Assembly: GCA_902603215.1 (NCBI GenBank)
Contig: CACKTW010000002.1
Span: forward strand, 13,728-77,727
DNA: 64,000 bases
Reading direction: 5' to 3'
Source: an uncultured Pelagibacteraceae bacterium
Lineage (GTDB): Bacteria; Pseudomonadota; Alphaproteobacteria; Pelagibacterales; Pelagibacteraceae
Position 1 is the stretch's first letter; each line of letters starts with the position of its first letter. The translations under genes and the position numbers were made by a program. The notes beneath the pieces are model-generated. The model did no database searches. It was not told the DNA's origin and worked only from the letters and a program-made list of their open reading frames with translations. Positions 1 through 64,000 of this stretch are shown piece by piece.

Positions 1-1691
<1,691 letters not shown>

Positions 1692-2073
1692 TTATTATTT
1701 TATGTGAGGAGAGAATATTAACATTTTTTTAGTCACAAAGAAAACCGAAGGCAAAAAAGATGTCTTGAAAGGCCTGTTTTTATTAACTAATTTGAAGAAA
1801 ATTTTTTTTACTTGTTACTTTTAAAAATTTTCTGAAATTTTTATGTTTTGTCTGATTATTTGCTTACCCAACCGAATGGTGCAAAGCATATATTATCAGA
1901 GCCAATGCTACAAATCCCATAAAATATCTCCTTTTATAATAATTATTAGCGAATCAGAGCTCATTATATCCTATTTAAGAAAAAAATTTCATTAGAATAT
2001 ATAAAGGTATTTTTTTATTGTGCGCACAACGCAATTCTAATATCTCGCCTAAGATTAGAAAGGGTTAAATTAA

Positions 2074-2163
2074 TGGCGGAGAGAGTGGGATTCGAACCCA
2101 CGATACCTTTAACAGTATACAAGCTTTCCAAGCCTGCGCCTTAAACCGCTCGGCCATCTCTCC
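2074..2163 (-). tRNA. tRNA-Ser (anticodon GGA), 90 nt including encoded CCA
   Basis: The reverse complement is GGAGAGATGGCCGAGCGGTTTAAGGCGCAGGCTTGGAAAGCTTGTATACTGTTAAAGGTATCGTGGGTTCGAATCCCACTCTCTCCGCCA. It has a 7-bp acceptor stem, anticodon stem CAGGC/GCTTG with loop TTGGAAA, a long variable arm typical of Ser, and a GGTTCGAATCC T-arm. Confidence 0.9.
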
Positions 2164-2915
2164 TAATAGTTTTTTATATTTATTTTTCTACTTTCTATTT
2201 TTCTCCTAAAGAAACAGTAAATTTTTTGAAAATAGCTTAAATTATCTAAAATTTTATTTTCATCTTTCATTTTGCCGTAACTAGTAATGAGCGGTATATT
2301 TTTGTTTTCTTCAATTTCAATTTGTTTCATATTGCTTTCCGGCTTATATTTCTTCTTTCTAATATCATCTGATAAATAAAATCTATGAGTTTTAAAACTT
2401 TCGTAAGAAATGGCGAAAGAATTTGCTATTATTTTACTTTGAATTTCCCAAACCTTATGTCCAAATAATGGTGCTGAAATTGAACTATCAATTGTTGGAA
2501 AAAATTTTCTGTATTTATTAATTCTTTCTTCCCAGCCTAAATAATAATCTTTTGCTCTAGCTTTAGAATATGAGTTCAAAATTTCTTCGCTTGATCTATA
2601 AAGATACAGGTACATTGTTCTTTCTTTTTTTAAGTTAATACGCCTAAACCAAAATTCATTTGTGTTCAGAAAAAAACTATCATTTTTTTTAATAAAAGAT
2701 TTCAAATAAACAAAATGTTGCCCTAAAAAAAATTCTTCAGGAAAGAATCTATTTGGATAGTTCCATTGCTTTGCTAGTACATTACTTACAAAAGTAGACC
2801 CTGACCTTGGTTGAGAAAATAAAATAACATTTTGAAATTTTTTTTTATAAAAAATTTCCTCAATCTCTTCCCAGGTATAAATATGGAAATCCAATGATTT
2901 TAATTTTGATACCAT
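2163..2915 (-). CDS. sulfotransferase-family protein
   Basis: 250-aa ORF. The N-terminal FSQPRSGSTFVSNV resembles the PAPS 5'-phosphosulfate-binding loop (PxxGST) of sulfotransferases. It sits among sugar-modifying genes. Confidence 0.5.
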   Translation of the reverse strand: MVSKLKSLDFHIYTWEEIEEIFYKKKFQNVILFSQPRSGSTFVSNVLAKQWNYPNRFFPEEFFLGQHFVYLKSFIKKNDSFFLNTNEFWFRRINLKKERTMYLYLYRSSEEILNSYSKARAKDYYLGWEERINKYRKFFPTIDSSISAPLFGHKVWEIQSKIIANSFAISYESFKTHRFYLSDDIRKKKYKPESNMKQIEIEENKNIPLITSYGKMKDENKILDNLSYFQKIYCFFRRKIESRKINIKNY

Positions 2916-2953
2916 AAAGTTTAAAAAATACCTAAATTTTAGGAAAATTAAAG

Positions 2954-3757
2954 TTATTTCGGATCAAATAATGCCCAAGGCCAACTTAAAGTCTTGCAAT
3001 GTTTACTAAACCAAAAAGACAAATATCTTTCTGCTAAATAAGCATAAATTCTTTGTGAATCATAACCTTTCAAATCTTCTAAACCAAAAACTTTTTCACA
3101 TCTAAATAGCCATTCAAATAAAGCATTAAACCATGCATTAGCAATTTTAGGTTTGGATATAAACATAATATGAGGATTAAAAAACGTAGATGTATTTACA
3201 AAATTTAAAAAATCATTTTTATCTTCTATATTCATTAAATCAATTGCTTTTTTCAAATTTCCATATCCATGATGCATATCAAAATGAAATAATAAATTTT
3301 GTTTTTTTTCATCAAAAAAGATTGCGGGTTTTTTTATAATTGACCTAAATCCTCTTTTAATCATTTTAATTTTTTTTACTTTGTTTACTGATATAGGTTC
3401 ACAAATTATTGCATCATAATTTTTCCATTCATTAGGAACTTCGGATAGAAGGTTTTTATGGAAATTTGAAATCTCTATTTTTTTTCCTACAGATTCTTTT
3501 GTAATCCAAAATCTTCTTTTTTGACAAAAACCAACCCAATTTTCATTTTCAATGCTTAGTCTATTTTTCCAAAACCAATAATGAAAAGTTAATTCTGAAT
3601 AATTTTTTTCTTTATAAAAAATATGATCACCAAAATCACATTTCATATATTTTGTATTAAATTTATTTTTGCCTACTCCAGCTAACTTATATGAAAAATT
3701 CTCCAAAAAAGGCAATTCTTTATCTGTTACACAATATAAATCGAGGTTACTCATCAA
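2954..3757 (-). CDS. DUF4422-like putative glycosyltransferase
   Basis: 267-aa ORF. The YSELTFHYWFWKN motif and overall length resemble DUF4422 exopolysaccharide-cluster proteins. Assignment is from motif memory only. Confidence 0.45.
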   Translation of the reverse strand: MMSNLDLYCVTDKELPFLENFSYKLAGVGKNKFNTKYMKCDFGDHIFYKEKNYSELTFHYWFWKNRLSIENENWVGFCQKRRFWITKESVGKKIEISNFHKNLLSEVPNEWKNYDAIICEPISVNKVKKIKMIKRGFRSIIKKPAIFFDEKKQNLLFHFDMHHGYGNLKKAIDLMNIEDKNDFLNFVNTSTFFNPHIMFISKPKIANAWFNALFEWLFRCEKVFGLEDLKGYDSQRIYAYLAERYLSFWFSKHCKTLSWPWALFDPK

Positions 3758-3841
3758 AACTTTTCAATAAAAAAATACTTATAACGTTTATTTTTAATTT
3801 TTGATAGATATATTATTTTAAATATAAATTTAATTTCAAAA

Positions 3842-4588
3842 ATGAATAATTCTGAACCTTGTTTAATACTAACAGCAACAATTGATCCCAAAGGAATGAC
3901 TCATTTGGTAAGAAATAAAATTGAAGATAGATTAAATGATTACAAAAAATCATTTACAAAGTGGGCTGAAAACATTTATGTAAAAAAATTAATTTTTGTT
4001 GAAAATTCAGGTTATGATCTTTCTCTTTTTCATAATTTAAAAAAAAATTATAAATCAAAAGATATTGAAATTATATCTTGCGATTCTAACAATGCTTACC
4101 CGAGACATCTTGGAAAAGGTTATGGTGAATCTTTGTGTTTGAAAGAAGTAGTTAAAAAATCAAATTTGTTCAAAAATTCTGAAAGTTTTGTAGCCGTTAC
4201 AGGCAGATATTTTATTAAAAACTATGCGGATTTTATAAAAGAGTTTAAAAAAAGTAAAAAAGATATTTTTATAAATTTAATGGATAATTTAAAATTTGCA
4301 GATGCAAACTGTTATGCTGGAAGTTGTAATTTTTTAATAAAATATCTTTTACCTGAAACTGAAAATGTAAACGATAGTGAAGGAAGATATTTTGAACATT
4401 GTGTTGCCAATGCAGCCCTCAAGGCTATAGCCGATGGATATATTTTTAAACAACAATCCATTTATGTTGATATAGAAGGATATATTGCTTCTAATGGGAA
4501 AAAAGTTAAAACTAATTTTTTCAAAAAAATAAGATTATTTTTTTATGGAAAGATTAAAAAATATTTTTTTAACAATCCTAGATATTAA
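3842..4588 (+). CDS. hypothetical protein in the glycan cluster
   Basis: 248-aa ORF whose stop overlaps the next gene's start (ATGA-type junction at 4588). I recognised no family. Confidence 0.45.
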   Translation: MNNSEPCLILTATIDPKGMTHLVRNKIEDRLNDYKKSFTKWAENIYVKKLIFVENSGYDLSLFHNLKKNYKSKDIEIISCDSNNAYPRHLGKGYGESLCLKEVVKKSNLFKNSESFVAVTGRYFIKNYADFIKEFKKSKKDIFINLMDNLKFADANCYAGSCNFLIKYLLPETENVNDSEGRYFEHCVANAALKAIADGYIFKQQSIYVDIEGYIASNGKKVKTNFFKKIRLFFYGKIKKYFFNNPRY

Positions 4589-4992
4589 TGAAAACAATTA
4601 AGATAATAAAATTAAAAAAATTTAAGAGAAAAAATGGAACGTTGGTTCCAATTAACTTTAATAAAAAATTTCCAATTAAAATAAAAAGAATTTTTTATAT
4701 ATATGGAAAAAAAAATTCAGTTAGAGGCGATCATGCTCATAAAAAATTAACACAAATATTTATTCCTATTTTTGGTAAAATAAAATTAGTAGTAAGAAGG
4801 AAGGATCAAGAAAAAAATTATTTTTTAGATCATAAAACGAATAAAGCAATTATAGTTCCACCTATGGTTTGGTGTAGATTAAAATTTTTAAAAAAAAATT
4901 CTATAATTCTTATAGGATGTAACGATTTTTATAAATATTCAGATTATGTAGAAACTTTAAAAGAGTTTAAAAAATTAGAACAAAAATTATGA
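4588..4992 (+). CDS. WxcM/FdtA-like cupin (putative NDP-4-keto-6-deoxyhexose 3,4-isomerase)
   Basis: 134-aa ORF. The VRGDHAHKKLTQIF motif matches the R-G-x-HAH-K..Q signature of FdtA/WxcM C-terminal cupins. Confidence 0.55.
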   Translation: MKTIKIIKLKKFKRKNGTLVPINFNKKFPIKIKRIFYIYGKKNSVRGDHAHKKLTQIFIPIFGKIKLVVRRKDQEKNYFLDHKTNKAIIVPPMVWCRLKFLKKNSIILIGCNDFYKYSDYVETLKEFKKLEQKL

Positions 4993-5918
4993 AAATATTA
5001 ATTACTGGTGGGTTGGGCCACATTGGTTCATATTTAATTGAAAATATTAATAAAATTAAAGGTATAAAAAAAATCTATATAATAGATAGCTTAAGATCTA
5101 ATAAAATAAATAGTTTATTTAATTTAAAGAAAAAAATAAAATTAGTTTTTATTCAAAAAGATTTAGTACAAAAAGAAACACTAAAAAATTTTCCAAAAGT
5201 TAATATAGTGATCAATTTAGCCTCTATAACTGATGCTGAAGGAAGTTTAAAAATTAAAAATGAAATATATAAAAATAATCTTGGAATTTTCAAAAATGTT
5301 GTAAATTATTGTAAAAAAAAATCTTCAAAACTTATTCATATTTCCAGTACAAGTGTTTATGGAAAACAAACTGGTTTTGTAAATGAAGATTTTAAAAAAC
5401 TGAAACCTCAAACTCCTTATGCAAAAATAAAATTATTAGAAGAAAAAATTCTAAAAAAAAATAAAAATAAATTGAAGTATATTTCTTTTAGATTTGGAAC
5501 AATTGCTGGAATATCAAAAGGAATGCGTTTTCACACTGCTGTAAATAAATTTTGTTTATCAGCATCTTTAAACATTCCAATACCTGTATGGTCAAGCGCA
5601 TTACACCAGTACCGTCCTTATTTATCATTGAGTGACGCGTTCAAGGTATTTAAAAAAACTATAGAAAAAAACTTTTTTGATAACCAAGTTTATAATGTGC
5701 TTTCTGGAAATTATACAGTAGATCAAATTCTAAAAAAAATTAAAAAATATAAAAAAAATATTAAAATTAAATTTGTAAAATCTCTTATAATAAACCAGTT
5801 ATCTTATAAAGTTAATGGAACTAGGATTAAATCAAAAGGACTTAAATTAAATTCAAACCTAGAAAAAGATATAAAACAAACATTAAATCTGTTTAAAAAT
5901 GTAAACAATGAAATGTAA
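4989..5918 (+). CDS. NAD-dependent epimerase/dehydratase (extended SDR)
   Basis: 309-aa ORF with an N-terminal Rossmann motif (ILITGGLGHIGSYL) and a YxxxK catalytic motif (YAKIK). It overlaps its upstream neighbour by 4 nt. Confidence 0.7.
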   Translation: MKILITGGLGHIGSYLIENINKIKGIKKIYIIDSLRSNKINSLFNLKKKIKLVFIQKDLVQKETLKNFPKVNIVINLASITDAEGSLKIKNEIYKNNLGIFKNVVNYCKKKSSKLIHISSTSVYGKQTGFVNEDFKKLKPQTPYAKIKLLEEKILKKNKNKLKYISFRFGTIAGISKGMRFHTAVNKFCLSASLNIPIPVWSSALHQYRPYLSLSDAFKVFKKTIEKNFFDNQVYNVLSGNYTVDQILKKIKKYKKNIKIKFVKSLIINQLSYKVNGTRIKSKGLKLNSNLEKDIKQTLNLFKNVNNEM

Positions 5919-7104
5919 AATATTAAAAACTGAAATAAATTCATTTATGAGTTTTGGTAAAATGCCAATTGCTAATGGTTTTTTAAAAGAAGAAAATTTT
6001 GATAATGAATTTTTTTTTAATTTAGATATCGGATTTTCTGAAAAGATATCTCTACTGCAGCTCAACGATCATCCTACGCCTGAACAAATGTTTAATAAAA
6101 ACTATCCTTTTTACACTGGAAGTTCGGAATTTATGAAAGCCCATTTTGCAAATTATGCAGATTCGGTAAAAAAATATTTAAAAACAAATTCTAGGCTAAT
6201 TGAAATTGGATCAAATGATGGAACTTTTCTTAAAAATTTTATTAATTCAAACATAAATATTCTTGGGTTTGAACCAACAGAAAATACAGCCTTGGAAGCA
6301 AAAAAAAGAGGAATTAAAACAATAAATAATTTTTTTTCTCAAAAAAATATTTCTGACTTAAAAGATTTTTTAAATAACACTGACTTAATATGTGGGGCCA
6401 ATGTTATTTGTCATATTCCCGATCTCACAGATACAATCAAAGCTGTGGATAAGCTTTTAAGTAAAAAGGGAGTATTTATTTTCGAAGAACCTTATTTGGG
6501 ATCTATGTTTAAAAAAACATCTTATGATCAAATTTATGATGAACATATTTTCATCTTTTCTGCTACATCAATTCAAAAAATATTTAATCTTTTTGATTTT
6601 GAACTTATTGATTTAATTCCACAAATAACTCACGGAGGCTCAATGAGATATATATTAGCAAGAAAAGGACAAAGGAATATAAATTCAATTGTAAAAAAAA
6701 TTTTAGATGATGAAAAAAAAATGAACCTAGATAATTTACAATCTTGTATTAATTTTAAAAAAAATTGTGAAATTTCAAAAAATAATTTAAAAGGAAAAAT
6801 TGAAAACTTAAAATCTAAAGGAAAAAGAATCTGCGGATATGCCGCAACATCAAAAAGCACAACAGTTTTAAATTATTGTAAAATAGGAACTGAATTTATC
6901 GAATTTATATGTGATACTACTAAAGAAAAAATAGGAAAATATTCTCCCGGTATGCACATACCTATAGTTTCAATGAATCATTTTTATGAACAAAAACCAG
7001 ATGTTGCTTTTCTTTTTGCTTGGAACCACAAAGAAGAAATTTTTAATAAAGAAAAAAACTTTACTGAAAATAAAGGTGAGTGGATTTCTCACGTAAAACT
7101 TTAA
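5908..7104 (+). CDS. class I SAM-dependent (NDP-hexose C-methyltransferase-like) methyltransferase
   Basis: 398-aa ORF. The N-terminal FGKMPIANGFL motif, the central SAM-binding IEIGSNDG, and a C-terminal domain of the size seen in TylCIII-type C-methyltransferases support the call. Confidence 0.55.
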   Translation: MKCKILKTEINSFMSFGKMPIANGFLKEENFDNEFFFNLDIGFSEKISLLQLNDHPTPEQMFNKNYPFYTGSSEFMKAHFANYADSVKKYLKTNSRLIEIGSNDGTFLKNFINSNINILGFEPTENTALEAKKRGIKTINNFFSQKNISDLKDFLNNTDLICGANVICHIPDLTDTIKAVDKLLSKKGVFIFEEPYLGSMFKKTSYDQIYDEHIFIFSATSIQKIFNLFDFELIDLIPQITHGGSMRYILARKGQRNINSIVKKILDDEKKMNLDNLQSCINFKKNCEISKNNLKGKIENLKSKGKRICGYAATSKSTTVLNYCKIGTEFIEFICDTTKEKIGKYSPGMHIPIVSMNHFYEQKPDVAFLFAWNHKEEIFNKEKNFTENKGEWISHVKL

Positions 7105-7113
7105 AATATTTAG

Positions 7114-7848
7114 CTAATTTTTTTTAAATAGAATAAAACCATTCCAAAAAGTTGGATGCATATTAAAACCAGTTACAACTTCTTTCAAGATTGTGTATTT
7201 TTGGGAATGTTTAGCTAAAAAATCTTTTGTTCCATTTTGAACTTCTGCATCATTATAATCATCAATATAAACTATAGAATTTTTGTTCAAAAAATTATGA
7301 ACAATTTCTAAATTTTTATATTGTTGTTCATAAGAATGCCAAGCGTCATAAATATAAAAATCTATCTTTTTATTCCAAGATTTAAAAAAAAATTCATAAT
7401 CTTGCTTATGAAAGAAATGATTATCTTTTTTAAATAAATTAAAATTCTTCATCAAAATTTCTTCTGGTTTGTCATATTCAGAAAAGTTATCTACTGAATG
7501 TACTTCACAACAAGTATTAATCATCCCACTTATGGTGCTGAATCCTTTGTACGCTCCAATATTCACAAATACTTCGTCTTTGTTTAGCTCTCTACAAATT
7601 CTGTTAAACATAATTCCAATTGCGGGGGTTGACATATGGTTATAATCTTTAATTTTTTTGATCTGTTCCAAGTAATTTTTATCAGATTCATTTAAGTATT
7701 TCTTATTTAAATTAAATAAATCATTTTTAAAAAAATTTTTTCTTATTTTTTTATAAATTTGATATTTGGGACCTCTTTTAGTTTTTTGTTGAATAAAATA
7801 AAATTTAAGTTGATCTAAATATGAAATAATTTTTTGACTATTATCCAT
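7114..7848 (-). CDS. class I SAM-dependent methyltransferase (Methyltransf_24-like)
   Basis: 244-aa ORF. VNIGAYKGFSTISG is a glycine-rich SAM loop, and the IDFYIYDAWHSYEQ .. IVYIDDYN pattern is typical of this family. Confidence 0.45.
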   Translation of the reverse strand: MDNSQKIISYLDQLKFYFIQQKTKRGPKYQIYKKIRKNFFKNDLFNLNKKYLNESDKNYLEQIKKIKDYNHMSTPAIGIMFNRICRELNKDEVFVNIGAYKGFSTISGMINTCCEVHSVDNFSEYDKPEEILMKNFNLFKKDNHFFHKQDYEFFFKSWNKKIDFYIYDAWHSYEQQYKNLEIVHNFLNKNSIVYIDDYNDAEVQNGTKDFLAKHSQKYTILKEVVTGFNMHPTFWNGFILFKKN

Positions 7849-7849
7849 T

Positions 7850-8662
7850 TTAAGCTATCCAATCTTTAAATAGATCTTTGTTCTTAAGAATATACATGGG
7901 AAATGTTTCGTCCAAATTAACCTTTTCATATCTGTCTTCTCTACCCATTATATCTTTACCTGCTTTAATATTTTTTGATATTTCTTCTTCATTCAAATAT
8001 TTTGGATCAATTTTTTTTTTAAAAACAAAATCATCCTTTGTCTCACACATGTTTTGATATTTATAAAGAAGATCTTTTGGTGTTTTTAAATTACAAAAAT
8101 GCCATCCTCCAGGTTCTATAATATTATTTAATCTAAACTTATCTATTCTCCAAAAGGGTCTCTTTTTAAATTTTAATCCTCTTAGCCACTGAGGAGATTT
8201 AAGATATTTTTTTACACAGATCCTGCTACCCATCCAAAAAGGGTCATTTTTATTAAGCATATTAAATTTATAATAAAAATGTTTTTGTTTAAAAGCTGCA
8301 AATTTCAATTTTGGATTAAATTCAGAAATTTTTTTAGGATCAGGCAATTCATCTATATCTGAAATGATTATTAAATCATTTTCGCTCGCATTGGTTAATC
8401 CTCTTGTAATACAATTTCTTTGATAATGTTCTCGGGTCCATGGATTAGGGCCATCCGGCATATCTGTTACTGGTTCGTAAATAATTTTATTTTTAAATTT
8501 TGAAAATTTATTAATATCAAATTTCAATTTTTTGGAATTATTTTGCCAAGTTTTATCTGATTCGATAATAACAAAATAATCTACATAATCATTTAATAAA
8601 TTAAATCTCAATTCTAATAACAAATTTTCATCCCAATAAGAAAAGCAATCAAAAATTTTCAT
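7850..8662 (-). CDS. glycosyltransferase family 17-like protein
   Basis: 270-aa ORF. The N-terminus MKIFDCFSYWDENLLLELRFNLLNDYVDYFVIIES matches the hallmark start of GT17 (GnT-III-like) proteins. Confidence 0.55.
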   Translation of the reverse strand: MKIFDCFSYWDENLLLELRFNLLNDYVDYFVIIESDKTWQNNSKKLKFDINKFSKFKNKIIYEPVTDMPDGPNPWTREHYQRNCITRGLTNASENDLIIISDIDELPDPKKISEFNPKLKFAAFKQKHFYYKFNMLNKNDPFWMGSRICVKKYLKSPQWLRGLKFKKRPFWRIDKFRLNNIIEPGGWHFCNLKTPKDLLYKYQNMCETKDDFVFKKKIDPKYLNEEEISKNIKAGKDIMGREDRYEKVNLDETFPMYILKNKDLFKDWIA

Positions 8663-8665
8663 AAA

Positions 8666-10474
8666 TCAATTTTCTTTATTAATTTTTAGCACACCAATAA
8701 ATGCTTCCTGGGGTATTTCTACTTGTCCAAATTGTTTTGCTCTTGTTTTGCCTTTTTTTTGTTTATCAAGAAGTTTTCTTTTTCGATCACGTGCGCCACC
8801 TCCATGAATTTTCGTTAATACATCTTTCTTAAAACCTTTAATGGTTTCCCTCGCAATTATTTTTCCACCTATTGCTGCTTGAATAGGTATCATAAAATTA
8901 TGTCTAGGAATTAAATCTTTTAATTTTTCACAAACTAGTCTTCCTTGATTTTGAGCAAAATCTTTATGAATTACCATTGACAGCGCATCAACTGGCTCAT
9001 TATTTACTAGCATACTTAATTTTACTAAATTGCCTTCCTTATAACCTGTAATTTCATAGTCAAAACTTGCATAACCGCTTGATAAAGATTTTAGTCTATC
9101 ATAAAAATCAAATACAACTTCATTAAGCGGTAATTCATAACTTAAAACAGCTCTGTTTCCTGAGTAAGATAAATTTGTCTGAATTCCTCTTTTGTTTTGG
9201 CAAATTTTTATAATTGCTCCCAAATATTGATCAGGTGTAATAATTGTAGCTTTAATCCATGGTTCTTCTATAGACCTGATTTGTGATGGATCGGGCATAT
9301 TAGTTGGGTTTTGAAGTTCTATAATTTCGTTATTATTTTTATTAATTTTATAAATTACACCTGGTGTTGTTGTAATTAAATTTATGTCAAATTCTCTTTC
9401 TAATCTTTGTGTGATTATTTCTAAATGCAATAAACCTAAAAAACCGCATCTAAAACCTAACCCAAGCGCACTTGAAGATTCTGGATCATAGGAAAAGCTA
9501 GCATCATTAAGTTTTAGTTTCGCTAAACCATCTTTTAATTTTTGATATTCAGAACTATCAACTGGAAATAATCCACAAAACACAACTGGCTTACTAGGTT
9601 TGAAACCTGGCAATGGTTTCTGTAGTGGATTATTAAAATCACAAATCGTATCTCCAACCTTAGTTTCTGATAAACTTTTAATTCCTGTTATTATAAATCC
9701 AATTTCACCGGAACTCAGCTCTTCCACATCTTTGGGTTTGGGAGTAAAAACGCCAACTCTCTCTATAATATATTGAGAATTATTTGACATCATTTTTACT
9801 TTCATACCTTTTTTTATTTTTCCATCAATTACTCTAACAAGTATAACAACACCCAAATAAGTGTCATACCAACTATCAACGAGTAAGGATTTTAATATTT
9901 TTGACTTATCACCTTTTGGGGGTGGTAAATTTTTTATGATTGATTCTAGTATATCGTCAATACCAGCTCCGGTTTTTCCAGAACAATTAATTGCTTTTGA
10001 AGTATCAATGCCAATAACATCTTCAACTTGCTTTTTTACTTTTTCTGTATCAGATGCTGGTAAATCTATTTTATTCAGGACTGTAACAATTTCGTGATTA
10101 TTATCTAAAGCTTGATAAACATTAGCTAAAGTTTGAGCTTCAACACCTTGAGAACTATCCACGATCAAAATAGAGCCTTCACAAGCAGACAGTGATCTGC
10201 TTACTTCATAACTAAAATCTACATGGCCCGGTGTATCAATTATATTAAAAACATAATGTTTTGAATCTAGTGACTTATAATTAAGTCTAACAGTTTGAGC
10301 TTTAATAGTAATACCTCTTTCTCTTTCAATATCCATTGAGTCTAAAACTTGTTCTTTCATTTCTCTGTCGGGTAATCCTCCACATTTTTGAATCAAACGA
10401 TCTGCTATTGTTGATTTTCCATGATCAATGTGTGCAATTATAGAAAAATTACGAATATTTTCTATTTCAGACAT
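8666..10474 (-). CDS. lepA: elongation factor 4
   Basis: 602-aa ORF. It has [21 protein letters not shown] (G1), DTPGHVDF (G3), NKIDL (G4) and the LepA-specific C-terminal domain. Confidence 0.95.
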
Positions 10475-12870
10475 TAAGACCTTAGTTCAGCTCCAAAAGT
10501 TTCTTTTATAGCGCTAATAATTTTTTGGCTGAGATTTTCTAAATCACTATCCTTGAGTGTTCTATCTGGAGCCTGGATAGTGACATTTAATGCAACAGAT
10601 TTTTTATTTTCTGGTACTTTTTCACCTTCATAAACATCAAAAACTTTAATTTCATGTATTAAATTTTCATCAACTTTTTGAATTGTTTTAACTAACTCTA
10701 TAGAATTAACTGTTTTATCAATAACAAAAGCAAAATCCCTTTCTGTTTTTTGAAAATCTGAAACAAAATATTTATTTTTAATTTCTCTAAGCTTTGTTTC
10801 TGGTAAAGGAAAGTTTTCTAAAAAAATTTCAAATCCTACAAGATTATCATTTTTTAAATCTAATCTTTTTATTATGCTGGGATGAATTTCACCAAAATAT
10901 CCTAAAACTGGTCCATTTATTAATCCTAATCTAATTGTTCCAGATTTTCCTGGATGAAAATATTTTTCTGCTTTATTGCTCAAAAACAAGTTTTTTTCTT
11001 TTAATCCCAATTTTACCAAAGTTTTTATAATATCATCCTTGATATCAAAAATATCTACAGGTCTTTCTTTTTCGATCCAACTTTTCTGTGAAATCATTCC
11101 AGATTTTAAAGCTCCCAAAACTGTCTGTTGTTGACCTGGTTTTTTCCCATAAAAAACTGGCCCTATTTCAAATAATGCAGGTTCATAATAATTTTTATCT
11201 AAGTTTTTTTTAATATTTATTGCAAGATTAGACAAAATTGATGTTCTTAAAACATTTAAGTCTGAAGAAATTGGGTTGGCAATTTTTATATCAATAATAG
11301 AATTTGAAAATAGATTATCAATTTTAGAATCTGAGAAAGACCATGTAATTGTTTGCAAGTATCCTCTAGATGCGGCAACCCTCTGTGCTAAGTTAATAAT
11401 TTTTTGTTTTGAATTAAGTGTATTTTTGTCTCTCTCTCTCTTTGGCTCAACCAGTTTAATTTTTTTATAACCATGGATCCTTATCAATTCTTCTATTAAA
11501 TCAATATCCTCTTCTAAATCTGGTCTCCAACTAGGTGGTATAACTTTAATTTGAGATTTTATACTATTCACTTCGCAACCCAAAGATATTAAAATTTTTT
11601 TTATTTCAGCAACTGAAATGGTAACACCTATGACTTTTTTAAATTTATTTATTTCTAATTCAATTTTTTTTCTTTTTTTTTGTAAATTTCCTGTAACTAA
11701 AAACTTGCTTGCTTCTCCTCCACAAATATCGAGGATCAATTTTGTGGCTTTTTCCAATCCCAATTTTATTGATAAAGGATCAATGCCTCTCTCAAATCTA
11801 TGCTTTGCGTCAGTTTCTATATTTAAAACCTTTGAAGTTTTTCTAATTAATAAAGAATCAAAATACGCTGACTCTAGCAAAATATTTTTTGTTGAAATTT
11901 CTGTAGCTGATTTAGTTCCTCCTATAATTCCTCCTAAGCCCAAAATACCTTTTTTATCAGCTATAACGCACATATTTCCATCCAAGACATATTTTTTATT
12001 ATCTAGGGCTTCAAAGCTTTCTCCTTTTTTAGAACTTCTAACAATTATTTCTTTATTAATTTTATCAACATCATAAGCATGTAATGGACGATTTTGATCA
12101 AACATTACATAGTTAGTTATATCAACTATTGCTGAAATAGGTTTTAAACCTAAGGATAAAATTTTATTTTTTAACCATTCTGGGCTTTCCTTATTTTGAA
12201 CTCCTTTGATATAGCAGCTTCCAAAAGCTAAACATCCAGATTTTTTTCCAATAATACTTATGGGAAATGGTTGTTTATAACTTTGTTTGATTTTTATTTC
12301 TTTTTTTTTCTTTAACTTTCCTAAACCAGAAGAAGCTAAATCTCTTGCAATCCCATAAACTCCTAAACAGTCAGGTCTATTGGGTGTAATGGCAACATCA
12401 ATTATCTCATCTTTGGTTCCTTTGAAATATTTTTCGCCAATTTGTCTTTTTTCTTTTAAGTCTATAATTCCTTCACTAGCATCTGAAATACCTAGCTCAA
12501 ATTCTGAACAAAGCATACCTTGTGATTCAACTCCTCTAATTTTTACTATTTTAAGTTTTAAACCCGTTTTTGGTATTACGGTCCCAGGTCGAGCATAAAC
12601 AGTATAAAGTCCTTCTCTTGCATTTGGTGCCCCACAAACAACTTTAACAATATTTTTGTTTTCGATTTCTACATCGCAAAGTTTTAATTTGTCAGCGTTG
12701 GGATGTTTTTCGACTCCTTTTATCTTACAAATAACAAACTGTTCAGAATTTCTATCTGTTTTTTTTATATTTTCTACCTCAAGACCAATATCTGTTAGCT
12801 GATTAACGATTGTATCTAGATTTGCCTTAGTATCTAAATGCTCTTTTAACCATGATAAAGTAATTATCAT
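10474..12870 (-). CDS. pheT: phenylalanine--tRNA ligase beta subunit
   Basis: 798-aa ORF with the typical start [13 protein letters not shown], plus tRNA-binding, B3/4, B5 and FDX-ACB regions. It overlaps pheS by 4 nt. Confidence 0.95.
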
Positions 12871-13934
12871 CGACTTAGTCCTCTATAATTAGTTGGAATA
12901 TCTAGTGGATCAAATCCAAAAAACTTTAACCATCTACAATCACTTTCAAAAAATGATCTTAAATCATTAATACCATATTTTAGCATTGCTAAACGGTCTA
13001 TACCCATGCCAAAAGCATAGCCTTGAAACTTGCTAGGATCTACTTTCACATTTTTTAATACATTCGGGTGAACCATTCCGCAGCCTAAAATTTCTAGCCA
13101 TTTGTCACCTTCTCCGATAACAATTTTTCCATCCTTGATTTTGTAACCAATATCAACTTCTGCTGATGGCTCGGTAAAAGGAAAATGACTTGGTCTAAAT
13201 CTCATTTTTATTTTTTTTACTTCAAAAAATTCTTTAATAAAATAATCTAAACAACCCTTTAGATGTCCCATATTTAAATTTTCATCAATGTGTAAACCCT
13301 CAACTTGATGAAACATTGGAGTATGTGTTTGGTCACTATCACAACGATAAGTTCTGCCTGGCGCAATAATTTTAAAAGGAGAATTTCCCTTCAACATAGT
13401 CCTGATCTGAACTGGAGAAGTGTGTGTTCTTAATAAAAATTCTTTAGAAGAATCAAGATAAAAAGTATCATGCATATCTCTTGCTGGATGATCTGAAGGC
13501 GTATTAAGGGCAGTAAAATTGTTAAATTCACTTTCTACATCAGGTCCTTCTTCAATTGAAAATCCAATTTCAGAAAAAATTGATGAAATTTCATCAATGA
13601 CTTGTGCAACGGGATGTATTTTGCCACTTAACACTTCTCTTCCGGGAAGGGTAATATCAATGCGTTCATTCTTTAGTTTTTGATTGATTGTACTTAGTTC
13701 TATTTCCGAATATTTTTTATTTATTGAATTTGTAATTTGAACTTTCAAATCATTCAACTGTGAAGCAAATTCTTTTTTTTCATTATTTTCTAATTCGGAA
13801 AGTTTTTTAAATAATTGATTTATTTTTCCATTCTTACCCAAAAGAATTGTTTTTAAAGAATCTAATTCATCTTTTGAATGAATATTTTTTATTTTACCTT
13901 GGTTTTCAAATAATATTTTTTTTAAATCATCCAT
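12867..13934 (-). CDS. pheS: phenylalanine--tRNA ligase alpha subunit
   Basis: 355-aa ORF with class II aaRS motifs ([37 protein letters not shown]). Confidence 0.95.
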
Positions 13935-13982
13935 AAAAAGTTGATTCCTTGCTATTATCCAAGAATAAATTAATTATATATA

Positions 13983-14339
13983 TTAGTTAAGAGAGGATTG
14001 TACTTTTTTTACAATATTTTTAAAGGCTTCTGGGTTATTATAAGCTAGTTCTGCCAATACTTTTCTATCTAATTTTATTCCTGATTTATTTAATCCATTA
14101 ATAAACTTAGAATATGTCATGCCTTCAGGCCTTACTCCTGCATTAATTCTCTGTATCCACAAAGATCGAAATTCTCTTTTTTTGGTTTTTCTATCTCTGT
14201 AAGCATATTGCAAAGCTTTCTCCATGGCTTGCTTTGCAACACGAATGGTATTTTTTCTTCTTCCCCATTGACCTTTTACCGCCTTCAAAACTTTCTTATG
14301 TTTTGCATGACTGGTAACGCCTCTTTTAACTCTCGCCAT
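13983..14339 (-). CDS. rplT: 50S ribosomal protein L20
   Basis: 118-aa ORF; [19 protein letters not shown] is the canonical L20 start. Confidence 0.95.
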
Positions 14340-14341
14340 AA

Positions 14342-14548
14342 TTAACCTCTCAAATTATAAGGCATATAGGATTTTACAATTTTTGCATCTTGTTTAGACA
14401 TAATTGTTGTGCCTCTTTGTTTTCTTATTTGTGAATTTGTTCTCTTAATCATTCCATGTCTTTTTCCTGCTTGAGGCATAAGGACTTTACCTCTTGCAGT
14501 AATTTTAAATCTTTTTTTCGCTGAACTTTTTGTTTTTAGTTTCGGCAT
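14342..14548 (-). CDS. rpmI: 50S ribosomal protein L35
   Basis: 68-aa ORF; [18 protein letters not shown] is the canonical L35 start. Confidence 0.95.
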
Positions 14549-14609
14549 AAATTAATGGCAGTTTATACAGAGAATATATTAAATATACAATAACTATTAT
14601 TTTTAAAAG

Positions 14610-15161
14610 CTAGATAGGTTGAACAATCATTATCATTTGCTTGCCTTCAAATTTTGGACTTAGCTCAACCTTGCCTAATTGTTTAATATCTTCTTGAATT
14701 CTATTCATGAGTTCTGCGCCTAAATGATGATGTTGCATCTCTCTTCCTTTAAACCTAACTGTAAACTTAACCTTATTTCCTTTGGTTAAAAACTTTTGCG
14801 CATTCTTCAATTTAAAATTATAGTCATGAATCTCTGTTCCGGGTCTTAATTTAATTTCTTTGATATCTAAAGTTTTTTGTTTTTTTTTAGCTTTGCTAGC
14901 TTTTTTTTGCAAATCGTATTTATATTTTCCAATGTCAATAATTTTGCAAACTGGCGGTTTTGCATTTGGAGAAATTTCTATTAAATCTAATCCTTCTTGT
15001 TCTGCTAAATGTATAGCTTCTTTAGTTCGCAATATTCCTAAATTTTTTCCATCACTACTTATAACTTGCACTTCGGGAGAAAATATTTTGTGATTAGATT
15101 TAGGTCCTCTGGGTTTATTTCTTCTTTGAAAATAATTTTGTCTAGGTTTAAAATCTGGCAC
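14610..15161 (-). CDS. infC: translation initiation factor IF-3
   Basis: 183-aa ORF with IF3 N and C domains (LDLIEISPNAKPPVCKIIDIGKYKY; IKLRPGTEIHDYNFK). The codon at 15159-15161 is GTG, directly abutting the thrS stop (TAAGTG). The start is therefore non-ATG, and the exact start is uncertain. Confidence 0.9.
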   Translation of the reverse strand: MPDFKPRQNYFQRRNKPRGPKSNHKIFSPEVQVISSDGKNLGILRTKEAIHLAEQEGLDLIEISPNAKPPVCKIIDIGKYKYDLQKKASKAKKKQKTLDIKEIKLRPGTEIHDYNFKLKNAQKFLTKGNKVKFTVRFKGREMQHHHLGAELMNRIQEDIKQLGKVELSPKFEGKQMIMIVQPI

Positions 15162-17078
15162 TTAGTTTAAGGGAGCTTTGTTTTGAATAGAAATATTTTT
15201 AATTGCCTGTTTGAGACTAACTGTTTCTTGTTTTTCAGATCCTAATTTTCTAATAGTTACAGTCTTGTTTTCTTCTTCTTTTTTTCCACAAATAAAAAGT
15301 AAAGGAACTTTAGCTAAAGAATGTTCTCTTATCTTGTAATTCAGTTTGTGATTTTTTAAATCCACCTCGCAAGTTATATCTGCTTTGGTAAATTCTTTAA
15401 ATACCTTTTTTGCATAATCGTCAAAATCTTGAGATATTGGTAAAACTACTGCTTGTAAAGGACTGAGCCACAAAGGAAGTTTTCCAGCATAATGCTCTAT
15501 AAGTATACCTATAAATCTTTCTAAAGACCCAAATAAAGCTCTGTGCAACATTACAGGATTTTCTTTTGATCCATCTTTTTCAACATATGTTGCTCCCAAT
15601 CTAGAAGGTAAATTAAGATCTACTTGAAGTGTTCCGCATTGCCAATCTCTACCAATTGCATCTCTTAGAACAAATTCAATCTTAGGACCATAAAAAGCCC
15701 CTTCTCCTTTATTGATAGTATATTCTAATTTTGAAGCTTTGATTGCTTCCAATAATGCAGTTTCTGATTTGTCCCAAACTTTATCATCTCCTACTCTTTT
15801 TTCCGGTCTATCAGAATATTTCAAAATAACATTTGTAAATCCAAGATCTTTGTATATTTCTAATATTAAATTAGTAACACTTAAGCATTCTTTTGTAATT
15901 TGTTCTTGCGTACAAAATATATGAGCATCATCCTGGGTAAATGCTCTCACTCTAAGCAAACCGTGTAATGCGCCTGAAGGTTCATATCTATGAACTTTCC
16001 CAAATTCAGACATTCTTAACGGTAAGTCTCTATAGCTTTTTAATCCTTGATTGAATACCTGAACACAACCAGGACAGTTCATTGGTTTTATTGCAAAAAC
16101 TTTTTCATCTGGTGTTGTTGAAGTAAACATATGTTCACCAAACTTTTCCCAATGACCTGAAGTTTCCCAAATAGATTTATCGAGTAATTCGGGTGTATTT
16201 ATTTCTTGATATCCTGCTTTTTTTTGTTTTGTTCTCATATAATCTACTAATTTAAGAAATAAATTCCATCCCTTTGGATGCCAAAAAACTGAGCCTGGGC
16301 TTTCTTCTCTAAAATGAAAAAGATCCATTTCTTTACCCAATTTTCTGTGATCTCTTTTTTCCGCTTCTTCCAATCTGTTCAAATAGGCTGCCAAATCTTT
16401 TTGATTAGCCCAACAAGTACCATAAATTCTTTGAAGCATCTCATTCTTAGAATCTCCTCTCCAATAAGCTCCTGAAACTTTTGTAAGCTTAAAAGCTTTT
16501 CCTATTTTTCCAGTTGAAGGTAGATGAGGTCCTTTACATAAATCATGCCATTTGCCATGATAATAAACTGATAATTCTTCATTGCTTGGGATGCTTTCTA
16601 TAATTTCAGCTTTGTATAATTCTCCTATTTTTTTGAAATGATCAATTGCTTCTTTTCTATTAAAAATTTTTTTCACAGTTTTTAAATCTTTGTCTACTAT
16701 TTCCATCATTTTTTTTTCTATTTTTTTTAGATCATCTTCGGTAAAAGGTTCTTTTCTTGAAAAATCATAATAAAAACCATCTTCTATTACTGGACCAATT
16801 GTAACTTGAGTTTTTGGAAAAAGTTCCTGAACAGCCATTGCTAGAATATGTGCCGTATCATGTCTTAAAACATCTAGCCCTTCTTGATCATCAAGAGTAA
16901 AAATTTTTACTGAAGAATTTTTTTTTATTTGATAGTTTAAATCTTTTAACTCACCATCTACACTCATGATACAAGCTTTTTTCACAAGAGACTTGCTAAT
17001 TTTTTCAGCTAATTGAAATCCGTCAACACTTTTTAAAAATGTTAAAATTTTTCCATCTGGTAAAGAAATATCTGGCAT
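15162..17078 (-). CDS. thrS: threonine--tRNA ligase
   Basis: 638-aa ORF with TGS, editing (HDTAHILA) and class II catalytic domains and an anticodon-binding domain. Confidence 0.95.
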   Translation of the reverse strand: MPDISLPDGKILTFLKSVDGFQLAEKISKSLVKKACIMSVDGELKDLNYQIKKNSSVKIFTLDDQEGLDVLRHDTAHILAMAVQELFPKTQVTIGPVIEDGFYYDFSRKEPFTEDDLKKIEKKMMEIVDKDLKTVKKIFNRKEAIDHFKKIGELYKAEIIESIPSNEELSVYYHGKWHDLCKGPHLPSTGKIGKAFKLTKVSGAYWRGDSKNEMLQRIYGTCWANQKDLAAYLNRLEEAEKRDHRKLGKEMDLFHFREESPGSVFWHPKGWNLFLKLVDYMRTKQKKAGYQEINTPELLDKSIWETSGHWEKFGEHMFTSTTPDEKVFAIKPMNCPGCVQVFNQGLKSYRDLPLRMSEFGKVHRYEPSGALHGLLRVRAFTQDDAHIFCTQEQITKECLSVTNLILEIYKDLGFTNVILKYSDRPEKRVGDDKVWDKSETALLEAIKASKLEYTINKGEGAFYGPKIEFVLRDAIGRDWQCGTLQVDLNLPSRLGATYVEKDGSKENPVMLHRALFGSLERFIGILIEHYAGKLPLWLSPLQAVVLPISQDFDDYAKKVFKEFTKADITCEVDLKNHKLNYKIREHSLAKVPLLFICGKKEEENKTVTIRKLGSEKQETVSLKQAIKNISIQNKAPLN

Positions 17079-18242
17079 TTAAAACTGTTTTATCAATTTT
17101 TTATATTCTACGAAAGTAGAGTTACACATTTTTTCAACATCAAATTTTTTAATAACATTTTTCCTACCTTCAATTCCCATAGATTGCAATGTATTATCTT
17201 CATAATTCATAATTTCTTTTATTTTTTCTGCTAGAGAAATTGGATCTGCAGACTTAAAAAATAAACCTGATTTGTCTTTAACAATGGTTTCTTTTGATCC
17301 GCCAATATCGCTTGCAACTATTGGTTTTTCCATTGATTGCGCTTCTACAGAAACTCTCCCAAATGCTTCGGGCTCTATAGATGCTGAAACTACCAGGTTT
17401 GATATTTTGTATGCTACCGGCATTTCCTTACATGAAGAAATAAATTTAATTTTTGTATTTAATCTATATTTTTGAACAAGAGACAAGAGTTTTTTATAGT
17501 AAACTGTCCTACCTTGATCGCTACCTAAAATTATTGCAGAAAATGGTTTAATATCGCTTTGCTGATTCAATATATTAATTGATTCAATAAAAAGTTCTTG
17601 TCCTTTCCAAGATGTTAATCGACCTGGCAACAATATAATAAATTTATTTATATCTATTTTCCATTCTTTGATTAATTGATTCAATTTATTATCTAAAACT
17701 TTTTTTTGACTGAAAAAGTCGGTATTAATTCCTCTGAAAATAACCATAAGTTTTCTTCTTTTTGGTTCTAAAAATTCTTTATAGTTTTCACAAATATGTG
17801 AAAAAATAAAATTAGAACCAGCAATAATAAGGTCTGATCTAACCATTGCAGAATTATAAAATTTTTTTAAAGAACTTTTGTAATTGTATGTGCCATGAAA
17901 TGTAGTAACAAATTTTCTTCTAGTTATTTTTGTAGCCCAAAGACATGACCAAGCTGGAGCTCTACTTCTTGCATGAACTATTTTAATATTACAAAAAAGA
18001 ATTATTAAAGTGATTAAGATAAAATTCATCAAAATCAAAACTGGATTTTTAGAATGAACAGGAAGCCTAAAAAGTTTTACTTTTTTTTTATTAATATACT
18101 TAAGTAATTCTCCACCGCTTGTAATTATATAAGACTTACAATTATTTTCGGGCAAATAGTGTGCTAAATCATAACAGCCTGTTTCCGCTCCACCAAAACC
18201 AAGTTTTGGAATAACTTGTAAAACTTTCATATTAGAACTCAT
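17079..18242 (-). CDS. glycosyltransferase family 4 (GT-B fold)
   Basis: 387-aa ORF with an N-terminal GGAETG motif and a C-terminal E..FG....EA motif (EPEAFGRVSVEAQSMEKPIVASDIGG). Confidence 0.7.
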   Translation of the reverse strand: MSSNMKVLQVIPKLGFGGAETGCYDLAHYLPENNCKSYIITSGGELLKYINKKKVKLFRLPVHSKNPVLILMNFILITLIILFCNIKIVHARSRAPAWSCLWATKITRRKFVTTFHGTYNYKSSLKKFYNSAMVRSDLIIAGSNFIFSHICENYKEFLEPKRRKLMVIFRGINTDFFSQKKVLDNKLNQLIKEWKIDINKFIILLPGRLTSWKGQELFIESINILNQQSDIKPFSAIILGSDQGRTVYYKKLLSLVQKYRLNTKIKFISSCKEMPVAYKISNLVVSASIEPEAFGRVSVEAQSMEKPIVASDIGGSKETIVKDKSGLFFKSADPISLAEKIKEIMNYEDNTLQSMGIEGRKNVIKKFDVEKMCNSTFVEYKKLIKQF

Positions 18243-18280
18243 CAGATTTATCTTATATATTAAGTCGGATATTATATAAA

Positions 18281-19042
18281 ATGTTTAAATATTTAAGATT
18301 GTCAAATTCAAAAAAGATTAGATTTTTATCATTAAAATCAACAAAAAAAATATGTGTAATTTTTTTACATGGATTTATGTCAGACATAGAAGGAGACAAG
18401 CCGGCTTATTTTTTAAAATTTTGTAAAAAAAAACAAATTAATTTTTTAGCCATGGAATATTCTGGCCATGGAAAATCTTATGGTGAATTTTTAAAAGGAA
18501 ACATTTCAAAATGGACTAATGATGCTTACAAAACTGTAAATTCTAAAATGAGAGGGAAAGATTTGATTATTATAGGCTCAAGCATGGGTGCATGGATTGG
18601 TTTAAATTTAATTCTTAAATTCAAAAATCAAATAAAAGGCTTTATTGGAATAAGTGCTGCTCCAGAATTTTTAGAAAGGCTAATGTGGAAAAAATTTAGT
18701 AAGAAAATAAAAAATATAATTTTTAAAAAAAAAATCTATCATGTTCAAAAAGCTGATTTTACATACCCTATTACTAAACAATTAATTTTTGATGGTAGAA
18801 AAAATAAAATCTTTAATAAAAAGATTAATTTAAAAATTCCTATCCAAATGTTTCATTCGATAAAAGATGATGTTGTTCCGGTTTATTTTTCAAAAAAAAT
18901 ATTAAAAATTTTTCCATATGCCAAAAAAAAATTATTTATTTTTAAAGATGGTGATCATAGATTGTCAAGAAAAAAAGATTTGAAAAAAATCGGAAAATCT
19001 TTAAATGAAATAATCTTAAATTATAGTGCTACTTTAGGCTGA
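18281..19042 (+). CDS. alpha/beta-fold hydrolase
   Basis: 253-aa ORF with FLHGFMSD and the nucleophile elbow GSSMGAW. The 3' end overlaps the convergent gltB by 22 nt. Confidence 0.6.
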   Translation: MFKYLRLSNSKKIRFLSLKSTKKICVIFLHGFMSDIEGDKPAYFLKFCKKKQINFLAMEYSGHGKSYGEFLKGNISKWTNDAYKTVNSKMRGKDLIIIGSSMGAWIGLNLILKFKNQIKGFIGISAAPEFLERLMWKKFSKKIKNIIFKKKIYHVQKADFTYPITKQLIFDGRKNKIFNKKINLKIPIQMFHSIKDDVVPVYFSKKILKIFPYAKKKLFIFKDGDHRLSRKKDLKKIGKSLNEIILNYSATLG

Positions 19043-22000
19043 TTTTTTTTGCTAATTGGATACTCAAGTTTATCAAGCATTTCTATTGGACAGATTTGTT
19101 TAAAATTTTTAATTTCTAATTCATAGTTTTTTAAAATATTTTTTGCCAAATTTGATTCCGTTTCTTTGTAATATTCTTCTAGGTTTTGCTTTAAAAATTT
19201 AATCCAATATTCGGTTTCTGGTTCTTGCCATGTTAATGTTTCAGGATTAACATATTTTTCAAATTCATTTGAAGGATCGTAGACAAACGCTATACCTCCA
19301 GTCATTCCAGCTCCAAAATTATCTCCGACTTTTCCTAAAATAATTATTGTTCCGCCCGTCATATATTCGCAGCCATTAGAATCACATCCTTCAACAATAG
19401 CTAGAGCTCCTGAATTTCTTACTGCAAACCTTTCTCCTGCCTGACCAGCCGCAAATAATTTTCCTGATGTAGCTCCATAAAGGACTGTATTGCCAATAAT
19501 TGTATTATCTGTACTTACTAAATTGCTTTTTGAATGAGGACGAATTATTAATAATCCACCTGAAAGTCCTTTGCCAACATAATCATTTGCATCACCAAAT
19601 AATCTTAATTTTAATCCTTTAATTAAAAATGCTCCAAATGATTGTCCAGCAGATCCATTTAAATTTATTTGTATTTGATCAGATTTTAATTTTTTGTCTT
19701 TAAATCTTTTGTATATATAATGAGATAATCTAGTCCCAATAGCTCTGTGTGTGTTTTTGACTTCATAGTTAACATTGATATCTTCTAAATTTTCAATTTT
19801 ATTTTTAATATCTAAGTAAATTTTTTCATCAAGAGTTTCGGGAACTTTATTAATTTTTTTGTCTTCACAATATCTTTTATTTTCTCCTGGATCTGTTTGA
19901 ATAAACAACGGGCTTAAATCTAAATCATCTAGATTAGGCGAACCTTTATTTACCTGTCTTAGCAAATCATTTCTCCCAATTATTTCATTTAATGATTTAA
20001 ATCCTAATCTTGCCAAGATTTCTCTTACTTCTTTTGCTATAAAAATAAATAGATTTACAACTTTTTCTGGGGTTCCTGAAAATTTTTCTCTCAATTTTTG
20101 ATCTTGAGTACATATTCCAACTGGGCATGTATTAGAATGACATTGGCGAACCATGATACATCCCATCGCAACCAAAGATAATGTGGCTATACCAAACTCT
20201 TCTGCTCCCATCATGGCTGCAATCACAACATCTCTTCCAGTTTTAATTCCACCATCAGTTCTTAAAGTCACTCTATGTCTTAAATTATTTAAGGTAAGTA
20301 TTTGATTAGCTTCAGTTAATCCCATTTCCCAAGGTATACCTACATATTTTACACTTGTTTGAGGAGTTGCTGCTGTTCCACCTGAGTGCCCAGAAATTAA
20401 AATAATATCTGCCTTCGCCTTTGCTACTCCGGCTGCTATAGTTCCGACGCCAGTTGATGAAACAAGTTTTACTCCAACTCTAGCTTTTGAATTAACTTGT
20501 TTTAAATCATAAATTAATTGAGCCAAATCTTCTATTGAATAAATATCGTGATGAGGTGGGGGTGATATAAGAGTAACTCCAGGTGTCGAGTGTCTTAGTT
20601 TAGCAATTTCTTTGCTAACCTTAAAACCAGGTAACTGTCCACCTTCTCCAGGTTTTGCTCCTTGTGCAATCTTTATTTCTATTTCGTTACAATTGTTTAA
20701 ATATTCAATTGTTACGCCAAATCTTGCAGATGCAATTTGTTTCACTCTAGAATTTGCGCTATCACCACTTTCAAGTATTTTAAATCTTTTTGAATCTTCT
20801 CCGCCTTCTCCGCTACAAGATGCTCCCTTAATTCTATTCATCCCAATTGCAAGAGTTTCATGAGCTTCTTTTGATAAAGCGCCATGTGACATACTTCCAC
20901 TTCCAAATCTTTTCAAAATTTCTTCAATGGGTTCTACTTCTGAAATATCTATTGATTCTTTTATATACCTTTTTCTAAAATCAATTAAATCTCTTGGATT
21001 TATTGGAGATAAATCATAAATATTTTGTGCATATTTTTTATAAAGTTCATAAGACCCCTTTCCAACTGCATGCTGTAAAAGATGTATTAAATTACCTTGA
21101 TATTGATGTGTTTCTCCATTTTTTCTATATTTGTAAATACCTCCGATAGGCAGAACGCTTACATTTTCTTGAAATGCTTTTTCATGAATTTCTCTAATTT
21201 TTTTTTCTATTCCAGTCAAACCAATTCCAGATATTTTGGAAACAACTCCCGGAAAATATTCAGCAACAATTGCTCTGCTTAAACCTACTGTTTCAAAATT
21301 ACAGCCACCTCTATAAGAACTTAAAACAGAAATTCCCATTTTTGACATTATTTTAAGAAGACCATTATTTACGGCTTTAATATATCTATTAATACAGTCC
21401 TCAATGCTTAATTTTCCAAATAAATTTTTTTCAAACCTTTGATGAATGGAATCGAAAGCCAAATAAGGATTTATAGTTGTTGCTCCAACGCCAATCAAAG
21501 TTGCATAAGAATGGGTATCTAAAGTTTCTCCGGTCTGAATATTCAAAGACACATATCCTCTTAGACTTGAGTTAATTAAATGAGAATTAACTGCTCCTGT
21601 TGCTAAAAGCATAGGAATAGCTAATCTATTTTGATCAATATTTTTATCGGTTAAGACTACTTGTTTAATTCCTTCTCTTGCTGCTGTTTCAGCCTCAGAT
21701 CTAATTTTTTTTATAGAATTCAATAATGATTCTGATTTCTCAAATGTACAATCAATAATTTTAGAACTTTTTTTAAAATAATCTTTAAATTTATCAAACT
21801 GTGAATTTGATAATATTGGGCTATTTAAAACGTAAATATTTTCTTTAGTTAAATTATCAAAATCTAAAATATTGCCCAAATTTCCAAATCTAGATTTTAA
21901 ACTCATCACTTTGTTTTCTCTTAAAGAATCAATTGGAGGATTTGTTACTTGGCTAAAATTTTGTCTAAAAAAATGATTTAGAGGACGATATCTATCAGAT

Positions 22001-23526
22001 AATACAGCCAAAGGAGTATCGTCGCCCATTGAGCCTGTTGCTTCCTTTGAATCTTCTACCATTGGATGAAGAATTAATTCTAAGTCTTCTATGCTGAAAC
22101 CAAAAAAATGTTGCCTTCTTCTTAATTCGTTTCCTGAATAAATTTTTTTTTCATTTTTTAAAAGAAATTTTTTATCTAAATCAACAATCTGATTATTAAA
22201 ATGCTTAAACTCTTTTGCTAAAAAATTTTTAATTTGGTAATTTTCATATAATTTTCCATTTTCTAATTTTATTCCAATTATTTCGCCTGGTCCAAGCCTT
22301 CCCTTATAAAGAATTTTATCTTCATCCATTGGTATCATTCCTGTTTCAGATCCAGCAAACAAAAGTTTTTCTTTGGTGATTGTATAACGCAAAGGTCTCA
22401 ATCCATTTCTGTCCATTGCGGCAATAATCCATTCATTATCTGTTGCTGCAATAGCAGCAGGCCCATCCCAAGGTTCCATAGTGCTATTTAAAAAGTTAAA
22501 CAAATGTTGATGACTTTTGGGTAATGATTTACTTTTTTTTGACCATGCGTCAGGAATTAACATTAGTTTTGCTAGAGGAGCAGGTTTTCCTGCCTCTGTT
22601 AATAATTCAAAAACATTATCCAGGGCAGCTGAATCTGAATTCCCTGGACCAATTACTGGCTTCAAATCTTCAATATTTTTAAAAAGTTTGCTATTCATTT
22701 CTTGCTCATGAACTTTCATCCAGTTTATATTGCCTTTCAAAGTATTTATTTCACCATTATGAGCTAAACATCTAAATGGTTGTGCTAAATCCCAACTAGG
22801 GAAGGTATTGGTAGAATATCTTTGATGAAAAATTGCAAACCTTGAAATAAATCTTTCGTCACTTAAATCTGGATAAAAGTCTGACAAAGCTTCGGCTAGA
22901 AACATGCCTTTATAAATAATTGATTTTGAACTAAATGAACAAATATAAAAATCTTTTAATTGTAATTTTAAAGCTTGTTTTTCAATTTTTTTTCTAACAA
23001 TATAAAGTTGTCTTTCAAGATCCTTGTCTATTAATTTTTTGTTATTTGCCTTAAAAATTACCTGCATAATTTCAGGCCTAGTCATTTCTGCTTTAATACC
23101 TAAAACTTTTGTATTAACAGGAACTTGTCTCCAGCCATAAATATAAAAATTATTTTTTGTAAGTTCTGTTTCAACAATTATTCTTGATTTTTCTTGAGAT
23201 TCATAGTCATTTCTAGGTAAAAAAATCATTCCAACACAAATATCTGACTCATCATGTGAATGACCCGTAATCTCAATTTTTTCTACAAAAAAGTCAGAAG
23301 GAATTTCAACATGAATTCCTGCTCCATCACCTGTTTTGCCATCTGCATCAACAGCTCCTCTATGCCATACAGCTTTTAATGCTTCAATTCCATATTTAAC
23401 AATTTTTCTTGATTTTTTTCCATCTATAGAAGCTACGAACCCAACACCACAAGCATCATGTTCCATCTTGGGATCATAAACTTTTCCATCAATAAGTTTT
23501 TTTAAATTTTTTTTATATAAATTCAT
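19021..23526 (-). CDS. gltB: glutamate synthase large subunit
   Basis: 1501-aa ORF. It has the Ntn amidotransferase start ..HDACGVGFVA, FMN-binding and GXGXG domains, and 3Fe-4S cysteines (CHSNTCPVGICTQD). Confidence 0.95.
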   Translation of the reverse strand: MNLYKKNLKKLIDGKVYDPKMEHDACGVGFVASIDGKKSRKIVKYGIEALKAVWHRGAVDADGKTGDGAGIHVEIPSDFFVEKIEITGHSHDESDICVGMIFLPRNDYESQEKSRIIVETELTKNNFYIYGWRQVPVNTKVLGIKAEMTRPEIMQVIFKANNKKLIDKDLERQLYIVRKKIEKQALKLQLKDFYICSFSSKSIIYKGMFLAEALSDFYPDLSDERFISRFAIFHQRYSTNTFPSWDLAQPFRCLAHNGEINTLKGNINWMKVHEQEMNSKLFKNIEDLKPVIGPGNSDSAALDNVFELLTEAGKPAPLAKLMLIPDAWSKKSKSLPKSHQHLFNFLNSTMEPWDGPAAIAATDNEWIIAAMDRNGLRPLRYTITKEKLLFAGSETGMIPMDEDKILYKGRLGPGEIIGIKLENGKLYENYQIKNFLAKEFKHFNNQIVDLDKKFLLKNEKKIYSGNELRRRQHFFGFSIEDLELILHPMVEDSKEATGSMGDDTPLAVLSDRYRPLNHFFRQNFSQVTNPPIDSLRENKVMSLKSRFGNLGNILDFDNLTKENIYVLNSPILSNSQFDKFKDYFKKSSKIIDCTFEKSESLLNSIKKIRSEAETAAREGIKQVVLTDKNIDQNRLAIPMLLATGAVNSHLINSSLRGYVSLNIQTGETLDTHSYATLIGVGATTINPYLAFDSIHQRFEKNLFGKLSIEDCINRYIKAVNNGLLKIMSKMGISVLSSYRGGCNFETVGLSRAIVAEYFPGVVSKISGIGLTGIEKKIREIHEKAFQENVSVLPIGGIYKYRKNGETHQYQGNLIHLLQHAVGKGSYELYKKYAQNIYDLSPINPRDLIDFRKRYIKESIDISEVEPIEEILKRFGSGSMSHGALSKEAHETLAIGMNRIKGASCSGEGGEDSKRFKILESGDSANSRVKQIASARFGVTIEYLNNCNEIEIKIAQGAKPGEGGQLPGFKVSKEIAKLRHSTPGVTLISPPPHHDIYSIEDLAQLIYDLKQVNSKARVGVKLVSSTGVGTIAAGVAKAKADIILISGHSGGTAATPQTSVKYVGIPWEMGLTEANQILTLNNLRHRVTLRTDGGIKTGRDVVIAAMMGAEEFGIATLSLVAMGCIMVRQCHSNTCPVGICTQDQKLREKFSGTPEKVVNLFIFIAKEVREILARLGFKSLNEIIGRNDLLRQVNKGSPNLDDLDLSPLFIQTDPGENKRYCEDKKINKVPETLDEKIYLDIKNKIENLEDINVNYEVKNTHRAIGTRLSHYIYKRFKDKKLKSDQIQINLNGSAGQSFGAFLIKGLKLRLFGDANDYVGKGLSGGLLIIRPHSKSNLVSTDNTIIGNTVLYGATSGKLFAAGQAGERFAVRNSGALAIVEGCDSNGCEYMTGGTIIILGKVGDNFGAGMTGGIAFVYDPSNEFEKYVNPETLTWQEPETEYWIKFLKQNLEEYYKETESNLAKNILKNYELEIKNFKQICPIEMLDKLEYPISKKNQPKVAL

Positions 23527-23531
23527 AAATT

Positions 23532-24974
23532 TTATGCTGCTTTAATTTTTTTATTTAGTTTGTTTTCAAGATATTTTTTAATTGAATCAGCTGCATCTCT
23601 GCCATCCCTTATAGCCCAAACTACTAATGATGCTCCTCTTACAATATCTCCTGCTGCAAAAATTCCAGGAATATTTGTCTCCATAGTTTTAAGATTAATC
23701 TTGATTGTCCCCCAATGACTAACTGATAGTTCAGGAGAATTAAAAAGCTTTGGTATTTCTTCCGGATCAAAGCCCAATGCCTTAATTACAATGTCAGCTT
23801 TGATTTCAAAATCAGAATTTTTGACAATTTCTGGTTTTTTTCTTCCCGTGGAATCTGGATCACCTAACCTTATTTTGTTTGCTAAAACTTTTTCAATTTT
23901 TTTATTAGAGCCTATAAATTTATTTGGCACTGAAAGCCAAATAAATTCTACGTCTTCGTCTTCAGCGTTCTTAACTTCCCTTGCTGAACCAGGCATATTT
24001 TCTTTATCTCTTCTATATAAGCATTTTACAGATTTGGCATTTTGTCTTACTGAAGTTCTGACGCAATCCATTGCTGTATCTCCACCACCAATAACAATTA
24101 CATTTTTTCCTTCAACATTTAATTTCCCATTATCAAAATTTTTAACTTTGTCTCCTAAACCTTTTCTATTTGATGCAGTTAAAAATTCCATTGCAGGAAA
24201 TATGTTTTCTAAATCATTTCCAGGAATTTGTATTTCTCTAGCTTTATAAACTCCTGTAGCTATTAAAATGGCATCATGTTTTTTTTTAAGTTCCTTTAAT
24301 GTAGAGTCTTTACCTACTTCAAAATTTTGTATAAATTTTATTCCACCATCTTTTAAAAGCTTGGTTCTTCTTTCAACTACAAATTTTTCTAGTTTAAAAT
24401 TAGGTATACCATAAATTAATAAACCACCTGGTCTATCATAACGATCATAAATAGTAATTTGATATCCTAATTTTCTTAATTCTTCTCCACAAGCTAATCC
24501 TGCGGGACCCGCGCCAATGATTCCAATGCTCTGATTAATTTCTTTTAAAACTTTAATTGGTTTTATCCAACCCTTTTTCCATGCTGTATCGGTAATATAT
24601 TTTTCTATTGAGCCAATTGTTACTGTCCCATGTCCTGATTTTTCTATTACACAGTTTCCTTCACATAATCTGTCTTGAGGACAAATTCTTCCACATACTT
24701 CTGGCATATTGTTTGTACTTTGAGATAATAGATATGCATCCTCTAATCTTCCTTCTGCTGTAAGCTTCAACCAATCTGGAATATTATTATGCAATGGACA
24801 ATGAATTTGACAAAAAGGCACTCCACACTGTGAACATCTGCTTGATTGTTCTTTTGCTTTTTCAGAAATAAATTCACGATAAATTTCCAAAAAATCTTTT
24901 TTTCTCTCAAGAACTTTTCTTTTAATTGGAGTTTCTTTATTAACTCTTACAAATTTTAACATTTTTTCGGTCAT
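23532..24974 (-). CDS. gltD: glutamate synthase small (NADPH) subunit
   Basis: 480-aa ORF with Fe-S cysteine clusters (CSQCGVPFCQIHCP; CGRICPQDRLCEGNC) and two dinucleotide folds (IGAGPAGLAC, VIGGGDTAMD). Confidence 0.95.
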   Translation of the reverse strand: MTEKMLKFVRVNKETPIKRKVLERKKDFLEIYREFISEKAKEQSSRCSQCGVPFCQIHCPLHNNIPDWLKLTAEGRLEDAYLLSQSTNNMPEVCGRICPQDRLCEGNCVIEKSGHGTVTIGSIEKYITDTAWKKGWIKPIKVLKEINQSIGIIGAGPAGLACGEELRKLGYQITIYDRYDRPGGLLIYGIPNFKLEKFVVERRTKLLKDGGIKFIQNFEVGKDSTLKELKKKHDAILIATGVYKAREIQIPGNDLENIFPAMEFLTASNRKGLGDKVKNFDNGKLNVEGKNVIVIGGGDTAMDCVRTSVRQNAKSVKCLYRRDKENMPGSAREVKNAEDEDVEFIWLSVPNKFIGSNKKIEKVLANKIRLGDPDSTGRKKPEIVKNSDFEIKADIVIKALGFDPEEIPKLFNSPELSVSHWGTIKINLKTMETNIPGIFAAGDIVRGASLVVWAIRDGRDAADSIKKYLENKLNKKIKAA

Positions 24975-25016
24975 CCTTTTTCAAATTATCTTAAGAATCT
25001 ATGATTTTAAAGTAAT

Positions 25017-25041
25017 AATAGGACATATATATTGTCCTATT
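25017..25041. promoter_or_regulatory. perfect 25-bp palindrome AATAGGACA-TATATAT-TGTCCTATT in the gltD/uppP divergent spacer; candidate operator
   Basis: Read directly: 9-bp arms are exact reverse complements around a 7-bp AT spacer. It lies 43 bp upstream of the gltD start. Confidence 0.3.
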
Positions 25042-25148
25042 TTTCATATTTTTCATTTAAATAAAGGGTTTTTTTACATTTTACATGACTGTTATGCAGT
25101 ATGATTATCCCATAATTTGTCTAATTTTTAGTGTATTCATTATAAAAA

Positions 25149-25919
25149 ATGATTGCTAATAATTTTGAAATATTAATTTTATCTCTGGTTCAGGGAATAA
25201 CTGAATTTCTTCCTGTAAGTTCGACAGCTCATTTAGTGCTTGTTTCAAAATTTTATGAACTAGACAATCAAAATCTATTAATAGATATAAGTTTACACAC
25301 TGGATCTCTGTTAGCAATATTGTTCTTTTTTAGAGATGATTTTTTTAACTTCAAAAAAAATAAATCTCTCTTTTTAAAAATCATAATAGGAACAATTCCT
25401 TTGTTGCCCGCAGGATATTGGTTGCACGAATCTGGTTTTATACATTCAATAAGAAATATAAACTTAATTGCATGGAATACTTTAATATTTGGTATTTTAA
25501 TTTATATCGCAGATAAAACACAAATTTCAAAATCAGAAGCAAGTTTCAAACATAATCTCTTTCCTTGGATCATAGCAGGTCTTTTTCAAATTATTTCTTT
25601 AATTCCTGGTGTCAGTAGAGCGGGAATAGCTATCACTGCTGGAAGATTTCTAGGTTTTAACAGAGTAGATTCATCAAAAATTGCTTTTTATTTATCAATT
25701 CCAGCTTTGCTAGCTGTAAGTATTTTTGGGGTAATTCAATTACCTGAAAAAAGTTTTGAATTTAATTTATTAGCTTTAATCGGGATATTTTTATCTTTCT
25801 TTTTTTCTTACCTAACAATTAAATATTTTTTGCAATATATTAAAAAATTCTCTTTGACAGTATTTGTTGTTTATAGAATTTTATTAGCAATTGTTCTATT
25901 TGCTTCATTATATTTTTAA
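25149..25919 (+). CDS. uppP: undecaprenyl-diphosphate phosphatase
   Basis: 256-aa polytopic ORF. QGITEFLPVSSTAHL and PGVSRAGIAITAG are the two BacA/UppP signature motifs. Confidence 0.85.
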   Translation: MIANNFEILILSLVQGITEFLPVSSTAHLVLVSKFYELDNQNLLIDISLHTGSLLAILFFFRDDFFNFKKNKSLFLKIIIGTIPLLPAGYWLHESGFIHSIRNINLIAWNTLIFGILIYIADKTQISKSEASFKHNLFPWIIAGLFQIISLIPGVSRAGIAITAGRFLGFNRVDSSKIAFYLSIPALLAVSIFGVIQLPEKSFEFNLLALIGIFLSFFFSYLTIKYFLQYIKKFSLTVFVVYRILLAIVLFASLYF

Positions 25920-26807
25920 TTTTCTATTTTCATAAATTGGGAGCATTTGAGATAAAATAACGCCTAGTAAAATAAAAAAGCACCCTAAAACATTATTAAT
26001 GCCTAAAATCTGACTTAGTAAAATCCAGCCAGCTATAGTTGCAAAGACACCTTCTAATGAGTAAATAATTGCAGCCGGAGCTGCAGATATATTTTTTTGA
26101 GCATAGAGCTGAAGTGTAAAAGCAATTCCACCAGATAAAATTCCAGCATAAAGAATTTCAAATTTTTCATTTAGTATATTTTCAAAAATTATTGATTCAT
26201 AAAAATATCCAAAAAAGATAGATAACAATGCAACAATTAAGCTTTGTAATAATCCAAGAAATAATGGAAGATTGAAAATTTCAATTAATTTTCCAACATA
26301 TATAATATGGAGAGCCCAAAAAATTGCACAAACAAATACTAAACTATCACCCAATCTTATTGTTGCATCTGAAAAATTTGTAAGAAAATATCCGCCAACT
26401 AAACAAAATAAAACTGAAGGCCAAATGCTCCAATGAATAGATTTAGAAAAAACAAAAAAAAGTATAATTGGCACCATGGGCACATAAAAAATTGTAAAGA
26501 AAGCTGCATTAGCAACATCTGTAAATTGTAAAGCGGCTTGCTGAAGATAAGTGCCTAAAAATAAAAATATCCCTATCATAAAAGTATATTTAATAAATAT
26601 TTCTTTATTTTTTTTTACTTCATTTTTTATTTTTCCTTTTTCAAAAAGAAAAACCACTGGAAGAAGAAATAAAAATCCTACAAAAAATCTGACACCATTG
26701 AAAGTTAAAGGACCAATTGTATCCATTCCGGTGTCTTGGGCAATGAATGTTGTTCCCCAAATAAAACTACATAATAAAGCACTTGCTAGTGATAAATTTT
26801 TTGACAT
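25908..26807 (-). CDS. EamA/DMT-family transporter
   Basis: 299-aa ORF with about 10 predicted TM helices in two EamA-like halves. It overlaps the convergent uppP by 12 nt. Confidence 0.7.
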   Translation of the reverse strand: MSKNLSLASALLCSFIWGTTFIAQDTGMDTIGPLTFNGVRFFVGFLFLLPVVFLFEKGKIKNEVKKNKEIFIKYTFMIGIFLFLGTYLQQAALQFTDVANAAFFTIFYVPMVPIILFFVFSKSIHWSIWPSVLFCLVGGYFLTNFSDATIRLGDSLVFVCAIFWALHIIYVGKLIEIFNLPLFLGLLQSLIVALLSIFFGYFYESIIFENILNEKFEILYAGILSGGIAFTLQLYAQKNISAAPAAIIYSLEGVFATIAGWILLSQILGINNVLGCFFILLGVILSQMLPIYENRKLKI

Positions 26808-26809
26808 TA

Positions 26810-27721
26810 TTAAACAGCAAGCTTGTAAGCAAAATCTTTGCCTAGACTTTCTCTTAAATGCTTACAAAATCTAGCACCTTCTGCTCCATCTATAATTCGA
26901 TGATCATAAGATAAAGATAATGGTAAAATTGATCGTATTTGAAATTTACCATCTATTAAGGTTTGCTTTTTTTCTGTTTTACCTATCCCAAGAATAGCAA
27001 CTTCGGGACTATTAATAATAGGAGTAAAAAAACTTCCGCCAATGCCTCCTAGGCTTGATATTGTCATTGAGCCACCCAAAAATTCTTTTTTATCAATTTT
27101 TAAATTTCTGCAATCCTCGCTAATTTTTTTTAAATCCGAACTAATTTCTTTTAAATCTTTTTGGTCTGCATTTCTTAATTTTGGAACCATTAATCCATGA
27201 GGTGTATCAACAGCAATTCCAATATGATAATATTTTTTGAATATAATATTTTCACTCTCAATATCTAATGAGGAATTGAAATTTGGAAAATCTTTTAATG
27301 CTTTGACTAAAGCCCTAATAATAAAAGCAAGTGGCGTAATTTTAATCTGTTGCCCGGTATACATATCTCTTAGAGAATTTCTAAATTCTTCCATCTCTGT
27401 AATATCTGCTTCATCATGTTGCGTTACATGAGGTATTTCATTCCATGATTTTGTTAAATGTTTTCCTGCTATCTTTTTAATTCTTGGAATTTTTTGAACA
27501 TCTATTTCACCAAATAGCGAGTGATCTAATTTATCTTCTTTTATGGTTTTTTTAATATCTTTTTTTTCTGAAATTTTTTCTTTTACAAATGATCTGATAT
27601 CATCTTCGACTACTCTTCCATCTCTTTCTGATCCTTTAATTTCATGAATGTTTGCTCCTAACTCTCTTGCAAATTTTCTAGCTTTTGGACTTGCTCTTGT
27701 TATTTTCTTTTTTTCATCCAT
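26810..27721 (-). CDS. aceF: dihydrolipoamide acetyltransferase (E2) core lacking any lipoyl domain
   Basis: 303-aa ORF. It begins directly with a peripheral-subunit-binding domain (ASPKARKFARELGANIHEIKGSERDGRVVEDDIRSFV), followed by the 2-oxoacid dehydrogenase acyltransferase domain (SLSYDHRIIDGAEGARF). Confidence 0.85.
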   Translation of the reverse strand: MDEKKKITRASPKARKFARELGANIHEIKGSERDGRVVEDDIRSFVKEKISEKKDIKKTIKEDKLDHSLFGEIDVQKIPRIKKIAGKHLTKSWNEIPHVTQHDEADITEMEEFRNSLRDMYTGQQIKITPLAFIIRALVKALKDFPNFNSSLDIESENIIFKKYYHIGIAVDTPHGLMVPKLRNADQKDLKEISSDLKKISEDCRNLKIDKKEFLGGSMTISSLGGIGGSFFTPIINSPEVAILGIGKTEKKQTLIDGKFQIRSILPLSLSYDHRIIDGAEGARFCKHLRESLGKDFAYKLAV

Positions 27722-27724
27722 TTT

Positions 27725-30700
27725 TTATAAAGTTGTTGGGATTGGTTTATTTTTATCTATCTTATATTTTTTCATAGCTTTCTTTACTTCTTTAGAACTA
27801 ATAAGCTGTTCTTTAGCCAAAACACTTAATGTATAAGCTACAATATGTTCTTTATCCACTTCAAAAAACTTTCTTAATTTTTTTCTACTATCGCTTCTTC
27901 CATATCCATCGGTACCGAAAGAATAAAATGACCTAGAAATGTAAGGTCTTATTTGATCTGAAAAATTTCTAACATAGTCTGAAGCTGCAACAATTGGGCC
28001 TTCTTTATCCAACAAACATTCTTCTATATAAGTTTTCTTTGGTTTTTCACCAGGGTTAAGTAAATTTCTTCTTTCAACCTCCATGCCGTTTTTTCTTAAT
28101 TCATTAAAACTAGTTACACTCCAAATACTGCTATCAATACCATATTCTTTGCTTAATATTTCTGCTGCGGATATTATTTCTCTTAAAACAGTTCCACATC
28201 CAAGTAATTGGATTTTCGTTTTACCTTTTTTGTTAAATTCTTTAAATAAATACATTCCTTTAAGAATTCCTTTTTCAGAATTTTCAGGAATCTTGGGATG
28301 TTTGTAATTTTCATTCATTGTTGTTATGTAATAAAAAATATTCTCTTGATCGTTGTACATTCTTTTTAATCCTTCTCTTAAAATAACTGCTAGTTCATAA
28401 TTGAATGTAGGATCATAGCTCAAACAGTTCGGAATCGTTGAAGCCAATAAGTGACTATGTCCATCTTGATGTTGCAACCCTTCTCCAGCTAAAGTAGTTC
28501 TTCCTGACGTTGCTCCTATAAGAAAACCTCTCGTTTGAGAATCTCCAGCTGCCCAGATAAGATCCATAACTCTTTGAAAACCAAACATAGAGTAAAAAGT
28601 ATAAACTGGTATCATTTCTAGGTCATGATTTGTATATGCCGTTCCTGCAGCTATCCAAGATGAGATTGCTCCCGATTCTGTTATACCTTCTTCAAGAACT
28701 TGACCTTTTTTATCTTCTTTGTAAGCACTAAGTTGTTTTGAATCTTCAGGTTCATATTTTTGACCTTCATGAGCATATATTCCAATTTTTTGGAAAAAAC
28801 CTTCCATACCAAAAGTTCTTGCCTCATCTGGAATGATTGGAACTAATCGAGCTGCTATATTCTTATCTCTTAATAAATTTGTTAACATCCTTACTAGCCC
28901 CATAGTAGTCGACATTTCACGATCATCAGAAGATTTAAGCATATTATCAAAAATATCTTTTGATGGCTTTTTAATTGGTTTAGCAAAAGAACTTCTTTCT
29001 GGTAAATTTCCTCCAAGTTTAGTTCTTCTTTCTTTGATGTATTTTATTTCTTCTGAATTTTCGTCAGGTTTATAAAATTCTATATCTCTTACCTGTTTAT
29101 CTGTTAAAGGAATATCGAAACGGTCTCTATAATAAAGCAAATCTTCTTCTCCTAATTTTTTTTGTTGGTGAGTAGTATTAATGCTTTCTCCAGATTTTCC
29201 CATGCCATAACCTTTGATGGTTTTTGCAAGAATTACAGTTGGTTTACCCTTGCTTTTCATTGCTTCGTGATAAGCGGCATAAACTTTGTGTGGATCGTGA
29301 CCACCTCTATTAAGCTTCCATATATCTCTGTCAGTCATGGTTGAAACTAATTCTTTTAACTTAGGATATTTTCCAAAAAATTTTTCCCTTACATAAGCAC
29401 CATCTCTAGCTTTAAATGCTTGATACTCTCCATCAACGCATTCGTTCATTCTTTTAATCAATAAGCCAGAATTATCTTTTGCTAATAAAGGATCCCAGTA
29501 AGATCCCCAAATAACCTTTATTACATTCCATCCAGCTCCTCTAAAAATACCTTCTAGTTCCTGAATAATTTTTCCATTTCCTCTCACGGGTCCATCTAAC
29601 CTTTGCAAATTGCAATTAATCACAAATATAAGATTGTCCAATTTTTCTCTTGCAGCCAATCCTATTGCGCCAAGAGATTCGGGTTCATCAGTCTCTCCAT
29701 CACCAAGGAAAGTCCAAATTTTACGATCTTGGTCTTTAATTAAGCCCCTGTTAATTAAATACTTTGTAAATCTTGCTTGATAAATTGATAATATTGGACC
29801 AAGTCCCATTGAAACTGTTGGGAACTGCCAAAACTTTGGCATCAACCAAGGATGTGGATAAGAAGAAAGTCCATTTCCATCTACTTCTTGCCTAAAATTG
29901 TCTAATTGTTTTGTGCTTAGTCTTCCTTCTAAATAAGCTCTAGCATACATTCCTGGGGCACTATGGCCTTGAAAATAAACTAAATCTCCTCCAAATTTAT
30001 TAGTTTTGCCACGCCAAAAATGATTCATTCCTACATCATAAAGTGTAGCAGCTGAAGCAAATGTTCCTATGTGTCCACCTAATTCTGAATTTCTCTTATT
30101 GGCTCTCACAACCATTGCGGCTGCATTCCATCTAATTAAAGATCTTATTCTTCTTTCAATATTTTGATCACCATCTGACTTTGCTTCATTCTCAACAGTA
30201 ATAGTGTTAATATAAGGAGTAATACGAGTTAAAGGTTTATTGTGACCTTCTATATAAGCTTTGTCAATTAACTGTTTTAATAAAAAATGCGCACGATCTG
30301 ATCCATCTTTTGTTACAACAGCGGTAAGAGAATCTATCCATTCTTGTGTTTCTATTGGATCAATATCTTTTCCATTTTTTGTTCCAATACTTTTTACTGA
30401 TTGAATTTTTTTTTTAGATTTGTCTAGAATAACTGTTTCAGCAGCTTTAATTATTTTCTCTGTTTCAGGCAAAATATCTGATTTTTTAAATTCTCCAGAT
30501 TTTTTTTCTATTTTTGTATCTTTTTTTTCTTTATTTGAATCTTCTAATTTTTCGCTATCTATTGATCCTAAAAGACTACCTTTTGAAACTTTGTCACCTA
30601 TCTTTACATTAATTTCTAATATTTTTCCTTCATAGGGTGAAGGAACTTCTACACTTGATTTGTCGCTTTCTATAGTAGCTATTGCATCATTCTTTTTAAT

Positions 30701-30784
30701 AAAATCACCTGGCTTAACAAGAATTTCTATTACTTCAACATTCTCGAAATCTCCAATATCTGGGACTATTAATTTGTTCGTCAT
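27725..30784 (-). CDS. aceE: pyruvate dehydrogenase E1 (homodimeric AceE type) with an N-terminal lipoyl domain
   Basis: 1019-aa ORF. Residues 1-77 form a lipoyl domain (..IATIESDKSSVEVPSPYEGKILEI.., lipoyl-Lys K42), followed by a Lys/Glu-rich linker. The canonical AceE start DIDPIETQEWIDSL then appears, followed by a full-length-sized remainder. Confidence 0.9.
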   Translation of the reverse strand: MTNKLIVPDIGDFENVEVIEILVKPGDFIKKNDAIATIESDKSSVEVPSPYEGKILEINVKIGDKVSKGSLLGSIDSEKLEDSNKEKKDTKIEKKSGEFKKSDILPETEKIIKAAETVILDKSKKKIQSVKSIGTKNGKDIDPIETQEWIDSLTAVVTKDGSDRAHFLLKQLIDKAYIEGHNKPLTRITPYINTITVENEAKSDGDQNIERRIRSLIRWNAAAMVVRANKRNSELGGHIGTFASAATLYDVGMNHFWRGKTNKFGGDLVYFQGHSAPGMYARAYLEGRLSTKQLDNFRQEVDGNGLSSYPHPWLMPKFWQFPTVSMGLGPILSIYQARFTKYLINRGLIKDQDRKIWTFLGDGETDEPESLGAIGLAAREKLDNLIFVINCNLQRLDGPVRGNGKIIQELEGIFRGAGWNVIKVIWGSYWDPLLAKDNSGLLIKRMNECVDGEYQAFKARDGAYVREKFFGKYPKLKELVSTMTDRDIWKLNRGGHDPHKVYAAYHEAMKSKGKPTVILAKTIKGYGMGKSGESINTTHQQKKLGEEDLLYYRDRFDIPLTDKQVRDIEFYKPDENSEEIKYIKERRTKLGGNLPERSSFAKPIKKPSKDIFDNMLKSSDDREMSTTMGLVRMLTNLLRDKNIAARLVPIIPDEARTFGMEGFFQKIGIYAHEGQKYEPEDSKQLSAYKEDKKGQVLEEGITESGAISSWIAAGTAYTNHDLEMIPVYTFYSMFGFQRVMDLIWAAGDSQTRGFLIGATSGRTTLAGEGLQHQDGHSHLLASTIPNCLSYDPTFNYELAVILREGLKRMYNDQENIFYYITTMNENYKHPKIPENSEKGILKGMYLFKEFNKKGKTKIQLLGCGTVLREIISAAEILSKEYGIDSSIWSVTSFNELRKNGMEVERRNLLNPGEKPKKTYIEECLLDKEGPIVAASDYVRNFSDQIRPYISRSFYSFGTDGYGRSDSRKKLRKFFEVDKEHIVAYTLSVLAKEQLISSKEVKKAMKKYKIDKNKPIPTTL

Positions 30785-31042
30785 AATTTTTTAACAATCA
30801 GATCAGTATAATATTAAAAAAATAAACTAAAATCAGACAAAATAACTGAATAACTGGATTGTAAATGATGCAATTTTAACACAATTCAAGCCTTTTTTTG
30901 ACAATGTTTTTTTTAAAATCTTGTTTTATGAACATTATTCTAAAATTATTCAAAAATTTTCATAAAAAAAACGCTTCATTAGATGCTAGAATTTGGTTTC
31001 AAAGAATTTTGTTAGAAAAAAAATTTTTTAGCAAAATATAAT

Positions 31043-32149
31043 TTAACGTTCAATACACATTGCAATACCCATTCCTCCACCAATGCAAAGTGTTGCAAGT
31101 CCTTTTTTTACATCCCTTTTAATCATTTCATGAATTAATGTAACTACAATTCTACTTCCTGAAGCGCCTATTGGATGTCCTAAAGCTATCGCTCCACCAT
31201 TAACATTAACTTTTTCAATAGGAATTTTTAATTCTTTAATTACAGCTATACATTGTGCTGCAAATGCTTCATTAGACTCAACTAGATCTAAATCATTAAT
31301 GCCCCATCCAGCTTTTTCTAAAGCTTTTTTTGATGCAGGAATTGGTCCCGATCCCATTAAAGAAGGATCCACTCCGCATGTTGCCCATGATACTATTTTG
31401 GCAAGAGGTGCCAGCCCTCTTTTTTCTGACTCGTCTCTGCTCATTAACAACACTGCAGCTGATCCATCATTAATGCCGGATGAATTTCCCGCAGTTACAG
31501 TTCCATTTTCTTTAAATATTGTTTGAAGCCTTGATAGATTTTCAATTGTAACTTCTGTTCTTGGATGTTCATCTTCTGATGAATTATCAATTAGTTCTTC
31601 TTTAAATTTTTTATTCTTTATTGCCTCTTTTGCTTTTAACTGAGAAGAAATTGCAAAAGAATCTTGCTCTTTTCTTGAAATGTTCCACTTGTCAGCAACA
31701 TTTTCTGCTGTAACACCCATATGGTAATCATTATAAACATCAATTAGACCATCTTTGAGCATCATTTCTTCTTTTGAATTTGTCATGCTTTCTTGACCTC
31801 CGGCAATAATTATTTTTGAATCGCCTAATAAAATTGATTGATATGCGGCAACAATAGACCTTAAACCAGAACCACATACTTGGTTTATTAAATAGCCGGT
31901 TTTTTCTTTTGGTATGCCTGCTTTAATTGCTGCTTGTCTTGCTGGATTTTGACCGGTATCTCCAGTAAGAACTTGTCCCATAATAACTTCATCAATTAAC
32001 TCTGGCTTAACTTTTGAATTATTCAAAATTTTTTTTATAACTGCTCCTCCTAAATCGTGAGCTTGGAATTTGCTCCACATACCCTTATATTTCCCTATAG
32101 CTGTACGCAAAGCTGCTGTAAAAACAATATCTCTAGATTTTTTTGTCAT
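31043..32149 (-). CDS. acetyl-CoA C-acetyltransferase (thiolase II)
   Basis: 368-aa ORF with NQVCGSGLRS (acyl-Cys), GHPIGASGSRIV and LCIGGGMGIAM motifs. Confidence 0.9.
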   Translation of the reverse strand: MTKKSRDIVFTAALRTAIGKYKGMWSKFQAHDLGGAVIKKILNNSKVKPELIDEVIMGQVLTGDTGQNPARQAAIKAGIPKEKTGYLINQVCGSGLRSIVAAYQSILLGDSKIIIAGGQESMTNSKEEMMLKDGLIDVYNDYHMGVTAENVADKWNISRKEQDSFAISSQLKAKEAIKNKKFKEELIDNSSEDEHPRTEVTIENLSRLQTIFKENGTVTAGNSSGINDGSAAVLLMSRDESEKRGLAPLAKIVSWATCGVDPSLMGSGPIPASKKALEKAGWGINDLDLVESNEAFAAQCIAVIKELKIPIEKVNVNGGAIALGHPIGASGSRIVVTLIHEMIKRDVKKGLATLCIGGGMGIAMCIER

Positions 32150-32218
32150 ATAAATACAATAGTTGCTAAATTACAAAATTACATTAAAAAATGCATATGG
32201 TATATTAATATCAGTGTT

Positions 32219-32295
32219 GCGCCTGTAGCTCAACTGGATAGAGCGCTTGGCTACGGACCAGGAGGTTCTGGGTTCGACTCCTAGCAGGCGCGCCA
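32219..32295 (+). tRNA. tRNA-Arg (anticodon ACG), 77 nt including encoded CCA
   Basis: GCGCCTGTAGCTCAACTGGATAGAGCGCTTGGCTACGGACCAGGAGGTTCTGGGTTCGACTCCTAGCAGGCGCGCCA. It has acceptor GCGCCTG/CAGGCGC, anticodon stem CTTGG/CCAGG, loop CTACGGA and a GGTTCGACTCC T-arm. Confidence 0.9.
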
Positions 32296-32322
32296 AGATT
32301 AAAAAATGAACAAAAAATAATA

Positions 32323-32565
32323 ATGTCTTCTTTCAAAAATCCTGAAAATGAAAATATAGAAACAATAACGAGAGAAGATTTTTATTGGTGTTTATTATTT
32401 GGTTTTTTATATTTTATAAAAAAAAAAATATGGTTTCATGCAATAGTAAGTTTCCTTTTAGCGTTATCAACCTATGGGCTTAGTTTGTTAATTTATCCTT
32501 TTTTTGTAAAATCTATACTTCAAAAAGAATACATAAAAAGAGGTTGGGAAATAGTTGAAAAATAA
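32323..32565 (+). CDS. small two-TM membrane protein (hypothetical)
   Basis: 80-aa ORF with two hydrophobic helices (WCLLFGFLYF.., IVSFLLALSTYGLSLLIYPFF). No family assigned. Confidence 0.4.
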   Translation: MSSFKNPENENIETITREDFYWCLLFGFLYFIKKKIWFHAIVSFLLALSTYGLSLLIYPFFVKSILQKEYIKRGWEIVEK

Positions 32566-32594
32566 GATGAGGGTGAAGGCTTTATGTTTCATAA

Positions 32595-33080
32595 TTAGTT
32601 GCTACACCATCCATCTTTCATAAAAGATTCTTTTAAATGGTCTTTGTGAGTCTTTACCCACAAATTTAATTTAGTTCCTACTGAACAGGCCTCGTGATCA
32701 AGTCTCATTCTGCCATCAATCTTATCTCCACCACTTCCAGTATAGATGATGACTGGACCATTATTATCGTAAGGGTTTTTAAAACCTTGATCTAAGAAAT
32801 AATTCATAAATACACCTGCTACTTGACCAATTCCACTTGTTGTATTATCTACATTGCAATTTATGACTCTTGTTGGTGATAAAGCAACGTTATCATTAAA
32901 TTCACATAATTTTAAAGTGTTATGAATCAGTTTTGAAGCAGTTTCATAATTTGCTAATGTTGCATTTCTTTTTGCAGATGCTGTATACCCATTATAAGCA
33001 ACCACACCTACCGCAGCCAGAATGCCGATGATAGCTACTACGACTAGGAGTTCGATGAGTGTAAATCCTTTTTGCTTCAT
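32595..33080 (-). CDS. type IV pilin paralogue P1
   Basis: 161 aa. Class III signal MKQKG|FTLIELLVVVAIIGILAAVGVVAYNGYT with Glu+5; 4 Cys; FKNPYD motif. Confidence 0.85.
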   Translation of the reverse strand: MKQKGFTLIELLVVVAIIGILAAVGVVAYNGYTASAKRNATLANYETASKLIHNTLKLCEFNDNVALSPTRVINCNVDNTTSGIGQVAGVFMNYFLDQGFKNPYDNNGPVIIYTGSGGDKIDGRMRLDHEACSVGTKLNLWVKTHKDHLKESFMKDGWCSN

Positions 33081-33082
33081 AA

Positions 33083-33583
33083 CTACTCAAATGGTATTTG
33101 ATCCTCTAATAAATTTCCACTTCCATCCTTAGTTTGTGTTCTTACTACAATGTGATAGTAACCGTATTGGTCTTTTTCAGTATGAAAGCATAACTTCCCT
33201 TTTTTATCTGGCTTATAACAACTATCAGCCATAATAGAATTATCGTAGACATTTCTCCATCTTTCGCCGTTACCAAAATGCTTAAAAAAATTATATGTAA
33301 ATATTGCGGCATTACTATTAGAGCTAGTTGCGTTTGCATATTGTGGACAAAGATCGTTAGTATATCTATTAGGTTCTTTTTTGAGAATTAACTCAGCACC
33401 TATTGAACATTTTTTAGTCTCTGATGCTATAAACTTAACAACTTTTTTATGCATATTTTTCACGGCTGCCTCTTTTGCACTCGCAGTATACCCATTATAA
33501 GCAACCACACCTACCGCAGCTAATATTCCGATGATTGCGACTACAACTAATAATTCGATAAGTGTAAATCCTTTTATTCTCAT
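33083..33583 (-). CDS. type IV pilin paralogue P2
   Basis: 166 aa. MRIKG|FTLIELLVVVAIIGILAAVGVVAYNGYT; variable Cys-containing head. The start abuts the P3 stop. Confidence 0.85.
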   Translation of the reverse strand: MRIKGFTLIELLVVVAIIGILAAVGVVAYNGYTASAKEAAVKNMHKKVVKFIASETKKCSIGAELILKKEPNRYTNDLCPQYANATSSNSNAAIFTYNFFKHFGNGERWRNVYDNSIMADSCYKPDKKGKLCFHTEKDQYGYYHIVVRTQTKDGSGNLLEDQIPFE

Positions 33584-34126
33584 TTACTCTTCAAAATATA
33601 CAAATTCCTCTATTATGTTGTCTCCAGAACAAGGTTCTTTAAGGCAAGTCATGAAATTTAATCTTGCAAAATTAGTTTTGTTACTTTGATTTTTTGCTCC
33701 AGTTGAACTTACATTAACTTGGCCAACCGTATATCCAAAACCGGATCTGACACCTGGAGCTTTTGAATCATATGGATTTTTAAAGTTTCTTAAAACACCC
33801 AAGTCATATCCGCCTGCTCTATAAGCTTTTATATTTACAAGTGCTTCAGCAACTTTTTGCGCACCTAACCCTGGTGGATGAAAAACATTAACACCGTAAG
33901 TGTTATTACATATTACGTGCCCCTCCATTATAGAGTATTCACCAATCGTACATTTTATTAATTCCGTTTTAGTATATTTGATTGCTTGTTTGTGGTTTTG
34001 TTTAACTGCGTTAGCTTTTGCAGCACTTGTGTAACCATTATAAGCAACCACTCCTACTGCAGCTAGAATACCGATGATGGCTACGACGACTAAAAGCTCA
34101 ATTAAGGTGAAGGCTTTTTTATTCAT
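33584..34126 (-). CDS. type IV pilin paralogue P3
   Basis: 180 aa. MNKKA|FTLIELLVVVAIIGILAAVGVVAYNGYT (Ala at -1); FKNPYD motif. Confidence 0.85.
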   Translation of the reverse strand: MNKKAFTLIELLVVVAIIGILAAVGVVAYNGYTSAAKANAVKQNHKQAIKYTKTELIKCTIGEYSIMEGHVICNNTYGVNVFHPPGLGAQKVAEALVNIKAYRAGGYDLGVLRNFKNPYDSKAPGVRSGFGYTVGQVNVSSTGAKNQSNKTNFARLNFMTCLKEPCSGDNIIEEFVYFEE

Positions 34127-34130
34127 TAAA

Positions 34131-34619
34131 CTAAAATTGATTGTTAACTTTAACCATTTCTGTAAACCTGTTAGATGAGTTATTGCAGGGGGTTTTTAAA
34201 CATATAATTACTCGTAAGCTTCCTGGTCCCCCAGTATTATTATAAATAATTTTTCCTATCATTTTATCACTGTTAGGTACGCTTCCAGAACATTCGATAT
34301 GACTTGATTGATTTGAATCATAAGGGTTTTTAAGTTTTGGACCATTCCTATTGTATTCAACTATATGATTACAAAGCATATTTGTTTTATTTGCCCAACT
34401 ACACCATACTTGATCTGCCATTATTTTTTCTTCTCCTAAATTACATTTCATTAATTCTGCATTTATTGATTTAATTAACATTTTATGTTGTGCTTTGACG
34501 GCATTTTCTTTAGCACTCTGGGTATAACCATTATAAGCAACCACTCCCACTGCAGCTAGAATACCGATGATGGCGACAACGACTAGGAGTTCTATTAGGG
34601 TGAAACCTTTTCGTTTCAT
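34131..34619 (-). CDS. type IV pilin paralogue P4
   Basis: The track ORF starts at a GTG (34634). The ATG at 34617-34619 gives the family-typical leader MKRKG|FTLIELLVVVAIIGILAAVGVVAYNGYT (162 aa). LKNPYD motif. Confidence 0.85.
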   Translation of the reverse strand: MKRKGFTLIELLVVVAIIGILAAVGVVAYNGYTQSAKENAVKAQHKMLIKSINAELMKCNLGEEKIMADQVWCSWANKTNMLCNHIVEYNRNGPKLKNPYDSNQSSHIECSGSVPNSDKMIGKIIYNNTGGPGSLRVIICLKTPCNNSSNRFTEMVKVNNQF

Positions 34620-34697
34620 AAAACACTGTACCACTGTGCCTTATGTGTGATCAATAATTTATAAATATTGAATAAAGGTATCTAGAACTAGGAAATA

Positions 34698-34734
34698 GAC
34701 CGCCGGACACGGGCTTATGAGTCCCGCGCTCTAA
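34698..34734 (-). pseudogene. tRNA-Met(CAU)-like relic (D-stem 3' half, anticodon arm, variable region only)
   Basis: The minus strand reads TTAGAGCGCGGGACTCATAAGCCCGTGTCCGGCGGTC. It contains TAGAGC, a 4-bp GC anticodon stem with loop CTCATAA (U33, CAU, A37), then CGGCGG without an intact T-loop. No acceptor stem is present. It is the only GC-rich patch in the one large gap of the pilin array. Confidence 0.3.
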
Positions 34735-34735
34735 T

Positions 34736-35335
34736 TTACATACCAGAAGATTTTGTAATTATGTCATACAGATATTCGCCATCAGAAATGGCTGTCCTTA
34801 TTTGACAGTCATATTGATTAGGAAATCCATTACAAGCTATTCGAGTTTGTCCAGGTGGTTGAGCAAAACCATAAACTGACTTAAAATTTTTCAAGTTTCC
34901 TGCTTCATGCCAAGGAATTGTAGACATACCATAAGCATTACCTCCATTTCTTTGGCAGTTTTCACAATTTTTACCGTAAGGATTTTCATAACCAAGATGC
35001 CAAAAATGAAGAGCGTACTTTTGAGTCCCACCGTTTGGTGCCCAACTGCAACCCTCTCTATTTACGCTATTGCCTCCTCCTTCGGGTTTCATTTCATTGC
35101 ATTTAGTTCCCCATCTTGGAGAGCCATTGCACCAATAAATTTCACCTCCTTGAATTTCACACAACCCCCATTTTGCTGCCATTACTTTTAAAACATCTTT
35201 ATGTTGTTGCATTGACTTTGCTCTCTTGGCTGAATCAGTATACCCATTATAAGCAACCACCCCCACCGCAGCTAGAATTCCGATGATGGCTACTACGACT
35301 AGGAGCTCTATTAGGGTGAAGGCTTTACGGTTCAT
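34736..35335 (-). CDS. type IV pilin paralogue P5 (Cys/Gly/Trp-rich head)
   Basis: 199 aa. MNRKA|FTLIELLVVVAIIGILAAVGVVAYNGYT (Ala at -1); 10 Cys; YENPYG motif. The start overlaps the P6 stop (TAATG). Confidence 0.85.
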   Translation of the reverse strand: MNRKAFTLIELLVVVAIIGILAAVGVVAYNGYTDSAKRAKSMQQHKDVLKVMAAKWGLCEIQGGEIYWCNGSPRWGTKCNEMKPEGGGNSVNREGCSWAPNGGTQKYALHFWHLGYENPYGKNCENCQRNGGNAYGMSTIPWHEAGNLKNFKSVYGFAQPPGQTRIACNGFPNQYDCQIRTAISDGEYLYDIITKSSGM

Positions 35336-35835
35336 TAGTTTGTAATAGCTATATAACCGCTCTCAATGTAATGAGTGTCTTTGTAAGTACATGGTTCCAC
35401 AACACATGTTCCAACTTCCATTGTAGTTGGTCCATGATCTCTTAAATTAACAACTCCAGCTGAACCTTTGCTTTGATAGTTATATGGACAGCCTGTACCG
35501 CGCGAAGAACAAACTGACGGTAAAGAAGGGTTTACTGGGTTTTTTAATTTATCTTTCAAAGCTTTTTCTGCTGCATTTATTATTACAGGAACAGGTGTTG
35601 CTACATTTAAATTACTACAGATTAAATCTCCATCCATTGCGGTAGTTTCGCCTAAATCACATTTCTTAGTTTCTGCCATTATGTACTTAATAATATTTGC
35701 TTGTTGAGCTTTAACAGCGTTCATTTTTGCACTCTTCGTATACCCATTATACGCCACCACACCCACCGCAGCCAGAATACCGATGATAGCTACTACGACT
35801 AAGAGTTCTATAAGTGTAAATCCCTTTTGTTTCAT
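35335..35835 (-). CDS. type IV pilin paralogue P6
   Basis: 166 aa. MKQKG|FTLIELLVVVAIIGILAAVGVVAYNGYT; LKNPVN variant motif. Confidence 0.85.
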   Translation of the reverse strand: MKQKGFTLIELLVVVAIIGILAAVGVVAYNGYTKSAKMNAVKAQQANIIKYIMAETKKCDLGETTAMDGDLICSNLNVATPVPVIINAAEKALKDKLKNPVNPSLPSVCSSRGTGCPYNYQSKGSAGVVNLRDHGPTTMEVGTCVVEPCTYKDTHYIESGYIAITN

Positions 35836-35839
35836 AATC

Positions 35840-36319
35840 TTATGGGTACTGAGATTTTGGCCACTGATGATAAGTAACTTTGCCTCTACATCTTACTCTT
35901 AATTTAAATCCTGCAGACTCTGGATAATAGGCAAATTGCCCATCTTTAGGTGGATCACCAATATAACTTAATATTCCTAAATTATAATCTAAGTCCTCAT
36001 ATGGACTCTTCGCATAGTTGGTAAAATGTTTGACAGTTTCTCCAGCTATGGTTCCAAAGTTTGAACAAGATACATCTCTTGCGGTACCTTCTTTATTATT
36101 AAGATATTGACCTTTCAAAGACACTTTTCCGTCTATGTCACATAAAGTCCAATGCTGATTAATTAATCTTTTTAAAGTTGCGTAATGGTTTAAACATACT
36201 TTTTCTTTTGCACTTGCAGTATACCCATTATAAGCAACTACTCCTACTGCAGCTAAGATGCCAATGATGGCTACTACGACTAGAAGTTCTATTAGAGTGA
36301 AGCCTTTTCGTTTCATCAT
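35840..36319 (-). CDS. type IV pilin paralogue P7
   Basis: 159 aa. M(M)KRKG|FTLIELLVVVAIIGILAAVGVVAYNGYT, with two adjacent ATGs at 36314-36319; AKSPYE variant motif. Confidence 0.85.
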   Translation of the reverse strand: MMKRKGFTLIELLVVVAIIGILAAVGVVAYNGYTASAKEKVCLNHYATLKRLINQHWTLCDIDGKVSLKGQYLNNKEGTARDVSCSNFGTIAGETVKHFTNYAKSPYEDLDYNLGILSYIGDPPKDGQFAYYPESAGFKLRVRCRGKVTYHQWPKSQYP

Positions 36320-36329
36320 AAACTTAAGA

Positions 36330-36839
36330 TTAAGGTGTTATTTTAACTCTACTGTAATTTGCGGTATTATTACATGGTGTTGAATGACAGCAATATATAT
36401 CAATTTGAGAATTATTATCTGATACAAAAACATAACCTACGTGACTATCTTTTGGACGGCCTCCCCAGTTAGCAAACTGCATTAAAGACTTTTCAGTTTT
36501 AAAAGGATTTTTCATAGTGCAAAATGAGCACTTTGAATAACCAACATAATTCATAAAAGCCCCTCTGGCTATTCTTCCTGGGCTCACTACATTTAAAGGA
36601 CAGAGAAAATTATTACTATTTTTTTGGTCAAAAATATAGTCGGTTAAACCTGCATTGCACTTTGTAGTTTCAAGTCTGATAAACTTTTCAACATTTTTAC
36701 AAGTAGACTTTACAGTTGCAGATTTTGTTCCTTCTGTATACCCATTATAAGCAACCACTCCCACGGCAGCTAGAATACCGATGATGGCGACGACGACTAA
36801 GAGTTCGATTAATGTAAAACCTGTTTTTTTAATATTCAC
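36330..36839 (-). CDS. type IV pilin paralogue P8
   Basis: 169 aa. GTG start at 36837-36839; leader (M)NIKKTG|FTLIELLVVVAIIGILAAVGVVAYNGYT; MKNPF variant motif. Confidence 0.8.
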   Translation of the reverse strand: MNIKKTGFTLIELLVVVAIIGILAAVGVVAYNGYTEGTKSATVKSTCKNVEKFIRLETTKCNAGLTDYIFDQKNSNNFLCPLNVVSPGRIARGAFMNYVGYSKCSFCTMKNPFKTEKSLMQFANWGGRPKDSHVGYVFVSDNNSQIDIYCCHSTPCNNTANYSRVKITP

Positions 36840-36850
36840 AAATTAATTCT

Positions 36851-37255
36851 TTAGCAGTCTTTACGTGTAATTTTCATTTTTTCAGTTAACGTCAGTATGC
36901 ATCTTTTTGTCTTATGTCGTGCATTAATGTTTAATGTTTGTTGGCTCTGGTGACCTTGTATACAAAACTCCCATTCATCTGAAGGTAGTGTTTCTTTTCC
37001 ATCAAGGAGATTATCTTGAATATTTTTATTTGAAGAAGAATTGCATGAGCCAGAATAATAATAAGATCCATTTTCCGATGTATATTCTTCATTAGCTAGC
37101 AAAATTGCATTTAAGCTAAGTTCAGCATCTTTTTTTTTAGCCGACCAAGCGTAACCCTGATAACTTGTAATTCCTATGGCTGCAAGAATTCCCAAAATAG
37201 CCACTACCACCAATAATTCTATTAGTGTAAAGCCTTCTTGACGATGAAGCTTCAT
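36851..37255 (-). CDS. divergent PilE-like type IV pilin P9
   Basis: 134 aa. MKLHRQEG|FTLIELLVVVAILGILAAIGITSYQGYAWSAKKKDAELSLNAILLANEEYTSENGSYY follows the PilE-type pattern (SYQxY .. A..L .. EEY .. Y). It lacks the KNPY motif of the other nine. Confidence 0.75.
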   Translation of the reverse strand: MKLHRQEGFTLIELLVVVAILGILAAIGITSYQGYAWSAKKKDAELSLNAILLANEEYTSENGSYYYSGSCNSSSNKNIQDNLLDGKETLPSDEWEFCIQGHQSQQTLNINARHKTKRCILTLTEKMKITRKDC

Positions 37256-37273
37256 CGAATTTAATTATTTTTT

Positions 37274-37711
37274 TTAGTTAACGCTAACAGTTGCTTCCAT
37301 TTTATCAGCTGCTGCACACCCCGATTTAGTACAAGTTCTAACCACAACATTTCCGCTTGATTCACTTAAGCTAACATAACCTTCGTTATAACTTGAACTT
37401 GATCTAACAGCATTATTACCAGTGCTATATGGATTTTTATCAGTCATTGTTGCAACCGCTCCTGTTATAGCTTTAGACGCTGTTGCGGGACAATCTTGAC
37501 TTGTTCCCATAAATTTTGATTCACCCAAAGAACATTTTTGTATTTCTGCTGAAATATATTTAACTGCTTGAGCATGCATAGTTTTAGTTGCATTCACTTT
37601 TGCCGCTCCCGTATATCCGTTATAAGCTACCACACCTACGGCAGCTAAAATTCCTATAATCGCAACTACAACTAACAGTTCGATCAATGTAAATCCTTTA
37701 TTTTTTTTCAT
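37274..37711 (-). CDS. type IV pilin paralogue P10 (first in the array; candidate major pilin)
   Basis: 145 aa. MKKNKG|FTLIELLVVVAIIGILAAVGVVAYNGYT; DKNPY motif. It is the only array member with a 71-nt upstream spacer and a clear Shine-Dalgarno-like GGGGGA 7 nt before the ATG. Confidence 0.85.
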   Translation of the reverse strand: MKKNKGFTLIELLVVVAIIGILAAVGVVAYNGYTGAAKVNATKTMHAQAVKYISAEIQKCSLGESKFMGTSQDCPATASKAITGAVATMTDKNPYSTGNNAVRSSSSYNEGYVSLSESSGNVVVRTCTKSGCAAADKMEATVSVN

Positions 37712-37782
37712 AAGTTTATCCCCCGACTAATTCATTTTCCGTTTATAATTCTAAAAAGTCAATAATAAAAAAGACCTTGTTA

Positions 37783-39015
37783 TTAGCCAATAATTGCCCC
37801 TACATTAAAGATAGGAGCGTACATGGCTATCATTAATCCGCCAATGGTAATACCCATGAAGACAATCATAATAGGTTCAATCAAACTAGATAAATTAGCA
37901 ACAGCGGTATCAAATTCTTCTTCGTAATAAGAGGCAACGGAACCAAACATTTCATCTAAACTTCCAGTTTGTTCGCCAACCGAAATAAGTTGACTGAAAG
38001 TTGTTGGAAAAATTTTTTCTTTAGCAAATAATTTAGTTAGCGTTTCGCCTGAAAAAACTCCTTTTTTAACATTTTCAAGCGCTTCGATAACAACAGTATT
38101 GGTGGTTACTGATTTTGCAATATCAATACTTTCAATAAGATCCACTCCGGCTTGACTTAAATTTCCTAAAACTAAAGAAACTTTTGCTAACATGGACTTT
38201 TTAATCAGATTTCCAAAAATGGGTAATTTTAAAATAAATTGATGCCAAGCTTTTCTTATCTTGTAATTTTTTTTTATCAAAAATCTCAAAGTTAATACAA
38301 AAATGATTAGTATCAACAAGGTTAGTCCTCCTCCTGAAGCAGAGCTGACAAAATCACTTGCTGACATAATGGCTGCTGTGGGACCTGGAATTTCTACATT
38401 CATCCCTTCATACATTTTAACAAAAACAGGAACCACTTTTATTAACATAAAAACACTAACCAAAACAGCCACGCTAAAAAGGACACCTGGATAAAACAAA
38501 GCACTCTTAATTTGAGATTTAATTTTTTCTCTTTTTTCTAGTGAAATTACTATTTTTTGCAAGAAAACATCTAACTTACCGCTCGCTTCTCCTGCTTTAA
38601 TTAAGTTAACTACAACCGTATCAAATATTTTTGGGTGATTGGCAAAACACTTTGAAAGCGCATTCCCAGATTCCAAATCTTTCCTGATAGTAACAATAAT
38701 TTTTTTCATACCTGGATTTATTGTTTGTTCATCCAACATATTAAGCGTATTTAAAACGGGAAGGCCAGCTCTCAACATGGTGGCAAATTGCTTACAAAAA
38801 ATTAATACTTCTTTAGCCTTAACGCCTCTGCCAAAACTAAAAGAACTTTTTCCCTTTTTTTTAGCCTCTTTTTTCTTTTTTTTAAACTGCGTAAGTTTTG
38901 TAATAATTACTTTTTGTTCTTTTAATTTATGTGCAGCTTCGGCGTTGTTGATAGCCTCTATTTCACCCTCAACATATTTTCCTTGAGCAATTCCTTTATA
39001 TTGAAAATTAAGCAT
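37783..39015 (-). CDS. pilC: type IV pilus platform protein PilC (GspF family)
   Basis: 410-aa ORF with two GspF repeats, each followed by a TM helix, plus a third C-terminal TM helix. Motifs include MLRAGLPVLNTL and EQTGSLDEMF. Confidence 0.9.
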   Translation of the reverse strand: MLNFQYKGIAQGKYVEGEIEAINNAEAAHKLKEQKVIITKLTQFKKKKKEAKKKGKSSFSFGRGVKAKEVLIFCKQFATMLRAGLPVLNTLNMLDEQTINPGMKKIIVTIRKDLESGNALSKCFANHPKIFDTVVVNLIKAGEASGKLDVFLQKIVISLEKREKIKSQIKSALFYPGVLFSVAVLVSVFMLIKVVPVFVKMYEGMNVEIPGPTAAIMSASDFVSSASGGGLTLLILIIFVLTLRFLIKKNYKIRKAWHQFILKLPIFGNLIKKSMLAKVSLVLGNLSQAGVDLIESIDIAKSVTTNTVVIEALENVKKGVFSGETLTKLFAKEKIFPTTFSQLISVGEQTGSLDEMFGSVASYYEEEFDTAVANLSSLIEPIMIVFMGITIGGLMIAMYAPIFNVGAIIG

Positions 39016-40712
39016 TATTGTACTGCCAGTACTCTTTCAAATTCAGCAAAAGAAAGATCTCCGCTTAATAAAAGATCGTGACCCATAGTTTGCATCGTCC
39101 TAAACCCAGTCTTTTTAGCAATAGCTTCAAGTTCAGTTTGTTGTAAATTAGACAACACTCCCTGTTTTAGTTCTTTGGTCACTTCTAGTATCTCGTAAAT
39201 TCCCATTCTGCCTTTGTAACCACTTTGATTACATTGATCACATCCTTTACCTTTATAAATTTTAGCTCGGGCAGACTGCTCGGGTAAAAAACCTATGGAG
39301 TTTAATAATTTTGGAGTAATATTTTCATCAATAATTTTGCATTCTGTACAAGTTTTTCTCGCTAAACGCTGAGCCATAATTAAAGTTAATGCAGCCGCAA
39401 TTAAATAATTGGGGGTTCCCATATTTTGTAACCTTGTAATTGTGCTCGGAGCATCGTTTGTGTGAATGGTGCTAAAAACTAAGTGGCCTGTCAGCGATGC
39501 TTTTAATGCAATATCGACTGTTTCTTTATCCCTGATCTCTCCCACCAAGATCACTTCAGGATCTTGACGTAAAAAAGATCGCAAAGCAGACGCAAAAGTA
39601 TAACCAATATCTTCCCTTACATGTACCTGACCTATTCCTTCAAGTTCATATTCCACAGGATCTTCTGCTGTTAAAATATTCATGCTGGGTTTGTTGATGT
39701 GTTTTAAAATGCTATAAAGCGTAGTTGTTTTTCCACTTCCCGTGGGTCCCGTTACCAAGACCATACCTTGAGGAGAACTGACGGCCTTGGTCAGTTTATT
39801 AAGATCACTTATTTCAAATCCAAGTTCGCTTAATTTTTTGTCACCCGCATCCTTATTTAAAATCCGCATAACGATACGTTCATTATTTTTAGTTGGCAAA
39901 ATTGATATTCGAAGATCAACTTCTTTGTCTCCTTTTTTAAAAGTTGAAGCGCCGTCCTGTGGAATTCTCCGTTCCGCAATATCCAATTTTGATATAATCT
40001 TAACCCTCGTGACCACAGCATTATAATTATTATGTAAAAACTTGGTAAACTTATCCATAGTTTTTAAGATGCCATCCACTCTATACCTTATTAAAGATGT
40101 GTTTCGGAAAGCTTCAATATGTATATCACTAGCACCTAAATCGATAGCTTCTCCTATGACTTTATCACCAAAATTGATTACATCTGATTCTACTTCAATG
40201 GGAACGGCCTTTTCTTTCTTTTTTATTTGCTCTAACTTTTGATCTTTCTGATTTGTTTTTTTAGCTGTTCCCGACATTCGATCAATAAAATCAGAAATAT
40301 CTGTAATTGAAGCTGCATAAAGCTCGGGTTCCATTTTTGTCATTGTTTTAAGATTTTTCATTAAGCTCAGTTTCGATCCATCGGGTATGGCAATCCTTAA
40401 GGTTTCACCATGTATTTCGAAGGGAACCAAAGTGTTATTTCTTATATAGTCTATGGGTACGATTTTTTTAATTTTATCAGTAACAACATGCTTTTTTAAG
40501 TCGACAATATCCAGCGAATAGGTTTTGGATAAAAGCGATAAAATCTTATTTTCATTGGTCAAATTTAGCTCAAATGCAGTTTCTAGTTTAGACTTTCCAA
40601 CTTCTTTGCTCATAGATTTAATTTTGTTCATTTGGTCAGTGCTAATCGCAGACTGATCCATCAACATGTTTAAAATATTTTGTTCGCTAGAAGCGTCTAA
40701 ATGTATAGCCAT
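39015..40712 (-). CDS. pilB: type IV pilus assembly ATPase PilB (GspE family)
   Basis: 565-aa ORF with a T2SSE_N-like N-domain, Walker A (GPTGSGKTTT), Asp/His boxes and a tetracysteine motif (CTECK...CDQCNQSGYKGR). Confidence 0.9.
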   Translation of the reverse strand: MAIHLDASSEQNILNMLMDQSAISTDQMNKIKSMSKEVGKSKLETAFELNLTNENKILSLLSKTYSLDIVDLKKHVVTDKIKKIVPIDYIRNNTLVPFEIHGETLRIAIPDGSKLSLMKNLKTMTKMEPELYAASITDISDFIDRMSGTAKKTNQKDQKLEQIKKKEKAVPIEVESDVINFGDKVIGEAIDLGASDIHIEAFRNTSLIRYRVDGILKTMDKFTKFLHNNYNAVVTRVKIISKLDIAERRIPQDGASTFKKGDKEVDLRISILPTKNNERIVMRILNKDAGDKKLSELGFEISDLNKLTKAVSSPQGMVLVTGPTGSGKTTTLYSILKHINKPSMNILTAEDPVEYELEGIGQVHVREDIGYTFASALRSFLRQDPEVILVGEIRDKETVDIALKASLTGHLVFSTIHTNDAPSTITRLQNMGTPNYLIAAALTLIMAQRLARKTCTECKIIDENITPKLLNSIGFLPEQSARAKIYKGKGCDQCNQSGYKGRMGIYEILEVTKELKQGVLSNLQQTELEAIAKKTGFRTMQTMGHDLLLSGDLSFAEFERVLAVQ

Positions 40713-40716
40713 AAAA

Positions 40717-42270
40717 TTAATCTATCACCCTTGGTGCTAAAAAGATTAGCAATTCTGTAAGTTTATCTGATCTGTTTTTGCTTTTGAACAAATTACCCAA
40801 TACAGGTACTTTACTAAGACCTGGAGTTCTGGTTCTTGTATCAGCTAATGTGTTAATTTTAATTCCACCGATAACCACGATATCTCCATCACTGACCAAT
40901 AATTTTGTAGTAATTTCATTTGTCTTTATTGCTGGCTCATCCGCACCAGATACTGTGGTTGGAGAATCATTATTAACAATTATATCTAATAGGACGTTTC
41001 CATCTCCAATGATACTTGGAGTTACAGTTAAAGATAGAGCAGCCTCCTTAAATTCTGTAGTAGTAGTTCCGTCAGATGTGGTTTGATAAGGAATTTGTGT
41101 ACCTTGTGTAATTTTTGCTTGTTGATTATTCAAGGTAAAAACGCTTGGACTTGAAACTATTTTGTTTTTATCCAAAGATTCCAAGGCCTCAAGTTCTATT
41201 TTTAAAGCTCCTGTCCCTAACGTTTTTATAATCCCAATACCGCTAGTTGCGCCTGTAATGGAATTATTTGTAACTGTACCAGCGGCAGAGCCCAGAGCAA
41301 TTCCGCCTGCCGTAGTTGCTGCTCCACCAACTGTACCAGTTATAATTTCAGATCCTTTTTCACCTGAAACACCTTTCTCTGTCATAGCTCCAATTCTGGT
41401 TCCTAAAGCTTTTTGAAAGGTTGAATCGGCTTCAACAATAAAAGCCTCTATTAAAACCTGCTTAGTTTTTACATCAATTTCTCTAATAACAGCATCAATC
41501 ACATCAAGATCTGGTTTATGTCCTCTAACAATAATTGAACGTGTAGTATTTTCTACCGTTATTTTAAGATTGCTCATGGTCGTTGCTCCCTCAGCACCTT
41601 GGGTAGCAAACAAATCTTCCAGGGTAGTTTTAGCCTGTTCAGGGCTGATGTAATACAATCTAAATATCTCAGCTAAGATGGGTTCTACCGATTCTTCCAA
41701 TTGAATTTTTTTCTTTAAAACCTCAGCTCTGGCCGATTTAAAAGTTTCTTGGGTTGTTAATTTTTCTGGCGTGTGAACTCTGATAATTCCATTAGAGACA
41801 TCAACATCGGCTCCTAAAGTTTTCATATCTAACAGTGTTTGAAAAGCAACATCCCAACCCACATTTTCTAATTTAGCAGTTACTGTTCCACTAATTTCAT
41901 CACCCACTAAAATATTAATATCTCCAATTTCTGCCATTAAAGCCATTGCAAAACTGAAATCGACATTATTAAAGTTTAAACTTACTTCTTGTTTAAGATT
42001 TCCATATTCATCGGGTATGGTCACATAATTTCTAACATTTTCAGTCGTGATGGTCTTTCTTTTATCTGCTCTAATATCAAAGTCAGGATCGTAAGGTTTA
42101 GGTCCTGCTTTTACTAATGCATCCATTTCTTCTCGACCTTTAACCACAACATCAGATGGTTTTATTAATGGTTCCTCACCATGAACAGATTTTTTACCTT
42201 TAGTCGTGGTACAAGAAGTAATTAAACCCATTATAAAAAATAATAAAATAATTTTTGAAATTGTTTTCAT
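40717..42270 (-). CDS. pilQ: type IV pilus secretin PilQ with a lipoprotein signal
   Basis: 517-aa ORF. It has the lipobox LITS|C, an N0/STN-like domain (VSLNFNNVDFSFAMALMAEIGDINILV..) and a C-terminal secretin domain (VPVLGNLFKSKNRSDKLTELLIFLAPRVI). Confidence 0.85.
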   Translation of the reverse strand: MKTISKIILLFFIMGLITSCTTTKGKKSVHGEEPLIKPSDVVVKGREEMDALVKAGPKPYDPDFDIRADKRKTITTENVRNYVTIPDEYGNLKQEVSLNFNNVDFSFAMALMAEIGDINILVGDEISGTVTAKLENVGWDVAFQTLLDMKTLGADVDVSNGIIRVHTPEKLTTQETFKSARAEVLKKKIQLEESVEPILAEIFRLYYISPEQAKTTLEDLFATQGAEGATTMSNLKITVENTTRSIIVRGHKPDLDVIDAVIREIDVKTKQVLIEAFIVEADSTFQKALGTRIGAMTEKGVSGEKGSEIITGTVGGAATTAGGIALGSAAGTVTNNSITGATSGIGIIKTLGTGALKIELEALESLDKNKIVSSPSVFTLNNQQAKITQGTQIPYQTTSDGTTTTEFKEAALSLTVTPSIIGDGNVLLDIIVNNDSPTTVSGADEPAIKTNEITTKLLVSDGDIVVIGGIKINTLADTRTRTPGLSKVPVLGNLFKSKNRSDKLTELLIFLAPRVID

Positions 42271-42273
42271 AAA

Positions 42274-42702
42274 TTAATTTCCTTCCCTGGGTTTTATTTT
42301 ATTATTCATATAAACTTCAAATTCTTCTTCACTATTTACTCTGATGACAATTAAATCATTGTAAATTTCAACAATTTGAATATCATTTGAAATAAATTCA
42401 TCTTCTCCAAATTTTAATGCACGTCCATCAGGCATAGATAAAATAACAAGTTTTTCATGCACTCCAGAAATAGTTCCAATTAACTTCATGTTGTTAATAA
42501 CCGAACTGCTAACTCCAAATCCTGTTGTGGTATCTCCGCTTGCATCTTGTGAAGTTGCTCCGGTTCCAAATGGATCTATTGCGGGTAATTCCTCATCATC
42601 AATTTGCTGGGTATCATCAGCATTAACATTTGGCAAAAATGATAGTTGCAACAATAAGATTATTGCAAAAATAATTCGATTTTTTTTATTGATTATATTC
42701 AT
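42274..42702 (-). CDS. pilP: PilP-like pilus assembly protein
   Basis: 142-aa ORF with a signal peptide, a disordered Asp/Thr-rich linker and a C-terminal beta-domain (KLIGTISGVHEKLVILSMPDGRALKFGEDEFI). It sits between pilO and pilQ. Confidence 0.5.
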   Translation of the reverse strand: MNIINKKNRIIFAIILLLQLSFLPNVNADDTQQIDDEELPAIDPFGTGATSQDASGDTTTGFGVSSSVINNMKLIGTISGVHEKLVILSMPDGRALKFGEDEFISNDIQIVEIYNDLIVIRVNSEEEFEVYMNNKIKPREGN

Positions 42703-43342
42703 CAGGTAATCCTACAATTGAAATGGTGCCTTCTGAGACAATGGTTCCAGATTTTACATCAACCGTTATTGTTTCTTTATCATAATTAATTACTTTACTT
42801 GACTTTGATAATGCTCTTCTAAATTTTAAATACCCTAAATAATTGCCTTGAATTTTATAATTTACTGGAATTTTATAATACAAAGCTTGTTGGCCTTCTG
42901 TATTTTCTCCAGAATTTTCAGCTTCGCCTGCTGGTTCAGGCTCTCCTTTTTTAATATTGATAATGCTTAAACTATTTGTCATAGCATAATTACTTATGTT
43001 TTGATAAAGATCCTCCACTTCTTTTTTGCTGTGAAATAGCTTACTGCTTTTTTTATATCTCGGTTCAAGTTCTTTAACTCTAGCTTCAAGAGTGTTGATA
43101 TTACTCAAATATTCATCAACTTTACTCTGATTTTCATTCATAACATCAAGTCTTTCTTTTTGAGCACTAATTACAGGTGAGACAAAAACATAATAAATAA
43201 TTAAAAAAATTAATATAGCACCACCTATCGATCCAAATTTAATTAGTGTTTTTTTATCCTTTAAAAGACCTGCACCACCGCCACTTTTTATTTTTTCTAT
43301 GAGATCTTTTACATCCAAATTTTTTAAAGCAGCTAAATCCAT
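42686..43342 (-). CDS. pilO: PilO-like pilus assembly protein
   Basis: 218-aa bitopic ORF with one TM helix, a coiled coil (ERLDVMNENQSKVDEYLSNINTLEARVKELE) and a C-terminal domain. The call rests on synteny. Confidence 0.55.
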   Translation of the reverse strand: MDLAALKNLDVKDLIEKIKSGGGAGLLKDKKTLIKFGSIGGAILIFLIIYYVFVSPVISAQKERLDVMNENQSKVDEYLSNINTLEARVKELEPRYKKSSKLFHSKKEVEDLYQNISNYAMTNSLSIINIKKGEPEPAGEAENSGENTEGQQALYYKIPVNYKIQGNYLGYLKFRRALSKSSKVINYDKETITVDVKSGTIVSEGTISIVGLPDEYNQ

Positions 43343-45462
43343 TAAACTCCTTTTAATTTACAAAGTATTGTAAATCCCTTTTTGTTTGAAGATGATTGTT
43401 CTGTTTCTGCTGTTCCAACATTCATATCAACTAATGATGCTTGCGCAATAAGTGATTTTTCATTCAAGTTACTAATAAAATTTAGTATGTCTTGATCAGA
43501 AAATGCAGAACCTTGAATGGTAACATTTGTTGACCCATCAAATTCTAATTTAGAAAACTGTACTCGTACCGGAACGCTCCGTGTAATTTGGGCTAAAGCA
43601 CGATATGAGCCTATTTGATTGGAGTTAACTTTTTTTCCAAGTTTTAAAGCCGATTCCATTTCATTTTTTTGCTTCATTAACTTAGAATATCTCGCGTTCA
43701 CTCTGTCAAATTCACCTTGGGCTTGATCAAATGCTAAAAGTTTCTCTTTATTTGAATGATAGTTAAAATAAGAAAAACAAATCAATATTAAATAGATTCC
43801 TGCTATGGCTCCAGCTAAACCTTTAAAAGCAAATCCTGACAAAAACTTAATTCTATTTTGTTGTCTAACTACATCACGATTTGGCAATAAATTAATATTT
43901 TTTACAGCAGTAACAAATTTATAATAACCAAAAACATCTAACTTACGAAAAGCCAATCCTAATACTGATGTTAAAGGTGATCGGTTATCAAGATTTGTTT
44001 TTTCCTGATTGTATGCTGGAACCGTTACTTGAAATAAAGGATCAAAAATTTTAAATGCAGTAGTGGGTAGATTTTTTGAAAATAAAGGAATTAGATCTTT
44101 AATATTTTTTAAATTACTGACAACATCTATTCTATTAATTTTAGCCTCATATTTGGTTTCATATTCGCTAATAGCCTGTTTAATCTGCATCGAATACCTT
44201 CTAATAACATTCCTTGATTCGTCGTTTCCTTGGTTTGGGTTAGCATTAATTATGCTTTCCTTTTCTGGAGATCTTAAAAAAATATCTGTAATGATAGGAA
44301 TGTTGTTATGAATAATCATAAAATAATTTTCTTCTGCTCCAAATTCCATTAGTGCAGAACTTGCCTTCTGTGCTCCGCCTATGGAAAGATTATCGAATGC
44401 ATTTTTTAGAGTAAAACATCTTACATCCATAATAACTGGGTTAAGATTTGCTTTTTTAATAATTCCTGAAAAGGCATTTACATCGGAAAGTTTGGATGCA
44501 ACGAAAAGAATATCCATAGTATTATTTTTTGGATTTCGGTTAATAACTTGATGAAAAACAGAATAATCATTAAGATTATCAGCTAATTGGACTAGATTTT
44601 CCCAAAGAGAATCGGTTTCGATGGCTTTTGTTAATTCCTCCTCTGTCATAAGAGGGCTTGTAACAACACGAATAATGGCGCTAGTAACGGGTATTGAAAG
44701 AGCAACATTGGTGGATATAATCTTCGCATTAGCTAAGGCCAACTTAATTTCTTCTGATAAATAATCTTTGTGCTCAATTAAATTTTCACTAATCTTTTCT
44801 TGATCAAGTAAACGGTATGAAAATTTGTCTAAGATCCATTTTCCTTTATTATCTTTAGTAACTTGAGCGACGCGAACAGCTTGACTTGTAATATCCACTC
44901 CCACAATTTCCTCTCCGGCTACGCTCATTTTACTAACTTTGGATTTGAAAAAACCTTGTAAATTTTGTGCAAACTTACTTGTTTTTTTTATTTTAGATCC
45001 TTCAGATGCAGGGTTTTTTTTACCAAAACTAGGTTTTGAAATTTTTATATTTTTTAATTTTTCAAAGATGCTTGAACTTGATTTTGTCGTTTCAAAGGAT
45101 TGTTGTGGATTTTCAGTTGGAGCAATTTCTGCTTTTTCAGGTTTTGTTGGTTGTGAAGAAATTTTTTCTTCAACAATTTTAGGTGGGGGATCAACCATTT
45201 TGGATACGACTTCTTCTCCTTGAGGAGGCTTACTTTCAGTTAATGGCTGATCTTTTTCTTCAGATGAAACCTGCAAATCATCGTACCATTTTTCTAAAAT
45301 AGGTATGGCTTCCTCTAAATTAGTCGTTCCTGATGAAACGATCTTCTGCTTGCCATTTATGTAGGTTCTTCCTACCCAATTGTGAGATTTCAACTCACCT
45401 TTGTATTTATCTTGCCTTACGTATATATGGAGTCTCCCATTTTTCTTGTGAATTGTCTCCAT
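43342..45462 (-). CDS. fused PilM-PilN with a ~170-aa N-terminal extension
   Basis: 706-aa ORF. Residues ~183-515 are a PilM-like actin-fold region (EIVGVDITSQAVRVAQV..). Residues 523-527 are INLLP, the canonical PilN N-terminal motif. Residues ~541-566 are a TM helix, followed by a coiled coil and a PilN C-domain. Residues 1-62 form a small folded-looking domain and residues 63-170 a Pro/Glu/Ser/Lys-rich linker. Confidence 0.7.
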   Translation of the reverse strand: METIHKKNGRLHIYVRQDKYKGELKSHNWVGRTYINGKQKIVSSGTTNLEEAIPILEKWYDDLQVSSEEKDQPLTESKPPQGEEVVSKMVDPPPKIVEEKISSQPTKPEKAEIAPTENPQQSFETTKSSSSIFEKLKNIKISKPSFGKKNPASEGSKIKKTSKFAQNLQGFFKSKVSKMSVAGEEIVGVDITSQAVRVAQVTKDNKGKWILDKFSYRLLDQEKISENLIEHKDYLSEEIKLALANAKIISTNVALSIPVTSAIIRVVTSPLMTEEELTKAIETDSLWENLVQLADNLNDYSVFHQVINRNPKNNTMDILFVASKLSDVNAFSGIIKKANLNPVIMDVRCFTLKNAFDNLSIGGAQKASSALMEFGAEENYFMIIHNNIPIITDIFLRSPEKESIINANPNQGNDESRNVIRRYSMQIKQAISEYETKYEAKINRIDVVSNLKNIKDLIPLFSKNLPTTAFKIFDPLFQVTVPAYNQEKTNLDNRSPLTSVLGLAFRKLDVFGYYKFVTAVKNINLLPNRDVVRQQNRIKFLSGFAFKGLAGAIAGIYLILICFSYFNYHSNKEKLLAFDQAQGEFDRVNARYSKLMKQKNEMESALKLGKKVNSNQIGSYRALAQITRSVPVRVQFSKLEFDGSTNVTIQGSAFSDQDILNFISNLNEKSLIAQASLVDMNVGTAETEQSSSNKKGFTILCKLKGV

Positions 45463-45490
45463 TAGGACCCCCTGAGTTTAAATTTATAAA

Positions 45491-45894
45491 CTCTTACACA
45501 AAATTAGATATCTCTAACACAATTCTCTAACACAACTTTATTCTTAAGTCTAACACAAAAATAGATTTATTTTATCATATTTCAATAAAATCAATAAATT
45601 CAACAAAATTTAGATTAATAAATTTTATAGCATTTAGATAAAAATTAATAAAACTCTAACACAAAAAACTTTAATCATTTAGTTTAAATTGTGTTAGAGT
45701 TTAACCATCCGCTCTATAAATTGAAAAAATGTTATTTTTATCAATAAAAACCTATATGAATAGGGCTTTTTGCTTGATTTTAAATATACACATCATTATT
45801 TTTAATAAATATTATAGATTTTGTGTTAGAGTTTATATGAAGCAAATTTTCTTGTGTTAGAGTTTATTAACTCTATAGAGTTTTTGTGTTAGAG
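45491..45894. promoter_or_regulatory. nine copies of a TGTGTTAGAG(TTT) motif in two mirror-oriented clusters within the pilMN/pilT divergent spacer
   Basis: Read directly. CTCTAACACA on the + strand lies at 45512-21, 45525-34 and 45654-63, with variants at 45491-500 (CTCTTACACA) and 45548-57 (GTCTAACACA). TGTGTTAGAG on the + strand lies at 45690-99, 45822-31, 45853-62 and 45885-94. Confidence 0.55.
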
Positions 45895-46173
45895 TTCTTG
45901 TTTTTAATTGATATTATTAAATAATTGATAGAAAACTAAATAAATACCGTATTATAGAGCATTTAATCTATTTTGCAGTAAAATAAGGCTTTATTTGTAT
46001 TTACTATTAAAAAACCTATCTTTATGGGGTTTTTTATCTCCTATCTAAAATAATATTAAAAAGCCTTAAAAATAAGGAAAATTTAAAATATCAAGTAAAA
46101 TACAACGTTTTCTAAAATGGGCAAAAAGGCTCGGGTATGTAATAATCCACCAATAAATTATACTATTTCAATC

Positions 46174-47187
46174 ATGATAAATAAAATCACAGAGCTTGCT
46201 AAAAAAAATTTAAAAATCTCAGATTTTCACCTTAGAGGAGGCTCTGACATTGCCTGTCGTATTATGGGTGAAATTGTCATTGAAAAAAATTCGAAAATTG
46301 AAAGTAAAGATATTGATGATCTATTAAAAAATAATTGTACTGAAGAGGAAATTAATATTTTCAAAACAAAAAAGGAATTGGATTGTGCTGTTATGTTGGG
46401 TGATCTTAGATTCAGAGCTAATTTTTACAAAACGCTCAAAGGTCCCGCTGCGGTGCTTAGAAGGGTTGAAACTAAAATTCCAAAAATGGATAATCTTAAT
46501 TTGCCACCAGTTCTTTTTGAGTTGATCGATGCTCATAAAGGTTTGGTTTTGGTTACGGGACCCACGGGATCTGGAAAATCTACTACGTTGGCTGCCATTA
46601 TCAATCAAATAAACGAAACAAGATCAGCCAACATTATTACTATCGAAGATCCTGTAGAATTTATTCATAAAGATAATAAAAGTATTGTCTCTCAAAGAGA
46701 AGTTGGAAAACAAACAGAAAGCTTTGCAAGGGCTTTAAAGGGTGCGTTGAGGGAAGATCCTGACGTTATCCTGGTTGGTGAGCTAAGAGACCTAGAGACC
46801 ATAGGAATGGCTCTTACGGCAGCTGAGACAGGGCATTTAGTCTTCGGAACCCTCCATACGAGCGGAGCACCTAATACCATAAATAGAATAATTGATGTTT
46901 TTCCTCCTGAACAACAAGATCAAATTCGCGCCCAGATTGCAGAATCTCTTAAGATGGTAATTACCCAGAAGTTATATAAGAAAAAAGACGGCTCAGGACG
47001 AATTGGTGCCTTCGAAGTGATGGTTTGTACCCCGCCAATTAAGAACTTAATCCGAGAAGCAAAGATTCACCAGATACCAAGTGTGATGCAAACTTCCCAA
47101 AGAGAAGGTATGATCACTATGGAAAAATCAATCGAAGGATTAATTGGAACAGGAACCATAAGCAATGCTGAAACAAAAGGAAAATAA
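46174..47187 (+). CDS. pilT: twitching-motility retraction ATPase PilT
   Basis: The track ORF starts at 46117, but the family-typical N-terminus (MINKITELAKKNLKISDFHL) begins at the ATG at 46174. It has Walker A (GPTGSGKSTT) and the PilT signature PIKNLIREAKIHQI (AIRNLIRE-like). Confidence 0.9.
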   Translation: MINKITELAKKNLKISDFHLRGGSDIACRIMGEIVIEKNSKIESKDIDDLLKNNCTEEEINIFKTKKELDCAVMLGDLRFRANFYKTLKGPAAVLRRVETKIPKMDNLNLPPVLFELIDAHKGLVLVTGPTGSGKSTTLAAIINQINETRSANIITIEDPVEFIHKDNKSIVSQREVGKQTESFARALKGALREDPDVILVGELRDLETIGMALTAAETGHLVFGTLHTSGAPNTINRIIDVFPPEQQDQIRAQIAESLKMVITQKLYKKKDGSGRIGAFEVMVCTPPIKNLIREAKIHQIPSVMQTSQREGMITMEKSIEGLIGTGTISNAETKGK

Positions 47188-47866
47188 AGCTTTTACACTT
47201 ATCGAAATACTAGTCGTTATAGTCATTATAATAATTTTTGTAATCTTTGCGGCACCTAATTTAACGAACTACGCAACTGAACGCGAAGTTAAACAAGAAG
47301 TTTATAGTTTTGTAGAATACTTCGAGGAAAAAAAAGCGGAAGTTCAATCTGGCAAATATGGTGTGCTAGTAATCGGACAAACTTCTCCTGAACAAGACAA
47401 AAGTTACAACTGGTATATGACACCCGAAGAATTTGCTATCCAACTAAAAATCCCTGCGCCAGGAAGAACAAATAGAAATAATGCATCAAATTACAATAAC
47501 AAAAGTATTATGAATTATCATAGGATGTGTCCCGGTTCTCCCCAGAACAGCCCTGATGGAAGATGGACAAAAGATAGTGCTGACGCTTTTCAATGGTCAG
47601 ACAAAGTTTATACTTGGCCGAATAAAAAATATTGTGTAACGAAAGATGCATATCTGCATCCTGGTGAACTTGAATTTAATGTGACCTCTGCTGAAAAAGC
47701 AAGTTTTCTTATCTGCTCAAGAAAAAACACTACTCACCCTAGTGGAAGTAATCGCTGTAATTTCAATAACAAAAATGATTTTCGTTATGCCATACAAATT
47801 GCAAGAGATTTAAAACTGAAAGTTTATAAGTATAATTTAAAGAAAGACAAATGGATATTGCAGTAA
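47165..47866 (+). CDS. FimT/GspH-like minor pilin
   Basis: 233 aa. Prepilin leader MLKQKENKA|FTLIEILVVIVII with Glu+5. It overlaps the pilT 3' end by 23 nt and is first in the minor-pilin operon. Confidence 0.55.
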   Translation: MLKQKENKAFTLIEILVVIVIIIIFVIFAAPNLTNYATEREVKQEVYSFVEYFEEKKAEVQSGKYGVLVIGQTSPEQDKSYNWYMTPEEFAIQLKIPAPGRTNRNNASNYNNKSIMNYHRMCPGSPQNSPDGRWTKDSADAFQWSDKVYTWPNKKYCVTKDAYLHPGELEFNVTSAEKASFLICSRKNTTHPSGSNRCNFNNKNDFRYAIQIARDLKLKVYKYNLKKDKWILQ

Positions 47867-48337
47867 ATGAAATCAAACAAAGGGCTAACATTAAAAGGGC
47901 TAACATTAATTGAATCGCTTGTCTGCTTAGTAATTATTGGAATTGGATTTATAGCCGTTAATCAACTTATAACTTTTGCCGTAAGCTCCATGGATCGCTC
48001 CATGGAAAGAACTAAAGTTAATTTTTTATCCGAAATGGTTATCGAAGATATGATAGGAGATACAAATAATGCTTCAAGTTATGTATTCAATGAGCAATGT
48101 TCACATTCTACAGGAAACACTTCTAATCTTTCTGATAAACAAAAAAATAAGTGGAGAGAAAGATTTCAGGCCAAAAATCAAATAAGGATTCTTGAAAACC
48201 ATGTCTGGAAAGAAAAGAAACCAAGATGTCTTTCAGGCGATGGGAAAAGATCTTATGTGGATGCAACTACAGGAAGGTTTATTTTTAAAACAAACAAAGG
48301 AAAAAGAAAAAAATATTTGGGGGTCGGTTTTAAATGA
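47867..48337 (+). CDS. PilV-like minor pilin
   Basis: 156 aa. Leader MKSNKGLTLKG|LTLIESLVCLVIIGIGF; the position fits the fimT-pilV-pilW-pilX order. Confidence 0.5.
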   Translation: MKSNKGLTLKGLTLIESLVCLVIIGIGFIAVNQLITFAVSSMDRSMERTKVNFLSEMVIEDMIGDTNNASSYVFNEQCSHSTGNTSNLSDKQKNKWRERFQAKNQIRILENHVWKEKKPRCLSGDGKRSYVDATTGRFIFKTNKGKRKKYLGVGFK

Positions 48338-49122
48338 AAATTAAAAAAAATTCAGCCTTCACTTTAATTGAAACAATGATAGCACTCGTTATTTCGTTAA
48401 TAGCTGTTGGCGCTATATATTATTCTTATCTTTTTTTTAAAAGTTCTTATCAATCCATTTTGGATAAGGCTGCTATGAGCGATTCTGGAAGAGTTTCTCT
48501 TTCTGTTATTTCGAAAGATTTAAGAAATGCAGGTTATAAAGACATAAATTTCAGCAGGGCTTTTGACAGAAAAATTGAACATGTGGATAAATATAATGGC
48601 AAAGAATCCGATTCCCTTGTCATTTGGTACAACACATCCCCAAATGAAAGACTAAGAATAAGATATTTTTTAAAAAAATATCCAACAGGTAGTGATATGT
48701 TTCTTGCTCGAGAGGTTGTTGAAAATCCGACAAGCGGACCGAAATTTAGATATTGCGAAAGATATTCGAGTCAAAAAAATTGCCTACCTCAAAATATAGT
48801 TCCGTTTGTTACAGACTTTCAAATAGTTCTAAATGATGTCAATGGTAACGAGATAAAGCCCGTGTGCGAAAAAGATATAGCTACTGTGTCAAATGCCGCT
48901 CCATTAGGACGTGGTAGCTGCTCTACAGCTGGAGACAATAAGCAAGAAGAAGTACATACAGCAGAAATTTATTTAACAGTAAGATCTCCTAATCCAATAA
49001 ATAAAACAGAAAAAAAATATAGAATTGAAAATGCTAATTGGGATCAAACTCTACCACCGGACAGATACCACCGGGAAACATTTTATATCAGTGTCTATTT
49101 AAGAAATATTGTAAAGATGTAA
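48334..49122 (+). CDS. PilW-like minor pilin
   Basis: 262 aa. Leader MKIKKNSA|FTLIETMIALVISLIAVGAIYY; size and order fit PilW. Confidence 0.5.
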   Translation: MKIKKNSAFTLIETMIALVISLIAVGAIYYSYLFFKSSYQSILDKAAMSDSGRVSLSVISKDLRNAGYKDINFSRAFDRKIEHVDKYNGKESDSLVIWYNTSPNERLRIRYFLKKYPTGSDMFLAREVVENPTSGPKFRYCERYSSQKNCLPQNIVPFVTDFQIVLNDVNGNEIKPVCEKDIATVSNAAPLGRGSCSTAGDNKQEEVHTAEIYLTVRSPNPINKTEKKYRIENANWDQTLPPDRYHRETFYISVYLRNIVKM

Positions 49123-49746
49123 ATGAAAATAAAAAAATATAAAAACTCAGAAAAGGGATTTGCCATTGCTTTAGCATTACTCATGCTGCTCGTTATGTCT
49201 TTAATGGGCGCAACCTTAGTTATGGTGGCTGGAAGCGATCATAAAAAAAATGCTATTAAAGATTCTAGTCAACAGACATTTTATGCGGCTGAAACAGGAA
49301 TTACCGAAGCTAAAAAATGGTTATCATCGCAAACGAGTTTGTCTGCAAATAATGATCCAAACCCAAATTTAAAATTTTGTAAAACATCTCTTTTTTCCAA
49401 CTTAAGTTCAGTAAAAGCCATTAATGATTATGTGGGTAGTAAAAGATTAGATGAAATTATTACTGTAAGCGGTGATGAGAAAAAAAGATTAGAAAAATAC
49501 AGTTATGAGTTTTTTATTACTTATACTCCTGATGGAAGTGGTAATACTTCTACTCCAAGAACTAAAACAGTGGCAGGGTCAACGGGATCAAGCGTTGCTG
49601 AAGGAACTGCTTATAAGTCGGGTGGTACAAGTACAGGTACTTATTACACTATATTTTCGTGTGGATGTAATGATGTACGTAATAAATGTAAACAAGGAGA
49701 AGATACTATAGTAAAATTATTAGCTGATCTAGTATTGGTACAATGA
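49123..49746 (+). CDS. PilX-like minor pilin
   Basis: 207 aa. N-terminus ..SEKGFAIALALLMLLVMSLMGATLV (PilX_N-like, no Glu+5), followed by QTFYAAETGI. Confidence 0.45.
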   Translation: MKIKKYKNSEKGFAIALALLMLLVMSLMGATLVMVAGSDHKKNAIKDSSQQTFYAAETGITEAKKWLSSQTSLSANNDPNPNLKFCKTSLFSNLSSVKAINDYVGSKRLDEIITVSGDEKKRLEKYSYEFFITYTPDGSGNTSTPRTKTVAGSTGSSVAEGTAYKSGGTSTGTYYTIFSCGCNDVRNKCKQGEDTIVKLLADLVLVQ

Positions 49747-50270
49747 GAAAAAAAATTACAATAATAGTTTTAAGCCTAGTGATGTTGTTTTTCGCATCAA
49801 CTTCTTACGCTTGTAATTTTCAAATGAGCCAATTTGGCGACCCTAAGGAAAAAATAGTCATTAATCCTGCTCCGCTTTCATTTCCTGATCAATTTGGTGG
49901 AGAAAGCTTGGCTATTCCAATCCAAGCTTTATGTAAAAATGACAACTCGTTATATGGCACGCTGGTGGTTTATCTTTATATAGAAAATAAATTATCACAA
50001 ATACAGCTCTATAGACCCAACATGGAAGATGCAAAACTTATGGATTTTGCCATGAAGAAATACGGCAAATTTAATCTTCCTGAAGGGATGCCAAAACAAA
50101 TGTGGAGAGGTAGTTATAATTGGGAAATTGGTAATGACTACATAGAGTATATTTCAACCAATATTCATGACGGACATGCAGAAGTTATAGAAATTACAAA
50201 CAAACTTTATGCCAATGCAATGGCTGATTACAACGCAAAAGTAGGAGAATGGTTAGACTCACAAAAATAA
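49743..50270 (+). CDS. secreted hypothetical protein in the minor-pilin operon
   Basis: 175-aa ORF with a signal peptide (MRKKITIIVLSLVMLFFASTSYA|C). It overlaps both neighbours. No family recognised. Confidence 0.4.
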   Translation: MRKKITIIVLSLVMLFFASTSYACNFQMSQFGDPKEKIVINPAPLSFPDQFGGESLAIPIQALCKNDNSLYGTLVVYLYIENKLSQIQLYRPNMEDAKLMDFAMKKYGKFNLPEGMPKQMWRGSYNWEIGNDYIEYISTNIHDGHAEVIEITNKLYANAMADYNAKVGEWLDSQK

Positions 50271-53200
50271 TTTTAACTTTTTTAATAGTTATGTTTAGCT
50301 TTCAAGCACAAGCTAAAAATCCGCCTCCAGGTACAGGCACTTCGGATATCCCTGCTAACATTTTAATCATGTTAGATAATTCAGGAAGTATGAGTTCAAA
50401 ACTCTATGCCTCGGTTGAGATTTATCATCCGCTTGATGTAGCAACTGATAGCTCGGGAAATGTTTATGTAATGGAATATTACAATAATAGAATAAAAGTT
50501 TTTGATAGTTCTGGAGCATATTTAAGAAGTTTTGGTGCCTATGGAAATAGCTGCAACAGATGGGCTTATGCAAGACAGTTTGATATTTACAATGATGAAA
50601 TTTATATAGCTGATACTTTCAATAAAAGAATAATAGTATTAGATTTAAATGGAAAATGTAAAAGAAAAGGAACTACTTATTCCGCCTATCCACATGCAAT
50701 AGCTGTAACTAGCCAATATGTTTGGGTTGGAAATCCTAGTAGTGCAATTGAGAAATATAACTCTGCGTTATCGTATGCTGGACGTTATTTAGTGGGACAA
50801 AGTAATGTAAATTATGCTTGGGGAATGTCTGTTAACAGCTCTGAAAACAAATTGCTTGTAGCATCATATAATGGAAATGAAATTTCTGAATTTTCAATAG
50901 TTTCTGGTGCGCTTAGTCATGTAAGAAGTTCAAGCACATCATATTCATCATCAAATGGATATTTTAGAAGACCTCTGGATACAGGATATGATAGCAGTGG
51001 AAATATTTATGCAGTAGACCTTTTTAATAGCAGACTTCAAAAATTTAATTCCAGTATGACTTATCAAGCAAAAGTTGGAAGCTGGTCTTCGTCGTCAGCT
51101 TTTGCGTATCCTTACGGAATGCATGTAGATAGCAGTGATAACATTTATGTAGCGGATCATTATAATTATGCCATTCGAAAATTCGATACCAGTCTAACTG
51201 AAACCGATACCTTTGGGGGTGGCGCAGGCACAAGGCTAGATGCGGCTAAAAAAGTTATTAAAAAAATTGTCTCCAATACGGATCTTACGTCGGGGGCAAA
51301 CTTTGGTCTTATGGAATGGGGAACTCGGCACAATATCAGAGTAAAAATTAGCGATACCGGCGCCAAAACGATTTATAGCAACGTAGATGGAGTTTATGCA
51401 AGTGGAGGAACTGATCTTGCAAGAGCAATGAATATTGCTAGAAATTATTTTACCAGCGGTCAGGTTGCCAATTGGAATTTAAGTTGTTCTGTTAATTATT
51501 TAATTGTCATTAGTGATGGTTATTGGTCTGGACACAGCACTGTTATAAGCATAGCTCAACAAATTAAAAATGCTTACAACATCAAAACATTTGCGGTAGG
51601 TTTTGGACTGAGTGGAGCTAACACAAATTATAGTACATTAGCTACAGCAGGAGGAACTGTTAAGCCTTTATACGCATCCAATCAAACAGAATTATTGGCC
51701 AAATTAACCGATGCTATTAAACAGGCAATCTCTGGAAAATTAACATTTACCACGCCAGCCGTGATGTCAGATGTCACCAAAGGAAGTTATATTTATCAAT
51801 CAACCTTTGAGTATGAAAAGAACAAACAGTGGAAAGGTAGCTTAAAAAAATACAAATTAAATACAAATGGGAGCTTTGGTGCCGTTCAGTGGGATGCTGC
51901 TGACAAACTGAATAGCAAAAGCGCTTCATCAAGAAAAATATGGACAACTGGTATAAGCACAACGGGAACTAATAACTTTACAACAACCGATCGAGATCAT
52001 TTAAAACCATTACTATTTCCAAGCCAATCACCAACAGATACAGAAGTTGATAATTTAATTAATTTTATAAGGGGTGTTGATACTTACGATCAAGACGCCG
52101 ATAGTAATAAAACGGAATCGATCCATAAACTTGCAGATATATATCATTCCGAACTAATTGTAGTAGGAGCGCCAGATTCACTTTCTTCAGCCAATGATGG
52201 ATCAACCAATTATGATAAGAAAGATGCGTATTACAGATCGCAAAATAATTATAATAATTTTAAAAATGGTTCGAGTTGTGGTGGCTCTTGTGCCAATAGA
52301 ACAGAAGTAGTGCTAGCGGGGGCCAATAACGGTATTCTTCATGCCTTTAAAACTTCGGATGGTGAAGAGTTGTGGGGTTATATTCCGCCTAATGTTCTAG
52401 GTAATCTTGAAAAAATCCCATCGAGTAAAGCTAATTCAACAAATCCTATTTATGGTATTGATGGATCGCCTGTGGTTAAAGATATTTATTTTGATGACAC
52501 TCCTGATGACAGCACAAACAATCCAAGGTGGCGAACAGTCTTATTAGGTGGGCTTGGAGCAGGAGGAAAAGGTTTATATGCAATTGATATAACAGATATT
52601 AATAATCCAACTCATCTTTTTGCAATAAATAATGATGAATCAAATAAAGCTATTCAACATTGGGATGTGGATGGCTTAAAATCAGAATTTGGTTATAGGG
52701 GTGGAAGTGGTCTGGATCCTAAATATGATTATAGAAAATTAGGAGAAACGTGGTCAACGCCTAGAATTATTAGAATCAAAGTTAGCGGTAAAGATAAATG
52801 GGTTGCAGTCTTTGGTGGAGGATATAATGGGGCAGTTAATCCAAATTATGGTTCGGCTGTATTTGTCATGGACATAGAAGACGAAGGAAGATTGCTTAAA
52901 GTCATTGATATAGAAGACTCAGCCGCACAATCTTATAGTTGGGGTGGTAATTTGGGCAGTAGAGTGGGTGGTATTTTAACTAACAATAACACAGTATTTG
53001 AAGTTGCCCAATGGAGTCCTGGAATAAGTTATGACTCGTCAAAAGGTGAATCGCTTATAGCAGAATTTAATCCCCCGGTTGGTCATACAATAACATTTTC
53101 TAACAGTGGAAGTGTATCAACAGTAACAAAAGTAACTTTTGATTCTGCTTGGCCATGCCCAAGAAGTGAAAATTGTACAGGAAATGTAAAATTTAGAAGA

Positions 53201-54064
53201 TTCTCAAATGATATAGTTAATTCTTTACCAGCAGATTTAAGCGTGATCACCGCAGATGGTACTGACAAAGCAAATTATGATGGTGCAATTGTTTATGCTA
53301 CTGACCTTGAGGGAAAGTTAACTAAAGTTAATTTAACAGAAAATTTTAGTTTAATTTGTCCTTCTGGAAAAACTTGCAATAAAGATATTGACAAAGTGAT
53401 TAAAAATATATCAACAACTACTTTATTTTCTGCTGAGTCAACATCAGAAAATGGCAGATACATTTATACAAGGCCTGAGGTAACAATAAATAATGATAAT
53501 AATCTTTGGTTATATTTTGGAACAGGTAATACTCAAAAGCTTCATGAGCAATCCAACAAAATTCAAAATAGAGCTTATGGTATTAAAGACAAAGATTTTC
53601 CAAACTTTGTTAAAATACAAACAGATGAAGAAGAAAAAAAGTATAAGTATAAAAATACAATTTCTAAATGTAAAACAGCTCCAGCCTGTCCAGGTACTAC
53701 AGACCTGGGATGGTATGATAATTTACCGAGAGCACAAAAACTTACCGCCGAACCTACGGTTGATAAAGATAGGGTATATTTTCCAATTTATGAACCGACA
53801 ACATCTACAAATGCCTGCAACACAGGAAAAGCAATATTAACGGCTTACGATACAAAATGTGGAAACTCTGTATTAAATGTTCATTTAGGTACTGGGGTTT
53901 TATCTAAAGTAGTTGTTCAAGGGGATAATCTTTATATCGGTATAGCAGGTGAAGCTGATAAAAACATATCAGGCTTTACGTCAACAGGTAATTTGATCAC
54001 AGGAAAATCTAAAGCCAAAGGCAGTGGTGGAAAAGTCCAATTGGAGGGTTGGAGAGAAAATTAA
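50249..54064 (+). CDS. pilY1: PilY1-like pilus tip adhesin with a vWA domain interrupted by NHL repeats
   Basis: 1271-aa ORF with a signal peptide and MIDAS residues DNSGS (aa 43-47), T388 and D423. NHL-type repeats span aa ~55-322 (e.g. SSGNVYVMEYYNNRIKVFDSSG, SSGNIYAVDLFNSRLQKFNSS, SSDNIYVADHYNYAIRKFDTS). The C-terminal PilY1 propeller has the hallmarks LADIYHSELIVVG and VLAGANNGILHAFKTSDGEELWGYIPP. Confidence 0.8.
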   Translation: MVRLTKIILTFLIVMFSFQAQAKNPPPGTGTSDIPANILIMLDNSGSMSSKLYASVEIYHPLDVATDSSGNVYVMEYYNNRIKVFDSSGAYLRSFGAYGNSCNRWAYARQFDIYNDEIYIADTFNKRIIVLDLNGKCKRKGTTYSAYPHAIAVTSQYVWVGNPSSAIEKYNSALSYAGRYLVGQSNVNYAWGMSVNSSENKLLVASYNGNEISEFSIVSGALSHVRSSSTSYSSSNGYFRRPLDTGYDSSGNIYAVDLFNSRLQKFNSSMTYQAKVGSWSSSSAFAYPYGMHVDSSDNIYVADHYNYAIRKFDTSLTETDTFGGGAGTRLDAAKKVIKKIVSNTDLTSGANFGLMEWGTRHNIRVKISDTGAKTIYSNVDGVYASGGTDLARAMNIARNYFTSGQVANWNLSCSVNYLIVISDGYWSGHSTVISIAQQIKNAYNIKTFAVGFGLSGANTNYSTLATAGGTVKPLYASNQTELLAKLTDAIKQAISGKLTFTTPAVMSDVTKGSYIYQSTFEYEKNKQWKGSLKKYKLNTNGSFGAVQWDAADKLNSKSASSRKIWTTGISTTGTNNFTTTDRDHLKPLLFPSQSPTDTEVDNLINFIRGVDTYDQDADSNKTESIHKLADIYHSELIVVGAPDSLSSANDGSTNYDKKDAYYRSQNNYNNFKNGSSCGGSCANRTEVVLAGANNGILHAFKTSDGEELWGYIPPNVLGNLEKIPSSKANSTNPIYGIDGSPVVKDIYFDDTPDDSTNNPRWRTVLLGGLGAGGKGLYAIDITDINNPTHLFAINNDESNKAIQHWDVDGLKSEFGYRGGSGLDPKYDYRKLGETWSTPRIIRIKVSGKDKWVAVFGGGYNGAVNPNYGSAVFVMDIEDEGRLLKVIDIEDSAAQSYSWGGNLGSRVGGILTNNNTVFEVAQWSPGISYDSSKGESLIAEFNPPVGHTITFSNSGSVSTVTKVTFDSAWPCPRSENCTGNVKFRRFSNDIVNSLPADLSVITADGTDKANYDGAIVYATDLEGKLTKVNLTENFSLICPSGKTCNKDIDKVIKNISTTTLFSAESTSENGRYIYTRPEVTINNDNNLWLYFGTGNTQKLHEQSNKIQNRAYGIKDKDFPNFVKIQTDEEEKKYKYKNTISKCKTAPACPGTTDLGWYDNLPRAQKLTAEPTVDKDRVYFPIYEPTTSTNACNTGKAILTAYDTKCGNSVLNVHLGTGVLSKVVVQGDNLYIGIAGEADKNISGFTSTGNLITGKSKAKGSGGKVQLEGWREN

Positions 54065-54834
54065 ACTCCTAAAACCATCTGATATAAAATATCTCCATAG
54101 AAGAAATAAATTATTCCAGCCGTTATAATATAAGGCCCAAAAGGGATTTGTGATTTTAAACTTTTTTTCTTTTCTACTAAAGATGGAAGCACCATTAATA
54201 ATCCTAAAATAGCTGAAACAAAAAGAACAAAAGGAACAGACTGCCAACCAAATAATAGACCAATCCCAGCCATAAGTTTAGCATCACCTAAGCCCATACC
54301 TTCCATTTTTTTTAATGTTTTATAAAGATAAATAATAATCCAAATTGATAAATATCCAATAATTCCTCCAATAATTGAATGCATGGTTATTTGAGTAAAG
54401 GATAAATCTAAATCAGATAAAAAGTTTTTTGATAAAGCTAATATCATTATTCCAAAATTTAATGTGTCAGGAATAATAAAATGCTTAAGATCAATGAAAA
54501 ATATAATTACGTACATCAATAATAATACTGATAGTAATATTGATGCTAAATGGTTGTGGTAATTAAGAAAGATTAGTAAAAAACCAAATCCCATTATGAG
54601 TTCCACAATTAGGTATTGTGGGGAAATTTTCTTTTTACATGATCTACATTTTCCATTTAATAAGAAATAAGAAAGAACAGGAATATTATCAAACCATTTA
54701 ATTTTTTTTTTGCATTTAGGACAATACGAACGTCCTGCTAATGTTTGTTTGCTTTTAGGTAAACGATAAATACATACATTAGCAAAACTGCCAAAGCATA
54801 AACCTATTAAAAAAATAAAAATTGAATTGATCAA
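54061..54834 (-). CDS. pilD: prepilin peptidase / N-methyltransferase (A24 family)
   Basis: 257-aa ORF with GSFANVCIYRLP, CPKCKKKI..CRSCKKKI zinc-type cysteines and the catalytic-Asp motif GMGLGDAKLMAGIG. The start codon at 54832-54834 is TTG. The stop overlaps the pilY1 stop within TTAA. Confidence 0.9.
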   Translation of the reverse strand: MINSIFIFLIGLCFGSFANVCIYRLPKSKQTLAGRSYCPKCKKKIKWFDNIPVLSYFLLNGKCRSCKKKISPQYLIVELIMGFGFLLIFLNYHNHLASILLSVLLLMYVIIFFIDLKHFIIPDTLNFGIMILALSKNFLSDLDLSFTQITMHSIIGGIIGYLSIWIIIYLYKTLKKMEGMGLGDAKLMAGIGLLFGWQSVPFVLFVSAILGLLMVLPSLVEKKKSLKSQIPFGPYIITAGIIYFFYGDILYQMVLGV

Positions 54835-55004
54835 AATTAAATATTGATTAAAGCTGTTAAACTTAAAATGCTTTCATAGCAGTAATGGATAAATAAGACA
54901 CTTTTTTCATAAACAACTTCAAGATCAGGAGTATAAATAATAACTTTCATAAAAGTATTGTAATCTAAAAAATATGTTCAATATTTGGCAAACAATTCAT
55001 AAGA

Positions 55005-55223
55005 TTATTTGCTATTAAATAAGCTTTTAATACAAGTAATAAACTTAGCAAATTCAGTGGGTTTCCATATAGACAAAAAAATATAGGGAGCTAATGCTGG
55101 CACAAGTCCAAACCAAACCCACTCATCCCACTGAAATGTTTGGGGTTTATTAAACCAAGTTAAGTAACCAACCAAAATAATCCATAAAAAAGATAAAGTT
55201 AATAATATTTTTCCCTTTAGCAT
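55005..55223 (-). CDS. small membrane protein (hypothetical)
   Basis: 72-aa ORF with two hydrophobic, Trp-rich helices. No family assigned. Confidence 0.35.
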   Translation of the reverse strand: MLKGKILLTLSFLWIILVGYLTWFNKPQTFQWDEWVWFGLVPALAPYIFLSIWKPTEFAKFITCIKSLFNSK

Positions 55224-55415
55224 AATATTATCAAGATATATTTTTTTTTAATCACCGTCAAAGTGAAAGCTTTATTTTGATTAATATGTTATGAGAAAAT
55301 AGAAAAAAATATGTTTAAATGGTTATTAAATGCACCCTTAGAAAAAGCTGTAATTTATTTTTTAGTAATTGTTTTTTTTATTTTGTTAATTTTAACTTTT
55401 ATACTATAAAAAAAT

Positions 55416-55835
55416 ATGTCTAATAAATTCGAACAAATTAGCAAGAATCCTGGTTTTATGAAACACAATGGAGGGATTCTATTTAGAAATATTTCTGAAA
55501 CCGAATATGAGTTCAAAACAACCATTAAACAAAATCATCTTAATGCTGCAGGAATAACGCATGGTGGATTTATTGCTGCACTAACTGATGCGGGAGCTGG
55601 AACAGCTGCGCATAGATCTGCTGATAATGCACCTTGTGTAACAATTTCATTAGATTTAAAATTTATTTCAGCAGTTAAATTAGACCAAGAATTAATTGGA
55701 ATTGCAAAAATACAAAAAAAAACTAAATCAATGATTTTTTTAACTTGTGAGTTAATGGCTGAAAATAAAATTGTTGCTACAGCTTCGGGTGTTTGGAAAA
55801 TATTAAGGTTACCTAGTGCAGGACCAGGTGGTTAA
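55416..55835 (+). CDS. PaaI-family hotdog-fold thioesterase
   Basis: 139-aa ORF with the motif LNAAGITHGGFIAALTDAGAGTAA typical of PaaI/YbgC-like thioesterases. Confidence 0.7.
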   Translation: MSNKFEQISKNPGFMKHNGGILFRNISETEYEFKTTIKQNHLNAAGITHGGFIAALTDAGAGTAAHRSADNAPCVTISLDLKFISAVKLDQELIGIAKIQKKTKSMIFLTCELMAENKIVATASGVWKILRLPSAGPGG

Positions 55836-55836
55836 A

Positions 55837-58197
55837 TTATATATTAGATTTTCTTTTATAATTTAAAAAACCAAAAATAAATAATAATACTAGTGCAAAA
55901 GGATAGACTATCCTTTTATTTGGCCTATCTAAATTTTCAGTTTTAAATTCAGTAATAACGTCTCCAGTTTCAATTCCTGACTTTTTAGCGAGTCCATTCC
56001 ATGTAAGTGTATCCACTGTAATTCTGCCTTCTTGATCAACAAAATTTACGCCGTAGTCTTTCAAAGAATACTCTTGATCAAAAGTACCTTTTTTAATTAC
56101 AAAAAGCTTATACCTGTCACCATATTCTGTTCTTCTAGTAACTTTCATATGAACATCATAATTTGATTTTAACGTTTTTGTTTCTAAATTGTTCAGTTCT
56201 ATTTGAGAATGTTCATATTTTGGATAAAACTTATCCATTATGTAATCAGGTCTAAATAACGACATTGATATTAGAATAAATATTAATATCTCATGCCATT
56301 TCATTTTGTTTATAAACCAGCCTTGAGTTGCAGCTGTAAAAACAAGTATTGCTATTAAAGATGTTGTAATTACTATTAAAGCATGCCAAATGCTTTCAAT
56401 TCCTATAAGCAAAAGTTCATTATTAAAAATAAAAACTATTGGTAAAATTCCAGTTCTTAAACTATACCAAAAAGCTTGAATACCTGTTTTAATTGGATCA
56501 GCTCTAGAAATTGCTGCGGCAGCATAAGATGCTAGGCCAACAGGAGGTGTAACATCTGCCATCAATCCATAATAAAAAACATAAAGATGAATTGCTATTA
56601 ATGGAAAAATATATCCAGAAGCACTTCCAACTTCTACTACAACATGAGCCATTAAAGCTGCAACAACTAAATAATTAGCTGTTGTTGGTAAACCCATTCC
56701 TAAAATAACGCAAAGAATAGCTGTTAATCCTAATAATATAATTACATTACCGCCTGAAATTGCCTCAACAATAATAATAAGATTATTGCTTAACCCTGTT
56801 GAAGCTACAGCTCCAACAATAATACCAGCTGTAGCAATTGCTATTGCAACGCTAACCATATTAATTGCGCCTTTTTCAAGTCCCCCAATAACTTTATTTA
56901 TTCCTTTAAAAAATCCATTTAAATAATTTAAACCACTTTTTTTTGAGTTAAGAGTTTCTTTAATCAATATAATTAGAATTAAAGATAATATTGAATAAAA
57001 AACTGCGGACGCAGCTGTCCATCTTTCAACTAGCAAAAGGTAAATTAAAATAAATATTGGAATTAAATAATGGATTCCTCCCAAAAAAGTTTTTCCAAGT
57101 GGAGGGATTTGATCTTCTGGCAACCCTTTAATATTAAGTTTAATAGACTCAAGATGTGAAATATAAAACAAAGCAATATAAGAAATAACGGCTGGCAAAA
57201 AAGCATGTGTAATAACTGTAAAATAAGAAATTCCAAGCAGTTCCGCCATTACGAATGCCGCTGCGCCCATGATAGGTGGCATTATTTGTCCATTTACTGA
57301 AGCAGCAACCTCAACAGCGCCAGCTTTAACAGCTGGTAATCCAGTTTTTTTCATTATTGGAATAGTAAAAGTTCCAGTTGTGACTGTATTTGCAACAGAA
57401 GATCCTGAAATTAAACCTGTCAGTCCCGACGCCAATATAGCAGCTTTGGCTGGACCACCTCTCATTTTTCCAACAAGAGCAAAGGCTAGGTTAAGAAAAT
57501 ACTTTCCTCCTCCTGCTACATCTAAAATTGCTCCAAATAGTACAAATAAAAAAATAAAACTTACAGATACACTTATAGGTATTCCAAAAATTGCTTCTCC
57601 ACCAAACCAATGATAGCCAACTAATCTTTTTATTGATAATCCCTGATGTGAAATTAAATCAGGCATTATTTGGCCAAAGATTGAAAATAATAAAAAGATA
57701 ACCGCTATCGTAACAAGAGGTATCCCTATTGCCCTTCTTGTTCCTTCTAATAATAATAAAATTCCAATAGTTCCAATAATTATTTCATATGGAATGGTTA
57801 AAGATCCAATTTGGATTTTAGCAAGCACACCTTGTCTGTAAACAAGCCCCTCATAATCTACAGCTAAATAAAGAGTTGTAATTAAACCTAAAATAACAAA
57901 TAAAAAATCAATAGTAGAAATTTGTGTTTTTTTTTTTGATTTAAGTGCTGGATAAACTAAAAAACATAGCGTTAAACCAAAAGTTAAATGTACAGCTCTT
58001 GCCGGCACATCAATTAACTTGCCAAAATCTAATATGAAAGGCAAAGGAGATGCATACCAGAGTTGAAATAAAGACCAAGATATTGCGATAAGAGCAATTA
58101 ACTTGAGATTCCAGGTTTTGAGATTTTTTTTAAATCCAACTTCTTCATCAAACTCTTCAATTAAGCTTGGATTTTCATTTTCTTTATTATTGAACAT
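55837..58197 (-). CDS. TRAP transporter fused (DctQ-DctM type) permease, TAXI-associated, with a C-terminal extra domain
   Basis: 786-aa highly hydrophobic ORF with many TM helices. A soluble ~110-aa segment plus a final TM helix lie at the C-terminus. It sits immediately downstream of a TAXI receptor gene. Confidence 0.85.
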   Translation of the reverse strand: MFNNKENENPSLIEEFDEEVGFKKNLKTWNLKLIALIAISWSLFQLWYASPLPFILDFGKLIDVPARAVHLTFGLTLCFLVYPALKSKKKTQISTIDFLFVILGLITTLYLAVDYEGLVYRQGVLAKIQIGSLTIPYEIIIGTIGILLLLEGTRRAIGIPLVTIAVIFLLFSIFGQIMPDLISHQGLSIKRLVGYHWFGGEAIFGIPISVSVSFIFLFVLFGAILDVAGGGKYFLNLAFALVGKMRGGPAKAAILASGLTGLISGSSVANTVTTGTFTIPIMKKTGLPAVKAGAVEVAASVNGQIMPPIMGAAAFVMAELLGISYFTVITHAFLPAVISYIALFYISHLESIKLNIKGLPEDQIPPLGKTFLGGIHYLIPIFILIYLLLVERWTAASAVFYSILSLILIILIKETLNSKKSGLNYLNGFFKGINKVIGGLEKGAINMVSVAIAIATAGIIVGAVASTGLSNNLIIIVEAISGGNVIILLGLTAILCVILGMGLPTTANYLVVAALMAHVVVEVGSASGYIFPLIAIHLYVFYYGLMADVTPPVGLASYAAAAISRADPIKTGIQAFWYSLRTGILPIVFIFNNELLLIGIESIWHALIVITTSLIAILVFTAATQGWFINKMKWHEILIFILISMSLFRPDYIMDKFYPKYEHSQIELNNLETKTLKSNYDVHMKVTRRTEYGDRYKLFVIKKGTFDQEYSLKDYGVNFVDQEGRITVDTLTWNGLAKKSGIETGDVITEFKTENLDRPNKRIVYPFALVLLFIFGFLNYKRKSNI

Positions 58198-58207
58198 TTA
58201 ACAAAGA

Positions 58208-58240
58208 TAAAAAAAAAGGCCCAGTTAATCAACTGGGCCT
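58208..58240 (-). terminator. intra-operon hairpin plus T-tract between the TAXI receptor and permease genes
   Basis: A perfect 10-bp stem (58217-58226 pairs with 58231-58240; AGGCCCAGTT/AACTGGGCCT) has a 4-nt loop. On the minus strand it is followed by about nine T (A-run 58209-58217 on +). Confidence 0.6.
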
Positions 58241-58256
58241 TTAATTTTTTTAAAGC

Positions 58257-59255
58257 TTACATTAAGCCTTTTTCTTTATAATATTTAACTGCTCCTGGAT
58301 GTAATGGTGCAGATAAACCATCCTTGATCATTTTTTTAGGATCTAGATTTGCAAATGCTGGATGTTGTTTTCTAAAATCATCAAGATTTTCAAAAACAGC
58401 TTTTACTACAGCATAAACTAGTTCATCTGGTACATCAGCGCTTGTTACTACTGATGCCATAACTCCAAAAGTTGTTACATCTTTTTTAGATGTTTTATAA
58501 GTGCCTTTTGGAATTGTTGCAAAAGCATAGAAAGGATTGTCAGCAACTAATTTTTTTACAGCATCTGTCTGTAAATCAATTATGTATGCTCCACATCCAT
58601 CTGTTGACTGAGCAACTCCTGCGTTTGGAACACCAACAGTGTAACCAAATGCATCAATTTTTTTATCACAAAGAGCTCCTGACTGTTCTGATGAAGTAAG
58701 TTCAGATGTTGATCCAAAAAAACCAGTATCAACGCCATGTGACTCCATAAGAACTTCAAAAGTTCCTCTTTGACCTGAGCCTGGGTTTCCAATATTTACT
58801 TTTTTGCCTTTTAAAGAGTCCCAATTTTTAATCTTAGAACCTTTTCTAGCAATAATTTGGAACGGCTCCGGATGGGCAGAAAACACTGCTCTCAAATTAT
58901 TAAATGGTTTTACCTTGTCAGGTTTTGTACCATTGTAAGCATGATATTGCCAGTCAGACTGGGCTACACCAAACTGAAGTTCTCCTTCCATTATTTGACC
59001 AATGTTATAAGTCGAGCCTCCTGTAGAAGGTGCTGAGCATCTATATGCTTTATCAGTTCCTTTTTTTCTTCCATGTTCTGCAGACTGTATTTTTGCTACC
59101 ATTTTACAAATGGCATTACCTACTTGAAAGTAGACTCCTGTAGGTCCACCAGTTCCTATGGAAAAGAACTCTGCTGATTTTGCTACATTAGAAAAAGAAA
59201 ATGTCGCAATAAAAATCAGAAGAGAACTAGAAATAGATGAAATTATTTTTTTCAT
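58257..59255 (-). CDS. TAXI-family TRAP transporter solute receptor
   Basis: 332-aa ORF with a signal peptide. GTGGPTGVYFQVGNAIC and the C-terminal PLHPGAVKYYKEKG are typical TAXI signatures. Confidence 0.85.
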   Translation of the reverse strand: MKKIISSISSSLLIFIATFSFSNVAKSAEFFSIGTGGPTGVYFQVGNAICKMVAKIQSAEHGRKKGTDKAYRCSAPSTGGSTYNIGQIMEGELQFGVAQSDWQYHAYNGTKPDKVKPFNNLRAVFSAHPEPFQIIARKGSKIKNWDSLKGKKVNIGNPGSGQRGTFEVLMESHGVDTGFFGSTSELTSSEQSGALCDKKIDAFGYTVGVPNAGVAQSTDGCGAYIIDLQTDAVKKLVADNPFYAFATIPKGTYKTSKKDVTTFGVMASVVTSADVPDELVYAVVKAVFENLDDFRKQHPAFANLDPKKMIKDGLSAPLHPGAVKYYKEKGLM

Positions 59256-59316
59256 TTTTCCTCCTCGATTAATTATTTATTTAGAATTTATCCTAACAAG
59301 AAAAAGGATTTGAGTC

Positions 59317-60543
59317 TCAAAGATTTTCAGACCATTTTTTTAATTTGTTGACTCCATCGACCATATTAGGTGCAAATTTTATAAGTAATTTTTCATCTAT
59401 ATTTTTACAACCTACGGTATTATTTAAAAATTCACTTCCATCAAAATCGGTAAAGCTTAATCTAGCAAGCATTTTTTCTTCTGAAAACCCAAATTCACTT
59501 CCTGGCAACATAGCGACTCCAGTATCATTCAAAATTTTATTACACATTTCAGAAGATGTTTTAAATTTATTATTAATAAATTCTGGCATTAAATAAAAAC
59601 CACCATCAGGTTTGTTGATTAAAACATTGTTCGATTTCAATGTATTATAAACAAATAGTCCAACACTTTTTAAAATATTTTTAGTTGAATCAATATATTT
59701 TGAATGATCATTTGAATAAGCTGATATAGTCGCAAACTGTATTGGCGCACTCACTGAGGAGAAAGATTCGCTAGCTAAAATTTTTAAGGAACTTTTTATT
59801 TCTTTTAATTCATCAGGAAATGCAAAAAAACCCAATCTCCATCCTCCAGCACCACACCATTTACTTAGTCCTGTGCTTATAATCGTCTTTTCAGGACAAA
59901 TATCTGAAATAAATTTACAATTACTTTCAAAAGCAAGTTCAGAATATATTTCATCAGATAAAACTATTATATTATATTTTTTTATAACATCACAAATTTC
60001 ATTAAGATTTTTACAAATATTTCCAGATGGATTGTTTGGGGAATTCAAAAATAAAATATATTTTTTCATTTTATTTTTAATAACTGTTCTTTCTATTTCC
60101 TCAGCTGAGGGAAACCAATTATTTTCTTTTTTTGTATTTAACCAATGAATTTTATTTCTGCCAATTAAAGCTTGTGGAAAATATGAAACCCAACTTGGAA
60201 TAGGCAATAAAATATCGCCTTCAAATGCTATTTGTAAAAGTAACATTAGTTCTTTTGTTCCGGGTCCAATCATAATGTTGTCAGCTTCGTATTTGTTTTT
60301 TTTATTTTTAGTTAAATATTTTGAAACCGAATCTCTTAATTCAAACAATCCTTGCATGGGTAAATATTTATTTTGATGTGCATTTCTTTTTAATTCTTCT
60401 ACTACATCCGTTGGCACAGGAAATGGGGATTGGCCAAATCCAAATTTATAAATTTTCTTTCCTTTCGCTTCTAAAGCTTTGGACTGTTCATTTATAAGCA
60501 GTGTTGCAGAAGGTTTTAGTTTTTTTATTATATCTTTTATCAT
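59317..60543 (-). CDS. PLP-dependent aminotransferase, class I/II
   Basis: 408-aa ORF with NSPNNPSG, SDEIYSEL and the PLP-lysine motif GLSKWCGAGGWRLG. Confidence 0.8.
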   Translation of the reverse strand: MIKDIIKKLKPSATLLINEQSKALEAKGKKIYKFGFGQSPFPVPTDVVEELKRNAHQNKYLPMQGLFELRDSVSKYLTKNKKNKYEADNIMIGPGTKELMLLLQIAFEGDILLPIPSWVSYFPQALIGRNKIHWLNTKKENNWFPSAEEIERTVIKNKMKKYILFLNSPNNPSGNICKNLNEICDVIKKYNIIVLSDEIYSELAFESNCKFISDICPEKTIISTGLSKWCGAGGWRLGFFAFPDELKEIKSSLKILASESFSSVSAPIQFATISAYSNDHSKYIDSTKNILKSVGLFVYNTLKSNNVLINKPDGGFYLMPEFINNKFKTSSEMCNKILNDTGVAMLPGSEFGFSEEKMLARLSFTDFDGSEFLNNTVGCKNIDEKLLIKFAPNMVDGVNKLKKWSENL

Positions 60544-60545
60544 TT

Positions 60546-62507
60546 CTAATTTTTCAATTCTTTCAAATTTTTAAATTGATTTAAAGACTCAGGATTTGCC
60601 AATGCCTCAATATTTTTTATTGGATTCCCTTCTATAATGTTCTTTACAGCAAGTTCAACTATTTTTCCATTTTTAGTTTTTGGAATTTCTTTAACTGAAA
60701 TTATTTTTGATGGAACATGTCTTGGGGATGCATTTTTTTTTATTTGATTTTTCAATTTAATTGAAAGCTTTTCGTCTAATTTATGTTTATGATTTAGAAC
60801 TAAAAATAAAATAATTCTTATATCATTATCCCAGCTTTGTCCAACTACAAGAGATTCTTGAACTTCATCAAATTTTTCAACTTCAGAATAAATTTCTGCA
60901 GTACCCAATCGTACTCCTCCAGGATTAAGTGTTGCGTCAGATCTTCCATGAATTATATATCCGCCGCTGTCTTTTATTTCACCATAATCACCATGATGCC
61001 AGATATTTTGATATTTTAAAAAATAGGCATTTTTATATTTTTCATCATTATGATCATTCCAAAATTTCAAAGGCATTGATGGAAAAGATTTTTTACAAAC
61101 TAATTCTCCTTTTTGATTTTTAATTGATTTTCCATTATCATCAAAAATATCAACATCCATGCCTAAACCTTTATTTTGTATTTCTCCAGAGATAACAGGC
61201 TCATAAATATTTCCAAGAACAAAACATGAAACAATATCTGTGCCTCCAGAAATAGAAGATAGATGAACATCTTTTTTTATATTTTTGTATACGTACTCAA
61301 ATCCATCCTTTGATAAGGGAGATCCCGTTGAACAGATAGTCTTCAAATTAGGAAGTTTAAAATTTTTTTTTATTAAAATTTTTTTTTTTCTTAAAGTATC
61401 AATATATTTAGCACTAATACCAAAAAGACTTACCTTTTCATTTTCAGCTATTCTGAATAACAAATCATCTTTTTTATACATTGGAAAACCATCAAAAAGC
61501 ACAATTGATGCTTTACAAGCTAAGGCGCTAACTAGCCAATTCCACATCATCCATCCACATGTAGTAAAATAAAAAATATTATCATTTTCTTTTATATCAC
61601 AATGCAAAAGATGTTCTTTTAAATGTTGTAATAAAACTCCTCCACTTCTATGACAAATACATTTTGGTTTTCCTGTTGTTCCACTTGAATATAAAATTGC
61701 TAAAGGATGATTAAAATCAAATTTTTCAAATTTAAAATCTTTCCTTTTATTAAGAAGAATATCGTTAAAATTATATTTTTTTATTTTTTTAAATTTTATC
61801 TCTTTTCTCAAATCTTCTTTTTTATCATAATTAATTATAACCACATGTTCAATTGAAGGAACTTTTTTTATAATTTCTTGTGTTCTTTCTAGTACATTTA
61901 TTTTTTTTCCATTATAAAAATATTTATCAACAATAAAAATAACTTTTGGATTAATTTGTGAAAACCTTTCAATTACACCTTCTGTTCCAAAATCTGGTGA
62001 ACATGATGACCATATTGAACCTATTGCAACTGTTCCCAAAAATGCCTCGACTGTTTCAATACTATTAGGCAAATATGCTGCCACTCTATCATTTTTCTTT
62101 ATGTTAATTTCTTTTAACCAGTTCGATAATATAATAACGTCTTGTTTAAGTTGGTTCCAAGTTTTTTCTTTTTTTAAATTATTTTCGCTTATAAAAGTTA
62201 AAGCAATTGAATCATCATTTTTTTTCAACAAATTTTCTGAAAAATTAAGTTTTGAATCAATAAAAAATTCATCTTTAAAAAAAACCTCCGATTCTTCAAA
62301 TATTTTTTGTCCTAATTCACCTTTGACATTTGAAAATTTCCAAACAGATTTCCAAAAGTCACCTCTGTTTTTGATGCTCCAATCAAATATTTTATTAAAA
62401 TCTTTTTCAAAATTAACTTTATATTTTTCCTGAAGAAACCTTTCAAATTTTGATAAATTTGATTTATTTAATCTGTCAACAGAAGACTTCCAAAGCACAT
62501 TGTTCAT
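60546..62507 (-). CDS. acetoacetyl-CoA synthetase (acetoacetate--CoA ligase)
   Basis: 653-aa ORF with the AMP-binding motif YSSGTTGKPKCI. Length and N-terminal region (LW.. FW..VW) fit acetoacetyl-CoA synthetases. It was not separated from acetyl-CoA synthetase by computation. Confidence 0.75.
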   Translation of the reverse strand: MNNVLWKSSVDRLNKSNLSKFERFLQEKYKVNFEKDFNKIFDWSIKNRGDFWKSVWKFSNVKGELGQKIFEESEVFFKDEFFIDSKLNFSENLLKKNDDSIALTFISENNLKKEKTWNQLKQDVIILSNWLKEINIKKNDRVAAYLPNSIETVEAFLGTVAIGSIWSSCSPDFGTEGVIERFSQINPKVIFIVDKYFYNGKKINVLERTQEIIKKVPSIEHVVIINYDKKEDLRKEIKFKKIKKYNFNDILLNKRKDFKFEKFDFNHPLAILYSSGTTGKPKCICHRSGGVLLQHLKEHLLHCDIKENDNIFYFTTCGWMMWNWLVSALACKASIVLFDGFPMYKKDDLLFRIAENEKVSLFGISAKYIDTLRKKKILIKKNFKLPNLKTICSTGSPLSKDGFEYVYKNIKKDVHLSSISGGTDIVSCFVLGNIYEPVISGEIQNKGLGMDVDIFDDNGKSIKNQKGELVCKKSFPSMPLKFWNDHNDEKYKNAYFLKYQNIWHHGDYGEIKDSGGYIIHGRSDATLNPGGVRLGTAEIYSEVEKFDEVQESLVVGQSWDNDIRIILFLVLNHKHKLDEKLSIKLKNQIKKNASPRHVPSKIISVKEIPKTKNGKIVELAVKNIIEGNPIKNIEALANPESLNQFKNLKELKN

Positions 62508-62687
62508 AAAATTCTAGGATAAAATAATTAAAAAAAACAATATAGAAATTATTTTAATTGTGTTAGTCTTAAAACTTTAAAAACTGAAAATGAGAACTTT
62601 TTTCAAACGATTCGGTCATGTTTTAGTCTTCTTTTGTTCTAAGGGATAAGCTACATATAGTATAAACAAAAATCATAAACACAAAAA

Positions 62688-64000
62688 ATGGAATTCAATA
62701 AAAAACAAATCGTTGCAGTTTTAGGCCCAACAAATACTGGGAAAACCTATATGGCAATTGAAACAATGCTAGGTTTTGAGAGTGGAATGTTAGGTTTTCC
62801 TTTAAGACTTCTTGCAAGAGAAGTTTACGACAAAATATGCAAAAAAATTGATTCATCAAAAGTAGCTTTAATCACGGGGGAAGAAAAAATAATTCCTTCA
62901 AATGCTAAATATTATTTATGTACAGTGGAATCGATGCCAATTGATAAATCAGTTGATTTTGTAGGTATTGATGAAATTCAAATGTGTGCAGATCATGAAA
63001 GAGGACATATTTTTACTGACAGACTTCTTAATTTAAGAGGAGAAAAGGTTACAATGTTTTTAGGTTCTGATGTAATCAAGAATATAATTCTTTTACTTAA
63101 AGAAGATATTGAATTTATAAGAAAAACAAGATTGTCAAAATTGGCTTATGGTGGTCATAAAAAAATATCTAGATTAAATAGAAAATCAGCGATTATAGCT
63201 TTCTCTATTGAAGATGTTTATGCAATTGCCGAGCTGGTTAGAAGACAAAAAGGAGGAGCGGCAATTATAATGGGATCTTTAAGTCCAAAAACAAGAAATT
63301 CCCAGGTACAATTATATCAATCTGGTGATGTAGATTATTTAGTAGCAACTGATGCTATTGGCATGGGACTTAATATGGATTTAGATAATGTTTATTTTTC
63401 AAGTTTAAAAAAATTTGATGGAAAAAAACTTAGAAAATTAAATCTTACAGAAATTTCTCAAATAGCTGGAAGAGCTGGAAGATATTTAAATAATGGTAGT
63501 TTTAGTATTACAGGTGATTGTGAAAACTTATCATCAGAAGAAATTGAATTGATTGAAAATCATAAATTAGAAGATTTGACAAGTATTTTTTGGAGAAATT
63601 CTGATTTAAATTTTCAAAATATTAATGCACTTTTAGAATCCCTTGAAGCCAAACCTAAAAAAAGCTTCTTGAGAAGAATTAATGAATGTGAAGATGAAAA
63701 AATATTGAAATATTTTTTAAAAGATCCTTCCAAATTTAATATTCAAAATAAAAAAGATATTCTGAAAACTTTATGGGAATGTTGTCAAATACCCGATTTT
63801 GTAAAACAAACTTATGGTCATCATTTAGAAGTGGTCAGCAAAGTTTTTAATTTTTTAACTACTGGGAAAAAAAGAGTTCCAAATAGTTATATGAAAGAAG
63901 AATTAAAAAATTTAGATAAACTAACAGGAAATGTAGATTCTATAACTAATAGAATTGCAAATGTAAGAACTTGGTCTTATGTGAGTAATAAAAAAAACTG
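62688..64000 (+). CDS. SUV3-like ATP-dependent helicase, 5' part (runs off the window)
   Basis: Not in the track because it is edge-truncated. ATG at 62688 gives MEFNKKQIVAVLGPTNTGKTYMAIE.. (Walker A), GIDEIQM (DExH-like) and QIAGRAGR (motif VI). Confidence 0.7.
   Translation, partial: MEFNKKQIVAVLGPTNTGKTYMAIETMLGFESGMLGFPLRLLAREVYDKICKKIDSSKVALITGEEKIIPSNAKYYLCTVESMPIDKSVDFVGIDEIQMCADHERGHIFTDRLLNLRGEKVTMFLGSDVIKNIILLLKEDIEFIRKTRLSKLAYGGHKKISRLNRKSAIIAFSIEDVYAIAELVRRQKGGAAIIMGSLSPKTRNSQVQLYQSGDVDYLVATDAIGMGLNMDLDNVYFSSLKKFDGKKLRKLNLTEISQIAGRAGRYLNNGSFSITGDCENLSSEEIELIENHKLEDLTSIFWRNSDLNFQNINALLESLEAKPKKSFLRRINECEDEKILKYFLKDPSKFNIQNKKDILKTLWECCQIPDFVKQTYGHHLEVVSKVFNFLTTGKKRVPNSYMKEELKNLDKLTGNVDSITNRIANVRTWSYVSNKKN

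What the first reader, a model, noticed from the sequence alone, without database searches (positions are those of the whole stretch)
45463..46116. 654-bp divergent control region carrying nine copies of TGTGTTAGAG in mirror-symmetric clusters
This is by far the longest non-coding stretch in a window where most spacers are under 100 bp. A 10-nt core (extended consensus TTTTGTGTTAGAGTTT) occurs nine times. Five copies proximal to pilMN are oriented with pilMN transcription: 45491, 45512, 45525, 45548 and 45654. Four copies proximal to pilT are oriented with pilT transcription: 45690, 45822, 45853 and 45885. The central pair (45654-63 / 45690-99) forms an inverted repeat. The last three copies are spaced 31 and 32 bp apart, about three helical turns. 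This looks like a multi-site operator or iteron-like array for an unidentified DNA-binding protein that co-ordinates the two pilus operons. It does not match sigma-54 or CRP consensus sequences.
Basis: seen in the sequence. Interest (0 to 1): 0.7.

Follow-up and report, generated by a model that had tools for sequence, protein, structure and literature searches.

The report
Integrase-derived binding-site array before pilMN
In the ocean bacterium SAR11 (Pelagibacter), a conserved array of an 11-base motif sits in front of a pilus-machine gene whose protein begins with a DNA-binding module borrowed from a mobile-element integrase that uses the same motif, so the pilus protein probably binds and controls its own gene.

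Summary
There are 7 exact and 2 one-mismatch copies of TGTGTTAGAG, all inside the pilMN–pilT spacer and none elsewhere in the 64 kb (0.06 expected by chance).

The window is SAR11/Pelagibacter. Across 86 related loci plus the window, the exact 10-mer occurs 342 times within 800 bp upstream of pilMN and never in the other 654 kb held. The array is present whether the upstream neighbour is a divergent pilT (as here) or a co-directional pilY1, so it belongs to pilMN rather than to a pilMN/pilT pair.

A likely binding protein emerged. The first ~62 residues of PilMN are the most conserved part of the protein (89% identity; the following linker is 34%). They are homologous (up to 71% identity) to the N-terminal domain of a small family of Pelagibacter tyrosine integrases. 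Those integrase genes are flanked by the same motif family in the same geometry.

In the commonest clade, an inverted site pair brackets a TTGACG-N17-TAGAGT promoter.

Best reading: an exapted integrase arm-binding module and its arm-type sites now make a membrane-anchored pilus platform protein bind, and probably repress, its own promoter. DNA binding is inferred, not shown. I found no prior description.

The parts
45463..46173 (.). Non-coding spacer between pilMN (-) and pilT (+). The array occupies 45491-45894. The site-free stretch 45895-46173 next to pilT presumably holds the pilT promoter.
   Evidence: pilT start re-assigned to 46174
45491..45500 (-). Site 1, TGTGTAAGAG (one mismatch). 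Points toward pilMN, 29 bp from its ATG.
   Evidence: PWM score 17.2 bits; same variant conserved in L001
45512..45521 (-). Site 2, TGTGTTAGAG, pointing toward pilMN.
45525..45534 (-). Site 3, TGTGTTAGAG, 13 bp from site 2. Absent in L001.
45548..45557 (-). Site 4, TGTGTTAGAC (one mismatch). The same variant is the start-proximal site of integrase genes in L104 and L105.
45654..45663 (-). Site 5, pilMN-facing half of the central inverted pair.
   Evidence: I8, I9
45690..45699 (+). Site 6, outward-facing half of the central inverted pair. The spacing of 36 bp start to start matches the promoter-bracketing pair of the major clade (-73/-37).
45822..45831 (+). Site 7, distal and outward-facing.
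45853..45862 (+). Site 8, distal and outward-facing. It aligns to the only block that is invariant in all 8 divergent-type spacers (CTCTAACACAA).
45885..45894 (+). Site 9, distal and outward-facing.
45277..45462 (-). Codons 1-62 of pilMN: an N-terminal beta-sheet-plus-helix domain homologous to the N-terminal (arm-type) domain of Pelagibacter tyrosine integrases. This is the proposed reader of the sites.
44908..45276 (-). Codons 63-185 of pilMN: a low-complexity, highly variable linker (34% identity) joining the DNA-binding module to PilM.
43342..44907 (-). PilM (actin-like, cytoplasmic) fused to PilN (hydrophobic segment near residue 550 plus a periplasmic domain). This is the type IV pilus inner-membrane platform.
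   Evidence: PF11104 at 188-387; PF05137 at 623-703
45746..45771 (.). Second conserved element (A5G...T5, in the window AAAAACCTATATGAATAGGGCTTTTT) between site clusters. Its A-tract/T-tract frame recurs in both spacer types. Function unknown.
   Evidence: (D6)
46174..47187 (+). pilT (retraction ATPase). It heads the pilT-minor pilin-pilY1 block, which is inverted in this clade relative to most SAR11.

Best explanation
The nine repeats are arm-type binding sites inherited from a tyrosine-integrase gene. Their reader is most likely the first ~62 residues of PilMN itself, a small beta-sheet-plus-helix domain derived from the same integrase family. A ~120-residue flexible linker joins it to the cytoplasmic PilM part of the membrane-anchored type IV pilus platform. 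PilMN would therefore bind upstream of its own operon (pilMN-pilO-(pilP)-pilQ-pilB-pilC-pilins). In the commonest SAR11 clade, one site overlaps the extended -10 of a TTGACG-N17-TAGAGT promoter and an inverted partner lies just upstream of the -35. The simplest outcome is negative feedback: occupied sites exclude RNA polymerase when enough platform protein exists. The further pairs of sites, 20-21 bp apart and so on one face of the helix, would let several N-domains of an oligomeric PilMN assembly bind cooperatively and wrap or loop the region, as integrase arms do. Shown here: the motif's exclusivity and conservation, the domain homology, the same motif and geometry at integrase genes, and the promoter overlap.
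For: (1) Exclusivity: 342 exact 10-mers lie within 800 bp upstream of pilMN in 86 loci plus the window, and 0 in the other 654 kb. In 31 non-redundant loci the 11-mer with 0-1 mismatch occurs 197 times in 20.8 kb upstream and 0 times in 308 kb. (2) Footprint: in spacers that are otherwise 43% identical, CTCTAACACAA is the only invariant block. In 23 co-directional-type spacers the conserved blocks are the sites, ATTGAC and one A5G...T5 element. (3) The PilMN N-domain is the most conserved region of the protein: 89% identity, against 77% for PilM, 71% for PilN and 34% for the linker. (4) phmmer of residues 1-70 against 1.84 billion representatives gives only 131 hits. They are PilMN fragments plus 411-436-aa proteins carrying the domain at the extreme N-terminus, followed by SAM-like and PF00589 integrase domains. 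The closest integrase N-domain is 44/62 identical. (5) Those integrase genes sit at tRNA-Leu(CAA) islands in Pelagibacter genomes. They carry tandem outward-facing sites, then an inverted site 34 bp further on, 17-24 bp (70 bp in L087) before the int ATG. Examples: TTGTGTTAGAGTTT (L100), TTGTGTTAGAC (L104, L105), TGTGTAAGAG (L096), GGTGTCAAAG (L087). More sites lie beyond the tRNA and at the far island end. The degenerate pattern gives 16 hits in 5 kb of int flanks and 12 in the other 59 kb. (6) The AF2 model built on a 30-sequence alignment has pLDDT 86.8, with three main beta-strands plus a short N-terminal one and a C-terminal helix. (7) The promoter scan finds TTGACG-17-TAGAGT with TG, with the site over the -10. 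(8) Spacings of 20-21 bp dominate.
Against: No binding data exist. Foldseek against the PDB gives no significant match (best E about 1). hhalign against the lambda Int arm domain is negative. No Pfam family matches. The 'arm-binding' label therefore rests on the domain's position in integrases and on the flanking repeats, not on a solved relative. The BFVD hit to Mx8 integrase (TMq 0.64, rmsd 1.5 over 59 columns) has E 0.37. In the window's own clade the -35 hexamer is not conserved and the inverted pair lies ~200 bp from the ATG, so the promoter relation is unclear there. Island integrases with near-identical site preference could be the real readers. Genome-wide absence of the motif could not be tested on a whole genome.
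Confidence: 0.55

Rival explanations
1. The same sites and the same PilMN N-domain act mainly as a physical tether rather than a transcriptional switch. The multi-site array anchors this chromosomal locus to the membrane-embedded pilus platform, for chromosome or machine positioning or for local assembly. Any effect on transcription is secondary.
For: There are seven to nine sites spread over ~400 bp, far more than an operator needs. Most sites lie 70-450 bp upstream of any promoter element.
Against: The most constantly placed sites are those at the promoter and start codon. There is only one cluster per genome region examined. In four complete genomes the locus lies at about 85-87% of the record's coordinates. 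No segregation or polarity factor is linked to it.
Confidence: 0.15
2. The sites are read by another protein, either the island integrases with the same arm-site preference or an unidentified regulator. The PilMN N-domain then has a different role.
For: Integrases of the P0359 and P0296 type have start-proximal sites identical or nearly identical to the pilMN motif. They occur in Pelagibacter genomes.
Against: The integrase islands are variable, whereas every pilMN locus with enough upstream DNA has both the array and the near-invariant N-domain. No integrase of this family is encoded in the 64-kb window. Conservation of the array across 61-95% PilMN identity argues for a partner that is always present.
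Confidence: 0.12
3. The repeats are promoter modules (TGn-TAGAGT extended -10 elements), giving multiple divergent transcription starts or small RNAs, with no dedicated binding protein.
For: The motif contains TG-T-TAGAGT. In the major clade it is the -10 of the best-scoring promoter. Copies point outward on both sides in the window.
Against: A housekeeping -10 element would not be an invariant 11-mer confined to one locus. In most genomes the outward-facing copies point into the 3' end of pilY1. Tandem pairs 21 or 11 bp apart cannot each have their own -35. The same motif family flanks integrase genes and lies beyond their tRNA, where promoters are not expected. No Rfam family matches and no conserved terminator is found.
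Confidence: 0.08
4. The array is an inert scar of an old integrative element (a decayed attachment-site arm).
For: The module clearly derives from an integrase gene's 5' end. One lineage shows a decayed duplicate of the N-domain coding sequence.
Against: Exact 10-11-mers are preserved in multiple copies while surrounding spacer DNA has diverged to ~43% identity. The encoded domain is the most conserved part of PilMN. Neutral relics do not behave this way.
Confidence: 0.03

Closest known systems
Arm-type sites and the N-terminal arm-binding domain of heterobivalent tyrosine integrases (lambda Int, P4/P2-type, Tn916 Int)
   Same: A small N-terminal domain precedes the core-binding and catalytic domains in the integrase relatives. 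Multiple ~10-bp sites lie in tandem and in inverted orientation on both sides of the int gene and att site, including sites next to the int start. The predicted topology is a beta-sheet plus a helix. From general knowledge, arm-site binding near int promoters can autoregulate int (for example P4).
   Different: In PilMN there is no core-binding or catalytic domain, no core site and no tRNA target. The domain is fused to a pilus platform protein. Tandem spacing is 20-21 bp rather than 11 bp, and there are more sites. No detectable sequence or Foldseek similarity to solved arm domains was found.
Membrane-anchored one-component transcription regulators (ToxR, TcpP, CadC)
   Same: A cytoplasmic N-terminal DNA-binding module is tethered through one membrane span to a periplasmic domain, and it acts on promoter-proximal direct repeats (architecture inferred).
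   Different: Those proteins use an OmpR-type winged helix and are dedicated sensors. Here the DNA-binding module is integrase-derived and the body is a structural part of the type IV pilus machine (PilM-PilN).
AP2/ERF-type DNA-binding domains, which are held to derive from integrase or homing-endonuclease DNA-binding domains (general knowledge)
   Same: This is a precedent for a mobile-element beta-sheet DNA-binding domain recruited as a cellular gene regulator.
   Different: That case is eukaryotic and soluble. No sequence relationship was tested or claimed here.
Assembly-coupled or inventory-coupled control of surface organelles (PilS-PilR sensing of pilin; FlgM/sigma-28)
   Same: A machine component feeds back on expression of machine genes.
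   Different: Those systems work through kinases or secreted anti-sigma factors. No sigma-54 promoter or PilR-type enhancer is present here.
Centromere-like site clusters that tether DNA to polar or membrane proteins (ParB-parS, RacA-ram)
   Same: Clustered repeats are read by a protein attached to a cell-envelope structure (the tether reading).
   Different: There is a single ~400-bp cluster at a pilus operon, with no partition ATPase and no evidence for a role in segregation.

Membership tests
Integrase arm-binding domain plus arm-type sites | The domain is homologous to the extreme N-terminal domain of tyrosine recombinases, upstream of the SAM-like core-binding domain and the PF00589 catalytic domain | tested here: met
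   phmmer hits P0204, P0216, P0222, P0227, P0229 and P0246 (E 1e-8 to 1e-14, 48-60% identity). PF00589 and SAM-like domains follow in those proteins. The closest integrase, P0296, is 44/62 identical.
Integrase arm-binding domain plus arm-type sites | Multiple short sites in direct and inverted orientation flank the int gene and attachment site | tested here: met
   Seen in L087, L091, L096, L100, L104 and L105, with tandem 11-bp repeats, an inverted start-proximal site, and sites beyond tRNA-Leu and at the far island end. The pilMN array has the same inverted-pair geometry, 34-36 bp.
Integrase arm-binding domain plus arm-type sites | Fold like solved arm-binding domains (three-stranded sheet packed on a helix) | tested here: inconclusive
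   The AF2 model (pLDDT 86.8) has strands at 4-6, 11-15, 29-35 and 38-43 and a helix at 49-68. Foldseek against the PDB gives no hit with E<1. BFVD gives Mx8 integrase at TMq 0.64 but E 0.37. hhalign against lambda Int N-domain gives probability 0.8%.
Integrase arm-binding domain plus arm-type sites | Linked recombinase catalytic domain and core-type recombination site | tested here: not met
   PilMN continues into PilM_2 and PilN. No integrase is found in the window. It is therefore a derivative, not a member of a recombination system.
Integrase arm-binding domain plus arm-type sites | Direct, sequence-specific binding of the domain to the sites | not testable with these tools
   Needs EMSA, DAP-seq or ChIP.
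Iterons of a replication origin | Direct repeats next to a rep initiator gene, DnaA boxes and an AT-rich unwinding element | tested here: not met
   There is no Rep gene and the best DnaA-box match has 2 mismatches. The sites lie in both orientations. The GC-skew sign change at 45-46 kb coincides with the gene-strand switch. In most genomes both flanking genes are co-directional. dnaA was seen elsewhere, in a Pelagibacter contig next to an integrase island.
DNA uptake sequences (DUS/USS) | A short motif scattered at high density throughout the genome | tested here: not met
   0 copies in 63 kb of the window outside the spacer and 0 in 654 kb of related DNA.
Invertible promoter switch / shufflon | A segment between inverted repeats is found in both orientations, with a dedicated recombinase nearby | tested here: not met
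   All loci show the same polarity, with outward-facing sites distal and pilMN-facing sites proximal. Spacer alignments are colinear. No recombinase gene lies in the cluster.
ToxR/CadC-type membrane-bound regulators | OmpR-type winged-helix DNA-binding domain | tested here: not met
   No Pfam match at E<=10. The model is a beta-sheet plus helix. It works like this family, but is not a member.
Sigma-54 / PilR enhancer or CRP site | TGGCAC-N5-TTGCA promoter or TGTGA-N6-TCACA palindrome | tested here: not met
   Best matches have 4 and 3 mismatches respectively.
Known structured RNA | Match to an Rfam covariance model | tested here: not met
   Only tRNAs reach gathering score in the window. In the spacer the sole hit at E<1 is RsaE at 27 bits against a cutoff of 79.

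The most novel reading that the evidence does not exclude
The type IV pilus platform of SAR11 is physically coupled to specific DNA. A ring of PilMN subunits, each carrying an integrase-derived arm-binding domain on a long linker, clamps the multi-site array and forms an intasome-like nucleoprotein complex at the base of the pilus. Because the same motif forms the arms of small tRNA-Leu integrative elements in the same genomes, the pilus machine and these mobile elements would share one DNA code. Possible consequences are PilMN silencing or sequestering the elements, or element integrases re-programming pilus expression. That would link DNA uptake or pilus biogenesis with mobile-element control in the ocean's most abundant bacterium.
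Probability: 0.2. Interest if true: 0.9.

Novelty: new variant of a known kind. Interest (0 to 1): 0.78.

Why it matters
SAR11 is the most abundant heterotroph in the surface ocean. The role of its type IV pili is described as unclear (PMC12789548). From general knowledge, it also has very few transcription factors.

This locus offers a concrete, testable regulatory circuit: a defined 11-bp site, a defined 62-residue domain, and a promoter. It would also be, to my knowledge, the first type IV pilus platform protein (PilM/PilN) carrying a sequence-specific DNA-binding domain.

It is a clean case of an integrase arm-binding domain captured together with its cognate sites and turned to host use. 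It further suggests cross-talk between pilus expression and tRNA-Leu integrative elements that use the same motif.

The motif is also a sharp genomic marker. In about 700 kb of Pelagibacter and marine-metagenome DNA fetched around pilMN and integrase genes, the exact 10-mer was seen only upstream of pilMN and beside a family integrase gene.

Tried and rejected
- **Replication origin or iterons.** The cumulative GC-skew minimum at 45-46 kb follows the coding-strand switch. There are no DnaA boxes, and most relatives have co-directional genes on both sides.
- **Structured RNA or sRNA.** Rfam gathering and E-value scans were negative. The two hairpin-like elements (D6) fail the terminator criteria. 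The first keeps only its A-tract/T-tract frame in relatives, not its stem.
- **DNA uptake sequence, sigma-54, CRP, CtrA, IHF.** No support. There is a single IHF-consensus match, at 45930.
- **Exact contig look-up of the window's PilMN.** Not on record.
- **Sequence searches of the N-domain.** Pfam and PDB searches, with a single sequence and with a profile, found nothing. The integrase P0204 against PDB found nothing.
- **Structural searches.** Foldseek against the PDB gave nothing significant and BFVD only weak hits.
- **Viral contigs.** No relative of integrase P0204 was found. A scan for the motif pair returned only unrelated higher-GC phage contigs, several with 27-bp coding tandem repeats; none encodes the integrase or PilMN.
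- **Literature.** Searches found no description of this motif or of a DNA-binding PilM. Zhao et al. 2017 could not be opened.

Full report
**Observation.** The region between the ORFs 43342-45462 (-) and 46117-47187 (+) is non-coding. TGTGTTAGAG occurs 7 times exactly, where 0.06 is expected. With one mismatch allowed there are 9 copies. All nine lie between 45491 and 45894, and none lies elsewhere in the 64 kb. Five are on the - strand, facing pilMN, and four on the + strand. The central pair, 45654/45690, is inverted, and the last three copies are 31 and 32 bp apart. The extended consensus is T-TGTGTTAGAG-T. The ATG at 46117 is not conserved in the closest relative, where it reads ATA, whereas the in-frame ATG at 46174 is. 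The spacer is therefore probably 711 bp, at 22% G+C.

**Context.** Pfam identifies a type IV pilus cluster. On the - strand lie pilMN (a 706-aa fusion), pilO, an unassigned 142-aa ORF, a secretin, the assembly ATPase, the platform protein and ten tandem pilin genes. On the + strand lie pilT, minor pilins and a 1271-aa PilY1-like protein. A prepilin peptidase follows on the - strand. PilMN homologues come from marine metagenomes. The genome scan returned four complete Candidatus Pelagibacter genomes and two MAGs, so the window is SAR11.

**Conservation.** All six genome loci carry the exact 10-mer, and only in the few hundred bases upstream of pilMN. A metagenome scan added 80 loci. Over all 86 loci plus the window there are 342 exact copies within 800 bp upstream of pilMN (53 kb in total) and none in the remaining 654 kb. 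In 31 non-redundant loci the 11-mer with at most one mismatch occurs 197 times in 20.8 kb upstream and 0 times in 308 kb elsewhere.

Eight divergent-type spacers are only 43% identical on average, yet CTCTAACACAA is their one invariant block. In 23 spacers of the other type the conserved blocks are the sites, an ATTGAC hexamer and one A5G...T5 element.

**What the array belongs to.** In 46 loci the upstream neighbour is the 3' end of a co-directional pilY1. In 9 loci, plus the window and L001, it is a divergent pilT. In the co-directional genomes pilT lies ~8 kb away behind a 31-bp gap with no motif. The array is thus a pilMN feature.

Its polarity is constant: sites near the start codon face pilMN and distal sites face away. 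The typical layout in the commonest clade, relative to the ATG, is -351, -330, -244, -223, -94 and -73 (outward-facing) and -37 (inward-facing). That gives three direct pairs 21 bp apart and one inverted pair 36 bp apart. The window has the same 36-bp inverted pair. The 'pilT-oriented' copies in the window are the distal half of this array. They agree with pilT's direction because of a clade-specific inversion of the pilT-pilY1 block.

**Promoter.** In the commonest clade the sequence reads CTCTAACACA-N8-TTGACG-N17-TAGAGT, where TAGAGT and the preceding TGT are part of the inward-facing site. The hexamer and its distance are conserved, and the consensus scan scores it as a 9/12 promoter with an extended -10 TG. 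One site therefore covers about -18 to -8 and the partner about -53 to -44. In the window's clade no comparable -35 is seen and the promoter remains unassigned.

**The candidate reader.** PilM_2 starts only at residue 188. Residues 1-62 are nearly invariant in 120 homologues and are followed by a hypervariable low-complexity linker. Identity to the window averages 89% for residues 1-62, 34% for the linker, 77% for PilM and 71% for PilN. No Pfam or PDB sequence match exists.

An exhaustive phmmer search of 1.84 billion representative proteins gave only 131 hits. They are PilMN fragments plus 411-436-aa proteins in which the domain is at the very N-terminus. Those proteins contain SAM-like and PF00589 integrase domains and the usual catalytic motifs. 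A search with one of them defined a compact family of about 150 proteins. The closest integrase N-domain is 44/62 identical to PilMN's.

With a 30-sequence alignment AlphaFold gives pLDDT 86.8, with three main beta-strands plus a short N-terminal one and a long C-terminal helix. That is the general layout of integrase arm-binding domains. However, Foldseek finds no significant solved relative, BFVD gives only weak hits including Mx8 integrase, and hhalign against lambda Int is negative.

**The integrases use the same motif.** The integrase genes lie at tRNA-Leu(CAA) in Pelagibacter contigs, downstream of dnaA-dnaN...COQ7-DsbB, next to small islands that encode a resolvase.

Immediately upstream of each int gene there are two or three tandem outward-facing sites 11 bp apart. 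About 34 bp further on there is one inverted site, usually 17-24 bp before the ATG (70 bp in L087):
- L100: CTCTGACAC/CTCTAACAC and ATTGTGTTAGAGTTT
- L104, L105: ACTCAAACAC and TTGTGTTAGAC
- L096: TGTGTAAGAG/C
- L087: GGTGTCAAAG
- L091: TGTGTAAGAC, TGTGTTAGAC, TGTGTAAGAG

Further sites lie beyond the tRNA and at the distal island end. The variant sites in the window, TGTGTAAGAG and TGTGTTAGAC, are exactly forms used at integrase genes.

The simplest history is that the 5' end of such an integrase gene, meaning its promoter-proximal arm sites plus the arm-binding domain, was fused to pilM. The sites then multiplied. A decayed duplicate of the N-domain coding sequence upstream of pilMN in L008-L011 shows that this segment has been rearranged since.

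**Mechanism.** Shown: a locus-exclusive, deeply conserved multi-site array; a co-conserved integrase-type N-terminal domain in the adjacent gene; the same motif and geometry at the relatives' own genes; and overlap of a site with the predicted -10. Inferred: that the PilMN N-domain binds the sites; that binding at the -10 represses the operon (autorepression); and that the 20-21-bp pairs support cooperative, same-face binding by several subunits of the oligomeric, membrane-anchored platform.

The main alternative uses the same parts but makes tethering of the locus to the pilus base the primary function. Other rivals are reading by island integrases, plain promoter modules, or an inert scar. 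These are less consistent with the data (see rival explanations).

**Novelty.** Literature searches found no description of the motif, of a DNA-binding PilM, or of pilus regulation in SAR11. A recent paper states that the role of SAR11 type IV pili is unclear and that the cluster is variably present. Integrating pelagiphages that target tRNA-Leu are known, but the integrase family found here was not detected in viral contigs.

**Limits.** There is no experimental evidence, no whole-genome scan, and no significant structural match to a solved arm domain. The promoter is unassigned in the window's own clade.

Noticed in passing
window 32595-37711 (- strand); tRNA-Arg at 32219-32295: Ten tandem pilin-like genes (134-199 aa), each with an N-terminal methylation motif, lie directly downstream of pilC. 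One (36851-37255) has a sub-threshold ComP_DUS match (E 0.0018). A tRNA-Arg gene borders the pilus cluster, so the cluster may behave as a flexible island.
   Followed up: partly
window 46117 vs 46174: The longest-ORF start of pilT (ATG at 46117) is ATA in the 94%-identical relative L001. The conserved start is the in-frame ATG at 46174, which makes the spacer 711 bp.
   Followed up: yes
L008-L011 (e.g. L011 about 2330-2560, upstream of pilMN): A decayed, stop-containing duplicate of the N-domain coding sequence (MIHKKNGKFHIYI...) lies between the site array and the intact pilMN start.
   Followed up: partly
L100-L103 (e.g. L101 1-7092): A ~4.7-kb unit (integrase, tRNA-like stretch, resolvase, four small ORFs) is repeated head to tail on contigs up to 11.9 kb. 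This suggests a small integrative element present in tandem or as a circle. ARAGORN calls no tRNA in L100.
   Followed up: partly
L087 9230-9800; L091 9840-9880; L096 2845-2885; L104 193-232: Partial 5' tRNA-Leu copies lie upstream of the integrase genes (two in L087). They look like attachment-site duplicates from successive integrations near dnaA.
   Followed up: no
window 45746-45771 and 46010-46035: Two similar A5-hairpin-T5 elements are present (81% alike). The first aligns with an A5G...T5 element conserved between site clusters in both spacer types. Its function is unknown: it could be a bending or cofactor site or a weak terminator.
   Followed up: partly
window 46174-54064 compared with L002 1294-9639: The whole pilT-minor pilin-pilY1 block is inverted between SAR11 clades, lying between the prepilin peptidase gene and the array. 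PilMN identity tracks the arrangement.
   Followed up: yes
L055-L058, L062, L064, L067, L075, L076, L081, L083, L085: Some lineages have a 30-70-residue acidic, low-complexity extension in front of the N-domain. The pilMN-facing sites then sit just upstream of that earlier start codon.
   Followed up: partly
integrase N-domains compared with their sites: There is an apparent specificity pattern. N-domains with NW(V/I)GRTY go with GTGTTAGAG, NYVGRTY with GTGTAAGAG, NFVGRTF with mixed TGTGTAAGAC/TGTGTTAGAC, and FYVGRTY with GGTGTCAAAG. The sample is small and the pattern is untested.
   Followed up: no
window 54835-55415: The second-longest gap between large ORFs contains a 72-aa hydrophobic ORF (55005-55223, - strand), so it is probably not non-coding.
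   Followed up: partly
L106-L123 (IMG/VR contigs of ~37 kb, 42-46% G+C): Unrelated phage contigs carry 27-bp coding tandem repeats that happen to contain TGTGTTAGAG. No integrase or PilMN relative is encoded nearby.
   Followed up: yes
window 45000-46000: GC and AT skews change sign here, giving a local cumulative-skew minimum. This coincides with the switch of coding strand and is not accompanied by origin features.
   Followed up: yes
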